64,000 nt of DNA from the NCBI GenBank assembly GCA_964497235.1, contig CAZCCJ010000009.1, forward strand, positions 2,701 to 66,700. Reading direction: 5' to 3'. The notes under the pieces are model-generated. The model ran no database searches and was not told the DNA's origin. It saw nothing but the letters and a program-made list of their open reading frames with translations. This stretch comes from an uncultured Staphylococcaceae bacterium. GTDB lineage: Bacteria; Bacillota_I; Bacilli_A; RFN20; CAG-826. Position numbers and translations under genes: made by a program. Each line of letters opens with the position of its first letter. The first letter of the stretch is position 1. Below, piece after piece: positions 1 to 64,000 of the stretch.

Positions 1-1
1 T

Positions 2-160
2 GAAAACAACCTCAAAAATAAGCTGCAGGCTTTTACCGAGGAGATGAAACCGAAAGAGCAGCTTAGACTTACGTTGATAACGCTTAATGGCTTAAAAGCA
101 AATGAGTATTCGGATATGGTTTTGTCGCAAATCGATGGCGATAAATTATTTGATTGCTGA
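2..160 (+). CDS. C-terminal fragment (window-truncated) of an ATP-binding protein, archaeal-ATPase/AAA-like family
   Basis: Manual translation from nt 2: ENNLKNKLQAFTEEMKPKEQLRLTLITLNGLKANEYSDMVLSQIDGDKLFDC*. It resembles the '...LTMITTYGL..NEYS..VQS.I..D.LF' tail of gut-bacterial AAA ATPases (recalled, not searched). Confidence 0.6.
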   Translation, partial: ENNLKNKLQAFTEEMKPKEQLRLTLITLNGLKANEYSDMVLSQIDGDKLFDC

Positions 161-176
161 TGTTCCTTTGAAGTTA

Positions 177-220
177 TAATTCCCTAAAACCTGCCAAAAA
201 ATATCAATTTTAGGGAATTA
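177..220. repeat. Perfect 13-bp inverted repeat with 18-bp spacer
   Basis: taattccctaaaa (177-189) / ttttagggaatta (208-220). Confidence 0.9.
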
Positions 221-312
221 TCCCGCAGCGATTTATTTATCCGTATGTATTACCTCGCTTTCGCGACCTCCTCTTTATGTTAAAATCAACGCGATAGAAA
301 AGAGGAAGAGAA

Positions 313-2691
313 ATGAACAAGAAAAACCTTCTGTTTACTTTGGCTTTGCCGTTATTGATATTAAGCGCCTGTGGCGGTTCTTCGGATTCATCGGAATCGA
401 AAGGTTCGGAATCGAGTGGGGATGTTATTTCTAGCGAAAGCCCGATTTCTAGCGAGTCTTCGAATTCGGAACATGCGCCATATGAGGTGAGCGATACCGA
501 ATGGAACAACGTTTTCTCGGCTTTTGCGAAGGATTACAACGCCACTTTGTTCATTTATGACAGCATCAGCAAAATCGATTCCTCAACCCTTTTCCTTTCG
601 AAGGTTCTTTTCGACGGGGAGGCGGCGCATGTAGACCTCGGTTTGGATTCCTCTTCGGATTCGTCCGATCCCAACATCACTGGAATCGAGACGAATGTGG
701 CAAAGGAATATTATTATTCGCGCGTTGGAGAGAAGATTTACCAATACTCTCCGCACGGCGATAGCCAATATAGCAAAACGGAGTTTCCGGGTTTCGAAAG
801 AACACCTTGGTTCATTTATGACACGATTGCCTCTTATTTCGTTTCTTCTTTTTCCTCCTTCCATTATGACGATGAAAGCAATTCCTATAAAGCGGATGAG
901 CTTTCTATCGAAGGCAACGACTATAAGGTGACGGGCACAACGGTTGTTTTCTCTTATGGGAAGTTGTTTTCAATTACAGGTTCCTATAGTGGAAGTTATT
1001 TTAGATTCACTGATATCGATATAACGGATGTCACGCTTCCGGGCGAGGATCAAATATATATTCCTGGCAAAGTCACCAAGTCGTTCTGGGAAAGCTCTCT
1101 TTCGAAGATGAGCGAAGAACTCAATTGCGAGTACAAAGTCTCCTATTCCTATGAGGACGAATACAGTTCTTATTATCTCGAAGACGTCCATAAGGTCGCA
1201 GGCGACGTGATGGAATCTAACTCGAGGTACGAAGACCATAAAAACACAAGCAACAACAGCAGCGATCATTGCTACTATTCGAAAGAAGGGGAAGTTTGCT
1301 ACAAATATTCCAAAAGCGGCGATTGGTACATGAAAACGTCATGCACCGATTACTTCAAAGATGTCGAAGATGCAATCCTTCTCTTCAAGGATTATTACGA
1401 TAGCTTCACGTTCTATCCGTCGATGAGCGCCAGCTTCTATGGCGTCTATTACGTTCCTTCTTTGGCGATCGCCGAAAAGACCTATAAGGAGGTTTACCTC
1501 ACTTTCGGGGATAAAGTTCCGGGAAAAATCTCTTATACGTCAGATGATGGCTATAACTATGAGATTAGCGGTTTCACTTGCATGGAGGTGACGCTCCCTA
1601 GCGAAAATGAGATATATAGGGAAGGAAAGGTCACCGAAAGCGAATGGAAAACAGCCATCGAAGAAGCGAAGGATGCGCTTGATTTCCGTCTTGTGGAGGT
1701 TCCCGTCGACGATTCATCGACGAGTCTTTCCGAAAGCGTCTATTTATGCGGCGGGAACGCTATCGAATATACATACGATTTCGTCTCCCAAAGTGGAGAT
1801 TCCGTCAGTGAACATGCCTATTATTCGCTCGAAAATTCCTCTTATTACACCTATAAGCCAAAAGGAGATTTCTGGGAAAAGACACTTGATAGCGAGGATA
1901 ATCCCGCTTCTTCCGATTGCTTCTCGCGCATGAAGGAATGCGTTGAGGTATTCGCCACTCATTTCTCCGATTTCTCTTTCGATATAGATAAGGGCGCTTA
2001 CGCCGCCTCTTCTCTTACGATCGGAGACTCCGTTTATAGCGATCTCGCCATAACCTTCGAAAGCTCCTCCTTAAGCAAGGTCGAATACACCTTGGATTTA
2101 GTTACATATACGATTAATGGATTCGGCACTCAGGACGTGACCCATCCAACAGACGACGATCTTTATCAAAAAGGCAAGGTTAAGAAAACGACTTGGGAAG
2201 ATGCGTTCTTGGACGCCGCTTCCGCTCCGCTAAACTGCTCGTATTCCTATAGCGACGGAAACATCGATTATGTTCTCAATATCTCAGGCGACGCGATCGA
2301 GAAAAAGATAATCACGAACGATCTCACGACTGGCAAATCAACCATCACGACCGTTTACGAAAGCAAAGAAGGGGATGCTTATTACCTTTATTCGGAAAGC
2401 GATTCGAAGTGGACTAAAGCCGAAGACGAGGAAGTCAAAAAAGATTTCGACGCCATTTCTTCAGCCATAATGCTTTTCTCGGATAACTATGACACGCTCG
2501 CCTATGACAAAAACATCGGAGAGTATCACGCTTCGTGCTCTACTATCGACGGAACGCTTTATCAAGATGTGAGAGTTTGCTTCGACAATAACGAGCTTTC
2601 TTTAATAAGATGGATGGCGAATGCCGCCGCTACCTCGATGATTGAAAACTTCGGAAGCGTCTCGATTACCCTCCCAACTGTCGAAGGCTAG
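313..2691 (+). CDS. Lipoprotein with four tandem ~185-aa repeats, function unknown
   Basis: Lipobox LILSAC, Ser-rich linker. Repeats open with EVSDTEW / GKVTKSFW / GKVTESEW / GKVKKTTW at aa ~57, 251, 437, 620 and close with (V/I)T(L/H)P. Confidence 0.8.
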   Translation: MNKKNLLFTLALPLLILSACGGSSDSSESKGSESSGDVISSESPISSESSNSEHAPYEVSDTEWNNVFSAFAKDYNATLFIYDSISKIDSSTLFLSKVLFDGEAAHVDLGLDSSSDSSDPNITGIETNVAKEYYYSRVGEKIYQYSPHGDSQYSKTEFPGFERTPWFIYDTIASYFVSSFSSFHYDDESNSYKADELSIEGNDYKVTGTTVVFSYGKLFSITGSYSGSYFRFTDIDITDVTLPGEDQIYIPGKVTKSFWESSLSKMSEELNCEYKVSYSYEDEYSSYYLEDVHKVAGDVMESNSRYEDHKNTSNNSSDHCYYSKEGEVCYKYSKSGDWYMKTSCTDYFKDVEDAILLFKDYYDSFTFYPSMSASFYGVYYVPSLAIAEKTYKEVYLTFGDKVPGKISYTSDDGYNYEISGFTCMEVTLPSENEIYREGKVTESEWKTAIEEAKDALDFRLVEVPVDDSSTSLSESVYLCGGNAIEYTYDFVSQSGDSVSEHAYYSLENSSYYTYKPKGDFWEKTLDSEDNPASSDCFSRMKECVEVFATHFSDFSFDIDKGAYAASSLTIGDSVYSDLAITFESSSLSKVEYTLDLVTYTINGFGTQDVTHPTDDDLYQKGKVKKTTWEDAFLDAASAPLNCSYSYSDGNIDYVLNISGDAIEKKIITNDLTTGKSTITTVYESKEGDAYYLYSESDSKWTKAEDEEVKKDFDAISSAIMLFSDNYDTLAYDKNIGEYHASCSTIDGTLYQDVRVCFDNNELSLIRWMANAAATSMIENFGSVSITLPTVEG

Positions 2692-2763
2692 ACGCTCGAT
2701 TATCGTTTTGATTGTGCTTCGTTTTCTATAAAACGATACCCCGATTTTATTCCAAAACCCATA

Positions 2764-2839
2764 TTGGAAAAATGGCAAAAATATCTAATTTTTTGTTGGA
2801 AAAATGGCAAAATTGCATTTTTTTCGCTTGGAAAAACGG
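2764..2839 (+). repeat. Three direct repeats with 32-bp period upstream of AAA ATPase
   Basis: ttggaaaaa(t/c)gg at 2764, 2796, 2828; the last copy lies in the -35 region of a TATAAT at 2849-2854. Confidence 0.85.
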
Positions 2840-2871
2840 ACATTAAGCTATAATATATGCAGTGGATAACT

Positions 2872-4224
2872 ATGTTATATAGAAAATTAAAAGAAAAGAT
2901 CAAAAATTGGATCAAAAACGGTACAAAACCAATGATGATCACTGGTGCAAGGCAGGTCGGCAAATCCTTCTTGATCAGAGAGACGCTCAAAGAGAGCGGC
3001 GTCGAGTATGTCGAATTAAATTTCATAAAAGACATATCGGCGAAGGAAATGTTCGAATCGTTGTTCAAAGATGGCCAAGCCTCTTTTAAATTGAAATTCA
3101 GCTTACTATGCAAACGAACGCTTCCGAAAGGCTCGATCGTTTTTCTTGATGAGGTGCAAGAAGTTAAGGAAGTGCTGACCGTTTTGAAATTTTTGGCCGA
3201 ACAAGGCGATTACCGTTATATTTTGAGCGGCTCGTTGCTGGGAGTGGAATTGACGAATTTGAGATCTGCTCCAGTTGGGTATTTGGAATCGTACGAGATG
3301 TATCCATTGGATCTCGAGGAGTTTTTCATCGCAAACGGCTTGACGAAAGAACTCATAGACTATTTAAAAGATAGATTCGAAAGTAAAGAGCCGGTCGACG
3401 AAACCATACACAAAACCCTGATGGATTCTTTCTATATGTATTTGGTCATCGGTGGCATGCCAGAAGCGGTGCAAACTTACGTCGACACACAAGACATGAA
3501 CAAAGTCATGAGCGTCCACAAAAACATAATCAACGAATACAAAAGGGATTTTACGAAATACGAGGAAAAATCCAAACTGAAGCTCATAAAAACTTACGAA
3601 CTTATTCCAAGCGAACTCGATTCAAAAAATAAAAGATATCAGCTGACAGATTTGGGCAAAAACACTAAGTTTGATAGATACGAGAATAGTTTCAATTGGC
3701 TTATAGATGCTGGAGTTGCCATACCGACTTATAACGTCACCGAATTTCAACTTCCGCTAGAGGCGAGTAAGAAAAGCAGCCTTTTTAAACTCTTTTTGTC
3801 CGACGTTGGACTATTGTCGTCGATGTACGGAAGGGCGACGATCGCCAAAATGCTGAATCGCGGAGAGAGTATAAATTGTGGTGCGATCTATGAGAATTTC
3901 ATCGCCCAAGAAATCAATGCTAGCGGCTTTAAGATGTACTATTTCAATAATAAAAAGCATGGCGAAGTCGATTTTCTTATAGAATACGATGAGAGCCTGC
4001 TTCCTATCGAAGTAAAATCCGGGAAGGACTACCAAGTCCATTCGGCGCTGACGTATTTCATGCAAACGCCATATTTTGATCGAGCCATAGTGTTCTCTAA
4101 TTACAATGTGTCAGTCAACGATAAAATCGTATACCTCCCGATTTATATGGCGATGTTTCTTAAGGACGTCTCGCCGATAGGAAAGATAGGCAAAATAGAT
4201 TTGTCTTCCTTAAAAATTCAGTGA
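2872..4224 (+). CDS. AAA_14-type ATPase with DUF4143 / PD-(D/E)xK-like C-terminus
   Basis: Walker A GARQVGKS, Walker B FLDEVQ, LSGS, IGGMPE, C-terminal EVDFL...PIEVKS. Start moved to ATG 2872 (MLYRK). Confidence 0.9.
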   Translation: MLYRKLKEKIKNWIKNGTKPMMITGARQVGKSFLIRETLKESGVEYVELNFIKDISAKEMFESLFKDGQASFKLKFSLLCKRTLPKGSIVFLDEVQEVKEVLTVLKFLAEQGDYRYILSGSLLGVELTNLRSAPVGYLESYEMYPLDLEEFFIANGLTKELIDYLKDRFESKEPVDETIHKTLMDSFYMYLVIGGMPEAVQTYVDTQDMNKVMSVHKNIINEYKRDFTKYEEKSKLKLIKTYELIPSELDSKNKRYQLTDLGKNTKFDRYENSFNWLIDAGVAIPTYNVTEFQLPLEASKKSSLFKLFLSDVGLLSSMYGRATIAKMLNRGESINCGAIYENFIAQEINASGFKMYYFNNKKHGEVDFLIEYDESLLPIEVKSGKDYQVHSALTYFMQTPYFDRAIVFSNYNVSVNDKIVYLPIYMAMFLKDVSPIGKIGKIDLSSLKIQ

Positions 4225-4356
4225 TAACGGCCACCTTTGATCTCGTATTGTTTCATAATATCTTTAAATTTTGCGATTTATAGCCAAAATTCGTTTCCCG
4301 CTTGCGCTTCGCTCGACGTTTTCTAGAATTTAGGTATTAGTGAGATAGGAGTTAGT

Positions 4357-5583
4357 ATGACCCAAGAAGATATGCGTTACGCGAAGAAGATCAAAGACTA
4401 TATTTTAAGCAGCTATAAGAACAATTTCCGTGAGCCTGTCGCCAACTTAAAGCATCCGTATCTTGTCCCAGGTGCCGCCTACAGGCATCAGCTATGGGAT
4501 TGGGACTCCTGGCTAACGGGGTTCGCATTGATGGGGATCAACGATCCTTCGATAGAGGAATACGAAAAAGGCTGCGTCCTTAACTTCCTCGATGCTCAAG
4601 ACGAGCAAGGGAGAATCCCCATTTTGGTTCAGGACACCCATTGGTGGCTATTCGCTTTAGATCCGAGGGTATTCACCAACATCCATAAGCCATGTTTGGC
4701 TCTTCATGCCGTCGAGATATCGAAACGTTATGGCGGTGCCGAGTGGCTGCGGGACGGATATCCGAAGATGCAAAAATTCATCGGATATTACGAGAAGCAC
4801 CAAAGAGATGATGAGACCGGACTATTTTTCCCAATCGATGATTTGGGATTAGGATTCGACAACGATCCAACGGCCTTTTATCGTCCGAAATGCTCTACAG
4901 CGACCATTTATATGAATTCCCTTATGCAAGCCGAATACCAAGCGATGTCCGATTTAGCGGCGATGCTAGGGTTATCGAACGAAGCAAAGGAATACGAAAC
5001 CAAATCGAAAGCCCTCGCCAAAGCCATCCATGACGAACTATTCGACACAAGGGACGGTTTCTTCTATAGCGCGGATATATCACTAAGGAAAGTCGATCCG
5101 AATGAATGGCTCCAAAGCGGGGCTCCGCGTAACTACCATTCCCTCCCGATGAGGATCGAAACGTGGGCCGGCATATTGCCTTTATGGAGCGGCATCGCCA
5201 CAAAGGAAGAGGCGAAAAGAGTGGTGGAAGAACATTATCTGAATCCGAACACTCTCTATAGCCCATATGGCATTCGTAGCGTCTCTAAAGCGGAGAAGAT
5301 GTTCCGGAACATCAAATCTGGCAATCCTTCCTGTTGGACGGGACCGATATGGATTAATGCCAATTATTTCACTTATATCGGGCTAAAGAACTATGGCTAT
5401 GACGATTTAGCCGAGGAGATGGCCCTAAAGACGATTAGGCTTCTTGGCAAGGACATCGATGAATGCGGCGAGTTCCATGAATATTACGATCCCGAGACCG
5501 GAGCGCCGCTAAATAACAAGGGATTCCAAAGCTGGAATTTCTTGGTTTTGTTGATGATCGACGACTTAGAGAAGAAAAAATAA
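4357..5583 (+). CDS. Trehalase-like (alpha/alpha)6 glycoside hydrolase (MGH1-like, GH63/GH37 neighbourhood)
   Basis: QLWDWDSW, GFDNDP, CWTGPIWINANY, FHEYYDPETG, FQSWN motifs; no signal peptide. Confidence 0.75.
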   Translation: MTQEDMRYAKKIKDYILSSYKNNFREPVANLKHPYLVPGAAYRHQLWDWDSWLTGFALMGINDPSIEEYEKGCVLNFLDAQDEQGRIPILVQDTHWWLFALDPRVFTNIHKPCLALHAVEISKRYGGAEWLRDGYPKMQKFIGYYEKHQRDDETGLFFPIDDLGLGFDNDPTAFYRPKCSTATIYMNSLMQAEYQAMSDLAAMLGLSNEAKEYETKSKALAKAIHDELFDTRDGFFYSADISLRKVDPNEWLQSGAPRNYHSLPMRIETWAGILPLWSGIATKEEAKRVVEEHYLNPNTLYSPYGIRSVSKAEKMFRNIKSGNPSCWTGPIWINANYFTYIGLKNYGYDDLAEEMALKTIRLLGKDIDECGEFHEYYDPETGAPLNNKGFQSWNFLVLLMIDDLEKKK

Positions 5584-5610
5584 AGGCGGAAAAGCATCAT
5601 TTGAATGATA

Positions 5611-5635
5611 AAAAGCCGTTAAATGCGGCTTTTTT
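5611..5635 (+). terminator. Intrinsic terminator after the GH gene
   Basis: aaaagccg-ttaaatg-cggctttttt. Confidence 0.7.
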
Positions 5636-5637
5636 AT

Positions 5638-5697
5638 GGAAAAAAACTACAATAAACCACGGAAAAAAACTACATTGGATGGCGGAAAAAAACTACA
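5638..5697 (+). repeat. Three identical 14-mers with 23-bp period
   Basis: ggaaaaaaactaca at 5638, 5661, 5684. Confidence 0.9.
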
Positions 5698-5762
5698 TTT
5701 TGTCAAAAATAATGGAAGGCCTAAGTTTTTTCCAAAATGGTTTTTTGAAAGCAAAAAATACA

Positions 5763-5818
5763 AATAAAGTGTTACTAACTTAAAATTTTTTGAGATAGTA
5801 ACACATAATCGCCTTTTT
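5763..5818. repeat. 56-bp direct repeat, left copy, with internal palindrome
   Basis: aataaagtgttactaacttaaaattttttgagatagtaacacataatcgccttttt; contains gtgttacta-N18-tagtaacac; one mismatch to 7096-7151. Confidence 0.95.
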
Positions 5819-5845
5819 AATATATAATTATTGAGGGAGAATGAC

Positions 5846-7072
5846 ATGTACATCAAAAGAAAAAGATATCTAGAACGCATTAGACCTTATTATGAATCGA
5901 ACTTGATCAAAGTCTTGACTGGCATAAGAAGATGCGGGAAAAGCATTCTCTTAAATCAGATAAAAGATGAGATAGTCGCCACGAAAGAGATCCCTGATAC
6001 GCATGTTATCTACATAAATTTTGAGGATTTGGCTTTCTCGAATATACATTCTTACCAAAGACTCAATTCTTATATCTTGAAAAGGATACGTGATGAGCGG
6101 AAGTATTACATCTTTTTGGATGAGATTCAGCATATCAAGCAGTTTGAGAAAGTCCTATCATCTTTGAAAGCGACCCAGAATGTCTCGATTTTCGTCACTG
6201 GAAGCAATTCAAAACTCCTTTCCGGAAGATTGGCCAGTTTGCTTGTGGGACGGTGCAAAGAGTTTAAGATAATGCCTTTCACTTATTCCGAATTCGTGGA
6301 GTATCACGAAGAAAACCATCTTCAACTTCCGACGAAGCCTCTTCTGAATTACTTAAGATGCGGTGGAATGCCGCAGAGGTTGGATTACGACGATGAGGAA
6401 GACATCAAAGAATATCTGAAGTCCGTTTTTTATGGAATCATTGACAAGGATATTTGCGCACCGAGCTCAAGAATAAAAAAAGAAACATTCCTCACTTTGT
6501 CCAAATATATTATCGAAAACGTCGGAAAGGAATTCTCATCCGAGAATGTGGTTTCCTTCTATAACCATAACAACAAAGACGGCGACATATACAAAGAGAA
6601 TGTTTACCGCTGCTTGGAAAAGATGGAAGAAGCGTGCCTCATTTCGCGCGTCAAAAGATACGACGTGCCGTCAAAAAGGACGCTTAAAAAAATCGAAAAG
6701 CAGTATGCGATTGACAACGGTTTTGTTTTGGCTTGTTCGGACACCAACAAGGTCTTCGTCTCTCATATATTGGAAAATGTCATATATAACGAACTCATTT
6801 TTAGGGGATATGACGTAAAAATCGGGAAAACATATAAAGGCGAGATTGATTTCGTGGCGATGAAAAATGGCAAGAAATGCTTTATCCAAGTTGCGTATGT
6901 TTTATCCGATGAAACGGTTTTGGAAAGGGAGATGTCTTCTTTTGCATCATTAAAAGACCCTTCTCCGAAATACATAATGAGCCTTGATGATTTTGATATG
7001 TCTCGAGATGGCGTCATTCATTTGAACGCTGAGGATTTTTTGCTAGGAAAAGCGGATATTTCGATAAGCTGA
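5846..7072 (+). CDS. AAA_14/DUF4143 ATPase
   Basis: GIRRCGKS, FLDEIQ, VTGSNS, GGMP, LENVIYNEL, EIDFV...IQVAY. Start moved to ATG 5846. Confidence 0.9.
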   Translation: MYIKRKRYLERIRPYYESNLIKVLTGIRRCGKSILLNQIKDEIVATKEIPDTHVIYINFEDLAFSNIHSYQRLNSYILKRIRDERKYYIFLDEIQHIKQFEKVLSSLKATQNVSIFVTGSNSKLLSGRLASLLVGRCKEFKIMPFTYSEFVEYHEENHLQLPTKPLLNYLRCGGMPQRLDYDDEEDIKEYLKSVFYGIIDKDICAPSSRIKKETFLTLSKYIIENVGKEFSSENVVSFYNHNNKDGDIYKENVYRCLEKMEEACLISRVKRYDVPSKRTLKKIEKQYAIDNGFVLACSDTNKVFVSHILENVIYNELIFRGYDVKIGKTYKGEIDFVAMKNGKKCFIQVAYVLSDETVLEREMSSFASLKDPSPKYIMSLDDFDMSRDGVIHLNAEDFLLGKADISIS

Positions 7073-7095
7073 AGAATCGTTCTTAATTGAAGTTC

Positions 7096-7151
7096 AATAA
7101 AGTGTTACTAACTTAAAATTTTTCGAGATAGTAACACATAATCGCCTTTTT
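7096..7151. repeat. 56-bp direct repeat, right copy
   Basis: 55/56 identical to 5763-5818; begins 24 bp after the ATPase stop. Confidence 0.95.
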
Positions 7152-7226
7152 TTGTTTATATATCGGAATTTTCGTTCTACCTAATTAAATAAAAGATACA
7201 AAAATAAAAAAATGTTTCAAAAGTGC

Positions 7227-7255
7227 TTGACACAATATACATAGGTGCATACAAT
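7227..7255 (+). promoter_or_regulatory. Sigma-A promoter for the 538-aa gene
   Basis: TTGACA (7227-7232), 17 bp, TACAAT (7250-7255); ggagg RBS before ATG 7312. Confidence 0.8.
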
Positions 7256-7311
7256 GTAGCCATGGAAAGATACAAAACAAGCAAAAATGTATCTTCCAGG
7301 AGGTAACAAAA

Positions 7312-8928
7312 ATGAAAAAACACTTGATTGGATTATCGGCCTTGGCGATCTTGGCTGGCGGATGCGCTGCCAAAATGCCTAGTTCCTCTAATGAGGACAT
7401 AATCAGAGTCGATATGAGCGTCAATAGCCCATCTTACAAGCTAGAGGCTGATAATGTTGAGCTCGATTGGCTCTCACAGTCAATACTCGATAAGGGCACG
7501 GAATTCTTGAAATCGGGGATTTCCACTTTGGCCCTTTATACCTTCAAGACGGCGTGTATGGAAATGGGAATCGACGTCCGTGACGCGACGACTAAGAAAA
7601 TAGATCAGATACTTTCTCAGCTCAACCAAATCGAAGTCGAGCTTAAGGAAGGCTTCGAGAGCTTGACCAAGAAGGCACAGCAAGTCCAAGACACCGACAC
7701 CATGAATAAGATCTTGGCTAGGATAAACGAAGTCAAATCGCCGATTCTCGCCGAGATGAAGGTTCTTGAGGCCATCGCCGAGAAAGAGGACGCCGGAGTC
7801 GATCAAGAGACGATCGACAAAGAGAAAGCGGAGTTCATCAACGCCTTCCCGACGAACCTTAACTTCTATGGCCTTAGCAATAAGGTGTGGCACTCGACCG
7901 AGCTTCTTGCTCAGCAATTCACCTCTCCTAACTCGGTGAAGACGAGCCAAACCTTGATGGAGCTATATGACAACACCTTAGGCGCAAACGACATCTGGGA
8001 TTACCAAAGCTATGCCCCGAGGATGAACTTCGTCAAAGAGTGCGCCTTCCTTATCAACTCCATGGCGCTTCTTGGAAAGATCGAGGCGGCCAATGAGATC
8101 AGCAAATACGCTCCAGGGGATTCGAATATCGAGGGCATCAAGACGGCGGTTGAGCAGATGTGCGCGGCCGTCAACACCGTTAACGGCGTCTTCCAAAAGG
8201 AGCTCCAGAAGCTCTATACCATCAAGCAGAATCACGACGATCCGGAACGCCCGACGATGTCGCATTTGAAGAGAACCTTCGATAGCAGCGGCTATGTCCA
8301 CGTCACCACCGATTATACGGTGTCCGCTTACATCGCGACGATCGGACTTAATAACGTCGTTTGGAAGAATACGGTAGACGACTTCTATAACGATGGGACG
8401 AGCCATTGCTTCAAGACTTACGTCGCAAGCACCGACTTCTACTCGATGCTCTATAGCGACTACTCCTTCTACGTGAATAATTACAAGGTCGATGAAGACT
8501 ATAACCTCAAGTACTACTTAAGGGATCTTGGCTTCAGGATACCGGATGGCAAGCAAGACGACTTCGACGAAGCCATTGGTATCTATAAGAACATCGATGT
8601 GAGAAGGGAAGACAGAGGCTTCTTAAGGGGAGTCGACTACTACGCCCGTTATAACTACTACGATTGGAATGGCAAGCTCTCGAGCAAAGACTATTGCCGA
8701 GTGGGCGAGACGTTCTGGAAGCATTACGACGATGAATCGCTCTACCAGGATGCCATCAACAAAAAGATGATCGCCTTCATGAATGCCGATAATGCGACGT
8801 TAAACGGTGGCGTCACCTGGACCATTGCCCATCGTGATAGCAGCGATACTTCTGAACTCATCAACCACTTCTACATGGGTGACTCATATAACTACGGCAC
8901 AACCGCAAGATATAGCATCCATTGGTAA
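7312..8928 (+). CDS. Secreted lipoprotein of unknown function with long helical/coiled-coil N-half (toxin-like); paralogue of 10700-12340
   Basis: Lipobox LAGGC; GIDVRDATTKKIDQILSQLNQIEVELKE; Tyr/Asp-rich C-half. Confidence 0.7.
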   Translation: MKKHLIGLSALAILAGGCAAKMPSSSNEDIIRVDMSVNSPSYKLEADNVELDWLSQSILDKGTEFLKSGISTLALYTFKTACMEMGIDVRDATTKKIDQILSQLNQIEVELKEGFESLTKKAQQVQDTDTMNKILARINEVKSPILAEMKVLEAIAEKEDAGVDQETIDKEKAEFINAFPTNLNFYGLSNKVWHSTELLAQQFTSPNSVKTSQTLMELYDNTLGANDIWDYQSYAPRMNFVKECAFLINSMALLGKIEAANEISKYAPGDSNIEGIKTAVEQMCAAVNTVNGVFQKELQKLYTIKQNHDDPERPTMSHLKRTFDSSGYVHVTTDYTVSAYIATIGLNNVVWKNTVDDFYNDGTSHCFKTYVASTDFYSMLYSDYSFYVNNYKVDEDYNLKYYLRDLGFRIPDGKQDDFDEAIGIYKNIDVRREDRGFLRGVDYYARYNYYDWNGKLSSKDYCRVGETFWKHYDDESLYQDAINKKMIAFMNADNATLNGGVTWTIAHRDSSDTSELINHFYMGDSYNYGTTARYSIHW

Positions 8929-8987
8929 GACGATAAAAACTTCGGGGGTGCTTCTAAAGGGCGCTCCCGGAAACCTCCTATCTATAG

Positions 8988-9014
8988 CCCCTGCTTAAAC
9001 GGCAGGGGTTTTTC
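8988..9014 (+). terminator. Intrinsic terminator
   Basis: cccctgc-ttaaacg-gcagggg-tttttt. Confidence 0.8.
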
Positions 9015-9351
9015 GTTGAAGAAAAATGCAAATATTGCAAAAATCTTCAGTGAATGTGCATTGGCAACTTGGAATTAAACATTTTATGTGGTCGAAATGC
9101 GGACAAGAGTTCGAATAAGATTCTCTATGACGAAGAATGGAATCATTACCAATTTTAAAACGACAAAGCTTTTATTGATATTATGGTATTTTATTATGAA
9201 GTTTTATCTTAAAGATCGAAATTGATATACGAATGTAAGTAAGGCAAATATGTTTTCATTTCATCGGTGAAATAAGCTTTATGCTTTATCGATTTATAAG
9301 CAGACTCTTTCGTCCGTTTGATTTGCTGCATAAGTACTATCGAGAGGCGCT

Positions 9352-19499: not shown

Positions 19500-19582
19500 T
19501 GTTGTCTTTGATTTCGAGGCACATAACCGACTTAATGGCCGTGATATAATCAAAGATAGAGACCGTTTGCGAGGGGAAGAAT

Positions 19583-22189
19583 ATGAAAAAAGATCTAAGG
19601 CTCATCTATAAAGAAGAAGCCCCGAATTCCTTAGAAGGGTGGGAGAAATATTCGCTTCCTATTGGGAATGGCCGCTTCGGCGCATCGATTTTCGGAGGCG
19701 TCCATCCTGAGAGGATACAAATCACGACGAATGAGTTCGCAAACGACTATTCGCGCGGCGGCGTCAGCAACTTCATGGAGATCCATTTGGATTTCATGAC
19801 CAAAGAAATAAGCGACTATGAGAGGGGGCTCCGTTTAAAAGACGGCGTCGTCTATTCCTCTTTCAAGGAAAATGGCTGCGATATCAAGAGAAAATGCTTC
19901 TATTCATACCCAGATAAGGCGCTCGTGTATCATATTTCGTCCTCCAAACCCATCTCCTTTAAAGCCAAACTCGTAATCTCATATTTAGGCTCTAGAAGCG
20001 TGGAAGACGGAGGAAGAGTCGGGAAAGTCGATTTTGAAGACGGGTATTTGACCGCGCGAGGGTCTTTGCCCTTCCGTTCCCTTCTTTTCGACGCCCGTTT
20101 GAGCCTTAAGAGCGATGGCAAAATCGAAAAAGAGGGCGATTCGTATGCGGTAAACGATGCGAAAGAAACAACTTTGGTCTTCGTCGCCGCGACTTCCTAT
20201 CGACTAATCAAAGAAACATTCTATGCCGAGAAAGCGTTAGGCGATGATCCGAAAAAAGAAGTCCTAGAAACGATGAAAACTGCTTCGGCGCTATCTTATT
20301 ATGAATTATACCAACGGCATTTCGACGACTATTCGTCCCTCATGGGCAGGGTTGATTTCTCTTTGAGCGATGTTTCGGATAAGCGTTCCGTTCCTGAACT
20401 CATCGAAGCCTATCGAAATGACGAGGACGCTTCCTATTTGGAAGAGCTTTATTTCTTCTTCGGAAGGCATTTGTTGATTTCCTCTTCTCGCAAAGGGGGG
20501 TTGCCCGCTTCCTTGCAAGGCGTATGGACGGCGCACGACAAATCGCCTTGGGGAAGCGGCTTTTGGCATAACATCAATATTCAGATGAATTATTGGCCCG
20601 CGTTCAGCACGAATCTCGCTGAAACCTTTGACGCCTATATTGATTTCTTTGAGGCATATTTGCCTAAAGCGAGCGATAACGCGGCCGAGTGGATTGAGGA
20701 CAATTTTGGAAAAAAGCCTGCAAAAGGGGCATGGATCATCGGGACAGGCGCTTTCGCATATCAAGTGGAAGGGATGTCGCAGAACACCCATTCCGGACCT
20801 GGAACGGGAGGCATGACCGCTCAATTATTCATGGATGCTTACGAATTCACGCAAGACGAAAAGCTCTTAAAAGGCGCAGCCTATAAAGCCATTCACGGTT
20901 TGGCTGCTTTCTTGGTTTCCTGCGTTAAAGATTACGATGGAACGTATCTTTGCTCTTATAGCGCTTCTCCTGAGCAGATTCTATCGGGACATTGGGAAAA
21001 CGACGCCAAGGAACAGCAGTATTACCACACGATCGGATGCGCATTCGATGAGCAATGGCTAGAGCAAAACGCTCGCAACGATTTGGCAATTAACTCGATT
21101 TTAAAAGAGAAAGATGAAGTTACTAAAGCAGAAACCCTGCAAATCGGCCATTATTCGCCTGTTGAGATTGGATATTCGGGGCAAATAAAGGAATATGGCG
21201 AAGAACATTTCTATGGAGAGATCGGCGAATATTGCCATCGCCATATCTCGGAATTGGTTGGATTAATGCCAGGGAATATCATCACCAATGAGACTCCGGC
21301 ATGGCTAGATGCGGCGAAAGTCACTTTGGAATATCGCGGCGATAAATCAACCGGCTGGGCTCTTGCCCATCGCCTATGCGCCTGGGCCAGAACAGGAGAA
21401 GGGGAGCACGCGTATAAACTCCTTCAAACGATGCTAAAAGAGAAGACGCACCCCAATCTTTGGGATGTCCATCCTCCTTTCCAAATTGACGGCAATTTCG
21501 GGGCGCTAGCTGGGATGGCGGAGATGCTACTTCAAAGCCACGAAGGGTATATATCGTTATTGCCCGCATTGCCGAAGAAATGGGGGAATGTCTCCTTTAA
21601 AGGTCTTAAAGCGAGGGGCAATTTCGAAGTCTCCCTTTCGCTTAAAGATGGGAGAATCGATACATTGTCGGTTGTTTCTTTATCGGGGAAGGATCTCAAG
21701 GTTTATTTCCCAGGCTTCACTCCGAAAACCAAGGTATTTGATGGAGATATGGAGATAGGGCATTCATTCGATTCCTCGATGATTTCCTTTAAGACAGAGG
21801 AAGGCCATGAATATCGCTTCTTTGGCATCATGAAAGCAAAAGAAAAGAACATTCCGGAATCCTTTGGCGCCGCTTATGGACCTGATGGTGTTCATCTGAT
21901 TTGGAAGAGCGAAGTTCCGGTCGCTTTATTTAGGGCTGTCGATAACGATGAGCATTATCAGGAAATAGGGTGTTTCGAAAAGGATGGCTCGTTTGTGGAC
22001 GAGACGTTTAACGCTTCCAAACTCGGAAGGGCTACATACAAACTTGTCGATGCTTCTAACGGGTATTCGGAGAAGGACAAAGGAAAGCTCGCTTTCATAA
22101 GCCCCGCCTCGAAACTAGAAGAGGAACGGTATCGGATGAAACTCAAGGTCAACAATCTCACAGCCGAGAAAATAGGCTGGGATTTTTGA
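19583..22189 (+). CDS. GH95 alpha-L-fucosidase / alpha-L-galactosidase
   Basis: SLPIGNGRFGA, LQGVW, NINIQMNYW, HRHISEL.GL.PG, STGWA, HPPFQIDGNFG..AG..EMLLQSH. Confidence 0.93.
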   Translation: MKKDLRLIYKEEAPNSLEGWEKYSLPIGNGRFGASIFGGVHPERIQITTNEFANDYSRGGVSNFMEIHLDFMTKEISDYERGLRLKDGVVYSSFKENGCDIKRKCFYSYPDKALVYHISSSKPISFKAKLVISYLGSRSVEDGGRVGKVDFEDGYLTARGSLPFRSLLFDARLSLKSDGKIEKEGDSYAVNDAKETTLVFVAATSYRLIKETFYAEKALGDDPKKEVLETMKTASALSYYELYQRHFDDYSSLMGRVDFSLSDVSDKRSVPELIEAYRNDEDASYLEELYFFFGRHLLISSSRKGGLPASLQGVWTAHDKSPWGSGFWHNINIQMNYWPAFSTNLAETFDAYIDFFEAYLPKASDNAAEWIEDNFGKKPAKGAWIIGTGAFAYQVEGMSQNTHSGPGTGGMTAQLFMDAYEFTQDEKLLKGAAYKAIHGLAAFLVSCVKDYDGTYLCSYSASPEQILSGHWENDAKEQQYYHTIGCAFDEQWLEQNARNDLAINSILKEKDEVTKAETLQIGHYSPVEIGYSGQIKEYGEEHFYGEIGEYCHRHISELVGLMPGNIITNETPAWLDAAKVTLEYRGDKSTGWALAHRLCAWARTGEGEHAYKLLQTMLKEKTHPNLWDVHPPFQIDGNFGALAGMAEMLLQSHEGYISLLPALPKKWGNVSFKGLKARGNFEVSLSLKDGRIDTLSVVSLSGKDLKVYFPGFTPKTKVFDGDMEIGHSFDSSMISFKTEEGHEYRFFGIMKAKEKNIPESFGAAYGPDGVHLIWKSEVPVALFRAVDNDEHYQEIGCFEKDGSFVDETFNASKLGRATYKLVDASNGYSEKDKGKLAFISPASKLEEERYRMKLKVNNLTAEKIGWDF

Positions 22190-22250
22190 CGGATTGCTTT
22201 TTCGCTGGGCGCCTAAAGCGGCATAAGAAGATAGGCTTACAAGATGGCGG

Positions 22251-23480
22251 CTAAAAAAGCTTGCCATCTCGCATGAATTCCATGAGATTCTCGTTTTTTA
22301 TGCCGTCTTTTTTCTGTAACAAGAAGTCAGTGGTCAATAGATATTTTGGATAGTTGTCTTTGATAGAAAGAAGCGAGCGATACTCTCTTTCCATGGTGTT
22401 CGTATCCGATGCGATGGTGTAGGCCACTTGCACATAGGAATAGTCGAGATTTAAATCGCGGAGAACAAAGTCGCATTCCAATTTGCCTATTTTGCCGACA
22501 TAAGCTTCATATCCTTTCGATCTCGCGTAAATGTAGACGATATTTTCTAAGCACGGACCATAGGCGGAGATGTTATTTGGGTCAGTCAGGAAAGTGAATG
22601 AGAGGTCGGAGAGATAGTATTTCTTTTCGCCCCTCAGAGAGCGTTTTGATTTGAGATCGAAATTCTGGCATGGATAGATGATTTTGGCGTCCTCCAGCGC
22701 TTGGATGTATCTCATCAAGGTGGATTCCTTTATCTTGAGTCCTCCTTCTTCGAGCCCTTTTAGGATATTCCGTTTGCTTGTGGGTCTGGAAAAGTTGTTG
22801 ATCATGTAGCGCATGACGACATCAAAACTGTCGCATTTTCTTATTTTGATTCGACGATAAATGTCTTTCTTGAGTATTTCATCCGTAAGAGCCTTCACGT
22901 AGGTTCTTTTTGCGCCTAGGCTCGGAAGAAGGACTGTCTCCGGGAATCCCCCTTCCTGCAGGTAGTTTCTTAGCTCCGTGGCGAGATCAAGGCCGATTGG
23001 CATATGGTAAAATCCCTTCATTTGTAGGTATTCTTCGAAATTGAGGGGATAGACTTCGAATTCGATATAGCGACCTGTAAGCTTCGTCATAAGCTCGCCC
23101 GAGAGAAGATAGGAGTTGCTGCCAGTGAGAAAAATCGAGTAATCCCCTTCTTCGCGATAGGCATTGACGACTTCTTCATATCCCTTCACGTTTTGAATTT
23201 CGTCGAGGAAAAGATATTTCGTTCCTTTCACATTGGCTTTACTATCGATAAGGCGTTCCAATTGATCGGCGGTTTTGATATTACGCATCCCTTTTGCGTC
23301 TAAATTCAAAAAGCAAATATTGCTTTCTTTTACCCCTTTTTCTTGCAACTCATCAGCGATAAGACGCATGATTGAAGACTTGCCTGAGCGCCTGACGCCC
23401 GTGATTACTTTGATGAGATCGTTAATATGATAGAAATTGCGGATTTTCGAAAGATAGTTTTCACGTTTGAATAATAGCAT
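22251..23480 (-). CDS. AAA_14/DUF4143 ATPase
   Basis: Start moved to ATG 23480 (MLLFKRENY); GVRRSGKS, FLDEIQ, LTGSNS, GGFP, LENIV, ECDFV...VQVAY. Confidence 0.9.
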   Translation of the reverse strand: MLLFKRENYLSKIRNFYHINDLIKVITGVRRSGKSSIMRLIADELQEKGVKESNICFLNLDAKGMRNIKTADQLERLIDSKANVKGTKYLFLDEIQNVKGYEEVVNAYREEGDYSIFLTGSNSYLLSGELMTKLTGRYIEFEVYPLNFEEYLQMKGFYHMPIGLDLATELRNYLQEGGFPETVLLPSLGAKRTYVKALTDEILKKDIYRRIKIRKCDSFDVVMRYMINNFSRPTSKRNILKGLEEGGLKIKESTLMRYIQALEDAKIIYPCQNFDLKSKRSLRGEKKYYLSDLSFTFLTDPNNISAYGPCLENIVYIYARSKGYEAYVGKIGKLECDFVLRDLNLDYSYVQVAYTIASDTNTMEREYRSLLSIKDNYPKYLLTTDFLLQKKDGIKNENLMEFMRDGKLF

Positions 23481-23531
23481 AAATTGTTTTTCCTCGATTT
23501 TATTATAGTTGACTGCGTTGCTAAAAACAGG

Positions 23532-23581
23532 AGTTAAAGGGGGGTAATTTGATAAAAATGCGAAGTTGACCCCCTTTAACT
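23532..23581. repeat. Inverted repeat upstream of the AAA ATPase
   Basis: agttaaaggggggtaa-N18-ttgaccccctttaact (outer 12 bp perfect). Confidence 0.85.
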
Positions 23582-23708
23582 GGCATTTTTGTGCTGAATA
23601 GCAGATAGTCCTTCTCCTTAGTTTCCATAGCAGATTGCCCGTGCCCATCGTTGGCGATCGGACTGCCCACATAAAATGTTTGATGCGTCTATCTTTAGGC
23701 CGCCAGTG

Positions 23709-23770
23709 CAAATTGCTCATTTAAAATTCCTCAAACTGCTTATTTGAAACTTGTCAAATCGCTCATTTAA
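23709..23770 (+). repeat. Three imperfect direct repeats with 23-bp period
   Basis: caaattgctcattta (23709), caaactgcttatttg (23732), caaatcgctcattta (23755). Confidence 0.75.
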
Positions 23771-23771
23771 C

Positions 23772-24036
23772 GTAAAAGAGCCTATAAGAAGATTTCCTAG
23801 GTTGTTTGATGAGCAGTTGAAATTTTATTTATGAAGCGTGGGGCCATCGTGATTGTGGGTCCTAAATTTTATGGAGAAGTCGGCCATAATTTGGCGGTGA
23901 GAAAATTGATTAAATTTGCTGCCGCCATTGACGAATATAAGGCCAAACCGGCATGTAATGATTATTACGAAGAATAAGTTTGCGTATAGAAGACAAGATG
24001 GCGTGTGTTGTTCCGCTGATGCGTTTAAAAAAGTTT
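23772..24036 (+). pseudogene. Miniature remnant of an AAA_14/DUF4143 gene: N-terminus fused to C-terminus
   Basis: Manual translation across frameshifts: PRLFDEQLKFYL / GAIVIVGPKFYG, then RKLIKFAAAID / MIITKNKFAYRRQDGV / VVPLMRLK. These match both ends of the 9352-10534 gene (PRIFDQILDFSL..GAVIVVGPKWCG; MIVAKNKIAKRREDGVYVVPLACLR). Confidence 0.8.
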
Positions 24037-24114
24037 AGGTTTCGCCGCGAGGACGTTAAAAATCAATGCTTTTTAAGCAATATGAAGACTGATCGTTGTT
24101 TTTCAATACGTGTT

Positions 24115-24984
24115 TTAGTCCAATTTGTTCTTTAAAAAAGGAATCTGATTGTCTTTTTTTCGATATTCTGTTGGGGTTTTGCCGGTGATTTTTGAGAAAG
24201 CGCGATAGAAAACGCTGCGATTGGAGAAACCACAGGCGGAAGAAATCGCTTTGATCGACATATTGGTCTCGCTTAGAAGCTCTAGGGCTTTTTCAACCCG
24301 TTTGTTGGAGATATATTCCACTAAAGAGACGCCAAAGTGATTCTTGAATAAGCGAGAGAAATAAGATGGATTGTAATAACACTTCTTGGCTAGCGACTCG
24401 AGGGTGAGCCCGCTATCGAGGTTGTTATTGATATAGTCAACGAGATCTTCCCATGGATCGCTTTCGCTTTCTTCGGGGGAAGACACCTTTCTAGAGATTA
24501 GAGTGATCAGGATAGCCATATATGATTCATTGACCAAGTCGAAGTGCGGCAATCTCTTGTTTTGCTCATCCACCATAAGCTCTAAGATGTTTTGAACTTG
24601 TTTTTGCTCGCTGGGAGAGAAAGTCACAACGCCGTCGTTTTCTCCCTTTGAGAATTCGTTGAAAGTCGAAAGAAGGAGCGATGAGAAAGCGTTATCGTGT
24701 GCGCTCATCTTATCCATCGTTTCCGGATAGAAGCAAATATTGAAATAAGCGGCCTCTCCATTGGACTTGAAACGATGCGTGCTGTTGTAATTCATGAACA
24801 CAAGGTCGCCTTTTTTCGTGATGAAGTGCTTGTCGTTCACGAATTGCTCTATCTCTCCGGAATTCACGTACATGATCTCGATGAAATCGTGGGTATGAAT
24901 CGGATCCTCGCCTTGTATTTTATAGAAAAATACGTGAAGGGTCGGGTCTTTTGATAGGTATTGCTCAGAACGGAACGAACGCAT
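24115..24984 (-). CDS. AraC-family transcriptional regulator (cupin + HTH)
   Basis: HTHDFIEIMYV; YNPSYFSRLFK; CGFSNRSVFYRAF...TPTEYR. Confidence 0.95.
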   Translation of the reverse strand: MRSFRSEQYLSKDPTLHVFFYKIQGEDPIHTHDFIEIMYVNSGEIEQFVNDKHFITKKGDLVFMNYNSTHRFKSNGEAAYFNICFYPETMDKMSAHDNAFSSLLLSTFNEFSKGENDGVVTFSPSEQKQVQNILELMVDEQNKRLPHFDLVNESYMAILITLISRKVSSPEESESDPWEDLVDYINNNLDSGLTLESLAKKCYYNPSYFSRLFKNHFGVSLVEYISNKRVEKALELLSETNMSIKAISSACGFSNRSVFYRAFSKITGKTPTEYRKKDNQIPFLKNKLD

Positions 24985-25164
24985 CGGATCCTCCTTGCGA
25001 TATGGCGCGAAAATGCGCTTCTTATGCTCATATTCTAAATGATTCGATTGGACATGGCAGTAAAATATCGTGTTGCAAATCTTTTCAATTTTGGTTTGAA
25101 AGTAAAAAAATAGGACACATCCGTTCCCCTAAGCAATTTCATGACGCCGTAGGCTTCATTATAA

Positions 25165-25178
25165 TGAAAACGCTTACA
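25165..25178. promoter_or_regulatory. cre site upstream of the PUL operon
   Basis: TGAAAACGCTTACA, 33 bp before the GTG start at 25212. Confidence 0.75.
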
Positions 25179-25211
25179 AAACATTTATTGGTTCTATAGG
25201 AGGGTCAGATT

Positions 25212-27797
25212 GTGAAAAGAAAAAGCATGCGCCTCGCTTTGATGGGACTCGCTTCCTTGTCTTTAGTCGTGACGGGTTGCGACACCCAAAAACAAAGCAG
25301 CCAAGGCAATATCGATTCCTCTATTCCTGATAGCTCCATCATAGACGACGGAGACGATCCAGTCATTACCTATAGCCAAATCGAGCTTCTTTCGCCTAGC
25401 GAAGGCGAATCCTTCAACATCACCCCGACTCCGATTGCGAATTATCTGAATGCGGAAACGGAAGAGGAACAGATCGCGACGATTTCCGAAGCCAAAAAAG
25501 CGGAGAACAAGAACCTCACTAACTATTCCGTGAAACTTTCTTGGAAGAAGGATGGCAGCGCCAATTACACCATATATTTGGCCACGAAAGACGATTTCTC
25601 CGATGCTCGCGAAATAAAAGTTTCGTCCTTATCGAACACCTATGAAGCCAAGAACCTTATACCTAACGCAACCTATTATTGGAAGGTGAAGGGCACAAGA
25701 ACGAAAGACACTTCCTCTGTGTCAAGTTTCAAAACCACCGGCTCTTCCGTTCGCCTAATCAGTGCTTCCGGAGCCTATAACATCCGTGATTTAGGCGGTT
25801 GGAAAGCGGGCGATAAACAAATCGCATACGGAAAGCTATATCGCGGTGGCCTGTTGAATAACTTCAGCGGCTATGCCGAGCTTGATGAGGCTGGCATCAA
25901 AACTTTCAATGAAGAACTTGGGATGAAGACTGAGATCGATCTTCGCATCACCAACAAAGACGACGCCGATCAGAAGAAGTGCTATTTCGACGAGAGCAAG
26001 ACTTATATCCAAGGCCAATTAGGGCAATATAACCGCATAATCGACCCCGATTCGTTTGCGAAGTCGAATGGATACGACACTTTCGGGGCGTATGCCAAGG
26101 ATAACCAAACGGCGGCTGGACAGAATGACGGCATTTCGGTGAAGACCCTTAGAGAGATTTTCAAAACTCTCGCCGACGAAGACAATTATCCAGTCTATTT
26201 CCATTGCAACGCCGGCGCCGATAGAACCGGCACCTTGGCCTTCTTGATCGAAGGGCTTCTTGGCGTGAGTTATGAAGATACGATCCGCGATTATGAATTA
26301 ACAAGCTTCAGCAAGTTCGGCGAAAGGCTTAGAAGCGCCGTTTCGGAGGATAAGAAATCCTTCACCGATACCGGCGTTTATTCGAATACCAGTTCGAATT
26401 ACGTCGCTTTCGGAGAACTTCATGATGACATGGTTACGTATTATGGCAAAGATGGAGGAACCCTTTCTGACGCGATATATAACTATTTGACGGGTTATGT
26501 CGGCGTACAGTCTTCGGAAATTGCAAGCCTTAAGAAAATACTTCTAGGGGAAGAAGAGAATTCCACCGTTCTTTCGACGAGACAAGAGTTTCTTTTAAGT
26601 GACTCCTCGATCAGTTTGGATCTCTTGGAAGCGGGCCTCGATGAAGGGTCGATTGCTTCCATTTCCATCGCCGGAACCGATCTCGGATCGAATGCGGCAT
26701 CGATAGACCCATCCTTGATTAGCGGAGCCAATTTGGCAGGCGAAAGAGATATCGTCATTAAAGCGAAGAAAGATGGCGAAGACATTACCGTCTATGCGCC
26801 GGTATTGCTAATCACCAAAATCGTTTCCACCGTGGACGAATTCGTGTCCATCGATACTTATCGCCACAAAAGCAATGGCACGACGGAAGATCGCGTAATC
26901 AATTACGGATATTATCGCTTGGCCAACGATATCGGCTCCGATTCTAATCCCGTTAAGCATGGCGGATGGATATTGGAGCAGATCAGCGGCAATGGCTGCA
27001 TTGGCTTTAGGGGAACGCTAGACGGCAATGGCAAGACGGTTTATATCTCCGAGGTATATGGCGGCTTCTTCTCTTGTATTGGTGGCGGTGCGAAGATTGA
27101 GAACATCACTTTCGCGGTCGCCCAAGACGGCGTTACGTCGGGTGACAACAATTTCCATTCCACTTTGGCCGTCGTTATGTGCGGAGCCATCTTGGATGAC
27201 GTCACCTTCAATGTCTTAAGCGACGGCTGGGGCGACAATTATTCGAAAGGATTATTTGCTTCTGGCGTCGGTTTCATTTCCTGCTCCGAAGCCCATGGTT
27301 GCTTGATCAAAGACGTCACGGTCAATTCCGACTATCCGATCGTCTCGCTCTTTGGCGGCCTCTACTATGGCGGCATGGGCGGGATGAAATTTGAGAATCT
27401 CACCATCAACTGCGCCAAACTTGGCTATTTGGGAATAAAAAGGACGATTTCTGGGAAGACCCAATCGACGATAACAGTTGATGATTGCTATCTTCCGATG
27501 GAGTTCGAAGGAATCTCCGGAAGTTATCAGACTTCCTCCGTTTCGGACGTTTCGAATAAGCTCGTGAATGGATTCGCTTCCATAGGGCTTGGTAGCAAAT
27601 ACGGAGCGATGGATCTTATCACCGCATCTTACCAAAGCAAGAAAATCGTCGATGCCACGCTTATAAACGATACCTTAATGTTCGATGCTTCATCGATCAT
27701 TGGCGATAACGATTCGATTGAAGGAACCCTTTCTCTTAAATTGCAGAAGGGCGACATCATCTGCACGTATTCGCTTAAGGTTACATTGACTAAATAA
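25212..27797 (+). CDS. Lipoprotein: Fn3-like domain + MptpB-like tyrosine/lipid phosphatase + C-terminal beta-helix-like domain
   Basis: Lipobox VVTGC; NIRDLGGW, LYRG, IDLR, P-loop HCNAGADRTG, DYELT; C-terminal GYYRLANDI..GFRGTLDGNG. Confidence 0.85.
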   Translation: MKRKSMRLALMGLASLSLVVTGCDTQKQSSQGNIDSSIPDSSIIDDGDDPVITYSQIELLSPSEGESFNITPTPIANYLNAETEEEQIATISEAKKAENKNLTNYSVKLSWKKDGSANYTIYLATKDDFSDAREIKVSSLSNTYEAKNLIPNATYYWKVKGTRTKDTSSVSSFKTTGSSVRLISASGAYNIRDLGGWKAGDKQIAYGKLYRGGLLNNFSGYAELDEAGIKTFNEELGMKTEIDLRITNKDDADQKKCYFDESKTYIQGQLGQYNRIIDPDSFAKSNGYDTFGAYAKDNQTAAGQNDGISVKTLREIFKTLADEDNYPVYFHCNAGADRTGTLAFLIEGLLGVSYEDTIRDYELTSFSKFGERLRSAVSEDKKSFTDTGVYSNTSSNYVAFGELHDDMVTYYGKDGGTLSDAIYNYLTGYVGVQSSEIASLKKILLGEEENSTVLSTRQEFLLSDSSISLDLLEAGLDEGSIASISIAGTDLGSNAASIDPSLISGANLAGERDIVIKAKKDGEDITVYAPVLLITKIVSTVDEFVSIDTYRHKSNGTTEDRVINYGYYRLANDIGSDSNPVKHGGWILEQISGNGCIGFRGTLDGNGKTVYISEVYGGFFSCIGGGAKIENITFAVAQDGVTSGDNNFHSTLAVVMCGAILDDVTFNVLSDGWGDNYSKGLFASGVGFISCSEAHGCLIKDVTVNSDYPIVSLFGGLYYGGMGGMKFENLTINCAKLGYLGIKRTISGKTQSTITVDDCYLPMEFEGISGSYQTSSVSDVSNKLVNGFASIGLGSKYGAMDLITASYQSKKIVDATLINDTLMFDASSIIGDNDSIEGTLSLKLQKGDIICTYSLKVTLTK

Positions 27798-27822
27798 GTC
27801 ATTAAATAAAAGGAGAAAAAAC

Positions 27823-29526
27823 ATGAAAAAAAGCAATTTGAAGTATCTCGCCTTCGCCAGCTTAACCGCTTGCGTCTTGGCGTCGTGCGGCCAATCGGGC
27901 GGAGCTGATGACAGCACTACCACGACCCTTAGCGTTTTGATTTTTAACGGAACCGGCGGTAAGGAGTGGGTCACCGAAGCGGCTAGCCGCTTCTCCCAAG
28001 CCAATGCCGACGTTAGCTTCCAAGACGGCAAGAAAGGCATCAAAATCAGAACCGCCACGGCCAAAGGCATAACCTGGACCGAGCACATGCGTGACAGCGG
28101 TTACGATGTCTATATTTATGAAACGAATCCGGATATGTATCAGCTTTCCGCTCAGAATTATCTTCTCGATCTAAGTGACGTCGTTGAACCGATCAAAGAC
28201 AAGATTGAAGTCGATTTGCTAGAGAGGATGAAAGGAACCGATGGCAAGTATTATGGGCTTCCGCATTATGAATGGTTCCCAGGCCTCACCTATGATAAGG
28301 ATCTTTTCGATGACAAGAATCTCTATTTTGCCGACCCAAGCGTTGAAGCCGGTGATAAAGAAACATATTCTTGCAAATATGGATCCGCCGATTTCGTCGC
28401 CGCTAAAGATGTTACCAAGTCGGTTGGTCCAAACGGCGTCAAAGGCGATTACGATGACGGTTTGCCTTCCTCGCTTGAGGAACTCTGCGTCCTCTTCGAT
28501 AAAATGAAGGACTTGGGCATTTCCCCGATGGTCCTTTGCGGCAGCGGCCATAGATATTCGTGGTATTTGCCGATCGCCTTATGGGCTTCGCTTACCGGCG
28601 GCGATGGAATGAGGGACGTCTATTGCAATTGGACGGATGCCGAAGTCGATGTGGTGACTGAGACGGAAGGTGATTGGAAAGGAGCCGGCGACCTCTTCTA
28701 TAGTGGTTCCTCCATCAAGAAACCAACGACCAAGAAAGTCAAATTGGACGACAATAACGGCTATCAAATATATTCGATGGCCAATAGATATTACGCTTTG
28801 GCGTTCTTCCAAAATGCCTTAAATGAAAATTGGCTGGATTCCGAACAACTCGCCGATTCGAATGGCTCAGCGTCCCAAGCTCAGAAATGGTTTGTTAATG
28901 GCTATAACACAAGACGTTTTGGCACGATTTGGGAAGGCTCCTATTGGTGCCACGAAGCGACTGACGTCGGAGCTTTCAAGACTTATAAGGCCCAACATCC
29001 ATCGTCTCCAGATCGCCACACGGCCTTCATGCCTCTTCCAACGCAACTAGAAGGGCAAGTGACCGAAGGCAACGGCAAGAAACCGACCCTCCTCAACGTT
29101 GGCAGCACCATGGTCTTTGCTAATGCGAGAACGGTGAGTGCCGGAACCGATAAAGCCGCAAAGGAGTTTATCAAATTTATCTATTCCGACAACGAATTGG
29201 CCGCTTTCTCAGAAAAGACAGGTCTAACCGTTCCGATGAGCTATTCCTACGATATGAGCAAGCTCAACAATTCCTATTACAGCGATCTTGCCACTCTCCG
29301 TAAGGATGCCGATGTCGTCCAATGCTCCAGTGCTTCCACGCGTTTCAAAAAGAATCTGTCTTCCTTCATCATTTCCTATGATATGAAACTCACCAATTTC
29401 GATGCCGGCGGAGTCGGTATCACTGGCGGCTATCTTGACGCTTTCAAAAAATACGGTTCGACGGCCGATGACATCTTCGACAAAACGAAGATCTCCGAAT
29501 CCACTTGGTCGAACATGTCGAAATAG
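27823..29526 (+). CDS. Sugar ABC transporter solute-binding lipoprotein
   Basis: Lipobox VLASC; GKYYGLP, YDKDLF, FMPLP; upstream of two permeases. Confidence 0.8.
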   Translation: MKKSNLKYLAFASLTACVLASCGQSGGADDSTTTTLSVLIFNGTGGKEWVTEAASRFSQANADVSFQDGKKGIKIRTATAKGITWTEHMRDSGYDVYIYETNPDMYQLSAQNYLLDLSDVVEPIKDKIEVDLLERMKGTDGKYYGLPHYEWFPGLTYDKDLFDDKNLYFADPSVEAGDKETYSCKYGSADFVAAKDVTKSVGPNGVKGDYDDGLPSSLEELCVLFDKMKDLGISPMVLCGSGHRYSWYLPIALWASLTGGDGMRDVYCNWTDAEVDVVTETEGDWKGAGDLFYSGSSIKKPTTKKVKLDDNNGYQIYSMANRYYALAFFQNALNENWLDSEQLADSNGSASQAQKWFVNGYNTRRFGTIWEGSYWCHEATDVGAFKTYKAQHPSSPDRHTAFMPLPTQLEGQVTEGNGKKPTLLNVGSTMVFANARTVSAGTDKAAKEFIKFIYSDNELAAFSEKTGLTVPMSYSYDMSKLNNSYYSDLATLRKDADVVQCSSASTRFKKNLSSFIISYDMKLTNFDAGGVGITGGYLDAFKKYGSTADDIFDKTKISESTWSNMSK

Positions 29527-29545
29527 CCTTTAGAGGACGAGCATC

Positions 29546-30496
29546 ATGTATCGGACGTTGACCCATAGTGGTGGAAGGAAACTCAATAAGGCGAAAATAG
29601 GGCACTTTGTGTTCTATATATCCTTATTGATCATCCCGATTTTGCATTTCTTCATTTTCTATCTTTATGTGAACATCAATTCTTTCGTTATGGCCTTTCA
29701 GCATTATTCACAAGATAGCGTAACTCAGCAAATTACCATTTCATTTGTGGGATTCGACAATTTCAAGGTGGCTTGGGAAGCCATCACGAAATATCCGTAC
29801 ACGATGCGCAATTCCTTTATTTTCATCGCGATCGACCTCTTCATATCCCAGCCTCTTGCCATTCTCGCATCCTATTACATTTATAAGAAGAAGCCCGGAA
29901 GTGCCTTTTTCCGCGCTGTGCTTTATTTGCCTCAGGTGCTTTCCGGGATCATTCTGGGCGTTATCTTCAAGTTCATGATAGGAACGGCTTTGCCTGCTTT
30001 GTTGGACCAGGTGTTCAATGTCCATATACTATCGCCTATAGATAATCCCGATGCTCAACTATGGGTCATGATGCTATTCACGATCACGATGAGCTTCGGC
30101 GTGAATGTATTGCTATATGCGAATGCGATGGGCAACGTCAATCCTGCGAATATCGAAAGCGCATCCTTAGACGGCGCCAACACGATCCAGATCCTTTGGC
30201 ACGTCGTTTTGCCGAAGATCTATCCGACCATCGTCTCTTTGGCGATCGTTATTCTTTCTCAAGTCTTCACTAGTCAGTTCCAAGTCTTCAACGTCTATGG
30301 AGAAGATGCTGGGCAATTGCAAAACGTCGGATATTTCATCTACATAACAAGTTTGAAGTCGAGCCTCCTTGGCTTCGACGGCTATATAAGCTATACGGAA
30401 TTGTCCGCCCTCGGGCTAAGCCTCACGGCGATCATCGTTCCGGTGGTGTTCTTGACCAGATTCTTAATGAATCGTTTTGGACCGAAGGAGGATTAA
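29546..30496 (+). CDS. Carbohydrate ABC permease
   Basis: EAA-like loop IESASLDGA; about 6 TM. Confidence 0.9.
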   Translation: MYRTLTHSGGRKLNKAKIGHFVFYISLLIIPILHFFIFYLYVNINSFVMAFQHYSQDSVTQQITISFVGFDNFKVAWEAITKYPYTMRNSFIFIAIDLFISQPLAILASYYIYKKKPGSAFFRAVLYLPQVLSGIILGVIFKFMIGTALPALLDQVFNVHILSPIDNPDAQLWVMMLFTITMSFGVNVLLYANAMGNVNPANIESASLDGANTIQILWHVVLPKIYPTIVSLAIVILSQVFTSQFQVFNVYGEDAGQLQNVGYFIYITSLKSSLLGFDGYISYTELSALGLSLTAIIVPVVFLTRFLMNRFGPKED

Positions 30497-30499
30497 TTT

Positions 30500-31531
30500 A
30501 TGGTGAACGTAAAGCAAAACTCCATTCGTCGTGGCAAGAAGCCTAAGGCAAATAAGATCGATGTCTTTTTCGATACCATTATTGCCATCCTGATTTCCGT
30601 TTTCGCCATTTTCCTTCTCTTGATGCTCCTTTGGGGCTTTATGACGTCGCTTAAAAATCCTGATGATTTCGACCTTACCGCCAAGGGAAAGTACGCCTTT
30701 CCTTATATCGATTGGAATGATTGGGACAATGTGCTAGCCAGCAATCACGAGTTTTTCGAACTCAAGAACTATGCGATCGTCTTTAAGAATTTCTTCTTCA
30801 CCGAGATGTTCGAAACCTGGTATGTAGGCACCAATTCCACTCCAGTCCGTCATCTTGCCGAGAACGTGGATTTTCTCACGATGCTATGGAATACCTTGGT
30901 ATATGCCGGAGTCGGCGGTCTTATTTTCGCAGTGGTGCCGGCGATCACCGCTTACCTAACTTGCAAATATCATTACAAGCTTTCGACCATCATCAACGCT
31001 GTTTTCACCCTTATTCTCGCCATTCCTATCGTCGGCGCTTTGCCTTCTGAACTCACTTGGTTACGCCAACTTGGTATCTATGACAGTCTTTGGGGGAACT
31101 TCTTGCGTTATTTGTCCGGCGCTGGCATGTATTACTTCGTTTATTTCGCTTTCTTCAAGTCGATGAGCGACGCTTACCGCGAAGCCGCTGAAATCGATGG
31201 GGCGAGCGATCTCACGATCATGCTCCGCATCTATTTCCCTATGGCTCTTAAGACCATCGGAACCGTCTTCCTAATCCAATTCATCGCCCTATGGAACGAT
31301 TGGCAATCGGAGATGGTGTATCTTCCGACCCATCCGACTTTGGCGAGAGCCGTCTATGAGATGTCCTTGGGCAAGTCCGATATCGGAACCGGATTAGACA
31401 AAGGGGCGCTGGCTTCCGTTCCGGTAAAGATGGCCGCATCGATGATGCTCGCGTTTCCTATCACCGTCATTTTCATCGTTTTCCGCAACAAACTCATGGG
31501 CAATGTCTCCGTGGGCGGATTAAAGGAATAG
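30500..31531 (+). CDS. Carbohydrate ABC permease
   Basis: YREAAEIDGAS; FIALWNDW; ends GGLKE. Confidence 0.9.
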   Translation: MVNVKQNSIRRGKKPKANKIDVFFDTIIAILISVFAIFLLLMLLWGFMTSLKNPDDFDLTAKGKYAFPYIDWNDWDNVLASNHEFFELKNYAIVFKNFFFTEMFETWYVGTNSTPVRHLAENVDFLTMLWNTLVYAGVGGLIFAVVPAITAYLTCKYHYKLSTIINAVFTLILAIPIVGALPSELTWLRQLGIYDSLWGNFLRYLSGAGMYYFVYFAFFKSMSDAYREAAEIDGASDLTIMLRIYFPMALKTIGTVFLIQFIALWNDWQSEMVYLPTHPTLARAVYEMSLGKSDIGTGLDKGALASVPVKMAASMMLAFPITVIFIVFRNKLMGNVSVGGLKE

Positions 31532-31546
31532 CAAAGGAGGGTTTCC

Positions 31547-34546
31547 ATGAAGAAAACTAAATACCTGGCAACGTTGTCGCTCGCTTCGCTTGTCGGCGCC
31601 GCTTTAGCGGGGTCGCTAGCCATCGAAACGAAGGGCGAAGCCTCTTTGGAAGGGCTAGAGCTAGAAGACGTCTATAACATTGGCGACCTTCTATATATCC
31701 CTAAGAGCGCAACCCTCAAAGACGAAGGAAAATCGATTAAAATATCTTCTTCCGAGCTCATTTACCCTAGTGGGTATAGCCTTTCTTCCTCTTCCTATGA
31801 GTTAAACGCCTATGGCACTTATTCATTGAGGATCAATGGCGAAGATGGAACCGTATATTCGAAGGGTTTCTCCGTCTATCAGGACGTTTATTCGTTCGGA
31901 GATAACGATTCGACGATCGACTATGGGGAATTGAATGCCAATTTCAAAAGCGAAGGCTATGCGAACGGCCTTCGTTTGAATATAAAAGAAGCGGATACCT
32001 TCACCTTCGCCAAGCCGATAGATCTATCGAAATCGTCTTACCAAAAACTCATCTCGTGGAACGTCATCGATTTGCTTAATGTCCCAGCCGTCACTTCCAT
32101 TAGCGTCAAGGTCACGGATGCATATGATGCGAACAATTATTTCACCATCACGAACACCAAAGGCGCTTATTATTACCTTAATTACTTCTCCGCTTCATAT
32201 AACGGCGGCAGAAGCGTCGGCATCAACCGCGACGACACCGGCCCTATCGTGATCGATGGGGAAAGCTATCGTCTTTCTTCGTCTGGTGGCACCTCGATGA
32301 ACGGCAACCAGCCGATCTCCGGCGTCTATAACAACATTTCCTATTATCTCGATTCTTCGGACGCCGGCCACTACAAGATCTATGCGGAAAATGGCCAAGC
32401 GCGCGAAAGCGTCTTAATCGCTGAATTCAACAATTCGAGTATTTATTCCGACACCTTCTCGGGCTTTAAGAACGGTTTGGTCTATGTTTCTTTGAGCGCA
32501 AGCGGTTATAGCGGAATCGACACCGCTCCGATTGAGATCGCCGAAATCTGCGGAATCAAGGGCGAAGACCTCAATCCGATGGACTATTACAAGGATTCGA
32601 TCGCCCCGATAATTGACGTTTCTTCCTCTGAGAAAGCCAATATCATGGGTGGGATAGAGATTAAAATTCCGGAAGCCAAGGCGTTTGACGAAACGGCGTT
32701 ACGCGGTGAAGTCCATAGCAGCGTCTGGTATGGTTACGATTCTTCCTCTAGAAGCATGGTGAGCGTCAGAAACGGCGGCTTTACCCCCGATCGTTTGGGC
32801 GTATATACAGTCATTTACGAAGCCGAAGACGTTTATGGGAACCTTACGACCGAAAGAATAGATTTATCCGTCACTTCCTTTGGAAATGAAGGAATCGCTT
32901 TCGATTTATTGCCTTTGGAAGGCTTGAAAGCGGGCACCAAGACAAAACTCAACAACTTCAACGTCGTTTCGCTAAACGACGATGCCATGGTGGAAGTGGA
33001 ACTGACTTATCCAAACGGCAGCAAGAAGACCGTTTCGAGCGATGAGGAGTTCGATCTCGATTATAGTGGGACTTACCACGCGACCTATCATTACAAAGAT
33101 TCCTTCTATTCCGGCTCGAAGAGCATGGATTTCGTCGTTTCTGCCAATACGGAAGCCGATTTCTCTGATAGCGAAGTGCCTTTGCCTCACTATTTCATGA
33201 AGGGCGCGTCTTATTCGATCGATACCCCGAGCGCTTATATCTACGGCGAAGAAGGCAAAACGAAGGATGAGATCCTTAGCTATGTCTCTTTCGATGGCGG
33301 CGATTACGTTGCGATCGATGCGAATGACCTTTCGATCACCGGCTCGACGAGCGCCAAATTCCGTTTCGTCTCAAAGAGTAATCCTTCATCAGTTTTGGAG
33401 ACCAAGGAAGTTCCAATCGTTGATACTGGATGGGATGGCAAGAAAGTCGACCTCACGAAATATTTCGTCGGCGATTTCCTTGGCGAAGAAGTCGAGACTT
33501 CTGCAGGAAAGAGTGAGGATTTCGTCCGTTACACAAGCCAAAAAGACGGTGACGTCTCGATGGAATTCATCAACAGATTGCTATTAAGCGGTTTCACCTT
33601 CTCTTTCGAAACCAGTGAATGCACTTCCTTAACCATCCGAATGATTTCTTATCACGATCCATCCGTGAAAGTCGAAGTCGTTTTCGAAGGCGGCAAAGTG
33701 AGCGTCAATGGACGAAGCCAAGCCGCGACCGAAAGCTATAAGAATGGCGGCGCAACGATCTTCTACACCAAAGGCATCGGTGTCTTAAGCGTGGCTGGCG
33801 CAAAATTCGACCTTGAGAACCCTTTTGAAAAAGATTCGTTCTTGTTAGAGATAGAAGCCAATGGAATGGCGAAAGGCGGCCATATCGACGTATCGAACGT
33901 CGGCAACCAATCTTGGCGTTCCGGCACGACGCGCGATCGCGTCGCCCCGATGGCTTCCGCCACCTTCCCGGTGAATATCGCCTCGCTTGGCGACACCGCG
34001 AAGATTTCCGCGCCAAACGTCGCCGATGTTTTGACGCCATCAAGCAATAAAAAAGCCGTCTTGAGCGTCTTTAAGAATGTAGGAGACAACGTCACCGCGA
34101 TAAAGGACAAGAATAGCGGAAAAGAGCTTTCTAACATCACCGACTATAGCCAAGATTACGAGATACTTCTCGATGAATACGGCGACTACGTCATCACATA
34201 TGCAATCTCCGACCTCGCTGAGAATTACGTTTACGGCGGATTGAATGATATGGTGAGCGTTCTCGATAGGGAAGTTCCGGTTATCTCAAATATCCCGGAC
34301 AAGTACAAAATCAAAGCCGGTGTTTATGCCGATTTGCCTCTTGTTTCGGCGACCGACAACATCACAAAAGAAGGCTCATTCGAAATTTGGCATCTTATCT
34401 ACGACTCCTCTTCACGCCTTGTGGCCCAAGTCTCTAACGGCAATCAGGTCAACATGAGCGAAAAGGGAACGTATACGGTTTACGTCACTTGCCAAGACGA
34501 AGAGGGCAACGTTGCATATGGCAGCTATACCCTGATTGTTGAATAA
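31547..34546 (+). CDS. Large secreted protein with Ig-like repeats, function unknown
   Basis: Signal peptide; repeated D..AP.I / P...A.D / G.Y...Y.A.D..GN motifs. Confidence 0.65.
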   Translation: MKKTKYLATLSLASLVGAALAGSLAIETKGEASLEGLELEDVYNIGDLLYIPKSATLKDEGKSIKISSSELIYPSGYSLSSSSYELNAYGTYSLRINGEDGTVYSKGFSVYQDVYSFGDNDSTIDYGELNANFKSEGYANGLRLNIKEADTFTFAKPIDLSKSSYQKLISWNVIDLLNVPAVTSISVKVTDAYDANNYFTITNTKGAYYYLNYFSASYNGGRSVGINRDDTGPIVIDGESYRLSSSGGTSMNGNQPISGVYNNISYYLDSSDAGHYKIYAENGQARESVLIAEFNNSSIYSDTFSGFKNGLVYVSLSASGYSGIDTAPIEIAEICGIKGEDLNPMDYYKDSIAPIIDVSSSEKANIMGGIEIKIPEAKAFDETALRGEVHSSVWYGYDSSSRSMVSVRNGGFTPDRLGVYTVIYEAEDVYGNLTTERIDLSVTSFGNEGIAFDLLPLEGLKAGTKTKLNNFNVVSLNDDAMVEVELTYPNGSKKTVSSDEEFDLDYSGTYHATYHYKDSFYSGSKSMDFVVSANTEADFSDSEVPLPHYFMKGASYSIDTPSAYIYGEEGKTKDEILSYVSFDGGDYVAIDANDLSITGSTSAKFRFVSKSNPSSVLETKEVPIVDTGWDGKKVDLTKYFVGDFLGEEVETSAGKSEDFVRYTSQKDGDVSMEFINRLLLSGFTFSFETSECTSLTIRMISYHDPSVKVEVVFEGGKVSVNGRSQAATESYKNGGATIFYTKGIGVLSVAGAKFDLENPFEKDSFLLEIEANGMAKGGHIDVSNVGNQSWRSGTTRDRVAPMASATFPVNIASLGDTAKISAPNVADVLTPSSNKKAVLSVFKNVGDNVTAIKDKNSGKELSNITDYSQDYEILLDEYGDYVITYAISDLAENYVYGGLNDMVSVLDREVPVISNIPDKYKIKAGVYADLPLVSATDNITKEGSFEIWHLIYDSSSRLVAQVSNGNQVNMSEKGTYTVYVTCQDEEGNVAYGSYTLIVE

Positions 34547-34558
34547 GGAGAGAAAAGC

Positions 34559-36583
34559 ATGGAAAAAACAAAGCTAAAAAGAATCGCATTGGCCTTATCT
34601 TCTTTTGCGGCAACTTTGCTTGGCGCTTGCTCTTCCACTGGCGAGGGCGTAGTGAATAGCTCCAATAACGGCGGTGGAAACGAATCGACCTCCGATAGGC
34701 ACCGTTTTAAAGCAGACAAAACCTCCTCGTGGCTATTGCAAAATGGCCACACTACCTACAAAGTCATTCTCTCTGATGATACGGATGAGCAGCTTCTTTA
34801 TGCGAAAAACGAACTTTCTTCCTTGTTTTTGGAAGCCACGGGGGTGCAGCTTTCCTTCATAAGCGATGCGAATCTATCATACAAAGAAAGCGATACCTAC
34901 ATCTCCTTAGGCAAAAACGATTACTGGACGAGCGCTTCCTTATCTAATGAGACGTCCTATGACGTCTATGGAAGGGATGGGACGAGAATCTTAACGAAAG
35001 GGAAATCGATCTTCATCTTCGGAGAGACCAATTACGCGACTCTTTACGGCGTCTATGATTTCCTTCACATAACGCTTAATTTCGAGACTTATTATCACGA
35101 TTGCTATTCCTTAGACAAGAACGTCGTCGATTTGCCTCTATATAACTATGACGTCGTCGATATCCCAGACTTGGCATATCGTCAAAAGAGAGGGCTCCTC
35201 ACGCCGACATCGGGCCAAAACGCGATGTTTGGCTATCGCATGAGGGTAATGGATGACACGACTTCGTTGATCCTTCCGATTTACGAAGGAGACACCTCAG
35301 GCAGCAAAGCCAACGTCAACCATAACAGCTTCTATTATTTTCCAACAGCGACTTATATGAAGGATCACCCATCCTTCTATTCGCTTAACGGCGATCAGCT
35401 TTGCTTCACCGCCAGAGGGAATGCTGAAGAGTTGGATCTCATGGTCAAATTGGCGGCCAAGAAGATGGAAGACACCTTGACTTGGCATCCATATGCAAAA
35501 TATCCGAACTATACGACCGTCTTCCTTGGCATGAACGACGTCGCCAATCTTTGCGGCTGCGACGCCTGTAACGCCGTCAAAACTTCCCATAATAACGCGC
35601 CTGTCGCCACGGTCATACTTTTCCTTAACCGCGTCGCCAAGATCGTCAACGATTGGATGGATGAACCAGAGAATGCCGCTTATAAACGCGATCTTAGCTA
35701 TAGCTTCTTCGCCTATCAAAGCGCGCTTACGCCGCCTTTTACGGAAAATGAGGATGGAACTTTCAACTATAACGAGGATCTCATCCCGCCAGAAGGGGTG
35801 AAGCTTAGGCCATACGTCGCTTTGAGCGGCTTCGATTATGGCCGTCCATTCTATTCTTCGGTCAATAAGGAGAAGAGAAACGACCTTCGAGCTTGGGGCA
35901 ATTTCTATAAGGGCGCCTGGGCTTGGAGCTATGGCGGCTTCTTCAATGATTATCTAACCTTCTACGATATCTATAACTTCTATAGCGATTACCATTCGTA
36001 TTTGGTCGATTGCAACTATTCTCTCACTTTCGAACAGGTGAAGAACGATCAGAGAGGGGCAGATCCTGGCTTTGGCGGACTCGCCAATTACGTCCTTTGC
36101 AAGAAATCATGGAACGCTTCCTTGGATATGAGCGCGTTGATTGACGATTTCATCAATAACGTTTATCAAGAAGCGGCCCCGGTTATGAAGGAGATGTTCC
36201 AAAAACTCCGTCTATGGTTTGCGAGAACCATCGAGAAGTTCGGCCTTGGAATAGGTGGCGTCGGCACTAGCGACATCTCCTCGAACTCCAAATATTGGGG
36301 ATATGGCTTTGTGCAAGAGCTCTTCGATCTGTGCGATGAAGCATACGAGGCCATTGAGATTTACAAGAAAGACGAAGCGAAATACCAAAGGATAAAGAAT
36401 TATATCGATATCGAGTGGATCGTTCCCGCGAAGGTCGCAATCGGCTGCTATGAAGACAAATTCAAAACGGACGAATACACGGCCATCAAGTCCAAATTCA
36501 AGAATATCTGCTTGGATTTAGGCATCAAAGACATCAAGGAATTCGTCTCAATCAGCTCATATTTGGAGGGATTAGGTGTATGA
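34559..36583 (+). CDS. DUF4838-like lipoprotein (GH20/GH67-type N-domain + probable TIM barrel)
   Basis: Lipobox LLGAC; ISLG, I.G....ATLYGVYDFL, P...YR, LCFT, GMND...C.CD.C, FFAY. Confidence 0.7.
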   Translation: MEKTKLKRIALALSSFAATLLGACSSTGEGVVNSSNNGGGNESTSDRHRFKADKTSSWLLQNGHTTYKVILSDDTDEQLLYAKNELSSLFLEATGVQLSFISDANLSYKESDTYISLGKNDYWTSASLSNETSYDVYGRDGTRILTKGKSIFIFGETNYATLYGVYDFLHITLNFETYYHDCYSLDKNVVDLPLYNYDVVDIPDLAYRQKRGLLTPTSGQNAMFGYRMRVMDDTTSLILPIYEGDTSGSKANVNHNSFYYFPTATYMKDHPSFYSLNGDQLCFTARGNAEELDLMVKLAAKKMEDTLTWHPYAKYPNYTTVFLGMNDVANLCGCDACNAVKTSHNNAPVATVILFLNRVAKIVNDWMDEPENAAYKRDLSYSFFAYQSALTPPFTENEDGTFNYNEDLIPPEGVKLRPYVALSGFDYGRPFYSSVNKEKRNDLRAWGNFYKGAWAWSYGGFFNDYLTFYDIYNFYSDYHSYLVDCNYSLTFEQVKNDQRGADPGFGGLANYVLCKKSWNASLDMSALIDDFINNVYQEAAPVMKEMFQKLRLWFARTIEKFGLGIGGVGTSDISSNSKYWGYGFVQELFDLCDEAYEAIEIYKKDEAKYQRIKNYIDIEWIVPAKVAIGCYEDKFKTDEYTAIKSKFKNICLDLGIKDIKEFVSISSYLEGLGV

Positions 36584-38679
36584 AAACAAAACGCGCTAAG
36601 ACGTTTGTCGCATTGGCTTTGTCCGCGCTTGCGACTTTTGGGGTTTCTTCCTGCTCTCCATCGGATGGCAATGCCGATTCCTCCATTTCCGCTTCTGGCA
36701 TCGAATTCGAAGAGAAAGTCCATGAGATGATTTTCGGCGAGACTTACGAAATCGTCGCCAAATCTTCCATCGAAGGCGATATCGCCTGGGAAAGCTCCGA
36801 TACTTCCGTCGCCATAGTCGATGGCGGCACCGTTACGGCGGTTGGAAAGGGCGAAGCGAAGATAACCGCCAGCGTAGGAAGCGCGAAAGCCTCTTGCCTA
36901 ATCAAAGTCAGTTTTGGCAAATACCTTCCTTCGTTAAGCCTTGATAACGTCTTTAATGACGAGATCGTTTTGGCACGCGGCTCTTCTTTCTCACTGAAGG
37001 GAACCGTTTCTTTTAACGGCGCGAGCTATTCCTGCTCCCTTTCGGCTAAATTGGAGAAAGATTCCTGCGTTTCTCTTTCTGGCAGCTCCCTTTTGGCGAA
37101 TACGCCAGGGGAGACATATGTGTCGATAAAGGCCAATTGGAATGGCTTCGATAACTCCTCAATGAAAAAGGAGATTAAAGTGACGGTCCTTAAAGACGTC
37201 GCGATTTATAGCGAGGTCACAATGGATGGCCAAACCAAAGTCGCTTCTTCCTTGGAACTTGGATTGCTCGAAGCTTGGGATGGGATTAACTATAAAACAT
37301 CGGCACAAGTCGCCTTCCGCGTGAATGACGACGGAAATCAGACGTTTGCTTCGATCGTTTCGCCAACGGATGGCATCGTCTCCGTCGACGAGGATGGAAC
37401 CGTTCACGCCAAGAAAGCGGGCACTACGAAACTATATGCTGCATACACCGACGCCGAAGGCGAGACATATACTAGCTATATCGAAATCACCGTCACTTGT
37501 CCGGTCGCCACTTATTCCAAAGAGGTTCGTGTATCTTTAGAAACGCCATTCCCTCTTGAAACATATTTCGGCAAGGGTGCCACTATTTCCTATGCGAAGC
37601 AGGGCGACAAAGAGCTTTCTTTCACGCAAAACGGCTTCATTAGCGGACTAGAAGCGGCGGGAGATGATTCAGAGCCGATTTTATTGCTTACCAACAAAGG
37701 CGGATATTATTTCGAGAATCCGTTTATTTATACGCGTTCCCTTGACGCGAGCAATTTCGCTTCGACGTTCATGCTCGCTTCGGGCAAAGTGGTGGATGGC
37801 TACTATATCCTTGACGAGGACATAACCGAAACCATCGATATGACCGGTCAGATGAATTCCTATTACAAAGAAAATGACGGCAATAACCGTTATTTCAAAG
37901 GAACATTCGATGGCCAAGGACATACCGTCAAGGCCTTAGTCGGACGCGAAGGGATCTTCGGAGGCCTTGGTGAGCAAGCCGTCATAAAAGACACTCATTT
38001 TGAATTCACTTTTTCTAGCAGCTCCTCCAAATGCAGCGGCCTTGCCAGAAATGAAGGCACTGGCACTAATAACGTGAAAGGCTGGGGCGCGACGGTAACG
38101 AATATATATGTCACCACGACAAATTATTACGACACTTCGTACGCTCTTTTTGAAATGCGTTTCAATGATCTGATTCTCAAAGACATTTATGTCGATTTGA
38201 CATTGGATTCCTCTTGCAAGGAAGTCACCTCGGCCACGCAGGAAAAAGGCGCGCTTTTCTCAGTCGATTGCACAATGACCCATGGTCCTAGCACCCAATT
38301 CAGCGGCGATTTCCAAAATATCTATGTCGTTTCCGGCGTTTTCATGCCGATCTCCAGCGGATATTTGGTGAAAGCTTTATATGCCACCTATGCGCAAAAC
38401 GACATCGACCGCCTAGGGACTTGCGACCATGCGAATGTTTCCACCGCCAGCGGCTATTGCGTCGTTGGCTCAAAGACTGACAATGCGAAAATCGATCTTT
38501 ATGGAAATATCCCCAGCGCGACATGGTTCTTCCCGGCGACGAAAAACGTCAGATTGGCGTGGGTTTATTACGCTTCTCCGGCCATCAATAACGGCGGTAT
38601 CAAACGCTACAACACGAATGCGGAGCTTCAAGCCGAAGGCATTAGCAAAATCGGAAGCTGGGCGGTGAAAGGCGAATAG
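36580..38679 (+). CDS. Lipoprotein with Ig-like (Big_2-type) domains and a C-terminal beta-helix-like domain
   Basis: Lipobox GVSSC; WESSDTSVAIVDGGTVTAVGKGEAKITAS; GYYILDEDI..FKGTFDGQGH. Confidence 0.7.
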   Translation: MKTKRAKTFVALALSALATFGVSSCSPSDGNADSSISASGIEFEEKVHEMIFGETYEIVAKSSIEGDIAWESSDTSVAIVDGGTVTAVGKGEAKITASVGSAKASCLIKVSFGKYLPSLSLDNVFNDEIVLARGSSFSLKGTVSFNGASYSCSLSAKLEKDSCVSLSGSSLLANTPGETYVSIKANWNGFDNSSMKKEIKVTVLKDVAIYSEVTMDGQTKVASSLELGLLEAWDGINYKTSAQVAFRVNDDGNQTFASIVSPTDGIVSVDEDGTVHAKKAGTTKLYAAYTDAEGETYTSYIEITVTCPVATYSKEVRVSLETPFPLETYFGKGATISYAKQGDKELSFTQNGFISGLEAAGDDSEPILLLTNKGGYYFENPFIYTRSLDASNFASTFMLASGKVVDGYYILDEDITETIDMTGQMNSYYKENDGNNRYFKGTFDGQGHTVKALVGREGIFGGLGEQAVIKDTHFEFTFSSSSSKCSGLARNEGTGTNNVKGWGATVTNIYVTTTNYYDTSYALFEMRFNDLILKDIYVDLTLDSSCKEVTSATQEKGALFSVDCTMTHGPSTQFSGDFQNIYVVSGVFMPISSGYLVKALYATYAQNDIDRLGTCDHANVSTASGYCVVGSKTDNAKIDLYGNIPSATWFFPATKNVRLAWVYYASPAINNGGIKRYNTNAELQAEGISKIGSWAVKGE

Positions 38680-38681
38680 GT

Positions 38682-40472
38682 ATGATGCCTCTATCCAACA
38701 ACATCAGCATAAGAATGTCTGGCTATCCAGGCGAGCTTATTTCAATCATCATCCAAGACGAATATTTGGATGCGGATAAATATCGCCTTTTCGTGGACCA
38801 ATTCGCTCTTCATAGCGATTCGAACGGCTCATGGCGAGGCGAATATTGGGGCAAGTTCGTCCGCGGCGCATGCGCTTGTTATAAAGCGAAGCCATCGGCC
38901 AAGCTATACCGCACCATCGAAGATTCGGTCTTCGAGATGGCTGCTCTATTGGAAGAGGACGGAACCCTTTCTTCTTATTCGAAGGAGGAGAGACTTTCCG
39001 GCTGGGACGTATGGGCCAGAAAGTATGCGATGATTGGCTTCCTTAGCTATTTGGAGATTTCGCATAGCGAGAGCAAAAAAACGAAGGTTTTGGCTGTTTT
39101 AAAGAAGCAAGCGAACTCTTTTATGGCCAAAGTTGGCAAAGGGAGAAACAAGAAAGGCATTCTTGAGACCGCGAAGATCTATGGTTCTTTAGCCAGCGTT
39201 TCGATTCTCGGCGTTTACGTCGATTTATATTCGTTGACCGGCAGAAAGGCCTATTTGGATTTTGCCGAATACATCATCTCCACCAGCTTATCATCTACAG
39301 ACGATCTAGTAGAGAAGGCTTTGGAAGAGGACTCTTATCCATATGAATGGAATAGCAAGAAAGCCTATGAAATGTGCGCTTGTTTCCAAGGCTTATTGCG
39401 GTATGGAATAGTTACCAAGAAACAAAAATACATCGATGCCGCGATCGCTTTCGCGAATAAGGTCGTCGAAAGCGAATTCACGATAACGGGCGGAATCGGG
39501 ATGGAAACCGAATTCTTTAACCATTCGGTAGTCAAACAAACGGAAAAACCTTCCAAACCTGGCTTAGAAACGTGCGTGACCGTCGCCTTTATGGGATTCT
39601 TTGTTGATCTTCTTAATTATACGAAGGACGCCCATTATGCATCATTACTAGAGACGATGGGATATAACGCTTTATTCGGGGCGTTCAACGATTTGAATCA
39701 GACGATGGTTCTCTCCGAAGGAAGGGTGTGGGATCTCGAAGGCTATACGGTCGTCCCACATGAGAAATACTGCTTTGATTCCTATTCTCCTTTGGTGTCG
39801 GATAGGCGTTGCCAAGTGATCGGCGGTTTCCAAGTCATGCAAAATGGGAAGACATATGGCTGTTGCGCGGCGAATGGCGGATATGGGCTTGGGCTCATCC
39901 CTTCCTTTGCCATCCAGAAAGACGAAGAAGGTTATGTGATCAATTTCTATAGCTCTTTTGTTTCCGATAGCGTTCGGAACGAGAAAAACATACATATCGC
40001 CCTCAAAGCGAATCTTTACCAAAGCGGCAAATCCGTCTTGAAGATAAAAGGCCGAGGCGAGAAATTCGTCATGAGGCTTAGGATCCCTTCCTGGGGGAAG
40101 ATGTCTGTCTCGCTTAATGGAGAGCCGCTTAGCGGCTTAAAAGAAGAGAAGGGGTATCTCGTTTTGGAGCGCGAATGGAATGACGATGTCTTGGCAATTC
40201 GCTTCTCCCTTCCGATTGTTTCACATCGTTTGAACGACAAAGTTGCCTATACGAGGGGCCCAATCGTCTTAGCGGAAGATGCGAGGCTTGATGGATTTCA
40301 TGAGCCGTTGCCGAAGATAGCGAAGGGGAAACGCATCAAGAACGACGTCTTCAAAAATAATCTCACGGTCGAATTGTCTTCCGGAGACAGGCTATGCGAC
40401 TATTCTTCGGCCGCCAAAAACATGGACGATCCCCATTCCGGGCTTACGGTTTGGGCACTTATAAAAGAATGA
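38682..40472 (+). CDS. GH127-like beta-L-arabinofuranosidase-family glycoside hydrolase
   Basis: WRGEYWGK, ITGGIG..E.F, ETC, CCAAN (Zn-binding Cys), RIPSW, RGPIVLA. Confidence 0.85.
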   Translation: MMPLSNNISIRMSGYPGELISIIIQDEYLDADKYRLFVDQFALHSDSNGSWRGEYWGKFVRGACACYKAKPSAKLYRTIEDSVFEMAALLEEDGTLSSYSKEERLSGWDVWARKYAMIGFLSYLEISHSESKKTKVLAVLKKQANSFMAKVGKGRNKKGILETAKIYGSLASVSILGVYVDLYSLTGRKAYLDFAEYIISTSLSSTDDLVEKALEEDSYPYEWNSKKAYEMCACFQGLLRYGIVTKKQKYIDAAIAFANKVVESEFTITGGIGMETEFFNHSVVKQTEKPSKPGLETCVTVAFMGFFVDLLNYTKDAHYASLLETMGYNALFGAFNDLNQTMVLSEGRVWDLEGYTVVPHEKYCFDSYSPLVSDRRCQVIGGFQVMQNGKTYGCCAANGGYGLGLIPSFAIQKDEEGYVINFYSSFVSDSVRNEKNIHIALKANLYQSGKSVLKIKGRGEKFVMRLRIPSWGKMSVSLNGEPLSGLKEEKGYLVLEREWNDDVLAIRFSLPIVSHRLNDKVAYTRGPIVLAEDARLDGFHEPLPKIAKGKRIKNDVFKNNLTVELSSGDRLCDYSSAAKNMDDPHSGLTVWALIKE

Positions 40473-40488
40473 TTGGAGGATTTGAATC

Positions 40489-42675
40489 ATGAGCAAAAGA
40501 AAAAACGCCTTAATGCTTGCTACGTTAGCTTGCGCGATGCTGATTTTGCCTTCTTGTTCTGTAACACCTATTGAAAGCGATTCCACTTCGGATAGCGAGG
40601 TCCAAAAAACATATTTCGCGATTTCTTTCTCGGCTGGAGAAGGGTGCGTGATAAGCCCGCTTGAAGGATATGATCCAAACAAAGTCGAGCAGGGGAAGGA
40701 TTTCCGTTTCAGAATCTCCACCCAAGAAGGTTATAGCGTGACTGAGGTCTTCATCGATTCAAGCGGCTATTCTTTATTGCCTGACGAAGATGGCGTCTAT
40801 TCGATATCCAACATCAAAGAGAACATTACGATCGCTTGTTCCTCTTCCGTCAATCTTTTCCGCCTTGTCTTCTCTTCTGGCAATTTCACGGTGGCTCCTT
40901 TGGGAGAGGCGAATCCAAATAAAATCCCTTATGGGAGCGATTTTAGTTTTACTTTGACCCCGAATGCGCATAACAAGATCGTCAAAGTCGCTTATCAAGG
41001 CGAGGATTTGACACCGGATTCCGAAGGCGTTTATACGATTAATGCCATTAAGTCATCGTCTTTCGTCACGATTTTAGCGGAAGAGAACACCTATAAGATC
41101 GTTTTACCTTCGCAAGAGAATTTCACGATTGAAATGGCCGATACGACAATTGATTTAGACAAAGTTGCCTATTCGAAGGAAGTCAAATTTAAAGTGACGC
41201 CGAAGAAATACCATCAAGTCGACTCGGTCAAGATTGGCGATCTCACCTTGGAAAAGGGAACGGATGGCTATTACGTCATCAAGAATCAGGAAAGCGACGT
41301 GAATGTCGCTGTATCCTCTTCCATCATCAGGTGCAAAGTGACTTTCGATAGCAATGGTGCTTCGCCGATAGATTCAATTACGCAAGATGCCGGAACGACT
41401 TTGACGGAGCCGACGGCGCCAAGCAAGACTTTAAGCGATTATTATGATTCCGTCTCATTCGAAGGATGGTATTCGAAGAACGGCAAATACGATTTCTCTT
41501 CGTTATTGGAAGGGGACACCGATTTGGTGGCTCATTACACCTATGGAAACGCTAAGAAAGAAATCGTCAACAATTTTGCCTCATCTGATTTTACGTTAAT
41601 TGAAGGGGCGAGTATCTCGACTGACTTCAAAGCTAGTTTTAATAAGGCTACATGGAGCAAGTATAAAGGCGATGCGACCGCTTTGGCGCAGCTACAGTCC
41701 GATTTCGGACGAACCGTGGATGATGGCGTCATGATTCATGCCGGAGCCAATGATGGATCAGGCTTCACGATGCCGGCGATAAACTTCAAATCATTGCTCC
41801 AAAATGGCAATGTCATCTATATGGAATCCGGAGCCTTCAATAACTGGAACAACGTGACGCTAAATGGCAAGCGAGTCCTCTATAATAACGGCGATTCGTC
41901 CGTCCAAGTCGGCACCTCACTAAGGAATATCTTGATTTCGTTTAAGCTTGGAAGCGATGGCAAAGTCATGGCGTATTTTAAGAATATCCTTTGCAATACC
42001 CCGTTTAATTGCGCGAGCGACCCAAGTTCCGAAGTCGCTTTGACGGATGCTCAGGCAAGTGGCGCGGAAGGCCTTACTTTCCTCTTCGCGCAAAAGGGCG
42101 ATACGAGGTTTTATTGGTTCTCTAAGCCCTATATCGTTAAAGCGGAAAGGCAAGTCGTCGATTTCTCTTCGCTTAGTGGGTATACCTTAACGAACGCGAC
42201 GTCTAAGACGGCTGAAAAACTCGCCGTCCAAAGTTCCAAAGACGGCATGATGGTGGCTTGTAATGGTGCATCGCTTGATAGCAAGAGCGTTCTCGCCCTT
42301 AATCCAATCGATTTCTCTGAATATTTGGAAAATGGGGAAGGTCTTCGTTTCACCATCGGAACGAACGCCAGCCAAGACGAGATAGCGTTGCTAAGCGGCG
42401 AAAACGAAATAAGCCTTGGCAAAAATGGCATTTCTCCTGATAGTGAGACCAGTGAGACACGTGAAGAGATGGGAAAGACTTGGCAAAATTGGCAATTCGA
42501 TATCTCCAAAGCCGGCCTCTTCGTAAGCAATCAAAACGAAGGAAAGGAATATTTCGTTCCTCTTTCGTCGTCGGTGCTTTCTGGTCAAGAAAGCCTTAAG
42601 ATACGTCTTTCATCGTCTTCCGAAAGCATCGATAAATCATATATTGTGTCAAATGTCGTGGCTTATAAGGCTTGA
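40489..42675 (+). CDS. Lipoprotein with bacterial Ig-like repeats, InlB B-repeat-like domain and duplicated unknown C-terminal domain
   Basis: Lipobox ILPSC; three ~72-aa repeats (GY...V....GVY.I.NI); C-half collinear with 14477-16099. Confidence 0.7.
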   Translation: MSKRKNALMLATLACAMLILPSCSVTPIESDSTSDSEVQKTYFAISFSAGEGCVISPLEGYDPNKVEQGKDFRFRISTQEGYSVTEVFIDSSGYSLLPDEDGVYSISNIKENITIACSSSVNLFRLVFSSGNFTVAPLGEANPNKIPYGSDFSFTLTPNAHNKIVKVAYQGEDLTPDSEGVYTINAIKSSSFVTILAEENTYKIVLPSQENFTIEMADTTIDLDKVAYSKEVKFKVTPKKYHQVDSVKIGDLTLEKGTDGYYVIKNQESDVNVAVSSSIIRCKVTFDSNGASPIDSITQDAGTTLTEPTAPSKTLSDYYDSVSFEGWYSKNGKYDFSSLLEGDTDLVAHYTYGNAKKEIVNNFASSDFTLIEGASISTDFKASFNKATWSKYKGDATALAQLQSDFGRTVDDGVMIHAGANDGSGFTMPAINFKSLLQNGNVIYMESGAFNNWNNVTLNGKRVLYNNGDSSVQVGTSLRNILISFKLGSDGKVMAYFKNILCNTPFNCASDPSSEVALTDAQASGAEGLTFLFAQKGDTRFYWFSKPYIVKAERQVVDFSSLSGYTLTNATSKTAEKLAVQSSKDGMMVACNGASLDSKSVLALNPIDFSEYLENGEGLRFTIGTNASQDEIALLSGENEISLGKNGISPDSETSETREEMGKTWQNWQFDISKAGLFVSNQNEGKEYFVPLSSSVLSGQESLKIRLSSSSESIDKSYIVSNVVAYKA

Positions 42676-42693
42676 TTTATAACTATGACAAGC

Positions 42694-42722
42694 AAAAAGG
42701 CTGGTATTATCCAGCCTTTTTT
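42694..42722. terminator. Bidirectional intrinsic terminator
   Basis: aaaaaggctgg-tattat-ccagcctttttt between convergent genes. Confidence 0.9.
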
Positions 42723-42738
42723 CAGTTATGACGGAAAA

Positions 42739-44175
42739 CTAGTCTATATGGTCAGCCAAATATATAAGACGCCCTTTTCTTGGCTTGCCGTTGTCTTTTA
42801 TGTATCGCAAGAGAAACAGTTCGTTTACGTCCTTTTTTACTGAACTTAGCGATTCGTCGATTTCAGCGGCGATGGCGGGCACGCTTATGCCTTCGGGATG
42901 CAAAACTAGGCAAGAGAGAATTTTGTTTTTTCTACTAGACGACGAACTGCTAGAGGCGGTTGGCGTAAATAGGAGAGTTAACTTTGTAAAACGCCCGTCC
43001 GAAGTGGTTTCTAAGATTGGATCGGGATATTTGTTCTTTTTCATGACGGAAGCGATGGTTGGAATGCCGAAGCCTGAGCGTTCCGCCAAATTGAGCGCGC
43101 GGAAAAAGGTCATTATCGAGGAATTCCTGACGATGGATACGCCGCCTCTTAAGGCTTGATCTTTGTCTACCAACATATCGCCGCTGTTTCGGAAACTTAT
43201 GCGATCCGGATAGGCTTGAACGAGGGTTCCGCCATCTATGAGCATGGACATATTCGTCAGCGAATTTATGAGCGCTTCGGAAACGGCATCGTAAATGGAG
43301 CTGCCATCATCATTAGCTCCGTTTTGTTCTCTTCGGAAAGCATTGGGAAGCCTGTCCTTTAAGGAACCCATGACTTTCAAATAAAAGGAAAATATGTTGC
43401 CACTAAAGGAAAAGTCATCGCTCGCGACCCTTTCCTCCCAACGTTCTTTCCCGTTCGCGTATCTTTGATAATCCAAGTGGAAAGATGGAAATAGCCTTAC
43501 GATATCGGCATATTGCCCAAAGAAGGCGATTGCGCCGTTAGTCAAAGCGCAGTTTTTATTGTTGTCATAGATTAAGGCGCCGATTCTTTCAAGCAATTGT
43601 TCATCGTTAAGTTCCAAAAGAGGGCTATTAGGCCGGTTATTGGCCAAAAGCGTGCGGAAATCACGCAGCGTGTCTTTGTCTAGCCGTTCAATCCCTAAAC
43701 CAAACGAATTGGGTTTGCCATCGAAATGAGTCAGCTCTTTGTCTTCCAAAAACGAAAGAATCTGGTTTTTACTCATCCTTTGATCGGCCTCTCCTAGACG
43801 AAGGTACGATTGATCGAGAATCCCGTTTATATAGACGGGCCTTTCCGGCAATGGAGCTTTTTTCACATGGATTCTGATGACGTTTCCATCGTTTGTCTCG
43901 ATTAGTTCCACGTCTTTGTCGCTTATTAGATTGCAACTGCATTTAGATTTGTTTTGCACGGCTTTGATGAAGTTGGCAACCTGTTGTTTTGGGTTATCAA
44001 CGCCGACGATTTTATGTGGCGAATCGTTGCTGATGCCCAAATATATGTCGCCACCATCCGTATTCGCGAAAGCGGAATACGTTTCGAATAGGGAATCCGA
44101 CAAATTCTTTTTTGAAGCTTTGAATTCAAGATGGAGACCTTCTTCTTGTTTCAGTATATCGGAAATATTCGTCAT
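42739..44175 (-). CDS. AlbA_2 (Schlafen-like) + HATPase_c_4 (RecG-C-like) + C-terminal wHTH protein
   Basis: LEFKAS..LFETYSAFANTDGGDIYLG; EALIN..; RN..I...F..L.LAERSGFG; C-terminal HTH. Confidence 0.85.
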   Translation of the reverse strand: MTNISDILKQEEGLHLEFKASKKNLSDSLFETYSAFANTDGGDIYLGISNDSPHKIVGVDNPKQQVANFIKAVQNKSKCSCNLISDKDVELIETNDGNVIRIHVKKAPLPERPVYINGILDQSYLRLGEADQRMSKNQILSFLEDKELTHFDGKPNSFGLGIERLDKDTLRDFRTLLANNRPNSPLLELNDEQLLERIGALIYDNNKNCALTNGAIAFFGQYADIVRLFPSFHLDYQRYANGKERWEERVASDDFSFSGNIFSFYLKVMGSLKDRLPNAFRREQNGANDDGSSIYDAVSEALINSLTNMSMLIDGGTLVQAYPDRISFRNSGDMLVDKDQALRGGVSIVRNSSIMTFFRALNLAERSGFGIPTIASVMKKNKYPDPILETTSDGRFTKLTLLFTPTASSSSSSSRKNKILSCLVLHPEGISVPAIAAEIDESLSSVKKDVNELFLLRYIKDNGKPRKGRLIYLADHID

Positions 44176-44202
44176 AATTCGCCCCCCAGAACTATCATAG
44201 CA

Positions 44203-44258
44203 TATTTCGTCAACTTTTGAATTATTTCGTCAACTTTTGAATTATTTCGTCAACTTTT
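44203..44258 (-). repeat. Tandem repeat, 20 bp x ~3, overlapping the promoter of the AlbA_2 gene
   Basis: tatttcgtcaacttttgaat repeated; minus-strand TTCAAA-17-TATGAT (extended TG) overlaps it. Confidence 0.9.
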
Positions 44259-44366
44259 ATTCGGTCCATTGAGTGTGTTTTGCGTATTTTGAGTGACCTA
44301 TACACACCGCTAAGTGCGATGGGATGCGTATTTTAGCTTAGACGTTCGCTGCATTTTCGGATTCTC

Positions 44367-45053
44367 TCATTTCTCGTTTTCCTTCATACTTTTAATGAAA
44401 TCTTCCCTTTGCTTCTTGAATTCCTTTCTGTAGGACTCCGCTCCCTCTAAGAAATGATATACGGCGTTTATCACGGCGATCCATTTCAGATAATCGAACG
44501 ACCTTTTTAGTTTTTCGTCATCGAGCGATACGAGGTCGATGACGCGTAAATTGTCTTGCAAATCCATCATCTTCGCGATGGCGGATATTGGATTTCCTAA
44601 GCAAATGTCTATGTATTTTTCGTAATCTTGGCTCTTGTCGTGGGTGATGCGTTTCAATGCGTCTTTGATATATACGGCGAAGAAATCTTCGAATCCGCAT
44701 TCGGCATAGATGCTTTCGACGTCATCTATCGTGAATTCCGTGTCTTCGATCACGTCATGCAATAGACAGACTTCTTGGACGCCGGCGTAGGGGATTCCGT
44801 ATTTCGCCATCATGTCCTTGTCGATGCAGAAGCTATCGTTAGGGATAACGCCGACAAAGTCACGATAGTTCGTGAGCGCCCTTCCTGGGTGATTCGCATA
44901 TTCCTCGCCGTTTTCCCTTCTTTGGTTTCGATGGGCGTATTCCATGATCTCCATGGCCAAGTAGACGGTCGAGCAATCCGATTGGTCGATCCTTTCTTGC
45001 GTTACGCCGACGCTGAGCAAATATTCGTGTATTTTTTCTAGGTTCTCGTTCAT
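44367..45053 (-). CDS. HD-domain protein, RelA/SpoT hydrolase-like (small alarmone hydrolase candidate)
   Basis: YAHRNQRRENGEEYANHP, LLHDVIEDT, ITHD, AKMMDLQDNL. Confidence 0.75.
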   Translation of the reverse strand: MNENLEKIHEYLLSVGVTQERIDQSDCSTVYLAMEIMEYAHRNQRRENGEEYANHPGRALTNYRDFVGVIPNDSFCIDKDMMAKYGIPYAGVQEVCLLHDVIEDTEFTIDDVESIYAECGFEDFFAVYIKDALKRITHDKSQDYEKYIDICLGNPISAIAKMMDLQDNLRVIDLVSLDDEKLKRSFDYLKWIAVINAVYHFLEGAESYRKEFKKQREDFIKSMKENEK

Positions 45054-45380
45054 GAGATTTCCCTCCTTACGCGTTTACTATAGGAGAGAAGGCGAAAGAA
45101 AAGGTCAAACCGCATTTGACATTTTGATTTATGTTGACCGTTATGGGCAGCTTTAAGCCACCCGCTGTGCGTGCGAGACTCGAATAAGCGGTGGCGGTGA
45201 CGAAAGGGAAGTCATCCGAAGGTACAATCGCATTGTTCAGTTGCCCTTGCACCCGAGGCCTTTCCCTTGCCTTTTTATCCGTCAAAATAAGCGTTTATTC
45301 GCCAGAGAAACAAAACGCCTTTGCCAAGTTTCGTCAATTGGCCTATCTTAAAGCTGTTCACCAATTACGAGGTTAAATTT

Positions 45381-46022
45381 ATGGTCATCAATTTTCTAGG
45401 CGACTCCATCACCGAAGGCGCTTGCGCCGATTCCTCGGAGCACATCTATTCCGCGGTTTGCTGTTCCATTTTAGGGGCGAAAGAAGGGAACTACGGCTTA
45501 GGAGGCACCCGCATCGCCAGGCAAAAAACCAACGTCAATGGCAACCCCGACGAGGATTTCATCCTCCGCGCGAGATGGATGAATCCCTGCGACTTCCTCT
45601 TTGTCTTCGGGGGAACGAATGATTTCGGCCACGGGGATGCCCCGATGGGCGAGAAAGGGGACAGCACCTCCTGGACCTTCTATGGGGCTCTCAAATGCCT
45701 GATTGACTATCTTTTGGATGTCAAGAAACTCAGGAAAGAGCAGATTTGCTTCATCCTTCCAACCCTAAGATACAACGAGGATAACCCCCACGGCGATGGG
45801 ACCATCTACTGGTTAGATAAGCTTCCTTTGGAGAGATACCGCAAAGCCATCATCGACGTTTGCTCTGACTACGGAATCGAAACTTTGAGAATCCAATCTC
45901 TGCCCGTCCCGACGACAGATAAGCCGAGCGAATATTACCAAGACGGCCTTCATCCGAACACGAAAGGCCATCAGCTCCTTGGCGAAGAGCTTGCCGCCTA
46001 TCTCAAAAAGAAGGGTTTCTAA
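45381..46022 (+). CDS. SGNH/GDSL hydrolase (esterase)
   Basis: FLGDSIT, NYGLGG, GGTND, DGLHP..KGH. Start moved to ATG 45381. Confidence 0.9.
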   Translation: MVINFLGDSITEGACADSSEHIYSAVCCSILGAKEGNYGLGGTRIARQKTNVNGNPDEDFILRARWMNPCDFLFVFGGTNDFGHGDAPMGEKGDSTSWTFYGALKCLIDYLLDVKKLRKEQICFILPTLRYNEDNPHGDGTIYWLDKLPLERYRKAIIDVCSDYGIETLRIQSLPVPTTDKPSEYYQDGLHPNTKGHQLLGEELAAYLKKKGF

Positions 46023-46025
46023 GTT

Positions 46026-46060
46026 AGGCGTTCCCCAATAACCGAGGGAACGCCTTTTTT
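46026..46060 (+). terminator. Intrinsic terminator
   Basis: aggcgttccc-N10-gggaacgcct-ttttt. Confidence 0.85.
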
Positions 46061-46083
46061 GTTTGGCGACGTCATTTGAAGGC

Positions 46084-46491
46084 TTAGACAATCATCGAGT
46101 CGGCGTACCCGTTGGCCTCAAGCAGCTCGTTGACCTTATATATATCGTAGATTTTGTTCTCGATTGCGTACCTGATTATTAATGCGTATTCATTCGAGGA
46201 TGCAAGCGTGTATCCGGCCTTCTTGAGCAGATATTTGCATTCGTGATTGTCCGCTCGCAAAGCGAAGACGAGCTTCAGGCAGACGTTTAGCGATGGATTG
46301 GAATTCCCCGAAACGATGGAGGAATATAGCTGACGAGAGACATTCGCTTTGTTATACAGATCTGCGGCGTTGGCGAAACCGTATTTGTTCATCAGGCAAT
46401 AAAGGTATTCGACAAACGACGAAGACCTTTCTTTGCTTCGCCTATGCCTTTTTATGAATTCTTGCAACGTTTCCATATATCGTTTTCTCAA
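46084..46491 (-). CDS. XRE-type helix-turn-helix protein
   Basis: ANVSRQLYSSIVSG..NPSLNVCLKLVFAL; LLKKAGYTL. Confidence 0.75.
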   Translation of the reverse strand: MRKRYMETLQEFIKRHRRSKERSSSFVEYLYCLMNKYGFANAADLYNKANVSRQLYSSIVSGNSNPSLNVCLKLVFALRADNHECKYLLKKAGYTLASSNEYALIIRYAIENKIYDIYKVNELLEANGYADSMIV

Positions 46492-46874
46492 TGCCGTTCT
46501 TTCGGATGGCTTTGGGCCGTCAAACGCAGTTCTTTTCCTATTTATTTTATACCACGTTTTAAGGTTTGTGGCAGTTCGCGAAGCGATACTGTGACCGCCC
46601 TTTTAGCTACGATCAAAATCAATAAATCCCGATATGGCGGCAAAATTTCTATGAATTTTATAATGTTTTTGTCGTTGATTTATTATGAAAGAGCCCGTTT
46701 TAGGAAATAAGGCCGGTGGAGAAAGCTAACGGAAACGACGAAAACGCAAAAAATCACAATGAGGGAATAGCGTTTTTGTCTATGAACGCAAAAAACGAGT
46801 TTAAAATGATTGAGAAGGGGAGAGGACCTTCGCTTTGCGAACCTCGGCCCATGCTTTAAGAAGGAAAAAGAACT

Positions 46875-48092
46875 ATGGATAAAGTGTCGAAATACATCAA
46901 AGAGAATTGGACTAAGACCTTTCACCCGGCAAGCGAGCTGGCGGGGGAAGTGAAAATAAACCATCCCTATGTCTCGCCCTGCGCGACCGAGCACTACACG
47001 GAGATGTTCTACTGGGACACTTATTTCATCAACATCGGCTTGATGCTTGATGGCTACGCCGAGCAGGCGAGAAACAACATAGACAACATCGCCCAGTTCA
47101 TAAATGCGCTTGGCTTCATGCCCAACGCGAATTACATCTTGGATAGATCCCAGCCTCCGTTTTTCACCCGCATGGTCTATGAGTATTACAAAAAGACGGG
47201 CGACATGTCGATTGTTCGCGACTACATCGCGACGATTCTGAAGGAATATGACTTTTGGCAGACGAAGAGGAAGAACGCGATCGGCTTAAATTCCTACGGC
47301 ACGCACGGCAGCAAAGAGGAGATATTGGCCAACTACTCTTGGCATCATGGCAGGGTCCTTGAAGAAAGCGATAACGAAGAAGACCAGATTCGCATCGGCA
47401 AAGACATCATGGCGATCGCCGAAAGCGGGCTTGATTTCAATATGCGTTTCAAGACAAAAGAGAGCAAAATAGACGCGCATAAGTTCTCCCATCTGGATCT
47501 GGATTGCTTGCTTTACGACATGGAGAGGAAGACCGCGGAACTACTAAGGCTACTTGGCCGCGATGATGAGGCGGATGCTTTTGATGGCAATGCCGCCAAG
47601 CGCAAAGAGCTGATGAACAGGTACTATCTCACGAAAGATGGGATCTATCTTGACTACAACATGGAAACGGGCGGGCATTCCGAAGTTCTTTCTGCGGTGT
47701 CGCTTTATCCCTATACTTTCGGGGTTTCGAACGATAAAGAAGGAGCGATCAAGGTTTTGAATAGGCTTGAGCTCGAATATGGGCTTTCCGCTTGCGAGAA
47801 GCGTGAGGACACCGTGTTCTACCAATGGGACTACCATTACATGTGGCCGGCGGCGACTTGCCTCGCTTATATGGGGCTTAAAAACATCGGCCTTGATGAT
47901 GACGCGAAGCGCATCGCGACCAAATACGTTAATGTCGCCAGAAAGATATTCAGCGAAACGGGTAGGCTTTGGGAAAAGTACGATGCCTTGACGGGTGAAA
48001 TCGCCGTGACGAGCGAATACGCCACGATGCCGATGATGGGCTGGACCGCGGCCGTTTACCGTTATTTCGTGGAAATGGAAGGGATCGATTGA
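46875..48092 (+). CDS. GH37 alpha,alpha-trehalase-like (cytoplasmic)
   Basis: EMFYWDTYF, RSQPP, AESGLDF, QWD, LWEKYD, MMGWTAAV. Confidence 0.85.
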   Translation: MDKVSKYIKENWTKTFHPASELAGEVKINHPYVSPCATEHYTEMFYWDTYFINIGLMLDGYAEQARNNIDNIAQFINALGFMPNANYILDRSQPPFFTRMVYEYYKKTGDMSIVRDYIATILKEYDFWQTKRKNAIGLNSYGTHGSKEEILANYSWHHGRVLEESDNEEDQIRIGKDIMAIAESGLDFNMRFKTKESKIDAHKFSHLDLDCLLYDMERKTAELLRLLGRDDEADAFDGNAAKRKELMNRYYLTKDGIYLDYNMETGGHSEVLSAVSLYPYTFGVSNDKEGAIKVLNRLELEYGLSACEKREDTVFYQWDYHYMWPAATCLAYMGLKNIGLDDDAKRIATKYVNVARKIFSETGRLWEKYDALTGEIAVTSEYATMPMMGWTAAVYRYFVEMEGID

Positions 48093-48258
48093 TCTTTGCT
48101 TTAAACATAGACGAGGTAAAAAACGTTTTAGAAAATTGATGATGAACATACATGAATTTCTAACGGCCTGATCGCATAAGCATTCAGCTTAAGCTTATAT
48201 ATTTTTATCATTCGACATTCAAAAAGCCCGGTCGATGAAAGTCGGGCGTTTCAACGAG

Positions 48259-48281
48259 TGGTGCGGGCAATATGGCTCGAA
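48259..48281 (-). other. tRNA 3'-end-like fragment (putative att scar), followed by a terminator at 48221-48251
   Basis: Minus strand TTCGAGC-CATAT-TGCCCGC-A-CCA is in T-loop/T-stem/acceptor/discriminator/CCA register; no matching 5' tRNA half upstream. Confidence 0.5.
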
Positions 48282-48629
48282 TTTGCATGGAGTTGCCCAA
48301 TAGATCCCTAAGGATAAAGCACTGAGTTGAAAAGGGCTGCAAAACCCGCCGTTTCCCTGCAAAATGAGCGGTTTTGCTGAAACTGAACAAAGTTGTCCGC
48401 AGCATTTTTTGACATATAAGAAAAGGGGCGACCTCATATCTCTTCTTGATTTCTAAAAACGCCGCCGCGGCCCCGATAAGGAGACCTGAGATGAAAGGCA
48501 ATAGATATAAGAAGGATTTCTTGAAGGCCTTTCTTGAAGAAGGGGCGCTCCCGCTTTCGTTAATGAAAAGGACCAGAGTCTCTATTTATCCCCGCAAAAG
48601 TCGGCTTTTTTCTTGAAACGATGCTGCGA

Positions 48630-49532
48630 TCAGTCTTCCAGGATAGGCAATGCACCGAAATGGGACACGGCCTTGGCCCCATCCGCGTTGGCTTTGATTA
48701 GGATGCTCTCGTAGTCGACGACGCTTAAAGACATGAGATCCCCAACGGAGTCTAATTCCAAAAGGACGCGCGCGTAGAAGGCGTCGCCCGCTCCAGTCGT
48801 GTCGACGGGCTTCACGGAATGGGAAGAGACTTTTAAAGAGCCGTCGCGGGTAACGACCGCGCTGCCCTTGCTTCCATAGCTTACGAAGAGCAGGGATTTC
48901 CTCTTGAGCCTTTCCTTATGGAAGGCTTCCGCGTCCTCTTTCCCACAAAAGAAGCTGAGTTCGTCTTCGCTGAGTTTAAGCACGTCTACCATAGGGAAGA
49001 GCTTTCCATAGATTTCTTTCGTCTCTTCCTCGTCGCGGAAAATGTCTAAGCGGAGATTCGCGTCGAAGGAGACGAAAGCCCCTACTTTATGGCAATAGGA
49101 GATCGCTTTTCTTAAGAAGGACCTGCCTTCTTTCTTCGAGAGCAGCAAGGACCCAAAATGGACGAAATCCCCGGCCTTTATCCCTAGCGAATGGAGTCTG
49201 TCCTCGTCAAGGAGGTAATCCGCTCCAGGGGAGCGGAGGAAGCGGAAGGAGCGTTCCCCATTGTCTATAGTGACCACGGCCAAAGTGGTGTTCGCGCTTT
49301 TGCTTCTATCGAGGATCAGCCTTTTCAAAGGGTAGCGGGAGGCTTCTTTCGCGGCGAAATCGCCGAATTGGTCATCGCCAAGCACGCCATAAAAGGAGGA
49401 ATACCCACCATTCACGGCGATGTTCGCGGCGACGTTGAAAGGCGCCCCTCCTAGCTTCGCGTTTAGCTCTAAAGAATGGGATTTGTCCTCCCCGAACATG
49501 TCTAGAAGTATCTCTCCGATGCAATGAACCAT
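48630..49532 (-). CDS. scrK: PfkB-family sugar kinase, probably fructokinase
   Basis: IGEILLD, GGAPFNVA, FDANLR, VDTTGAGDAF; last gene of the fructan operon. Start at ATG 49532. Confidence 0.85.
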   Translation of the reverse strand: MVHCIGEILLDMFGEDKSHSLELNAKLGGAPFNVAANIAVNGGYSSFYGVLGDDQFGDFAAKEASRYPLKRLILDRSKSANTTLAVVTIDNGERSFRFLRSPGADYLLDEDRLHSLGIKAGDFVHFGSLLLSKKEGRSFLRKAISYCHKVGAFVSFDANLRLDIFRDEEETKEIYGKLFPMVDVLKLSEDELSFFCGKEDAEAFHKERLKRKSLLFVSYGSKGSAVVTRDGSLKVSSHSVKPVDTTGAGDAFYARVLLELDSVGDLMSLSVVDYESILIKANADGAKAVSHFGALPILED

Positions 49533-49551
49533 AGTCCTTACCTTCCTTTCT

Positions 49552-50532
49552 TCACGCGGTCTCCCCATGGACGTAAGTCACGGGGATCTCGTTCTTGTGG
49601 GGGACCTCCTCGCCTTTCATCAAGGAAAGGAGCAAGGAGACGACTTTCTTCCCCATCGCCTCGATGTCTTGCTTCATCGTCGAGACTTTTGGGTAATCCA
49701 CCATCTCATCGAGCGCCCCGTCGTAGCCGATCACCTTGAAGGAACTTGGCACGGAGAGGCCTCTTTTAGAGGCTTCTCTAACCAAAGACAAAGCGAGGTA
49801 GTCGCTGGAAGCGAAGCAGGCGTCGCTATCGCCGTAGCGGGCGAAGTAGCTTTCAGCGAAGCGTTTCTCTTCGCCATGGGCGATGTTCTCGAAAAGGTCG
49901 AGCCTTGGGAGATTCTTCTCATTGATGAAATCGAGGTAGGCCTGATGGCGGAGATTGACTTCGCTTTCCGTCTCAGGCTGACCCCCTAGGAAACCGATGC
50001 GCCTCGCGCCTTTTTGATAAAGCAAAGAGAGGGATTGCATCGTCGCCTGGTAGTTATTGGAGGTCACGAAGGGGACGGAATCGCTCAAGTGGCGGTCGAT
50101 GGTCACAACGGGTAGGTTGATCTCGAGCTTGGGGTAGACTTTGTGGGTGATGAAGACCGCCCCGTCCACGAGGCGTTCCTCGAACATTCTCCTCATCTCT
50201 TTCTCCTCTGCGACGTCGTCTTCGCTCAAAGCGAGGATCATCCGGTAGCCTTTCTTCGCGAGTTCCCTGCTGATTGTCTGGGCCATCGAGGAGAAGAAGG
50301 GGTGAGCGATGGTGGGGACGAAGAAAGCCACCACCTTGCTTTTGTGGCTACGCAAAACGCGGGCGGGATGGGAGGGCACATAGCCTAGCTTTTTCATCGC
50401 CGCCTGCACTTTTTCCTTCGCTTCCTTAGAGACGTAGCCGTTGCCGGAAGCGGCGCGCGAGGCGGTGCCTAATCCCACTCCAGCTTCGCGCGCGATGTCT
50501 TTGATGGAGATGGTCGTCGTTTTCTTAGTCAC
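49552..50532 (-). CDS. LacI-family repressor (ScrR-like)
   Basis: SIKDIAREAGVGLGTASR; VIGYDG. Confidence 0.95.
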   Translation of the reverse strand: MTKKTTTISIKDIAREAGVGLGTASRAASGNGYVSKEAKEKVQAAMKKLGYVPSHPARVLRSHKSKVVAFFVPTIAHPFFSSMAQTISRELAKKGYRMILALSEDDVAEEKEMRRMFEERLVDGAVFITHKVYPKLEINLPVVTIDRHLSDSVPFVTSNNYQATMQSLSLLYQKGARRIGFLGGQPETESEVNLRHQAYLDFINEKNLPRLDLFENIAHGEEKRFAESYFARYGDSDACFASSDYLALSLVREASKRGLSVPSSFKVIGYDGALDEMVDYPKVSTMKQDIEAMGKKVVSLLLSLMKGEEVPHKNEIPVTYVHGETA

Positions 50533-50533
50533 G

Positions 50534-52324
50534 TTAATCCTCTTTCTTGTGCTTGCGCTGCTTTAAGAAGAAGACGAAGGAGCCAACGGCAAGCAAAGCG
50601 GCTCCGGCGGTTACGATGAGGGCGCTTCCTTCGGAGGAAGAGACACTATTATGCAGCAGCCCTTTGACTTCGTTCACCGTAGCTTTCGTAATTCCTAACA
50701 TCGCCAAAGTCTCGGGGACCGTGCATTCGGCGTAGACGCCGGTTCCGTCGTTTTTGTTTAAGCCATAGTCGTGAGAGGCGTTGACGATTGCCTTCGCTCC
50801 GTCTGTGAGCCCGTCGTAATTGGCTTTCAATTTATTCAATTCATCGGAATCGCTTTTCACCCAACAGATGCTGCCTTCTTTGCGGAGGGATTTGAAGTAG
50901 GACATGAATTCGCTGGCTTTCTTTTGGTCATCGTTTGAATGGCTGGCGGTGCGGTATTTGATGACGCCTGATGCGCCATCGTAATCGGCATTGTAGTTGT
51001 TGTTGCCGCTTCCCAAAGTCGGGTTTGTGATCGCATCGCTTAACGCATTTATGTCGGGCGTTTCGTCGTAATTGGTCTTGATGTCATCGAAGAAGAGCAA
51101 GCCCCAATCGTTTGACTCTTGGCTTTGATCCATGAAGACCAAGTAGAGTTTTTCGCCGACGTAGCCGGTCAGATCGGCGACGACGTGCGTCAAAGTCCCT
51201 TGGCGACTGTCGCCCAAGCCATCGGCGACATAAGGGAAGGTGCCGACGTTATAGGCGTTGTTATCAAAATGGGCGAGCGTCGCTCCATCGGAGACACGCC
51301 TGACTTCGACAGCCGAAGATTTGCCGGCGATGGAATAGGAGATATATCCTTTGCCAGAGAGAGTGAAGGTCGTGCTGCGGAGGGAATAGGATTCTTTCTC
51401 TTCTAGCCCCGTGTTTTCATACCAGCCATCCCAATAATAGGTGCCGGTTTTGTTGGTCGGGATATTTTCGCCCCAATATGTTTCGGCGTTGCTCACCGAA
51501 GTATAGAGATTCGGCCTTGTCTCGCTAGAGACGGTCCAGCCGAGCGCGGTGCCGCTTTCGAATCCCGGATTGATGATACTATCGTCTCCGCTTTCGAAAT
51601 CGCTGGCAATCCTGGTGTAAAGCTCTTTCAAGCCAAGGCCGCATTTGTCGGTGAAATCTCCGCTGAAGCGGTCCTTTTCCACGTTGAACCTCGCTTTAAG
51701 CTCGGTCTTTGTTAAGCCGATTGCGATATCGTCGACCGTGATGCCTTTCAAACCTTGGGTGCCATCGGTCTGACGGATGACCAACTTCAGGCTCTTCCCA
51801 ATGCAATCGGGAAGCTGAATGAAGTTGAAGGCCAAGCATTCGGCGCGGCTTGTCTCGGAAGCATCCAAGAAATGGAGGTTCGTCAAACGCCCATATGATT
51901 TCCCGCTATCTTCCGAATCCACGACGTCTATATAAGAGGTTGAGTTGTTGCCTCCCCCGATTAAAGCGGAGATGTAGCCTTCCCCGCCAAGGGTGAAGCT
52001 GGGCGAGGTGATGGTCCCTGTCCAAGTCTCGGTGGTCTTATACATGTCCAGGAATTTGTCCCCGTTCCCATAGAAATGATGGCTGTCGTTCCAGAAAAAC
52101 GTGTTGCTGTCATTGAGAAGATCGGTTAAGGATTTCTCGTTATCGCTTATACTCCATCCTTCGAAGGGGTTTTCTCCCTCGAAGTCAAAGACGATGGAAC
52201 TTGCCCCGTCGGTTTTGGCCTGGATGGCCTTGCTAGAGGCGTTAGCGAGTCCTGCCCCGTAAAGGGTCGCGCCGAGAAGAGTTGCTGCGCTCAAGGCGAT
52301 GATGATTTTTTTGCCCATATTCAT
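50534..52324 (-). CDS. C-terminally anchored surface protein with two CBM38-like modules
   Basis: Signal peptide; INPGFESG...GW...TYWGENIPTNKTGTYYWDGW...DWGLLFFDD; C-terminal TM + KQRKHKK. Confidence 0.75.
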   Translation of the reverse strand: MNMGKKIIIALSAATLLGATLYGAGLANASSKAIQAKTDGASSIVFDFEGENPFEGWSISDNEKSLTDLLNDSNTFFWNDSHHFYGNGDKFLDMYKTTETWTGTITSPSFTLGGEGYISALIGGGNNSTSYIDVVDSEDSGKSYGRLTNLHFLDASETSRAECLAFNFIQLPDCIGKSLKLVIRQTDGTQGLKGITVDDIAIGLTKTELKARFNVEKDRFSGDFTDKCGLGLKELYTRIASDFESGDDSIINPGFESGTALGWTVSSETRPNLYTSVSNAETYWGENIPTNKTGTYYWDGWYENTGLEEKESYSLRSTTFTLSGKGYISYSIAGKSSAVEVRRVSDGATLAHFDNNAYNVGTFPYVADGLGDSRQGTLTHVVADLTGYVGEKLYLVFMDQSQESNDWGLLFFDDIKTNYDETPDINALSDAITNPTLGSGNNNYNADYDGASGVIKYRTASHSNDDQKKASEFMSYFKSLRKEGSICWVKSDSDELNKLKANYDGLTDGAKAIVNASHDYGLNKNDGTGVYAECTVPETLAMLGITKATVNEVKGLLHNSVSSSEGSALIVTAGAALLAVGSFVFFLKQRKHKKED

Positions 52325-52339
52325 TTCCTCCTTATAGGT

Positions 52340-54574
52340 TTATAGGCTATTGGTGGCTAATTGCCAAGGGATGGTTATGTCTTTGCCGTCATAATCCGCG
52401 TCGTAATTCGCACTGCTTTGATTGGAGACGGTTGCGTCTTTGACGGTATCTTTTAAATCGCTTAGATTCGGGGTGACCTCGTAATGGGTAACGACATCGT
52501 CGAAGAAGGCGATTCCCCAATCATTGGCGTGTCCTTCCTCGTCTATGAGGACGATGTAGAGATCCTCGCCCAAGTAAGAGGAAGCGTCGATCAGATAATG
52601 GGTCATGGTGGCGTATCTGGCGCCTTTGCCAAGGTAAGGGAAGGCATCCCCATCGTTGCGGTAAGCGGTGTTTTTGTATAGTCCAACCTGCGTGCCGTCT
52701 TGCTTATAGAGGGCCGCCATGGCGGCGTTTCCTCCCATGGCGAGGCTGATGTAGCCGCTGCCAGAAAGATGGAAGGTGGAGCTTCTAAGACAATAGCCTT
52801 TGCTTTCCTCCACGCCTGCGTTCCAACCGTTCCAGAAATAGGTGCCTTTTTTGTTGAAGGGGATCTGCTCGTCCCAATAGGTCGAAGCGTCGGAGATTCC
52901 CGCGGAAAGGCTCGCCTCCCCGCTTTCTAGCGTCCAGCCATCCGCGTTGCCGTTCTCGAAGCCGCCGTTTGTGACGTTCTCACTGCAGGTCGATTCGCTT
53001 ACCTCCAACTTGATTTTGGCAGTGGTGGTCTGCGAATAGGCATCGCTCAGCGAGAATTCGAATTCGTAGAAGCCCTTCTTGAGGTCGTAGGTTTCGCTTA
53101 TGTCGATGGCCTCGTCGTCTTTCTTAGCGGAGGTTATGGCCCAAACGAGGTCGTTATTCGCGGTGAAGTCGTCGCTATAGCTCACATTGCTCTTGATGTA
53201 AGTGAGCGCGTTCCAGCCGCTCATCGGGGATATCTTGCCTTTGTAGGCGTATCCTTCGCTCGCGACGATGCTTGGGGCCTCTCCGGCGAGGGGGAAGCTT
53301 TCCTTGTTGTTATATAGATCGAGATAATTGGACGCGTCGTCATAAGAGGCGACCTCTCCCTTCTCTTTCTCTAGGAGCGCTTTGATGTCTTCCGCGCTTT
53401 GATTGATGGCAAACTCGTCCGCGGTCAGGAAGGCGAAGCCGCCATCGCTTGCCGCGTCGCTGATCAAGAAATACATCACGTCGCCTTTGTACTCGCTGAC
53501 GTCGATGACGTTGAGAACGAGGTTATGGGCGAAGTCGGGATCGGAGAAGTAGGCGTTAGAGACGTTTTTGATCGTCTTGTTCTTAGTTACGTCGTAGATG
53601 CTGACCTCGGTCGTGCCTTGCTTCGCCCCGCCCAAATAGAAGGAGACGTAATCCTCGTTCTGCGTGAACTTCTCGCTGCGTAGCTTTCCGACTTTTGCTT
53701 CGCCATTAAGTAGTCCATTGAGGAAATAGTTCCCTTTGGCGTGGTATTCTCTGCTCTCCCAGAACTTTGCCGCGGAGACGTCGATTGAAGTCTCGTCGAA
53801 GGCGTTGCCCTCCACGACCTTCCATCCGGTGAGGTCGCCGGTCTCAAAGCCGCCGTTCCGGAGGCTCGTCGAGGTTGGGTCTTCCTCGAAATCGTCTTTG
53901 TATGTTGCTAGCTCGCTCTCTCTTTGGGCGATCGCTTTGGCTCTTTCCGAGCCGTTTTGAATGATTGAGAAGGCATCTAGATTGATATAGGAATAATCGC
54001 TAGCGAGGGAACTCGTATCGTTATCGGTGACTTTGATTTTGATGTTCTCGTCTAGATACTCGCTCAAGTCGACGTATTTGAGGATCATTTGGTCGGTGAT
54101 CGTCGAGCCGTTGAAGTCAATGTTACCGACTTTGCTCACGCTCTCCTTGCCTCCGTTGACGTAGAAGGAAAGAGGGGTGTCGTCGCCTTCTTTGAAGAAC
54201 TCGAGGTAGACTTTGCTTTGGTTTTTCCCCGCGCCCATGCGGAAACTTAGTAGCCCAAGGCCGTCCAAGGTGAAATAGTCGCTTTCCAAAGTGCCTGTGA
54301 AGGAGCCCATGGTCGCGCTGCCGCTGAAGAAATAGGATCCTTCCTTGAGGGAGGGGACGCCGTTGACGTCCGTCTCGTTCACTACGCAGGAATCGCTGAA
54401 AGCACCTAGTCCTTCTTCGTGCCAATTTGCGAGCCCGTCCTCGAAGGAGGAGTTCGCGAACTCGATGGGTTCGCTCTCTTTCGAAGAGGAGGAAGAGGCT
54501 GCCCGCTCTCCATTATTGCAGGAAAGCAAAAGGCAGGCTGTCAAAGGAAACAATAAAGAAGCTGTTTTTCTCAT
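52340..54574 (-). CDS. Non-catalytic lipoprotein with three CBM38-like modules
   Basis: Lipobox LLLSC; NSSFEDG..NW, NGGFETGDLTGW, NGGFENG..DGW; no GH32 motifs. Confidence 0.75.
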   Translation of the reverse strand: MRKTASLLFPLTACLLLSCNNGERAASSSSSKESEPIEFANSSFEDGLANWHEEGLGAFSDSCVVNETDVNGVPSLKEGSYFFSGSATMGSFTGTLESDYFTLDGLGLLSFRMGAGKNQSKVYLEFFKEGDDTPLSFYVNGGKESVSKVGNIDFNGSTITDQMILKYVDLSEYLDENIKIKVTDNDTSSLASDYSYINLDAFSIIQNGSERAKAIAQRESELATYKDDFEEDPTSTSLRNGGFETGDLTGWKVVEGNAFDETSIDVSAAKFWESREYHAKGNYFLNGLLNGEAKVGKLRSEKFTQNEDYVSFYLGGAKQGTTEVSIYDVTKNKTIKNVSNAYFSDPDFAHNLVLNVIDVSEYKGDVMYFLISDAASDGGFAFLTADEFAINQSAEDIKALLEKEKGEVASYDDASNYLDLYNNKESFPLAGEAPSIVASEGYAYKGKISPMSGWNALTYIKSNVSYSDDFTANNDLVWAITSAKKDDEAIDISETYDLKKGFYEFEFSLSDAYSQTTTAKIKLEVSESTCSENVTNGGFENGNADGWTLESGEASLSAGISDASTYWDEQIPFNKKGTYFWNGWNAGVEESKGYCLRSSTFHLSGSGYISLAMGGNAAMAALYKQDGTQVGLYKNTAYRNDGDAFPYLGKGARYATMTHYLIDASSYLGEDLYIVLIDEEGHANDWGIAFFDDVVTHYEVTPNLSDLKDTVKDATVSNQSSANYDADYDGKDITIPWQLATNSL

Positions 54575-54575
54575 G

Positions 54576-55961
54576 TCACTCTCCTTTTAAATTATGGAAT
54601 TCAAATTTCGAAATGGCGGCATTTCCGCTGAAGGAAATCTCATCCCCCTCCCCATGTGGATAGACGCTTCCAGAGGCAAGCGTGGCGCCACCGCTAAGCG
54701 AAAGCTCGAAGGCACTATGGTCGTTGATGAGCCTTAAGGAGATATTGGAAGGGTCCTTTAATGGCAAGTAGCGGAGGTCACGCTCGTCTGGCGAGAGCTT
54801 GCCGTCATAGAATTCTTTGCCGCTATGCGAGCGGTCGAGATAGAGCTTCTCTCCATCGTAGACGAGGGCCATCTCGTCCTTCTCGTCTTTTCTCCAGGCT
54901 AGGCGCCAAGGAGACGATGAGGGGTTTCTTAAAATGAATCTCATCTCGAAGAGATCCCCACATAGATGAAGGGCGTTGAAGGAAGATTCGTCGAGGCTTT
55001 CGCGCTTTAAGGAGCTCGCATGAAGCGAATCCAAAGGGATGATTTCCTGAATGAGGGAACCCCCTTTGAGGGATAGGAGACGAGGCAAGGTGAGCTTGCC
55101 CGCATAGCCTTCCTCCGCGGCGGGGTAGATTCTGTCCCAGCATTCCTGCCAGGCCATGAGCGTGTATTTCTTTTCTTTGTTCAAGAAGCATAACGGGGCA
55201 TAGAAGTCGTATCCGAAGTCTAGCTCTTTTGGGGAAGCCCCTTCTTCGGGGAAGAAGCGCCCTGAGGCGACGTCCATCTTGCCAAGAAGATAATAGGAGC
55301 CATGGATGTTACGACTGCTGTTGATGGGGTTTGTGAACTGCTTGGAGAAGATGAGCGCGTCCTTTGCTCCGAACCTGGCTAGACCAGGGCATTCGAACAT
55401 CCCTTCGCCAAGCGCTTCGTTCTCGTAGACGATGCCTCTATATTCCCAATGGGCGAGGTCCATTGAAGCGTAAAGCAAGATCTTGGACGCCCCGTTTTTG
55501 GCGGCGAGCAAGGCATAGAAACATTCTCCTTCCTTGAACAAGAAAGGGTCGCGGAAATCACGGAAATCGTATCCTTCGGGCAGCTCGGCGGAGGAAATGA
55601 CGGGGTTTTGCGTGTATTTTTCCAATTTCCCGTCTTCTTTCATAAAGGCGAGGCATTGCTGTTGGGCGCCATTAGCGACACCGGTATAAAGGAAGGCGAT
55701 CCCTTCGCCAAGACGGATCGCGCTGCCGCTGAAGCAGCCGAATTCGTTGTCGTAAGGCTGATCAGGCGCCATCGCGATGGGGAGTTCGGCGAAATGGAGA
55801 AGGTCTTTGCTTGTCGCGTGACCCCAGTGCATCGGCCCCCAAGAGGTGCCTTTGGGGTTATGTTGATAGAAGATATGGTAAAGCGAGCCGTCATAGACGA
55901 TGCCATTGGGGTCGTTCATCCAGCCTTGTTTGGGAGTGTAATGGTATAAAGGGCGATTCAT
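54576..55961 (-). CDS. Cytoplasmic GH32 beta-fructofuranosidase / sucrose-6-phosphate hydrolase-like
   Basis: WMNDPNG, WGHATS, FSGSA, FRDP, FECP, DFYA. Start at ATG 55961. Confidence 0.92.
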   Translation of the reverse strand: MNRPLYHYTPKQGWMNDPNGIVYDGSLYHIFYQHNPKGTSWGPMHWGHATSKDLLHFAELPIAMAPDQPYDNEFGCFSGSAIRLGEGIAFLYTGVANGAQQQCLAFMKEDGKLEKYTQNPVISSAELPEGYDFRDFRDPFLFKEGECFYALLAAKNGASKILLYASMDLAHWEYRGIVYENEALGEGMFECPGLARFGAKDALIFSKQFTNPINSSRNIHGSYYLLGKMDVASGRFFPEEGASPKELDFGYDFYAPLCFLNKEKKYTLMAWQECWDRIYPAAEEGYAGKLTLPRLLSLKGGSLIQEIIPLDSLHASSLKRESLDESSFNALHLCGDLFEMRFILRNPSSSPWRLAWRKDEKDEMALVYDGEKLYLDRSHSGKEFYDGKLSPDERDLRYLPLKDPSNISLRLINDHSAFELSLSGGATLASGSVYPHGEGDEISFSGNAAISKFEFHNLKGE

Positions 55962-55962
55962 G

Positions 55963-58035
55963 TCAAGAAACCTCCAGGTCGTAAGAGCGTAAATTTGAGA
56001 AAGAGGAAGTGGATCCTTCATTGAAGAAGCTCACCCCGTCGTCATCTTCCTTTGGGTAGCAAGTCGAGGTCATCGTGAAGGCGCCGTCGTTGACGAACAC
56101 CTCGACCGAGGAGTTATCGAGGAACATCCTGATTTTGATGGGGTTAGAGGGGTCCTCAATCTTGGCGTAGCGGATGCCATCTTGCCCAGAGGCGCTATTG
56201 CCACCGTCCATCGAGACGGTCATGTTTCTTCTGTCGAGATATAGGAGCCCGGTGCTCTTATCGAAGCCTAACTCCATGTAATGCTCGGTGTCAGAGAAGA
56301 AACGCACGCCGCTTTTGCCTGATGACATAGCGGAGGCGTCGAGCTCGAAGGAGATTTCTTTTCTTCTCCCTGCGAAGGAAGGGGCGTCCAGGGTTTCATC
56401 GGCCAAGTTGAAGTCGTCGAGTTTAGTCTCGTTTGTCCGGTAATTCTCAATCTCCTCGACAGGGGACTGGTAGATGCGACCGTCATGGAAAGAGAGAGAA
56501 CGTGGCAAGGTGAGGGAGCCGGCGTAGCCTTCGTTCGCGCTTGGGTAGGGGCGGGACCACATGTTCATCCAGGCGACGAGGATCGTCCTGCCTTTGCTGT
56601 CCTTGCTGCAAGTGGCCGCGTAGAAATCGAAGCCTTTGTCGAACTCGACGAGGTCGTCTTTCTTTTCCCCTTGGAAGGTGGCCGAGGAGAAATCGAGCGT
56701 GCCCAGCTGATAGGTGCAGGAGTGGATGTTCTGGTATTCCCCCATCTGGGAGGAAGAGAGGAACTGGGGGGAGGCGATGAGGACGCCTTGCCCGTCGATC
56801 GTCTCGTAATCCGGGCATTCGAAGAGGCCGCCTCCTGTGATTTCGCTGGAGTAGACGTCCCCAACGTATTCGTAAGGCCCCTCAACGCTAGAGGCTTTGT
56901 AGAGGACGACTTGTCCTCCCGCGGTCTTTAGTTTGCTACCGAGCAACGCGTAATAGGTGTCCCCGATTTTCATGAAGGCGGGATCGCGGAAATCGCTCAC
57001 CAAGCCGTCTTTGGGGGACATGATGCTCGAAATGACGGGGTTCTTGGTTGACTTGCTGAAATGGATGCCGTCGCTGCTAGTGGCGATGGCTTGCTGCTGC
57101 TTGCCAGGGGAGACGGCGGTATAAAGGAGGGTGGTTTTCCCCTCTTCGTAGATGGCTCCGCCGCTAAATACGCCATCGCAGTCGTAGGATTCGTCTGGGG
57201 CGAGGGCGATTGGATCGTCCTCCCACTTGATGAGGTCTTCGCTGTGGGCGTGTCCCCAGTGCATGCTGCCCCAGCTCGCGTCATAGGGATAGCACTGATA
57301 GAAAAGCTCCGCTCCGCGCGAAGAGAAGTGGAAGCCGTTGGGGTCGTTCATCCACCCTAGGGGCGGGGCAAAATGATAGCTAGGGCGATAGATTCCTTTG
57401 CTGGTTGGCTTGTTGCGTTCGACATAACGGTTCGCGTCGTTAAGCAACCCACCTTCCTCGTTTTCTACGTAGCCTAGCTTCAGATCGTCGAAAAGAACGG
57501 CTCCGTATTGGGTGGCGGTGCTATCGCCGTCTACGATCTTTAGCCTCACCGCCTTGTTCGCGTATTTGCTGGGGGCCTTGAGACATAACCTATGCATGGC
57601 GTAGCTAGGATGATCGGAATCATAGGCGTCGTTGCTGATGGCGGCGATTTCTTTGCCGTCGACATCGGTTAAGGCGACGTAGCATTTCTCTTTGTTCGCC
57701 GCTCCTCCGAGTTTGAAATTCACGCAACGGTCCTCCCCCAAAACGAAGGGATCGGAAAGGAGGGAGCCAGTCGCGGTGAGGGCGTTATATTCCCCATTCA
57801 GATACCATTGTCCCTCAATGAAGAGGCGCTTCTTGTCGCCGCTATTTGTGTCGATGGCATCTTCGAAAGCATTTCCTTCTTTGCTCCAGCCAGTGAAGCT
57901 ACCGGATTCGAAGCCGCCGTTTATGATGTCGGAGGCTTCTTGCGATGAAGAGGATTTCTCCCCTTGGGGCCCGCTTGAGCAAGAAAGGAGGATCGAGGCG
58001 AAGGGAATCAAGAAAAGGGAGGCCTGTTTTTTCAT
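55963..58035 (-). CDS. Lipoprotein: CBM38-like module + GH32 fructosidase
   Basis: Lipobox LLSC; INGGFESG; WMNDPNG, FSGG, FRDP, FECP. Confidence 0.92.
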   Translation of the reverse strand: MKKQASLFLIPFASILLSCSSGPQGEKSSSSQEASDIINGGFESGSFTGWSKEGNAFEDAIDTNSGDKKRLFIEGQWYLNGEYNALTATGSLLSDPFVLGEDRCVNFKLGGAANKEKCYVALTDVDGKEIAAISNDAYDSDHPSYAMHRLCLKAPSKYANKAVRLKIVDGDSTATQYGAVLFDDLKLGYVENEEGGLLNDANRYVERNKPTSKGIYRPSYHFAPPLGWMNDPNGFHFSSRGAELFYQCYPYDASWGSMHWGHAHSEDLIKWEDDPIALAPDESYDCDGVFSGGAIYEEGKTTLLYTAVSPGKQQQAIATSSDGIHFSKSTKNPVISSIMSPKDGLVSDFRDPAFMKIGDTYYALLGSKLKTAGGQVVLYKASSVEGPYEYVGDVYSSEITGGGLFECPDYETIDGQGVLIASPQFLSSSQMGEYQNIHSCTYQLGTLDFSSATFQGEKKDDLVEFDKGFDFYAATCSKDSKGRTILVAWMNMWSRPYPSANEGYAGSLTLPRSLSFHDGRIYQSPVEEIENYRTNETKLDDFNLADETLDAPSFAGRRKEISFELDASAMSSGKSGVRFFSDTEHYMELGFDKSTGLLYLDRRNMTVSMDGGNSASGQDGIRYAKIEDPSNPIKIRMFLDNSSVEVFVNDGAFTMTSTCYPKEDDDGVSFFNEGSTSSFSNLRSYDLEVS

Positions 58036-64000: not shown

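What the first reader, a model, noticed from the sequence alone, without database searches (positions are those of the whole stretch)
2764..24036. AAA_14/DUF4143 ATPase genes each carrying a different short direct-repeat array: candidate undescribed system
Seen: five AAA_14/DUF4143 genes or remnants (2872, 5846, 10534-, 23480-, 23772) plus the tail of another AAA-type gene (2-160) alternate with unrelated cargo in 24 kb. Four have an upstream triplet of direct repeats at fixed period: 32 bp (2764/2796/2828), 23 bp (5638/5661/5684), 23 bp (10570/10593/10616), 23 bp (23709/23732/23755). The sequence differs for each gene while the geometry is largely conserved. Spot counts show these genes are AT-rich (21/60 GC at line 3601, 19/60 at line 6001) against about 30/60 in lines sampled from the PUL. 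Known: this family couples an AAA+ ATPase to helical/wHTH regions and a PD-(D/E)xK-like C-terminus and is functionally uncharacterised to my knowledge. Inference: each paralogue may oligomerise on its cognate iteron-like array, either for autoregulation of a toxic nuclease/defence protein or as the cis end of a self-mobilising one-gene unit.
Basis: partly seen in the sequence, partly recalled or inferred. Interest (0 to 1): 0.85.

Follow-up and report, generated by a model that had tools for sequence, protein, structure and literature searches.

The report
Private promoter repeats of PDC-S01 ATPases
Genes of a very common but untested candidate phage-defence family (AAA_14/DUF4143, "PDC-S01") each carry their own short DNA repeats built into their promoter, with a spacing fixed by sub-family (33 bp, 23 bp, or a palindrome), which most likely lets each protein control its own gene and gives the first concrete experimental handle on the family.

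Summary
That makes six in the window, against 0.00 expected.

Related loci show a family-wide rule:
- **A-type genes:** 2-4 units at 32-33 bp. One core supplies the -35 box and the next covers the transcription start.
- **C-type genes:** 2-8 units at 23 bp, in fixed register with a consensus -35/-10 promoter.
- **B/D-type genes:** a private palindrome at the promoter instead of an array. In the clade of window gene B it is repeated within 6 nt of the stop codon in all 8 loci examined.

Core sequences change with protein clade, and copy number varies between near-identical strains. The enrichment holds after matching for AT content.

The proteins match PADLOC's unvalidated candidate PDC-S01. 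The model of A resembles archaeal AAA+/winged-helix ATPases, ORC/Cdc6 and DnaA.

Best reading (about 0.55): these are cognate operator arrays for cooperative self-regulation. The "mobile one-gene unit" idea is not supported for the arrays, but it stays open for the bracketed B-type genes.

Two reader pairings need correcting. The 5638 array is probably an orphan, and gene D's own element is a palindrome.

No binding data exist.

The parts
2..160 (+). 3' end of a 474-aa ATPase_2/AAA_14 gene, a related AAA+ family without DUF4143
   Evidence: Sister-strain contigs L081/L082 carry the whole gene. Its promoter region holds two copies of AATTCCCTAAAA-N16-TTTTAGGGAATT.
2722..2753 (+). Single unit of a second 33-bp array upstream of gene A
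   Evidence: It has 1 copy in the window, L082 and L085, 2 in L081 and L083, and 3 in L084. Its sequence differs from the main array. Its resemblance to an inverted main unit is weak, 9 nt only.
2764..2839 (+). A-type operator-like array: three cores TTGGAAAAATGG / TTGGAAAAATGG / TTGGAAAAACGG at 32-bp spacing. The last core is followed by TATAAT (2849-2854), 17 nt before the ATG at 2872.
   Evidence: TRF and sequence. The same 32-33-bp layout occurs upstream of A-type genes in many phyla.
2872..4224 (+). Gene A: AAA_14+DUF4143, PDC-S01 model PDLC04792, D..ExK nuclease motif intact
   Evidence: Pfam. PADLOC 3e-171. In 63 homologues D367 and K382 are invariant and E380 is kept in at least 90%. 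AlphaFold model pLDDT 83. Foldseek best hits 2fna, 2qen, ORC/Cdc6 and DnaA.
5638..5706 (+). 23-bp array GGAAAAAAACTACA.. x2.7, probably an orphan C-type-like array
   Evidence: TRF. It has 3 copies in the window and 2 in L081/L083. It is followed by a -35-like TTGTCA but no -10 box. B-type genes elsewhere lack arrays. tblastn finds no gene relic beside it.
5763..5818 (+). 5' copy of the 56-bp repeat of gene B, holding the palindrome GTGTTACTAAC-N14-GATAGTAACAC (5769-5804). It ends 27 nt before the ATG.
   Evidence: the repeat finder family D1, 98% identity between the two copies. Only two copies occur in 64 kb.
5846..7072 (+). Gene B: AAA_14+DUF4143, PDC-S01 model PDLC04787, nuclease ExK replaced by QVA
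   Evidence: Pfam. PADLOC 1e-124. In 120 homologues Q is invariant and V and A are each kept in 119.
7096..7151 (+). 3' copy of B's 56-bp repeat (palindrome 7102-7137), starting 24 nt after the stop codon
   Evidence: Orthologues in seven other loci show the same 5'+3' bracket. Strain L081 has a 1.3-kb insertion directly after it.
9352..10534 (-). Pseudogene C: C-type AAA_14/DUF4143 (PADLOC model PDLC04790), frameshifted
   Evidence: ORFs. Pfam DUF4143 on 9352-10032. tblastn with intact relatives spans 10519-9355 in several frames.
10570..10626 (-). C's 23-bp array. In the gene's sense it reads TCTTCCTATTTATTTTT.. x2.4, with TTGACT between units 2 and 3.
   Evidence: TRF. Its unit resembles CTTCCGATTTAAAA of the closest relative, L168. 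The C-type rule is shown.
12815..12909 (+). Orphan C-type array TCGCAAAACACCGAATGGAAAAT x4.1, with no promoter and no gene after it
   Evidence: TRF score 183. Its core CACCGAATGGAAAAT fits C-type units such as those of L150. L081 has only 2.1 copies. No gene relic lies nearby.
22251..23480 (-). Gene D: AAA_14+DUF4143, PDC-S01 model PDLC04787, QVA instead of ExK
   Evidence: Pfam. PADLOC 2e-132. Alignment.
23532..23581 (-). Palindrome of gene D: AGTTAAAGGGGG-N26-CCCCCTTTAACT, 52-101 nt before its ATG and just upstream of TATAAT
   Evidence: Sequence. Only these two arms occur in the window. Enrichment of palindromes at B/D-type genes is shown.
23709..23770 (+). 23-bp array of relic E (AAAYTGCTCATTTAAAA.. 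x2.7)
   Evidence: TRF, 74% matches. Its unit fits AACTTsCnnTTTAAAA of the relatives L167 and L168.
23751..24038 (+). Relic E: the N-terminal ~40 and C-terminal ~27 residues of a C-type gene, with an internal deletion and a frameshift
   Evidence: ORFs. tblastn pieces at 23793-23893 and 23955-24020, E 0.003-0.02.

Best explanation
The repeats are cognate operator sites built into each gene's own promoter. The AAA+/winged-helix protein encoded next to them binds them cooperatively, most likely head-to-tail and with ATP, and so controls its own transcription. I think the control is mainly repression.

**Shown**
- The geometry is set by sub-family.
- A-type: cores every 32-33 bp. One core supplies the -35 box (TTGAAA) and the next lies over the transcription start.
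- C-type: cores every 23 bp. One ends 1-4 nt before a consensus TTGACA. In about 40% of loci another sits in the -35/-10 spacer.
- B/D-type: a palindrome abuts or overlaps the -35 box, and in the B clade a second copy sits at the stop codon.
- Core sequences differ by protein clade, so paralogues in one genome would not cross-talk.
- The element travels with the gene into unrelated contexts and phyla.
- The protein fold is of the DNA-binding initiator / "arch ATPase" type.

**Inferred**
- The gene's own product is the binder.
- Binding is cooperative and ATP-dependent.
- The sign of regulation is negative.
- Derepression accompanies the protein's activity, presumably in defence.
For: - **Enrichment and fixed period:**
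- **C-type register with the promoter:** 59/63 distinct C-type upstream regions have a -35/-10 pair at a median 59 nt before the ATG. Identity at lag 23 is 0.71 upstream of the -35 box, against 0.27-0.32 at lags 19-27. A core copy lies in the spacer in 23/59.
- **A-type layout:** core(-35)-17/18-TATAAT-4-core-RBS.
- **Clade-specific cores:**
- **Distinct cores within this window:** A, C, E, B, D and the 474-aa gene all differ.
- **Cores only 5' of A/C-type genes:** 179 upstream sites against 1 in the 300 bp downstream.
- **Palindromes at B/D-type genes:** 16/44 against 50/706 controls, p 1e-7. In L010, L067 and L078 they abut TTGACA-17-TATAAT.
- **Structure:** pLDDT 83. Best PDB matches are SSO1545 and PABY2304 (AAA+ plus winged helix), ORC/Cdc6 and DnaA.
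- **Inducibility:** a family member in Thermus thermophilus rises 6.6-fold on plasmid entry (PMC4406477).
- **Established knowledge (my own):** DnaA, archaeal Orc1/Cdc6, plasmid Rep proteins and MalT all bind direct-repeat arrays beside or within promoters and autoregulate or oligomerise there.
Against: - There is no binding, footprint or expression evidence for any member.
- The A-type core is conserved across phyla and contains a -35-like hexamer. RNA polymerase or a host factor could be what reads it.
- Orphan arrays (5638, 12815) persist and still change copy number without a gene. Pseudogenes keep their arrays.
- The C-type proximal core, about -47 from the start site, is also a classic activator position.
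- The 3' copy at B-type genes is not explained by simple promoter occlusion.
- Conserved columns cluster into a "core" significantly in only 5/12 A-type and 11/62 C-type arrays. Many arrays are simply near-identical recent copies.
- No single hypervariable DNA-reading segment stands out in C-type proteins.
Confidence: 0.55

Rival explanations
1. The arrays are more than operators. They are the resting platform of the protein, an iteron-like site on which an inactive ATPase-nuclease oligomer is stored. Infection or foreign DNA releases or activates it. Regulation of the gene is then a by-product.
For: - The number of units (up to 8) exceeds what promoter occlusion needs.
- The period is rigid across phyla.
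- The AAA+ fold is initiator-like.
- A and C types keep nuclease catalytic residues.
- The family is a defence candidate.
Against: - Nothing in the sequence separates this reading from plain autoregulation.
- B/D types lack the catalytic motif.
- Defence activity of PDC-S01 has not been validated.
Confidence: 0.15
2. The repeats are read by something other than the gene's product, either RNA polymerase itself (multiple -35-like boxes or UP-like elements) or a host regulator. They simply mark a promoter type common to these horizontally acquired genes.
For: - The A-type core contains TTGAAA and is similar in distant phyla.
- Arrays survive at pseudogenes and as orphans.
Against: - The period and core type follow the protein sub-family, not the host. 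A-, B- and C-type genes side by side in one genome have different elements (L012, L007, L008 and the window).
- C-type cores differ between clades within the same kind of gut Bacillota.
- No host factor is shared among Chlamydiae, Saccharibacteria, Actinomycetota and Bacillota other than RNA polymerase, and the variable cores do not resemble sigma-70 elements.
Confidence: 0.12
3. The repeats are cis ends or recombination sites of a one-gene mobile cassette. The unit excises or integrates through them.
For: - Genes of the B clade are bracketed by 41-56-bp direct repeats, 90-98% alike including the loop, in 8 of 8 loci examined. The two copies evolve in concert.
- Flanking-repeat score >=18 occurs in 11/93 family genes against 3/360 other genes.
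- Orthologues at 69-77% identity sit in unrelated contexts.
- A strain-specific 1.3-kb insertion lies exactly at B's 3' repeat.
- An outer 18-bp direct repeat flanks the unit in L169.
- Relics and orphan arrays are common.
Against: - A- and C-type cores occur on the 5' side only.
- No empty site or excised form was seen.
- The window genes are at the same place in 5 strains. P0264 and P0267 sit between guaA and hxlR in 14 listed places from different metagenome samples.
- There is no transposase or integrase domain.
- B-type proteins lack the nuclease motif.
- The palindrome is not dispersed, with 2 copies in 64 kb.
Confidence: 0.1
4. The repeats are functionless slippage products of AT-rich intergenic DNA.
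For: - Copy number differs between near-identical strains.
- Many arrays are almost perfect copies.
Against: - The window holds 6 arrays against 0.00 expected.
- Enrichment holds within AT-matched strata.
- The period is conserved at 33 or 23 bp while the sequences have diverged beyond recognition.
- The register with the -35/-10 boxes is fixed.
Confidence: 0.03

Closest known systems
PADLOC phage-defence candidate PDC-S01 (AAA_14 + DUF4143; COG1373)
   Same: Window proteins A, B, C and D hit the PDC-S01 HMMs full-length. They have the same domain architecture. The family is described as an ATPase fused to a PD-(D/E)xK domain and as the fourth most common defence candidate in prokaryotes (PMC12988326).
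   Different: The papers I could search describe only prevalence. They report no experiment and no cis element. The promoter arrays, the sub-family periods and the 5'/3' bracket are not mentioned there.
Iteron plasmids: Rep protein with 17-23-bp direct repeats next to an autoregulated rep gene (own knowledge)
   Same: C-type arrays have the textbook iteron geometry, 3-8 direct repeats at a 23-bp period. They sit next to the gene of a winged-helix protein and overlap its promoter.
   Different: The protein is an AAA+ ATPase-nuclease, not a Rep_3-type initiator, and Pfam finds no Rep domain. The loci are chromosomal single genes. No origin features were examined. A-type genes use 33 bp.
DnaA and archaeal Orc1/Cdc6: AAA+ initiators binding arrays of DnaA boxes or ORB elements beside their own gene (own knowledge)
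   Same: The structural neighbours of the model are ORC/Cdc6 and DnaA. Both cases have head-to-tail site arrays adjacent to the gene, and ATP-dependent oligomerisation is expected.
   Different: TM-scores to these are low (0.2-0.3). The proteins here carry an extra C-terminal nuclease fold. There are many paralogues per genome, each with private sites. Nothing ties them to replication.
SSO1545 / PABY2304 "arch ATPase" (PF01637) and STAND regulators built on it, such as MalT and IniR
   Same: These are the best structural matches: 2fna (E 4e-8, TM 0.43/0.52) and 2qen. IniR has an SSO1545-like ATPase and binds a promoter (PMC5760070). MalT multimerises on direct-repeat MalT boxes (own knowledge).
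   Different: MalT and IniR regulate other operons through a separate LuxR-type HTH and a sensor domain. Here the predicted target is the gene itself, and the protein ends in a nuclease fold.
REPtrons: RAYT transposase gene flanked by its cognate REP palindromes (own knowledge)
   Same: A B-clade gene is bracketed by two copies of a private palindrome.
   Different: REPs are dispersed in tens to hundreds of copies and flank the gene in inverted orientation. Here there are only two copies, in direct orientation, in 64 kb. There is no Y1 transposase.
Defence loci with a separate autorepressor, such as WYL/HTH regulators like CapW or BrxR (own knowledge)
   Same: In both cases an operator in the promoter of a defence gene holds expression low until a trigger arrives.
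   Different: Here the DNA-binding module would be part of the effector itself. The operators are multi-unit direct repeats with a rigid period.

Membership tests
PDC-S01 (PADLOC candidate) | Full-length match to a PDC-S01 profile HMM | tested here: met
   A hits PDLC04792 at 3e-171. B hits PDLC04787 at 1e-124. D hits PDLC04787 at 2e-132. The C fragment hits PDLC04790 at 4e-22.
PDC-S01 (PADLOC candidate) | AAA_14 ATPase followed by DUF4143 | tested here: met
   Pfam hits above the gathering score in A, B and D. Pseudogene C has DUF4143 only.
PDC-S01 (PADLOC candidate) | Protection against phage | not testable with these tools
   It is described as not yet validated (PMC12988326).
PD-(D/E)xK nucleases | Catalytic D ... 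(D/E)xK residues | tested here: met
   This applies to A- and C-type genes. In 63 A-type proteins D367 and K382 are invariant and E380 is kept in at least 90%. C-type proteins have E..D..ExK.
PD-(D/E)xK nucleases | Catalytic (D/E)xK in B/D-type proteins | tested here: not met
   IQVAY replaces ExK. In 120 B homologues Q is invariant and V and A are each kept in 119.
AAA+ initiator / arch-ATPase-like DNA-binding ATPases | Walker A and Walker B motifs | tested here: met
   GxxxxGKS/T and hhhhDE(I/V)Q are invariant.
AAA+ initiator / arch-ATPase-like DNA-binding ATPases | Fold similarity including the winged-helix module | tested here: inconclusive
   Foldseek probability is 1.0 to 2fna and 2qen over about 390 columns, but TM-scores are only 0.40-0.52. 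TM-scores to ORC and DnaA are 0.2-0.3. The winged helix was not delimited residue by residue.
Iteron-type replicon | Rep_3-like initiator gene next to the repeats | tested here: not met
   No Rep family was found in any neighbouring ORF.
Iteron-type replicon | Three or more direct repeats of 17-23 bp at about 22-bp period | tested here: met
   This holds for C-type arrays only: 23 bp in 53/56, with 2-8 copies.
Transposon / insertion sequence | Cognate sites at both ends plus a recombinase | tested here: not met
   A- and C-type cores occur only 5' of the gene. No transposase or integrase domain is present. The B clade has sites at both ends but no recombinase domain.
REPtron | The palindrome is dispersed in many copies in the genome | tested here: not met
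   Only the two flanking copies occur in 64 kb. The whole genome was not available.
Known RNA families | Rfam match over the repeats | tested here: not met
   No Rfam hit at gathering score anywhere in the window.

The most novel reading that the evidence does not exclude
PDC-S01 proteins are sequence-programmed AAA+ machines that assemble on private, rigidly spaced site arrays. The arrays would be operators and also the self-address where an immune ATPase-nuclease is parked and from which it is released. The catalytically dead B/D branch would use the same recognition to bracket its own gene with two identical sites, making a looped, self-insulated and possibly excisable one-gene cassette.
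Probability: 0.15. Interest if true: 0.85.

Novelty: new variant of a known kind. Interest (0 to 1): 0.68.

Why it matters
PDC-S01 (COG1373) is reported as one of the most abundant defence candidates in bacteria and archaea, with tens of thousands of copies in surveys. In the literature I could search, nothing is known about what it binds or does.

A conserved, sub-family-specific cis element gives several things:
- **A predicted DNA ligand for each protein.** Binding, spacing and ATP-dependence experiments can be designed immediately. Cultured carriers include Acinetobacter baumannii, Glaesserella parasuis and Vescimonas fastidiosa.
- **A sequence rule that splits the family into mechanistic classes.** These are 33-bp, 23-bp and palindrome or bracket types, with active or dead nuclease.
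- **An annotation aid.** Orphan arrays mark lost genes.
- **A possible source of orthogonal promoter/regulator pairs.**

SLFN_AlbA_2/HATPase_c_4, Fic-HTH and ATPase_2 genes nearby show the same habit. That hints at a general design principle of self-contained, self-regulated single-gene modules in defence islands.

Tried and rejected
- **Full-period identity as a detector.** It was too strict for A-type units, where only about 12-14 of 33 nt are conserved. I replaced it with a 14-mer lag test.
- **Clustering of conserved columns into a \"core\".** Significant in only 5/12 A-type and 11/62 C-type arrays. Many arrays are near-perfect copies, so the test is inconclusive.
- **Entropy profile of 60 C-type proteins.** I was looking for a hypervariable DNA-reading segment and found no single region.
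- **Second array upstream of A as an inverted copy of the main unit.** Only 9 nt match, so I dropped the idea.
- **Array 3 as an orphan pointing away from pseudogene C.** I first read it this way. I rejected it after the closest relative, L168, showed the same CTTCCnATTTA core in the sense orientation.
- **Gene relics next to the orphan arrays 5638 and 12815.** tblastn found none.
- **ATAATCGCCTTTTT as a recurrent recombination core.** It has 3 matches in the window against 1.4 expected, which is not significant.
- **The consensus promoter scanner.** It misses A's promoter because the spacer is 15 nt.
- **Other searches with nothing to add.** A PDB sequence search for A, NCBIfam and Rfam gave nothing. 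A literature search for \"AAA_14\" returned only noise.
- **Mobility test with an exact protein present on many contigs (P0264).** All listed places share one context.

Full report
**1. What is in the window**

- 2764-2836: 32 bp x2.3.
- 5638-5699: 23 bp x2.7.
- 10570-10624: 23 bp x2.4.
- 23709-23770: 23 bp x2.7.

One is at 12815-12909 (23 bp x4.1, 97% matches). The other is at 44203-44258 (20 bp x2.8, 100% matches).

Pfam confirms three intact AAA_14+DUF4143 genes: A (2872-4224, +), B (5846-7072, +) and D (23480-22251, -). C (10534-9352, -) is a frameshifted pseudogene. E (about 23751-24038, +) is a relic, visible only as N- and C-terminal pieces by tblastn at E 0.003-0.02. Bases 2-160 are the end of a 474-aa ATPase_2/AAA_14 gene that is complete in sister strains.

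The window holds six arrays of period 20-35 with TRF score >=75. Fifty order-2 Markov simulations gave 0.00. Five of the six lie in 3.8 kb of intergenic DNA, where 0.002 are expected.

The family genes are moderately AT-rich, at 0.39-0.42 GC against 0.45-0.50 for the glycoside-hydrolase and other cargo genes between them.

**2. The arrays are a family-wide feature with sub-family-specific geometry**

I collected four sets of related loci:
- 80 loci from GTDB genomes, using an alignment of A, B and D.
- 80 metagenome loci, using two C-type proteins.
- 36 viral-contig loci, using an A-type alignment.
- Strain-level and orthologue loci, found by exact-protein look-ups.

Enrichment over other genes:
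- A TRF array of period 18-45 lies within -250..+100 of the start in 84/182 family genes. The figure is 33/652 for other genes whose upstream region does not overlap that of a family gene (odds ratio 16, p 3e-37).
- The excess holds in each GC stratum: 18/30 vs 14/77, 19/38 vs 9/84, 26/48 vs 6/134 and 21/50 vs 1/215.
The repeats are not merely a property of AT-rich upstream DNA.

A-type genes (relatives of A, PADLOC model PDLC04792):
- Units are spaced 32-33 bp apart.
- Of 33 upstream regions with a 14-mer repeated at >=12/14 at some lag from 18 to 50, 27 have the best lag at 32-34. Controls give 7.7/127.
- In the independent viral-contig set, 26 of 28 distinct regions have best lag 33.
- This holds in Bacillota, Saccharibacteria, Chlamydiae, Actinomycetota and Proteobacteria.

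C-type genes (relatives of C and E, model PDLC04790):
- 56/68 distinct upstream regions have an array.
- The period is 23 bp in 53/56, with 2.0-8.0 copies.

B/D-type genes (model PDLC04787):
- They mostly have no tandem array but a private palindrome. Inverted-repeat score >=11 occurs in 16/44, against 50/706 controls (Fisher p 1.3e-7; Mann-Whitney p 2.6e-10).

**3. The elements are embedded in the promoter**

C-type:
- 59 of 63 distinct upstream regions have TTGnnn-16..18-TAnnnT at 47-121 nt (median 59) before the ATG.
- Aligned on that -35 hexamer, identity to the base 23 nt upstream averages 0.71 over -60..-1. Lags 19, 21, 25 and 27 give 0.27-0.32.
- Identity peaks at -18..-7 and at -41..-24. 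The proximal core therefore ends a few bases before TTGACA in a fixed register.
- In 23/59 regions a further core lies in the -35/-10 spacer.
- A typical example is ..CACGGAATgaaaTTGACAaatatCACGGAATggtaTAAAAT.. (L104).

A-type:
- The core itself contains the -35-like hexamer.
- The common layout is core(TTGAAAAGTCA)-17/18 nt-TATAAT-4 nt-core-RBS. One unit sits at -35 and the next over the start site, which accounts for the 33-bp period.
- In the window the third core (2828-2839) is followed by TATAAT (2849-2854), 17 nt before the ATG at 2872.

B/D-type:
- In L010, L067 and L078 the palindrome abuts a consensus TTGACA-17-TATAAT.
- Window D has AGTTAAAGGGGG-N26-CCCCCTTTAACT at 23532-23581, just upstream of a TATAAT.

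**4. Specificity**

- C-type cores differ by protein clade: CACGGAAT, CTCCGATTGA, GACCGGATGAAAG, CACTGAATGG, GTGCGGAATAG, GTTGCAGGATAA, GGGTGGATGAAA, CACCGAATAGAA and GCTAAATGCACAA.
- The closest relatives of window C carry CTTCCGATTTAAAA (L168) and ACTTGCGGTTTAA (L167) in the sense orientation. This matches window array 3 read in C's sense (CTTCCTATTTA) and array 4 read in E's sense (TGCTCATTTAAAA). Arrays 3 and 4 therefore belong to C and E.
- A-type cores drift more slowly. The window has TTGGAAAAATGG, and the 50%-identical L001 has TTGGAAAAATGA. Many Bacillota and Pasteurellaceae have TTGAAAAGTGT(G), and Acinetobacter has AAAAGTGT. Chlamydiae and other Proteobacteria have quite different cores.
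- \"A different sequence for each gene\" is therefore an overstatement.
- Even so, all elements within this one window are distinct.
- Tandem clusters of paralogues (L012, L007, L008, L038, L185) also carry a different element before each gene.

**5. Dynamics**

Five contigs from near-identical strains (98-99.6% nt identity) show the same gene order but different unit numbers:
- The second 33-bp array upstream of A has 1, 2 or 3 copies.
- The 5638 array has 2 or 3 copies.
- The 12815 array has 4.1 or 2.1 copies.

The 12815 array fits the C-type unit but has no promoter or gene after it. The 5638 array is C-type-like and precedes a B-type gene that has its own palindrome. tblastn finds no gene relic next to either. 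I read both as orphans.

Many database members of C's sub-clade are truncated. L168 keeps its array and promoter but has lost the P-loop.

**6. The B-clade bracket**

Window B is flanked by a 56-bp direct repeat, 98% identical between the copies, at 5763-5818 and 7096-7151. Each copy holds the palindrome GTGTTACTAAC-N14-GATAGTAACAC.

Every orthologue I could examine (69-77% protein identity) shows the same arrangement. One palindrome copy lies about 40-85 nt before the ATG, and one lies within 6 nt of the stop codon:
- L012.
- L015, where the match is in inverted orientation.
- L169 and L181, between guaA and hxlR.
- L179, beside rplK/rplA.
- L180, beside an SNF2 helicase gene and an AlbA_2 gene.
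- L185, within a cluster of three family genes plus a Fic gene.

Within a locus the two copies are 90-98% alike, loop included. Between loci they differ, so they evolve in concert.

Across all family genes, a flanking-repeat score >=18 occurs in 11/93 against 3/360 other genes. A- and C-type cores are not found 3' of their genes.

Strain L081 has 1.3 kb (two ORFs with no Pfam hit) inserted exactly after B's 3' repeat, bounded by a 15-bp imperfect repeat. That motif is not significantly recurrent in the window.

**7. The proteins**

- PADLOC assigns A, B, C and D to PDC-S01.
- PDC-S01 is a \"phage defence candidate\" derived by guilt-by-embedding (bioRxiv 10.1101/2024.01.29.577857).
- It is reported as the fourth most common defence candidate and as pending validation (PMC12988326; PMC13356809).
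- DUF4143 is listed as a PD-(D/E)xK family of unknown function (PMC3424549).
- A- and C-type proteins keep D..ExK. B/D-type proteins have IQVAY, with Q invariant and V and A each kept in 119 of 120 homologues, so they are probably not nucleases.
- An AlphaFold2 model of A built from 63 sequences has pLDDT 83 and pTM 0.85.
- Its best PDB matches are the archaeal AAA+/winged-helix ATPases SSO1545 (2fna) and PABY2304 (2qen). ORC/Cdc6, DnaA, RFC, MuB and TnsC follow.
- The C-terminal alpha-beta-beta-beta-alpha-beta part of the model carries the nuclease motif.
- No PDB sequence hit, NCBIfam model or Rfam family applies.
- One family member in Thermus thermophilus is induced 6.6-fold when plasmid DNA enters (PMC4406477).

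**8. Interpretation**

The simplest account is that these are cognate operators. A DNA-binding AAA+/winged-helix protein binds repeated sites that overlap its own -35, spacer or start site, and so sets its own level.

- The period is fixed.
- Unit sequences are sub-family-specific.
- The element co-travels with the gene through unrelated contexts and phyla.
- No other factor is shared across all these hosts.

Near-consensus -35/-10 boxes, with cores at -35/+1 (A-type) or in the spacer (C-type), suggest repression. The C-type core at about -47 would also suit activation.

This is inference. No binding or expression data exist for any member. I put it at about 0.55.

Alternatives:
- The arrays are also a storage or assembly platform (0.15).
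- They are read by a host factor or RNA polymerase (0.12).
- They are cassette ends (0.10). This is essentially confined to the B-clade bracket. It is weakened by stable synteny within species and by the absence of any recombinase.
- They are neutral slippage products (0.03).

**9. Novelty**

The gene family and its candidate status are known, and autoregulatory operators and iterons are known kinds of element. What I could not find described is:
- that PDC-S01 genes carry promoter-embedded, clade-specific repeat arrays with rigid 33- or 23-bp periods;
- that a catalytically dead branch uses palindromes that bracket the gene.

I therefore class this as a new variant of a known kind.

The literature library is limited to open-access papers and bioRxiv, so prior description elsewhere cannot be excluded.

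Noticed in passing
window 42739-44258 (-): A SLFN_AlbA_2 + HATPase_c_4 gene, a different family, has a perfect 20-bp x2.8 direct repeat (ATTCAAAAGTTGACGAAATA in the gene's sense) ending 27 nt before its ATG. The three other AlbA_2 genes seen also have private repeats just upstream: L007 at 5451 (GAATGTCGGTTT x4), L012 at 1927 (TTGCAACGA motifs on both sides) and L180 at 4541.
   Followed up: partly
L130 4936-5826; L154 4943-6040: Fic + HTH_17 genes next to C-type genes carry a 20-bp direct repeat (ATTATTCCGATAAACGTGAT x2.2) about 30 nt before the start. This is the same design in a third family.
   Followed up: partly
L081 4100-4346 (gene whose tail is window 2-160): The 474-aa ATPase_2/AAA_14 gene has two copies of the palindrome AATTCCCTAAAA-N16-TTTTAGGGAATT. 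One lies about 85 nt upstream of the other, and the second ends at the RBS.
   Followed up: partly
L081 12778-14075, against window 7152/7153: A sister strain has 1.3 kb with two ORFs (222 and 116 aa, no Pfam hit) inserted exactly after B's 3' palindrome repeat. The insertion is bounded by ATAATCGCCTTTTTT and ATTATCGCCATTTTTT.
   Followed up: partly
window 23820-23835; L167 about 1440: The frameshift in relic E and an in-frame TAG in the unrelated locus L167 fall at the same codon (after ..KFYL / ..DFYL), just before the P-loop strand. Many database members of this C sub-clade are truncated.
   Followed up: no
L169 about 3880 and about 5415: An 18-bp direct repeat GCTACCATTTTGCYACCA flanks the whole unit (palindrome, gene, palindrome, then 190 bp) between guaA and hxlR. 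It could be a target duplication or an attachment site.
   Followed up: no
window 313-2691, 7312-8928, 10700-12340: Three large ORFs (792, 538 and 546 aa) between the ATPase genes have no Pfam or NCBIfam match.
   Followed up: no
L015 about 7330-7410: A tRNA-like sequence lies directly upstream of the B-type gene in L015. This was read by eye only and ARAGORN was not run.
   Followed up: no
window 48000-64000: GC content rises to 0.52-0.55 in the right quarter of the window, against 0.44 in the first 25 kb. The ATPase-rich left part looks compositionally distinct.
   Followed up: no

What the first reader, a model, noticed from the sequence alone, without database searches (positions are those of the whole stretch)
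5763..7151. Single ATPase gene bracketed by a 56-bp palindromic direct repeat (cassette-like unit)
Seen: 5763-5818 and 7096-7151 are 55/56 identical and flank exactly one gene. Each contains gtgttacta-N18-tagtaacac, and the spacer can extend the hairpin (cttaaaa/ttttgag). Inference: this resembles a recombination-site-flanked cassette (attC/pdif-like logic) or a large target duplication. Recombination between the copies would release a 1333-bp circle and leave one site. No recombinase is encoded in the window.
Basis: partly seen in the sequence, partly recalled or inferred. Interest (0 to 1): 0.75.

Follow-up and report, generated by a model that had tools for sequence, protein, structure and literature searches.

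The report
Palindrome-bracketed ATPase gene module
A candidate phage-defence ATPase gene sits between two copies of a 40-56 bp palindromic site; the same bracketed unit occurs in dozens of gut-bacterial species in unrelated neighbourhoods, and related genomes keep one palindrome where the gene is absent, so it behaves as a small gene cassette that encodes no recombinase.

Summary
5763-5818 and 7096-7151 are 55/56 identical, with a 36-nt near-perfect palindrome as core. They bracket one gene, 5846-7072, an AAA_14+DUF4143 ATPase that matches the PADLOC candidate PDC-S01.

This is a family trait. In GTDB genomes, 62-75% identical homologues carry a related ~40-nt palindrome (P) centred 60 nt before the ATG and again right after the stop codon. 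Nucleotide homology between species (89-94%) begins and ends at the outer edges of the two P copies, and the flanks are unrelated. P was found only beside this gene or alone.

The upstream copy occupies the -35 position of the gene's promoter. Arm covariation is two-fold symmetric with no G·U excess, which points to a double-stranded DNA protein site and away from an RNA hairpin.

Best reading: a discrete, horizontally moved single-gene module. P is probably the operator of the encoded Orc1/Cdc6-like ATPase. Recombination between the two P copies removes the gene. Whether this is homologous or site-specific is unknown, and gain of the unit is inferred only. It is not an integron, pdif or IS200 member.

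The parts
5763..5818 (+). Left (upstream) copy of the 56-nt direct repeat. It consists of AATAAA, the 36-nt palindrome P (5769-5804), and the tail ATAATCGCCTTTTT.
   Evidence: Homologous P copies are centred at -60.5 from the ATG in nearly all of 56 homologous loci.
5769..5804 (.). Palindromic core of the left copy. Its right arm occupies the -35 position of the ATPase promoter.
   Evidence: The P centre lies 36 nt before the -10 box, as in 24 of 54 homologous loci.
5823..5828 (+). -10 box TATAAT of the ATPase gene. It is followed by the RBS GAGGGAG (5834-5840).
   Evidence: Read from the sequence. The position relative to P is conserved in the family. Consensus match only; not tested.
5846..7072 (+). 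AAA_14 + DUF4143 ATPase, 408 aa, PADLOC candidate defence family PDC-S01. Walker A and B motifs are intact. The PD-(D/E)XK-like C-terminal domain has Q-V-A in place of E-x-K.
7096..7151 (+). Right (downstream) copy of the 56-nt repeat (palindrome 7102-7137). It starts 23 nt after the stop codon here and directly after the stop codon in most homologues.
7138..7151 (+). Tail ATAATCGCCTTTTT of the right copy. In another strain, a 1.3-kb two-gene insertion sits here, bounded by ATCGCC(T/A)TTTTT.
   Evidence: L084/L089.

Best explanation
The 56-mer is this genome's version of a ~40-bp two-fold-symmetric DNA site (P). P brackets every member of one subfamily of PDC-S01/COG1373 ATPase genes.

Shown: P-promoter-gene-P is a discrete ~1.3-1.4-kb unit, found at 89-94% nucleotide identity in many species within unrelated flanks. 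Related genomes have exactly one P at the orthologous place. Decayed copies also exist.

Inferred: the upstream P overlaps the -35 region and is the operator of the gene, most likely bound as a dimer by the encoded Orc1/Cdc6-like AAA+ protein. Recombination between the two direct P copies deletes the gene plus one P (1333 bp here) and leaves a solo P. The unit is gained either by the reverse reaction at a solo P or by a still unknown insertion route.

The enzyme is not encoded in the unit. It could be host homologous recombination across the 45-56 identical bases, or a site-specific recombinase acting in trans.
For: The architecture is conserved. P is centred at -60.5 from the ATG and +21.5 after the last codon, and 41 of 56 loci carry both copies.

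A locus's own downstream copy is the best match to its own upstream copy in 17 of 41 loci. Direct orientation fits better than inverted in 30 loci against 7.

Homology between loci starts at -70 to -100 in 358 of 419 pairs and ends at +30 to +70 in 246 of 378 pairs. Flanking ORFs are almost all unique to each locus.

A profile of P hits only these two positions in 1.4 Mb of held DNA. A GTDB-wide pattern scan gave 53 genuine P loci, at least 15 of them solo, several with gene remnants, and none bracketing other cargo.

There are two clean empty/occupied pairs with both flanks homologous: L184 against L095 at 84-91%, and L190 against L109 at 91-95% over about 560-600 nt.

The symmetry covaries. 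The pair at distance 14 is TA in 30 and CG in 21 of 51 upstream copies with no exception, and G·T pairs (33) do not outnumber A·C pairs (42).

A -10 box averaging 5.4/6 matches lies 36 nt from the P centre in 24 of 54 loci, and 27 of 54 have an extended TG.

The protein is intact in all 54 copies examined, and its best structural matches are Cdc6/Orc1 bound to origin DNA. Other PDC-S01 subfamilies each carry their own repeats or palindrome at their own promoter.
Against: No circle junction, and no empty and occupied alleles within one species, were seen. All same-species contigs carry both copies, and an identical homologous protein recorded in 141 blocks of the contig collection (P0024; the 24 contigs read) always sits in one context. 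The unit is therefore stable on short time scales.

The sister species L003 shows a replacement, not a clean empty site.

No binding of the ATPase to P has been shown. Linkage alone would make P type and protein clade correlate.

In one clade the up and down copies differ consistently, so one protein would have to tolerate both variants.

How a P-gene-P unit reaches a site that has no P is unexplained, and no outer target duplication was found.

The structure model is mediocre (pLDDT 70.6; TM about 0.25-0.3 to the hits).
Confidence: 0.55

Rival explanations
1. P is purely regulatory. It acts as operator and insulator upstream and as a transcript end or second operator downstream. The direct-repeat geometry has no role in mobility. 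The solo P sites are accidental RecA-dependent deletions. The unit spreads only through ordinary gene transfer with flanking homology or inside larger islands.
For: The spacing of the upstream P to the -10 box is fixed. Many upstream copies are flanked by an A-run and a T-run like bidirectional terminators. The unit is stable within species. Neighbours often include defence-island genes. Other subfamilies have upstream repeats only, with no downstream copy.
Against: Homology ends sharply at the outer edges of P on both sides, in hundreds of locus pairs with unrelated flanks. Transfer through flanking homology does not predict this. The upstream copy lies outside the gene's own transcript, and there is no G·U excess, so a shared RNA-terminator role is unlikely. 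The terminator scan finds nothing at either copy in the window. Within-locus identity of up to 56 nt exceeds what binding alone requires.
Confidence: 0.25
2. P is the attachment site of a site-specific recombinase encoded elsewhere, for example a large serine recombinase. The ATPase cassette is excised and integrated by that enzyme in trans.
For: P is about 40 bp, two-fold symmetric and AT-rich in the centre, which is the size and shape of serine-recombinase att sites. In L105 a 519-aa large serine recombinase gene starts 630 nt to the right of the downstream P. A truncated copy lies beside the solo P of L222. A conserved 170-250-nt right flank adjoins P in at least 12 loci, and a tmRNA gene lies 0.2-1 kb away in three loci. 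Some downstream and solo copies have arms of two different P types, as a central crossover would give.
Against: A serine recombinase was found in only 2 of more than 130 P-bearing loci. No recombinase family recurs among 86 neighbouring ORFs, and none was seen in the window. Large serine recombinases normally pair unlike attP and attB sites, not two like sites. Most P copies are internally self-consistent palindromes, not hybrids.
Confidence: 0.1
3. The unit is a non-autonomous hairpin-ended transposon of the IS200/IS605 (PATE) kind. A Y1 HUH transposase elsewhere in the genome moves it as single-stranded DNA.
For: Similar palindromes in direct orientation lie near both ends of a single-gene unit. 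There is no outer target duplication, and the flanks are unrelated.
Against: IS200/IS605 excision restores the target without leaving a hairpin, yet solo P copies remain at orthologous empty sites. The palindrome is long and nearly perfect. No conserved target tetranucleotide is visible at the left junction. No strand bias was seen in the mismatches. No TnpA appeared among neighbours or in the window. The upstream hairpin doubles as promoter DNA.
Confidence: 0.04
4. The repeat is a long target-site duplication. The gene inserts at a resident P after staggered cuts at both edges of P, and repair duplicates P.
For: Empty sites hold exactly one P and occupied sites hold two. In many loci the two copies are nearly identical. 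The protein carries a nuclease-like domain.
Against: The duplicated length varies from 44 to 56 nt. In one clade (L094, L096, L100, L105, L107, L110, L111, L131) the upstream type and a different downstream type travel together into different flanks. The nuclease motif E-x-K is replaced by Q-V-A throughout the subfamily.
Confidence: 0.05

Closest known systems
PDC-S01 (PADLOC phage-defence candidate; COG1373, AAA_14 + DUF4143 ATPases)
   Same: The gene matches PDC-S01 model PDLC04787 at E 1e-124 and Pfam AAA_14 + DUF4143. The literature describes PDC-S01 as an ATPase fused to a PD-(D/E)XK domain, among the commonest candidate systems, with validation pending (PMC12988326; PMC13356809). COG1373 is also listed among genes shared between gut genera (PMC10782964).
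   Different: None of the papers found mentions flanking palindromes, solo sites or a cassette-like unit. This subfamily has Q-V-A in place of the E-x-K nuclease motif.
Integron gene cassettes (ORF + attC, IntI)
   Same: A single gene is associated with an imperfect palindromic site. Loss of the gene leaves one site. The unit itself carries no recombinase.
   Different: A full site lies on both sides, not only at the 3' end. The unit has its own promoter. There is one cargo family only. No GTTRRRY core, no IntI or attI, and no array of varied cassettes were seen.
pdif modules / IMEX elements that use XerCD at dif
   Same: These are recombinase-less modules bracketed by copies of a short, partly palindromic site that are recombined by a host enzyme. 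Excision leaves one site.
   Different: dif and pdif sites are 28 bp (11-6-11), and pdif modules have them in inverted C/D-D/C orientation. P is 36-41 bp with arms about 13 nt from the centre and is in direct orientation. P occurs in many chromosomal contexts, not at a terminus. An Acinetobacter plasmid homologue (31% identity) has an upstream palindrome, but no matching copy downstream of the gene (28-bp pdif sites were not searched for explicitly).
Archaeal Orc1/Cdc6 with origin recognition boxes
   Same: The best structural matches of the predicted protein are Cdc6/Orc1 bound to origin DNA (2qby_A, 2v1u_A). Inverted recognition boxes around an AT-rich centre lie next to the protein's own gene.
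   Different: The organism is a bacterium. The TM-score is low (about 0.25). The protein has an extra PD-(D/E)XK-like domain. There is no evidence for replication, and the site also occurs after the gene.
IS200/IS605 elements and REP/RAYT units
   Same: A single gene is flanked by similar palindromic hairpins, and there is no terminal inverted-repeat transposase signature.
   Different: The gene is not an HUH transposase. Solo P copies are left at empty sites. P is not dispersed in high copy number: there are none elsewhere in the 64-kb window and none in about 0.7 Mb of unrelated loci.

Membership tests
PDC-S01 / COG1373 (AAA_14 + DUF4143) | Sequence match to the family profile over the full length | tested here: met
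   PADLOC PDLC04787 at E 1e-124, residues 2-402. Pfam AAA_14 at 5.9e-33 and DUF4143 at 3.1e-11.
PDC-S01 / COG1373 (AAA_14 + DUF4143) | Canonical PD-(D/E)XK catalytic motif (D ... E-x-K) in the C-terminal domain | tested here: not met
   The subfamily conserves E..EIDF..IQVAY, with Q-V-A in place of E-x-K. The window paralogue at 2857-4224 has the canonical EVDF..IEVK.
PDC-S01 / COG1373 (AAA_14 + DUF4143) | Protection against phage | not testable with these tools
   The literature states that validation is pending (PMC12988326).
Integron cassette / attC | attC only at the 3' end of a promoterless ORF, with the conserved core GTTRRRY | tested here: not met
   A full site lies on both sides and the unit has its own -10 box and RBS. 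The arms read GTGTTAC/GTGTCAC and contain no GTTRRRY.
Integron cassette / attC | IntI integrase, attI and an array of different cassettes nearby | tested here: not met
   No integrase family was found in the window census or among 86 neighbour ORFs. P never brackets other cargo.
pdif module / dif (XerCD) | 28-bp site with 11-bp XerC and XerD arms and a 6-bp spacer | tested here: not met
   P is 36-41 bp. Its conserved arms lie at positions 9-20 from the centre, around an AT-rich middle. Compared by eye with the B. subtilis and E. coli dif consensus recalled from memory.
pdif module / dif (XerCD) | Module bounded by sites in inverted (C/D ... D/C) orientation | tested here: not met
   The two 56-mers are direct, with asymmetric flanks AATAAA and ATAATCGCCTTTTT. 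Direct orientation fits better than inverted in 30 loci against 7.
IS200/IS605 (PATE) | Similar subterminal hairpins at both ends, with no target duplication | tested here: met
IS200/IS605 (PATE) | Precise excision that restores the target without a hairpin, and insertion 3' of a fixed tetra- or pentanucleotide | tested here: not met
   Empty orthologous sites retain one P. No conserved left-flank motif is visible.
IS200/IS605 (PATE) | A Y1 HUH transposase in the same genome | tested here: inconclusive
   None in the window or among neighbours. Whole genomes were not available.
REP/RAYT | Palindrome dispersed in many extragenic copies, with the flanked gene encoding a RAYT | tested here: not met
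   No further copy in 64 kb. Hits occur only beside the ATPase gene, or alone at low number. The gene is an AAA+ ATPase.
Large serine recombinase att site | About 40-50-bp imperfect palindrome around a central crossover, next to the recombinase gene at an element end | tested here: inconclusive
   The size and symmetry fit. A recombinase lies beside P only in L105/L159, with a truncated copy in L222.

The most novel reading that the evidence does not exclude
The P-bracketed gene is an autonomous selfish element of a new kind. In this reading the Orc1/Cdc6-like AAA+ protein, with its degenerate nuclease-like domain, binds P and itself drives excision of a P-gene circle and its integration at solo P sites (or maintains the circle, with P as an origin-like site). 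At least part of the very abundant 'PDC-S01 defence candidates' would then be mobile or addictive elements, not immunity genes, or both at once.
Probability: 0.1. Interest if true: 0.9.

Novelty: new variant of a known kind. Interest (0 to 1): 0.66.

Why it matters
PDC-S01 is reported as one of the most frequent candidate defence loci in bacteria, archaea and rumen genomes, yet it has no tested function (PMC12988326, PMC13356809).

This analysis supplies three things that were missing for one subfamily:
- a defined candidate DNA ligand, the ~40-bp site P;
- a defined unit with nucleotide-level ends;
- natural empty sites.

Binding, regulation, excision and phage-protection experiments can therefore be designed directly.

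If the P-P reaction turns out to be site-specific, this is a cassette system that carries no recombinase of its own. That would help explain how single defence genes move between gut Bacilli and mollicute-like lineages without a recognisable mobile element.

The side observation that each PDC-S01 subfamily has its own repeats at its own promoter suggests that the whole family consists of sequence-specific DNA binders.

Tried and rejected
- An exact search for the window's own 36-mer in GTDB genomes gave 0 hits.
- A search for window-type P in JGI metagenomes gave 1 hit, an unrelated repeat with no ATPase nearby.
- Rfam found nothing at or near the repeats in the window or in related loci, only tmRNA genes nearby in three loci.
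- A PDB sequence search gave no significant match.
- The terminator scan found no intrinsic terminator at either copy.
- Sister species L003 was examined as an empty site. It is a replacement: 428 nt of unrelated filler stand in place of window 5704-7190, so it is not informative.
- I looked for strain-level presence/absence through exact flanking proteins. All contigs carry the unit.
- I looked for one identical homologue in several contexts. P0024 is always between guaA and an HxlR-family gene.
- A search for outer target duplications around P-gene-P found none in general. Only L231 and L115 share a TGCTACCATTTTGMTACCA motif on both sides.
- No recurrent recombinase was found among neighbours.
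- A serine recombinase was found in only 2 loci.
- No close relatives (all below 60% identity) are carried in the phage or plasmid collections. The Acinetobacter plasmid homologue has an upstream palindrome, but no matching copy downstream of the gene (pdif sites were not searched for explicitly).
- The RNA-hairpin reading was rejected, because the upstream copy lies before the -10 box and G·T pairs do not exceed A·C pairs.

Full report
**Observation.** The window holds two direct copies of a 56-nt sequence, at 5763-5818 and 7096-7151. They are 55/56 identical and start 1333 nt apart. The core is a 36-nt palindrome, GTGTTACTAACTTAAAATTTTTTGAGATAGTAACAC, with 9-nt outer arms. The core and the arm pattern occur nowhere else in the 64 kb, and no shuffle reproduced them.

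One gene lies between the copies. Alignment with homologues places its start at the ATG at 5846, preceded by TATAAT (5823-5828) and GAGGGAG. Independent assemblies of the same species all carry both copies, with the same T/C difference between left and right. An assembly artefact is therefore excluded, and the duplication predates these strains.

**The gene.** It is an AAA_14 + DUF4143 ATPase. It matches the PADLOC candidate defence family PDC-S01 at E 1e-124. The window holds three more genes of this kind: 2857-4224, a frameshifted one on the minus strand at about 9352-10560, and 22272-23480 on the minus strand.

Published surveys call PDC-S01 one of the commonest candidate systems, an ATPase fused to a PD-(D/E)XK domain, with experimental validation pending. 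A predicted structure (pLDDT 70.6) finds archaeal Cdc6/Orc1 bound to origin DNA, ORC, clamp loaders and DnaA as best matches. Global superposition is poor, so this is a lead only.

In this subfamily the Walker motifs are intact and all 54 copies examined are open. The E-x-K of the nuclease motif is replaced throughout by Q-V-A, whereas the paralogue at 2857-4224 keeps the canonical motif.

**A family-wide architecture.** A scan of GTDB species representatives returned 66 loci with homologues of 62-75% identity. They come from gut Bacilli, Anaeroplasmataceae, Acholeplasmatales and similar metagenome-assembled genomes. In nearly all of them a palindrome of the form GTGTYAYAAAtt-N13-aaTTTRTRACAC (P) is centred 60.5 nt before the ATG. 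In about 40 loci a second copy is centred 21.5 nt after the last codon, so that the stop codon abuts it. Forty-one of 56 loci pass a strict test for both copies.

A locus's own downstream copy is the best match to its own upstream copy in 17 of these 41 loci, where about one would be expected by chance. Direct orientation fits better than inverted in 30 loci against 7. The window's nearest relative outside its own species (77% identity, L241) sits beside rplK-rplA with window-type P on both sides.

**A discrete unit.** Units from different species are 89-94% identical in nucleotides, while their flanks share nothing. Among pairs at 80% identity or more, homology begins 70-100 nt before the ATG in 358 of 419 pairs. 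It ends 30-70 nt after the last codon in 246 of 378 pairs. These positions are the outer edge of the upstream P and the end of the downstream P plus a short T-rich tail. Flanking ORFs are almost all unique to each locus.

Neighbours are a mix of housekeeping genes and defence-type genes. Other DUF4143 ATPases are the most frequent neighbour (12 of 86), and no recombinase recurs.

**Where P occurs.** A profile of P, searched over 1.4 Mb of held DNA, hits only the two positions beside this gene. About 0.7 Mb of that DNA consists of loci fetched for an unrelated neighbour gene. A degenerate P pattern scanned over all GTDB genomes gave 75 stretches, 53 of them genuine by the profile. About 30 of the genuine ones carry the gene. 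Several are decayed units with only 5' or 3' gene remnants (L170, L171, L177, L179, L197, L214). At least 15 are solo copies with no such gene in the 8-kb locus. No pair of P copies brackets any other cargo.

**Empty sites.** Two pairs are clean. L184 has left flank, one P, right flank. L095 (with L153 and L103) has the homologous left flank, P, the gene, P, and the homologous right flank. Flank identity is 84-93%. L190 has one P between flanks that are 95.5% and 90.8% identical, over about 600 and 560 nt, to the flanks of the occupied L109. In L190 the solo P has the centre of the upstream copy and the tail of the downstream copy. Any crossover therefore lies within about 30 shared bases.

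L177 is the orthologous locus of L152 with the gene internally deleted. They are between species, not within one population.

**What kind of site P is.** The two arms covary symmetrically. At distance 14 from the centre, 30 upstream copies have T-A and 21 have C-G, with no exception. At distance 9 the counts are 39 A-T and 11 T-A with one exception. G·T pairs (33 upstream, 29 downstream) do not outnumber A·C pairs (42 and 20). A hairpin in sense-strand RNA would predict such an excess.

The upstream copy lies before the -10 box. A -10 match averaging 5.4/6 sits 36 nt from the P centre in 24 of 54 loci, with a second mode at 26 nt. Half of the loci have an extended TG. The right arm of P thus occupies the -35 position, and the upstream copy is not part of the gene's own transcript.

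A function shared by both copies is therefore more likely at the DNA level. The candidates are a two-fold-symmetric protein site or a cruciform. At about 40 bp, P is large for a simple helix-turn-helix dimer. It is plausible for a dimer whose subunits each use two DNA-contacting domains, or for a recombinase site.

**Cognate repeats in other subfamilies.** Other PDC-S01 subfamilies each carry their own sequence just upstream of their own promoter, either two to five tandem repeats with a 23-33-nt period or a palindrome:
- GGAAAAATGGCAAAA x3 before 2857;
- TTCCTATTTATTTTT x3 before the pseudogene;
- GTTAAAGGGGGT-N23-ACCCCCCTTTAAC before the gene at 23480;
- different motifs in L003, L005, L012, L132 and L147;
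- a 64-nt palindrome before an Acinetobacter plasmid homologue.

This supports the idea that these ATPases bind specific DNA at their own genes. The evidence is by analogy only.

**Most likely mechanism.**
- Shown: a discrete P-promoter-gene-P unit in many contexts; solo P at orthologous sites; decay products; two-fold covariation; fixed promoter geometry.
- Inferred: P is the operator of the gene, probably bound by its own product. The two direct copies recombine and delete the gene plus one P (1333 bp in the window). The unit is gained by the reverse reaction or by an unknown route.
- Not decided: the enzyme. Homologous recombination over 45-56 identical bases would suffice for loss.

A site-specific enzyme acting in trans is possible. 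In one lineage a 519-aa large serine recombinase gene lies 630 nt to the right of the downstream P. A truncated copy lies beside a solo P, and a conserved right flank adjoins P in at least 12 loci, near tmRNA in three. This is not general, however.

A long target duplication is disfavoured, because one clade carries a consistent upstream type and a different downstream type into different flanks. An IS200/IS605-like mechanism is disfavoured, because empty sites keep a P.

**Comparison with known systems.** The gene is a member of PDC-S01 by sequence. The bracketing works like a cassette bounded by recombination sites, as in integron cassettes, pdif modules and IMEX elements. It fails their defining features:
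- it has a full site on both sides and its own promoter;
- it carries one cargo only;
- it has no GTTRRRY core and no 11-6-11 dif layout;
- its sites are in direct orientation;
- it has no IntI.

The literature searches found no description of flanking palindromes for DUF4143, COG1373 or PDC-S01. That library is incomplete, so prior description cannot be excluded.

**Limits.** Most comparison genomes are metagenome bins with unreliable names. Empty and occupied alleles were found between species only. Within species the unit is stable. Protein binding, excision and integration are untested. The window census for recombinases shows only the 25 best-scoring of 35 families.

Noticed in passing
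window 5638-5706: There are three tandem 23-nt repeats (GGAAAAAAACTACA + 9 variable nt) 56 nt to the left of the left 56-mer. They are conserved in sister species L003, which lacks the ATPase gene, so they are not part of the unit. They resemble the upstream repeat arrays of other DUF4143 genes.
   Followed up: partly
window 2765-2845: GGAAAAATGGCAAAA occurs three times with a period of about 32 nt, directly upstream of the -10 box of the paralogous ATPase 2857-4224. The same array is present in L003. Other PDC-S01 subfamilies in held loci each have their own 2-5 tandem repeats in this position.
   Followed up: partly
window 9352-10640 (minus strand): This is a frameshifted DUF4143 ATPase pseudogene. 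The AAA part is readable around 10560-10040, and an ORF of 226 aa remains. TTCCTATTTATTTTT x3 lies upstream at about 10580-10640. In strain L084 the ORF is split further.
   Followed up: no
window 22272-23600 (minus strand): This is a fourth paralogue (33% identity to the bracketed gene). It has its own upstream palindrome, GTTAAAGGGGGT-N23-ACCCCCCTTTAAC, before TATAAT, and no copy downstream.
   Followed up: partly
L084 4513-5840 (= L089), corresponding to window 7138-7160: In another strain of the same species, a 1.3-kb insertion lies directly after the right palindrome. It carries two unannotated genes (222 aa, and a 116-aa membrane protein). It is bounded by the imperfect 12-13-nt direct repeat ATCGCC(T/A)TTTTT, which is the tail of the 56-mer. 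There are no Pfam, NCBIfam or PADLOC hits.
   Followed up: partly
L003 7189-7512: In the sister species, about 27 nt of the 3' end of the glycoside hydrolase gene are duplicated around a ~296-nt insert. The insert contains three CTGACCCATATT repeats.
   Followed up: no
L105 3185-5377 (= L159); L222 3632-4757: A conserved 170-250-nt sequence adjoins the downstream or solo palindrome in at least 12 loci. In L105 it leads into a 77-aa ORF and a 519-aa large serine recombinase. L222 has a truncated copy. tmRNA genes lie 0.2-1 kb from the palindrome in L100, L197 and L222.
   Followed up: partly
L184 3320-3407, 5114-5201, 6997-7084: An 88-nt repeat occurs three times at about 1.8-1.9-kb spacing, between XRE/HipA-like gene pairs, to the right of a solo palindrome. 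An IS66-family element lies to the left. It looks like a second kind of repeat-punctuated gene array.
   Followed up: no
L231 about 3887 and 5385; L115 about 2888 and 4308: The motif TGCTACCATTTTGMTACCA lies on both sides of the whole P-gene-P unit in two different species (about 113 nt before the ATG, and 87 or 161 nt after the gene).
   Followed up: no
L243 2422-2485 (Acinetobacter baumannii plasmid NZ_CP098792.1): A 31%-identical homologue, present on 175 Acinetobacter plasmids and sitting next to BREX-type genes, has a 64-nt palindrome (25-nt arms) directly before its start codon. No matching copy lies downstream of the gene; pdif sites were not searched for explicitly.
   Followed up: partly
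L160 3910-3946 and 4013-4055; L189 2925-2965, 3061-3102, 4370-4410: Two palindromes of different subtype lie about 100 nt apart with no gene between them (L160). In L189 an extra palindrome precedes a complete P-gene-P unit.
   Followed up: no
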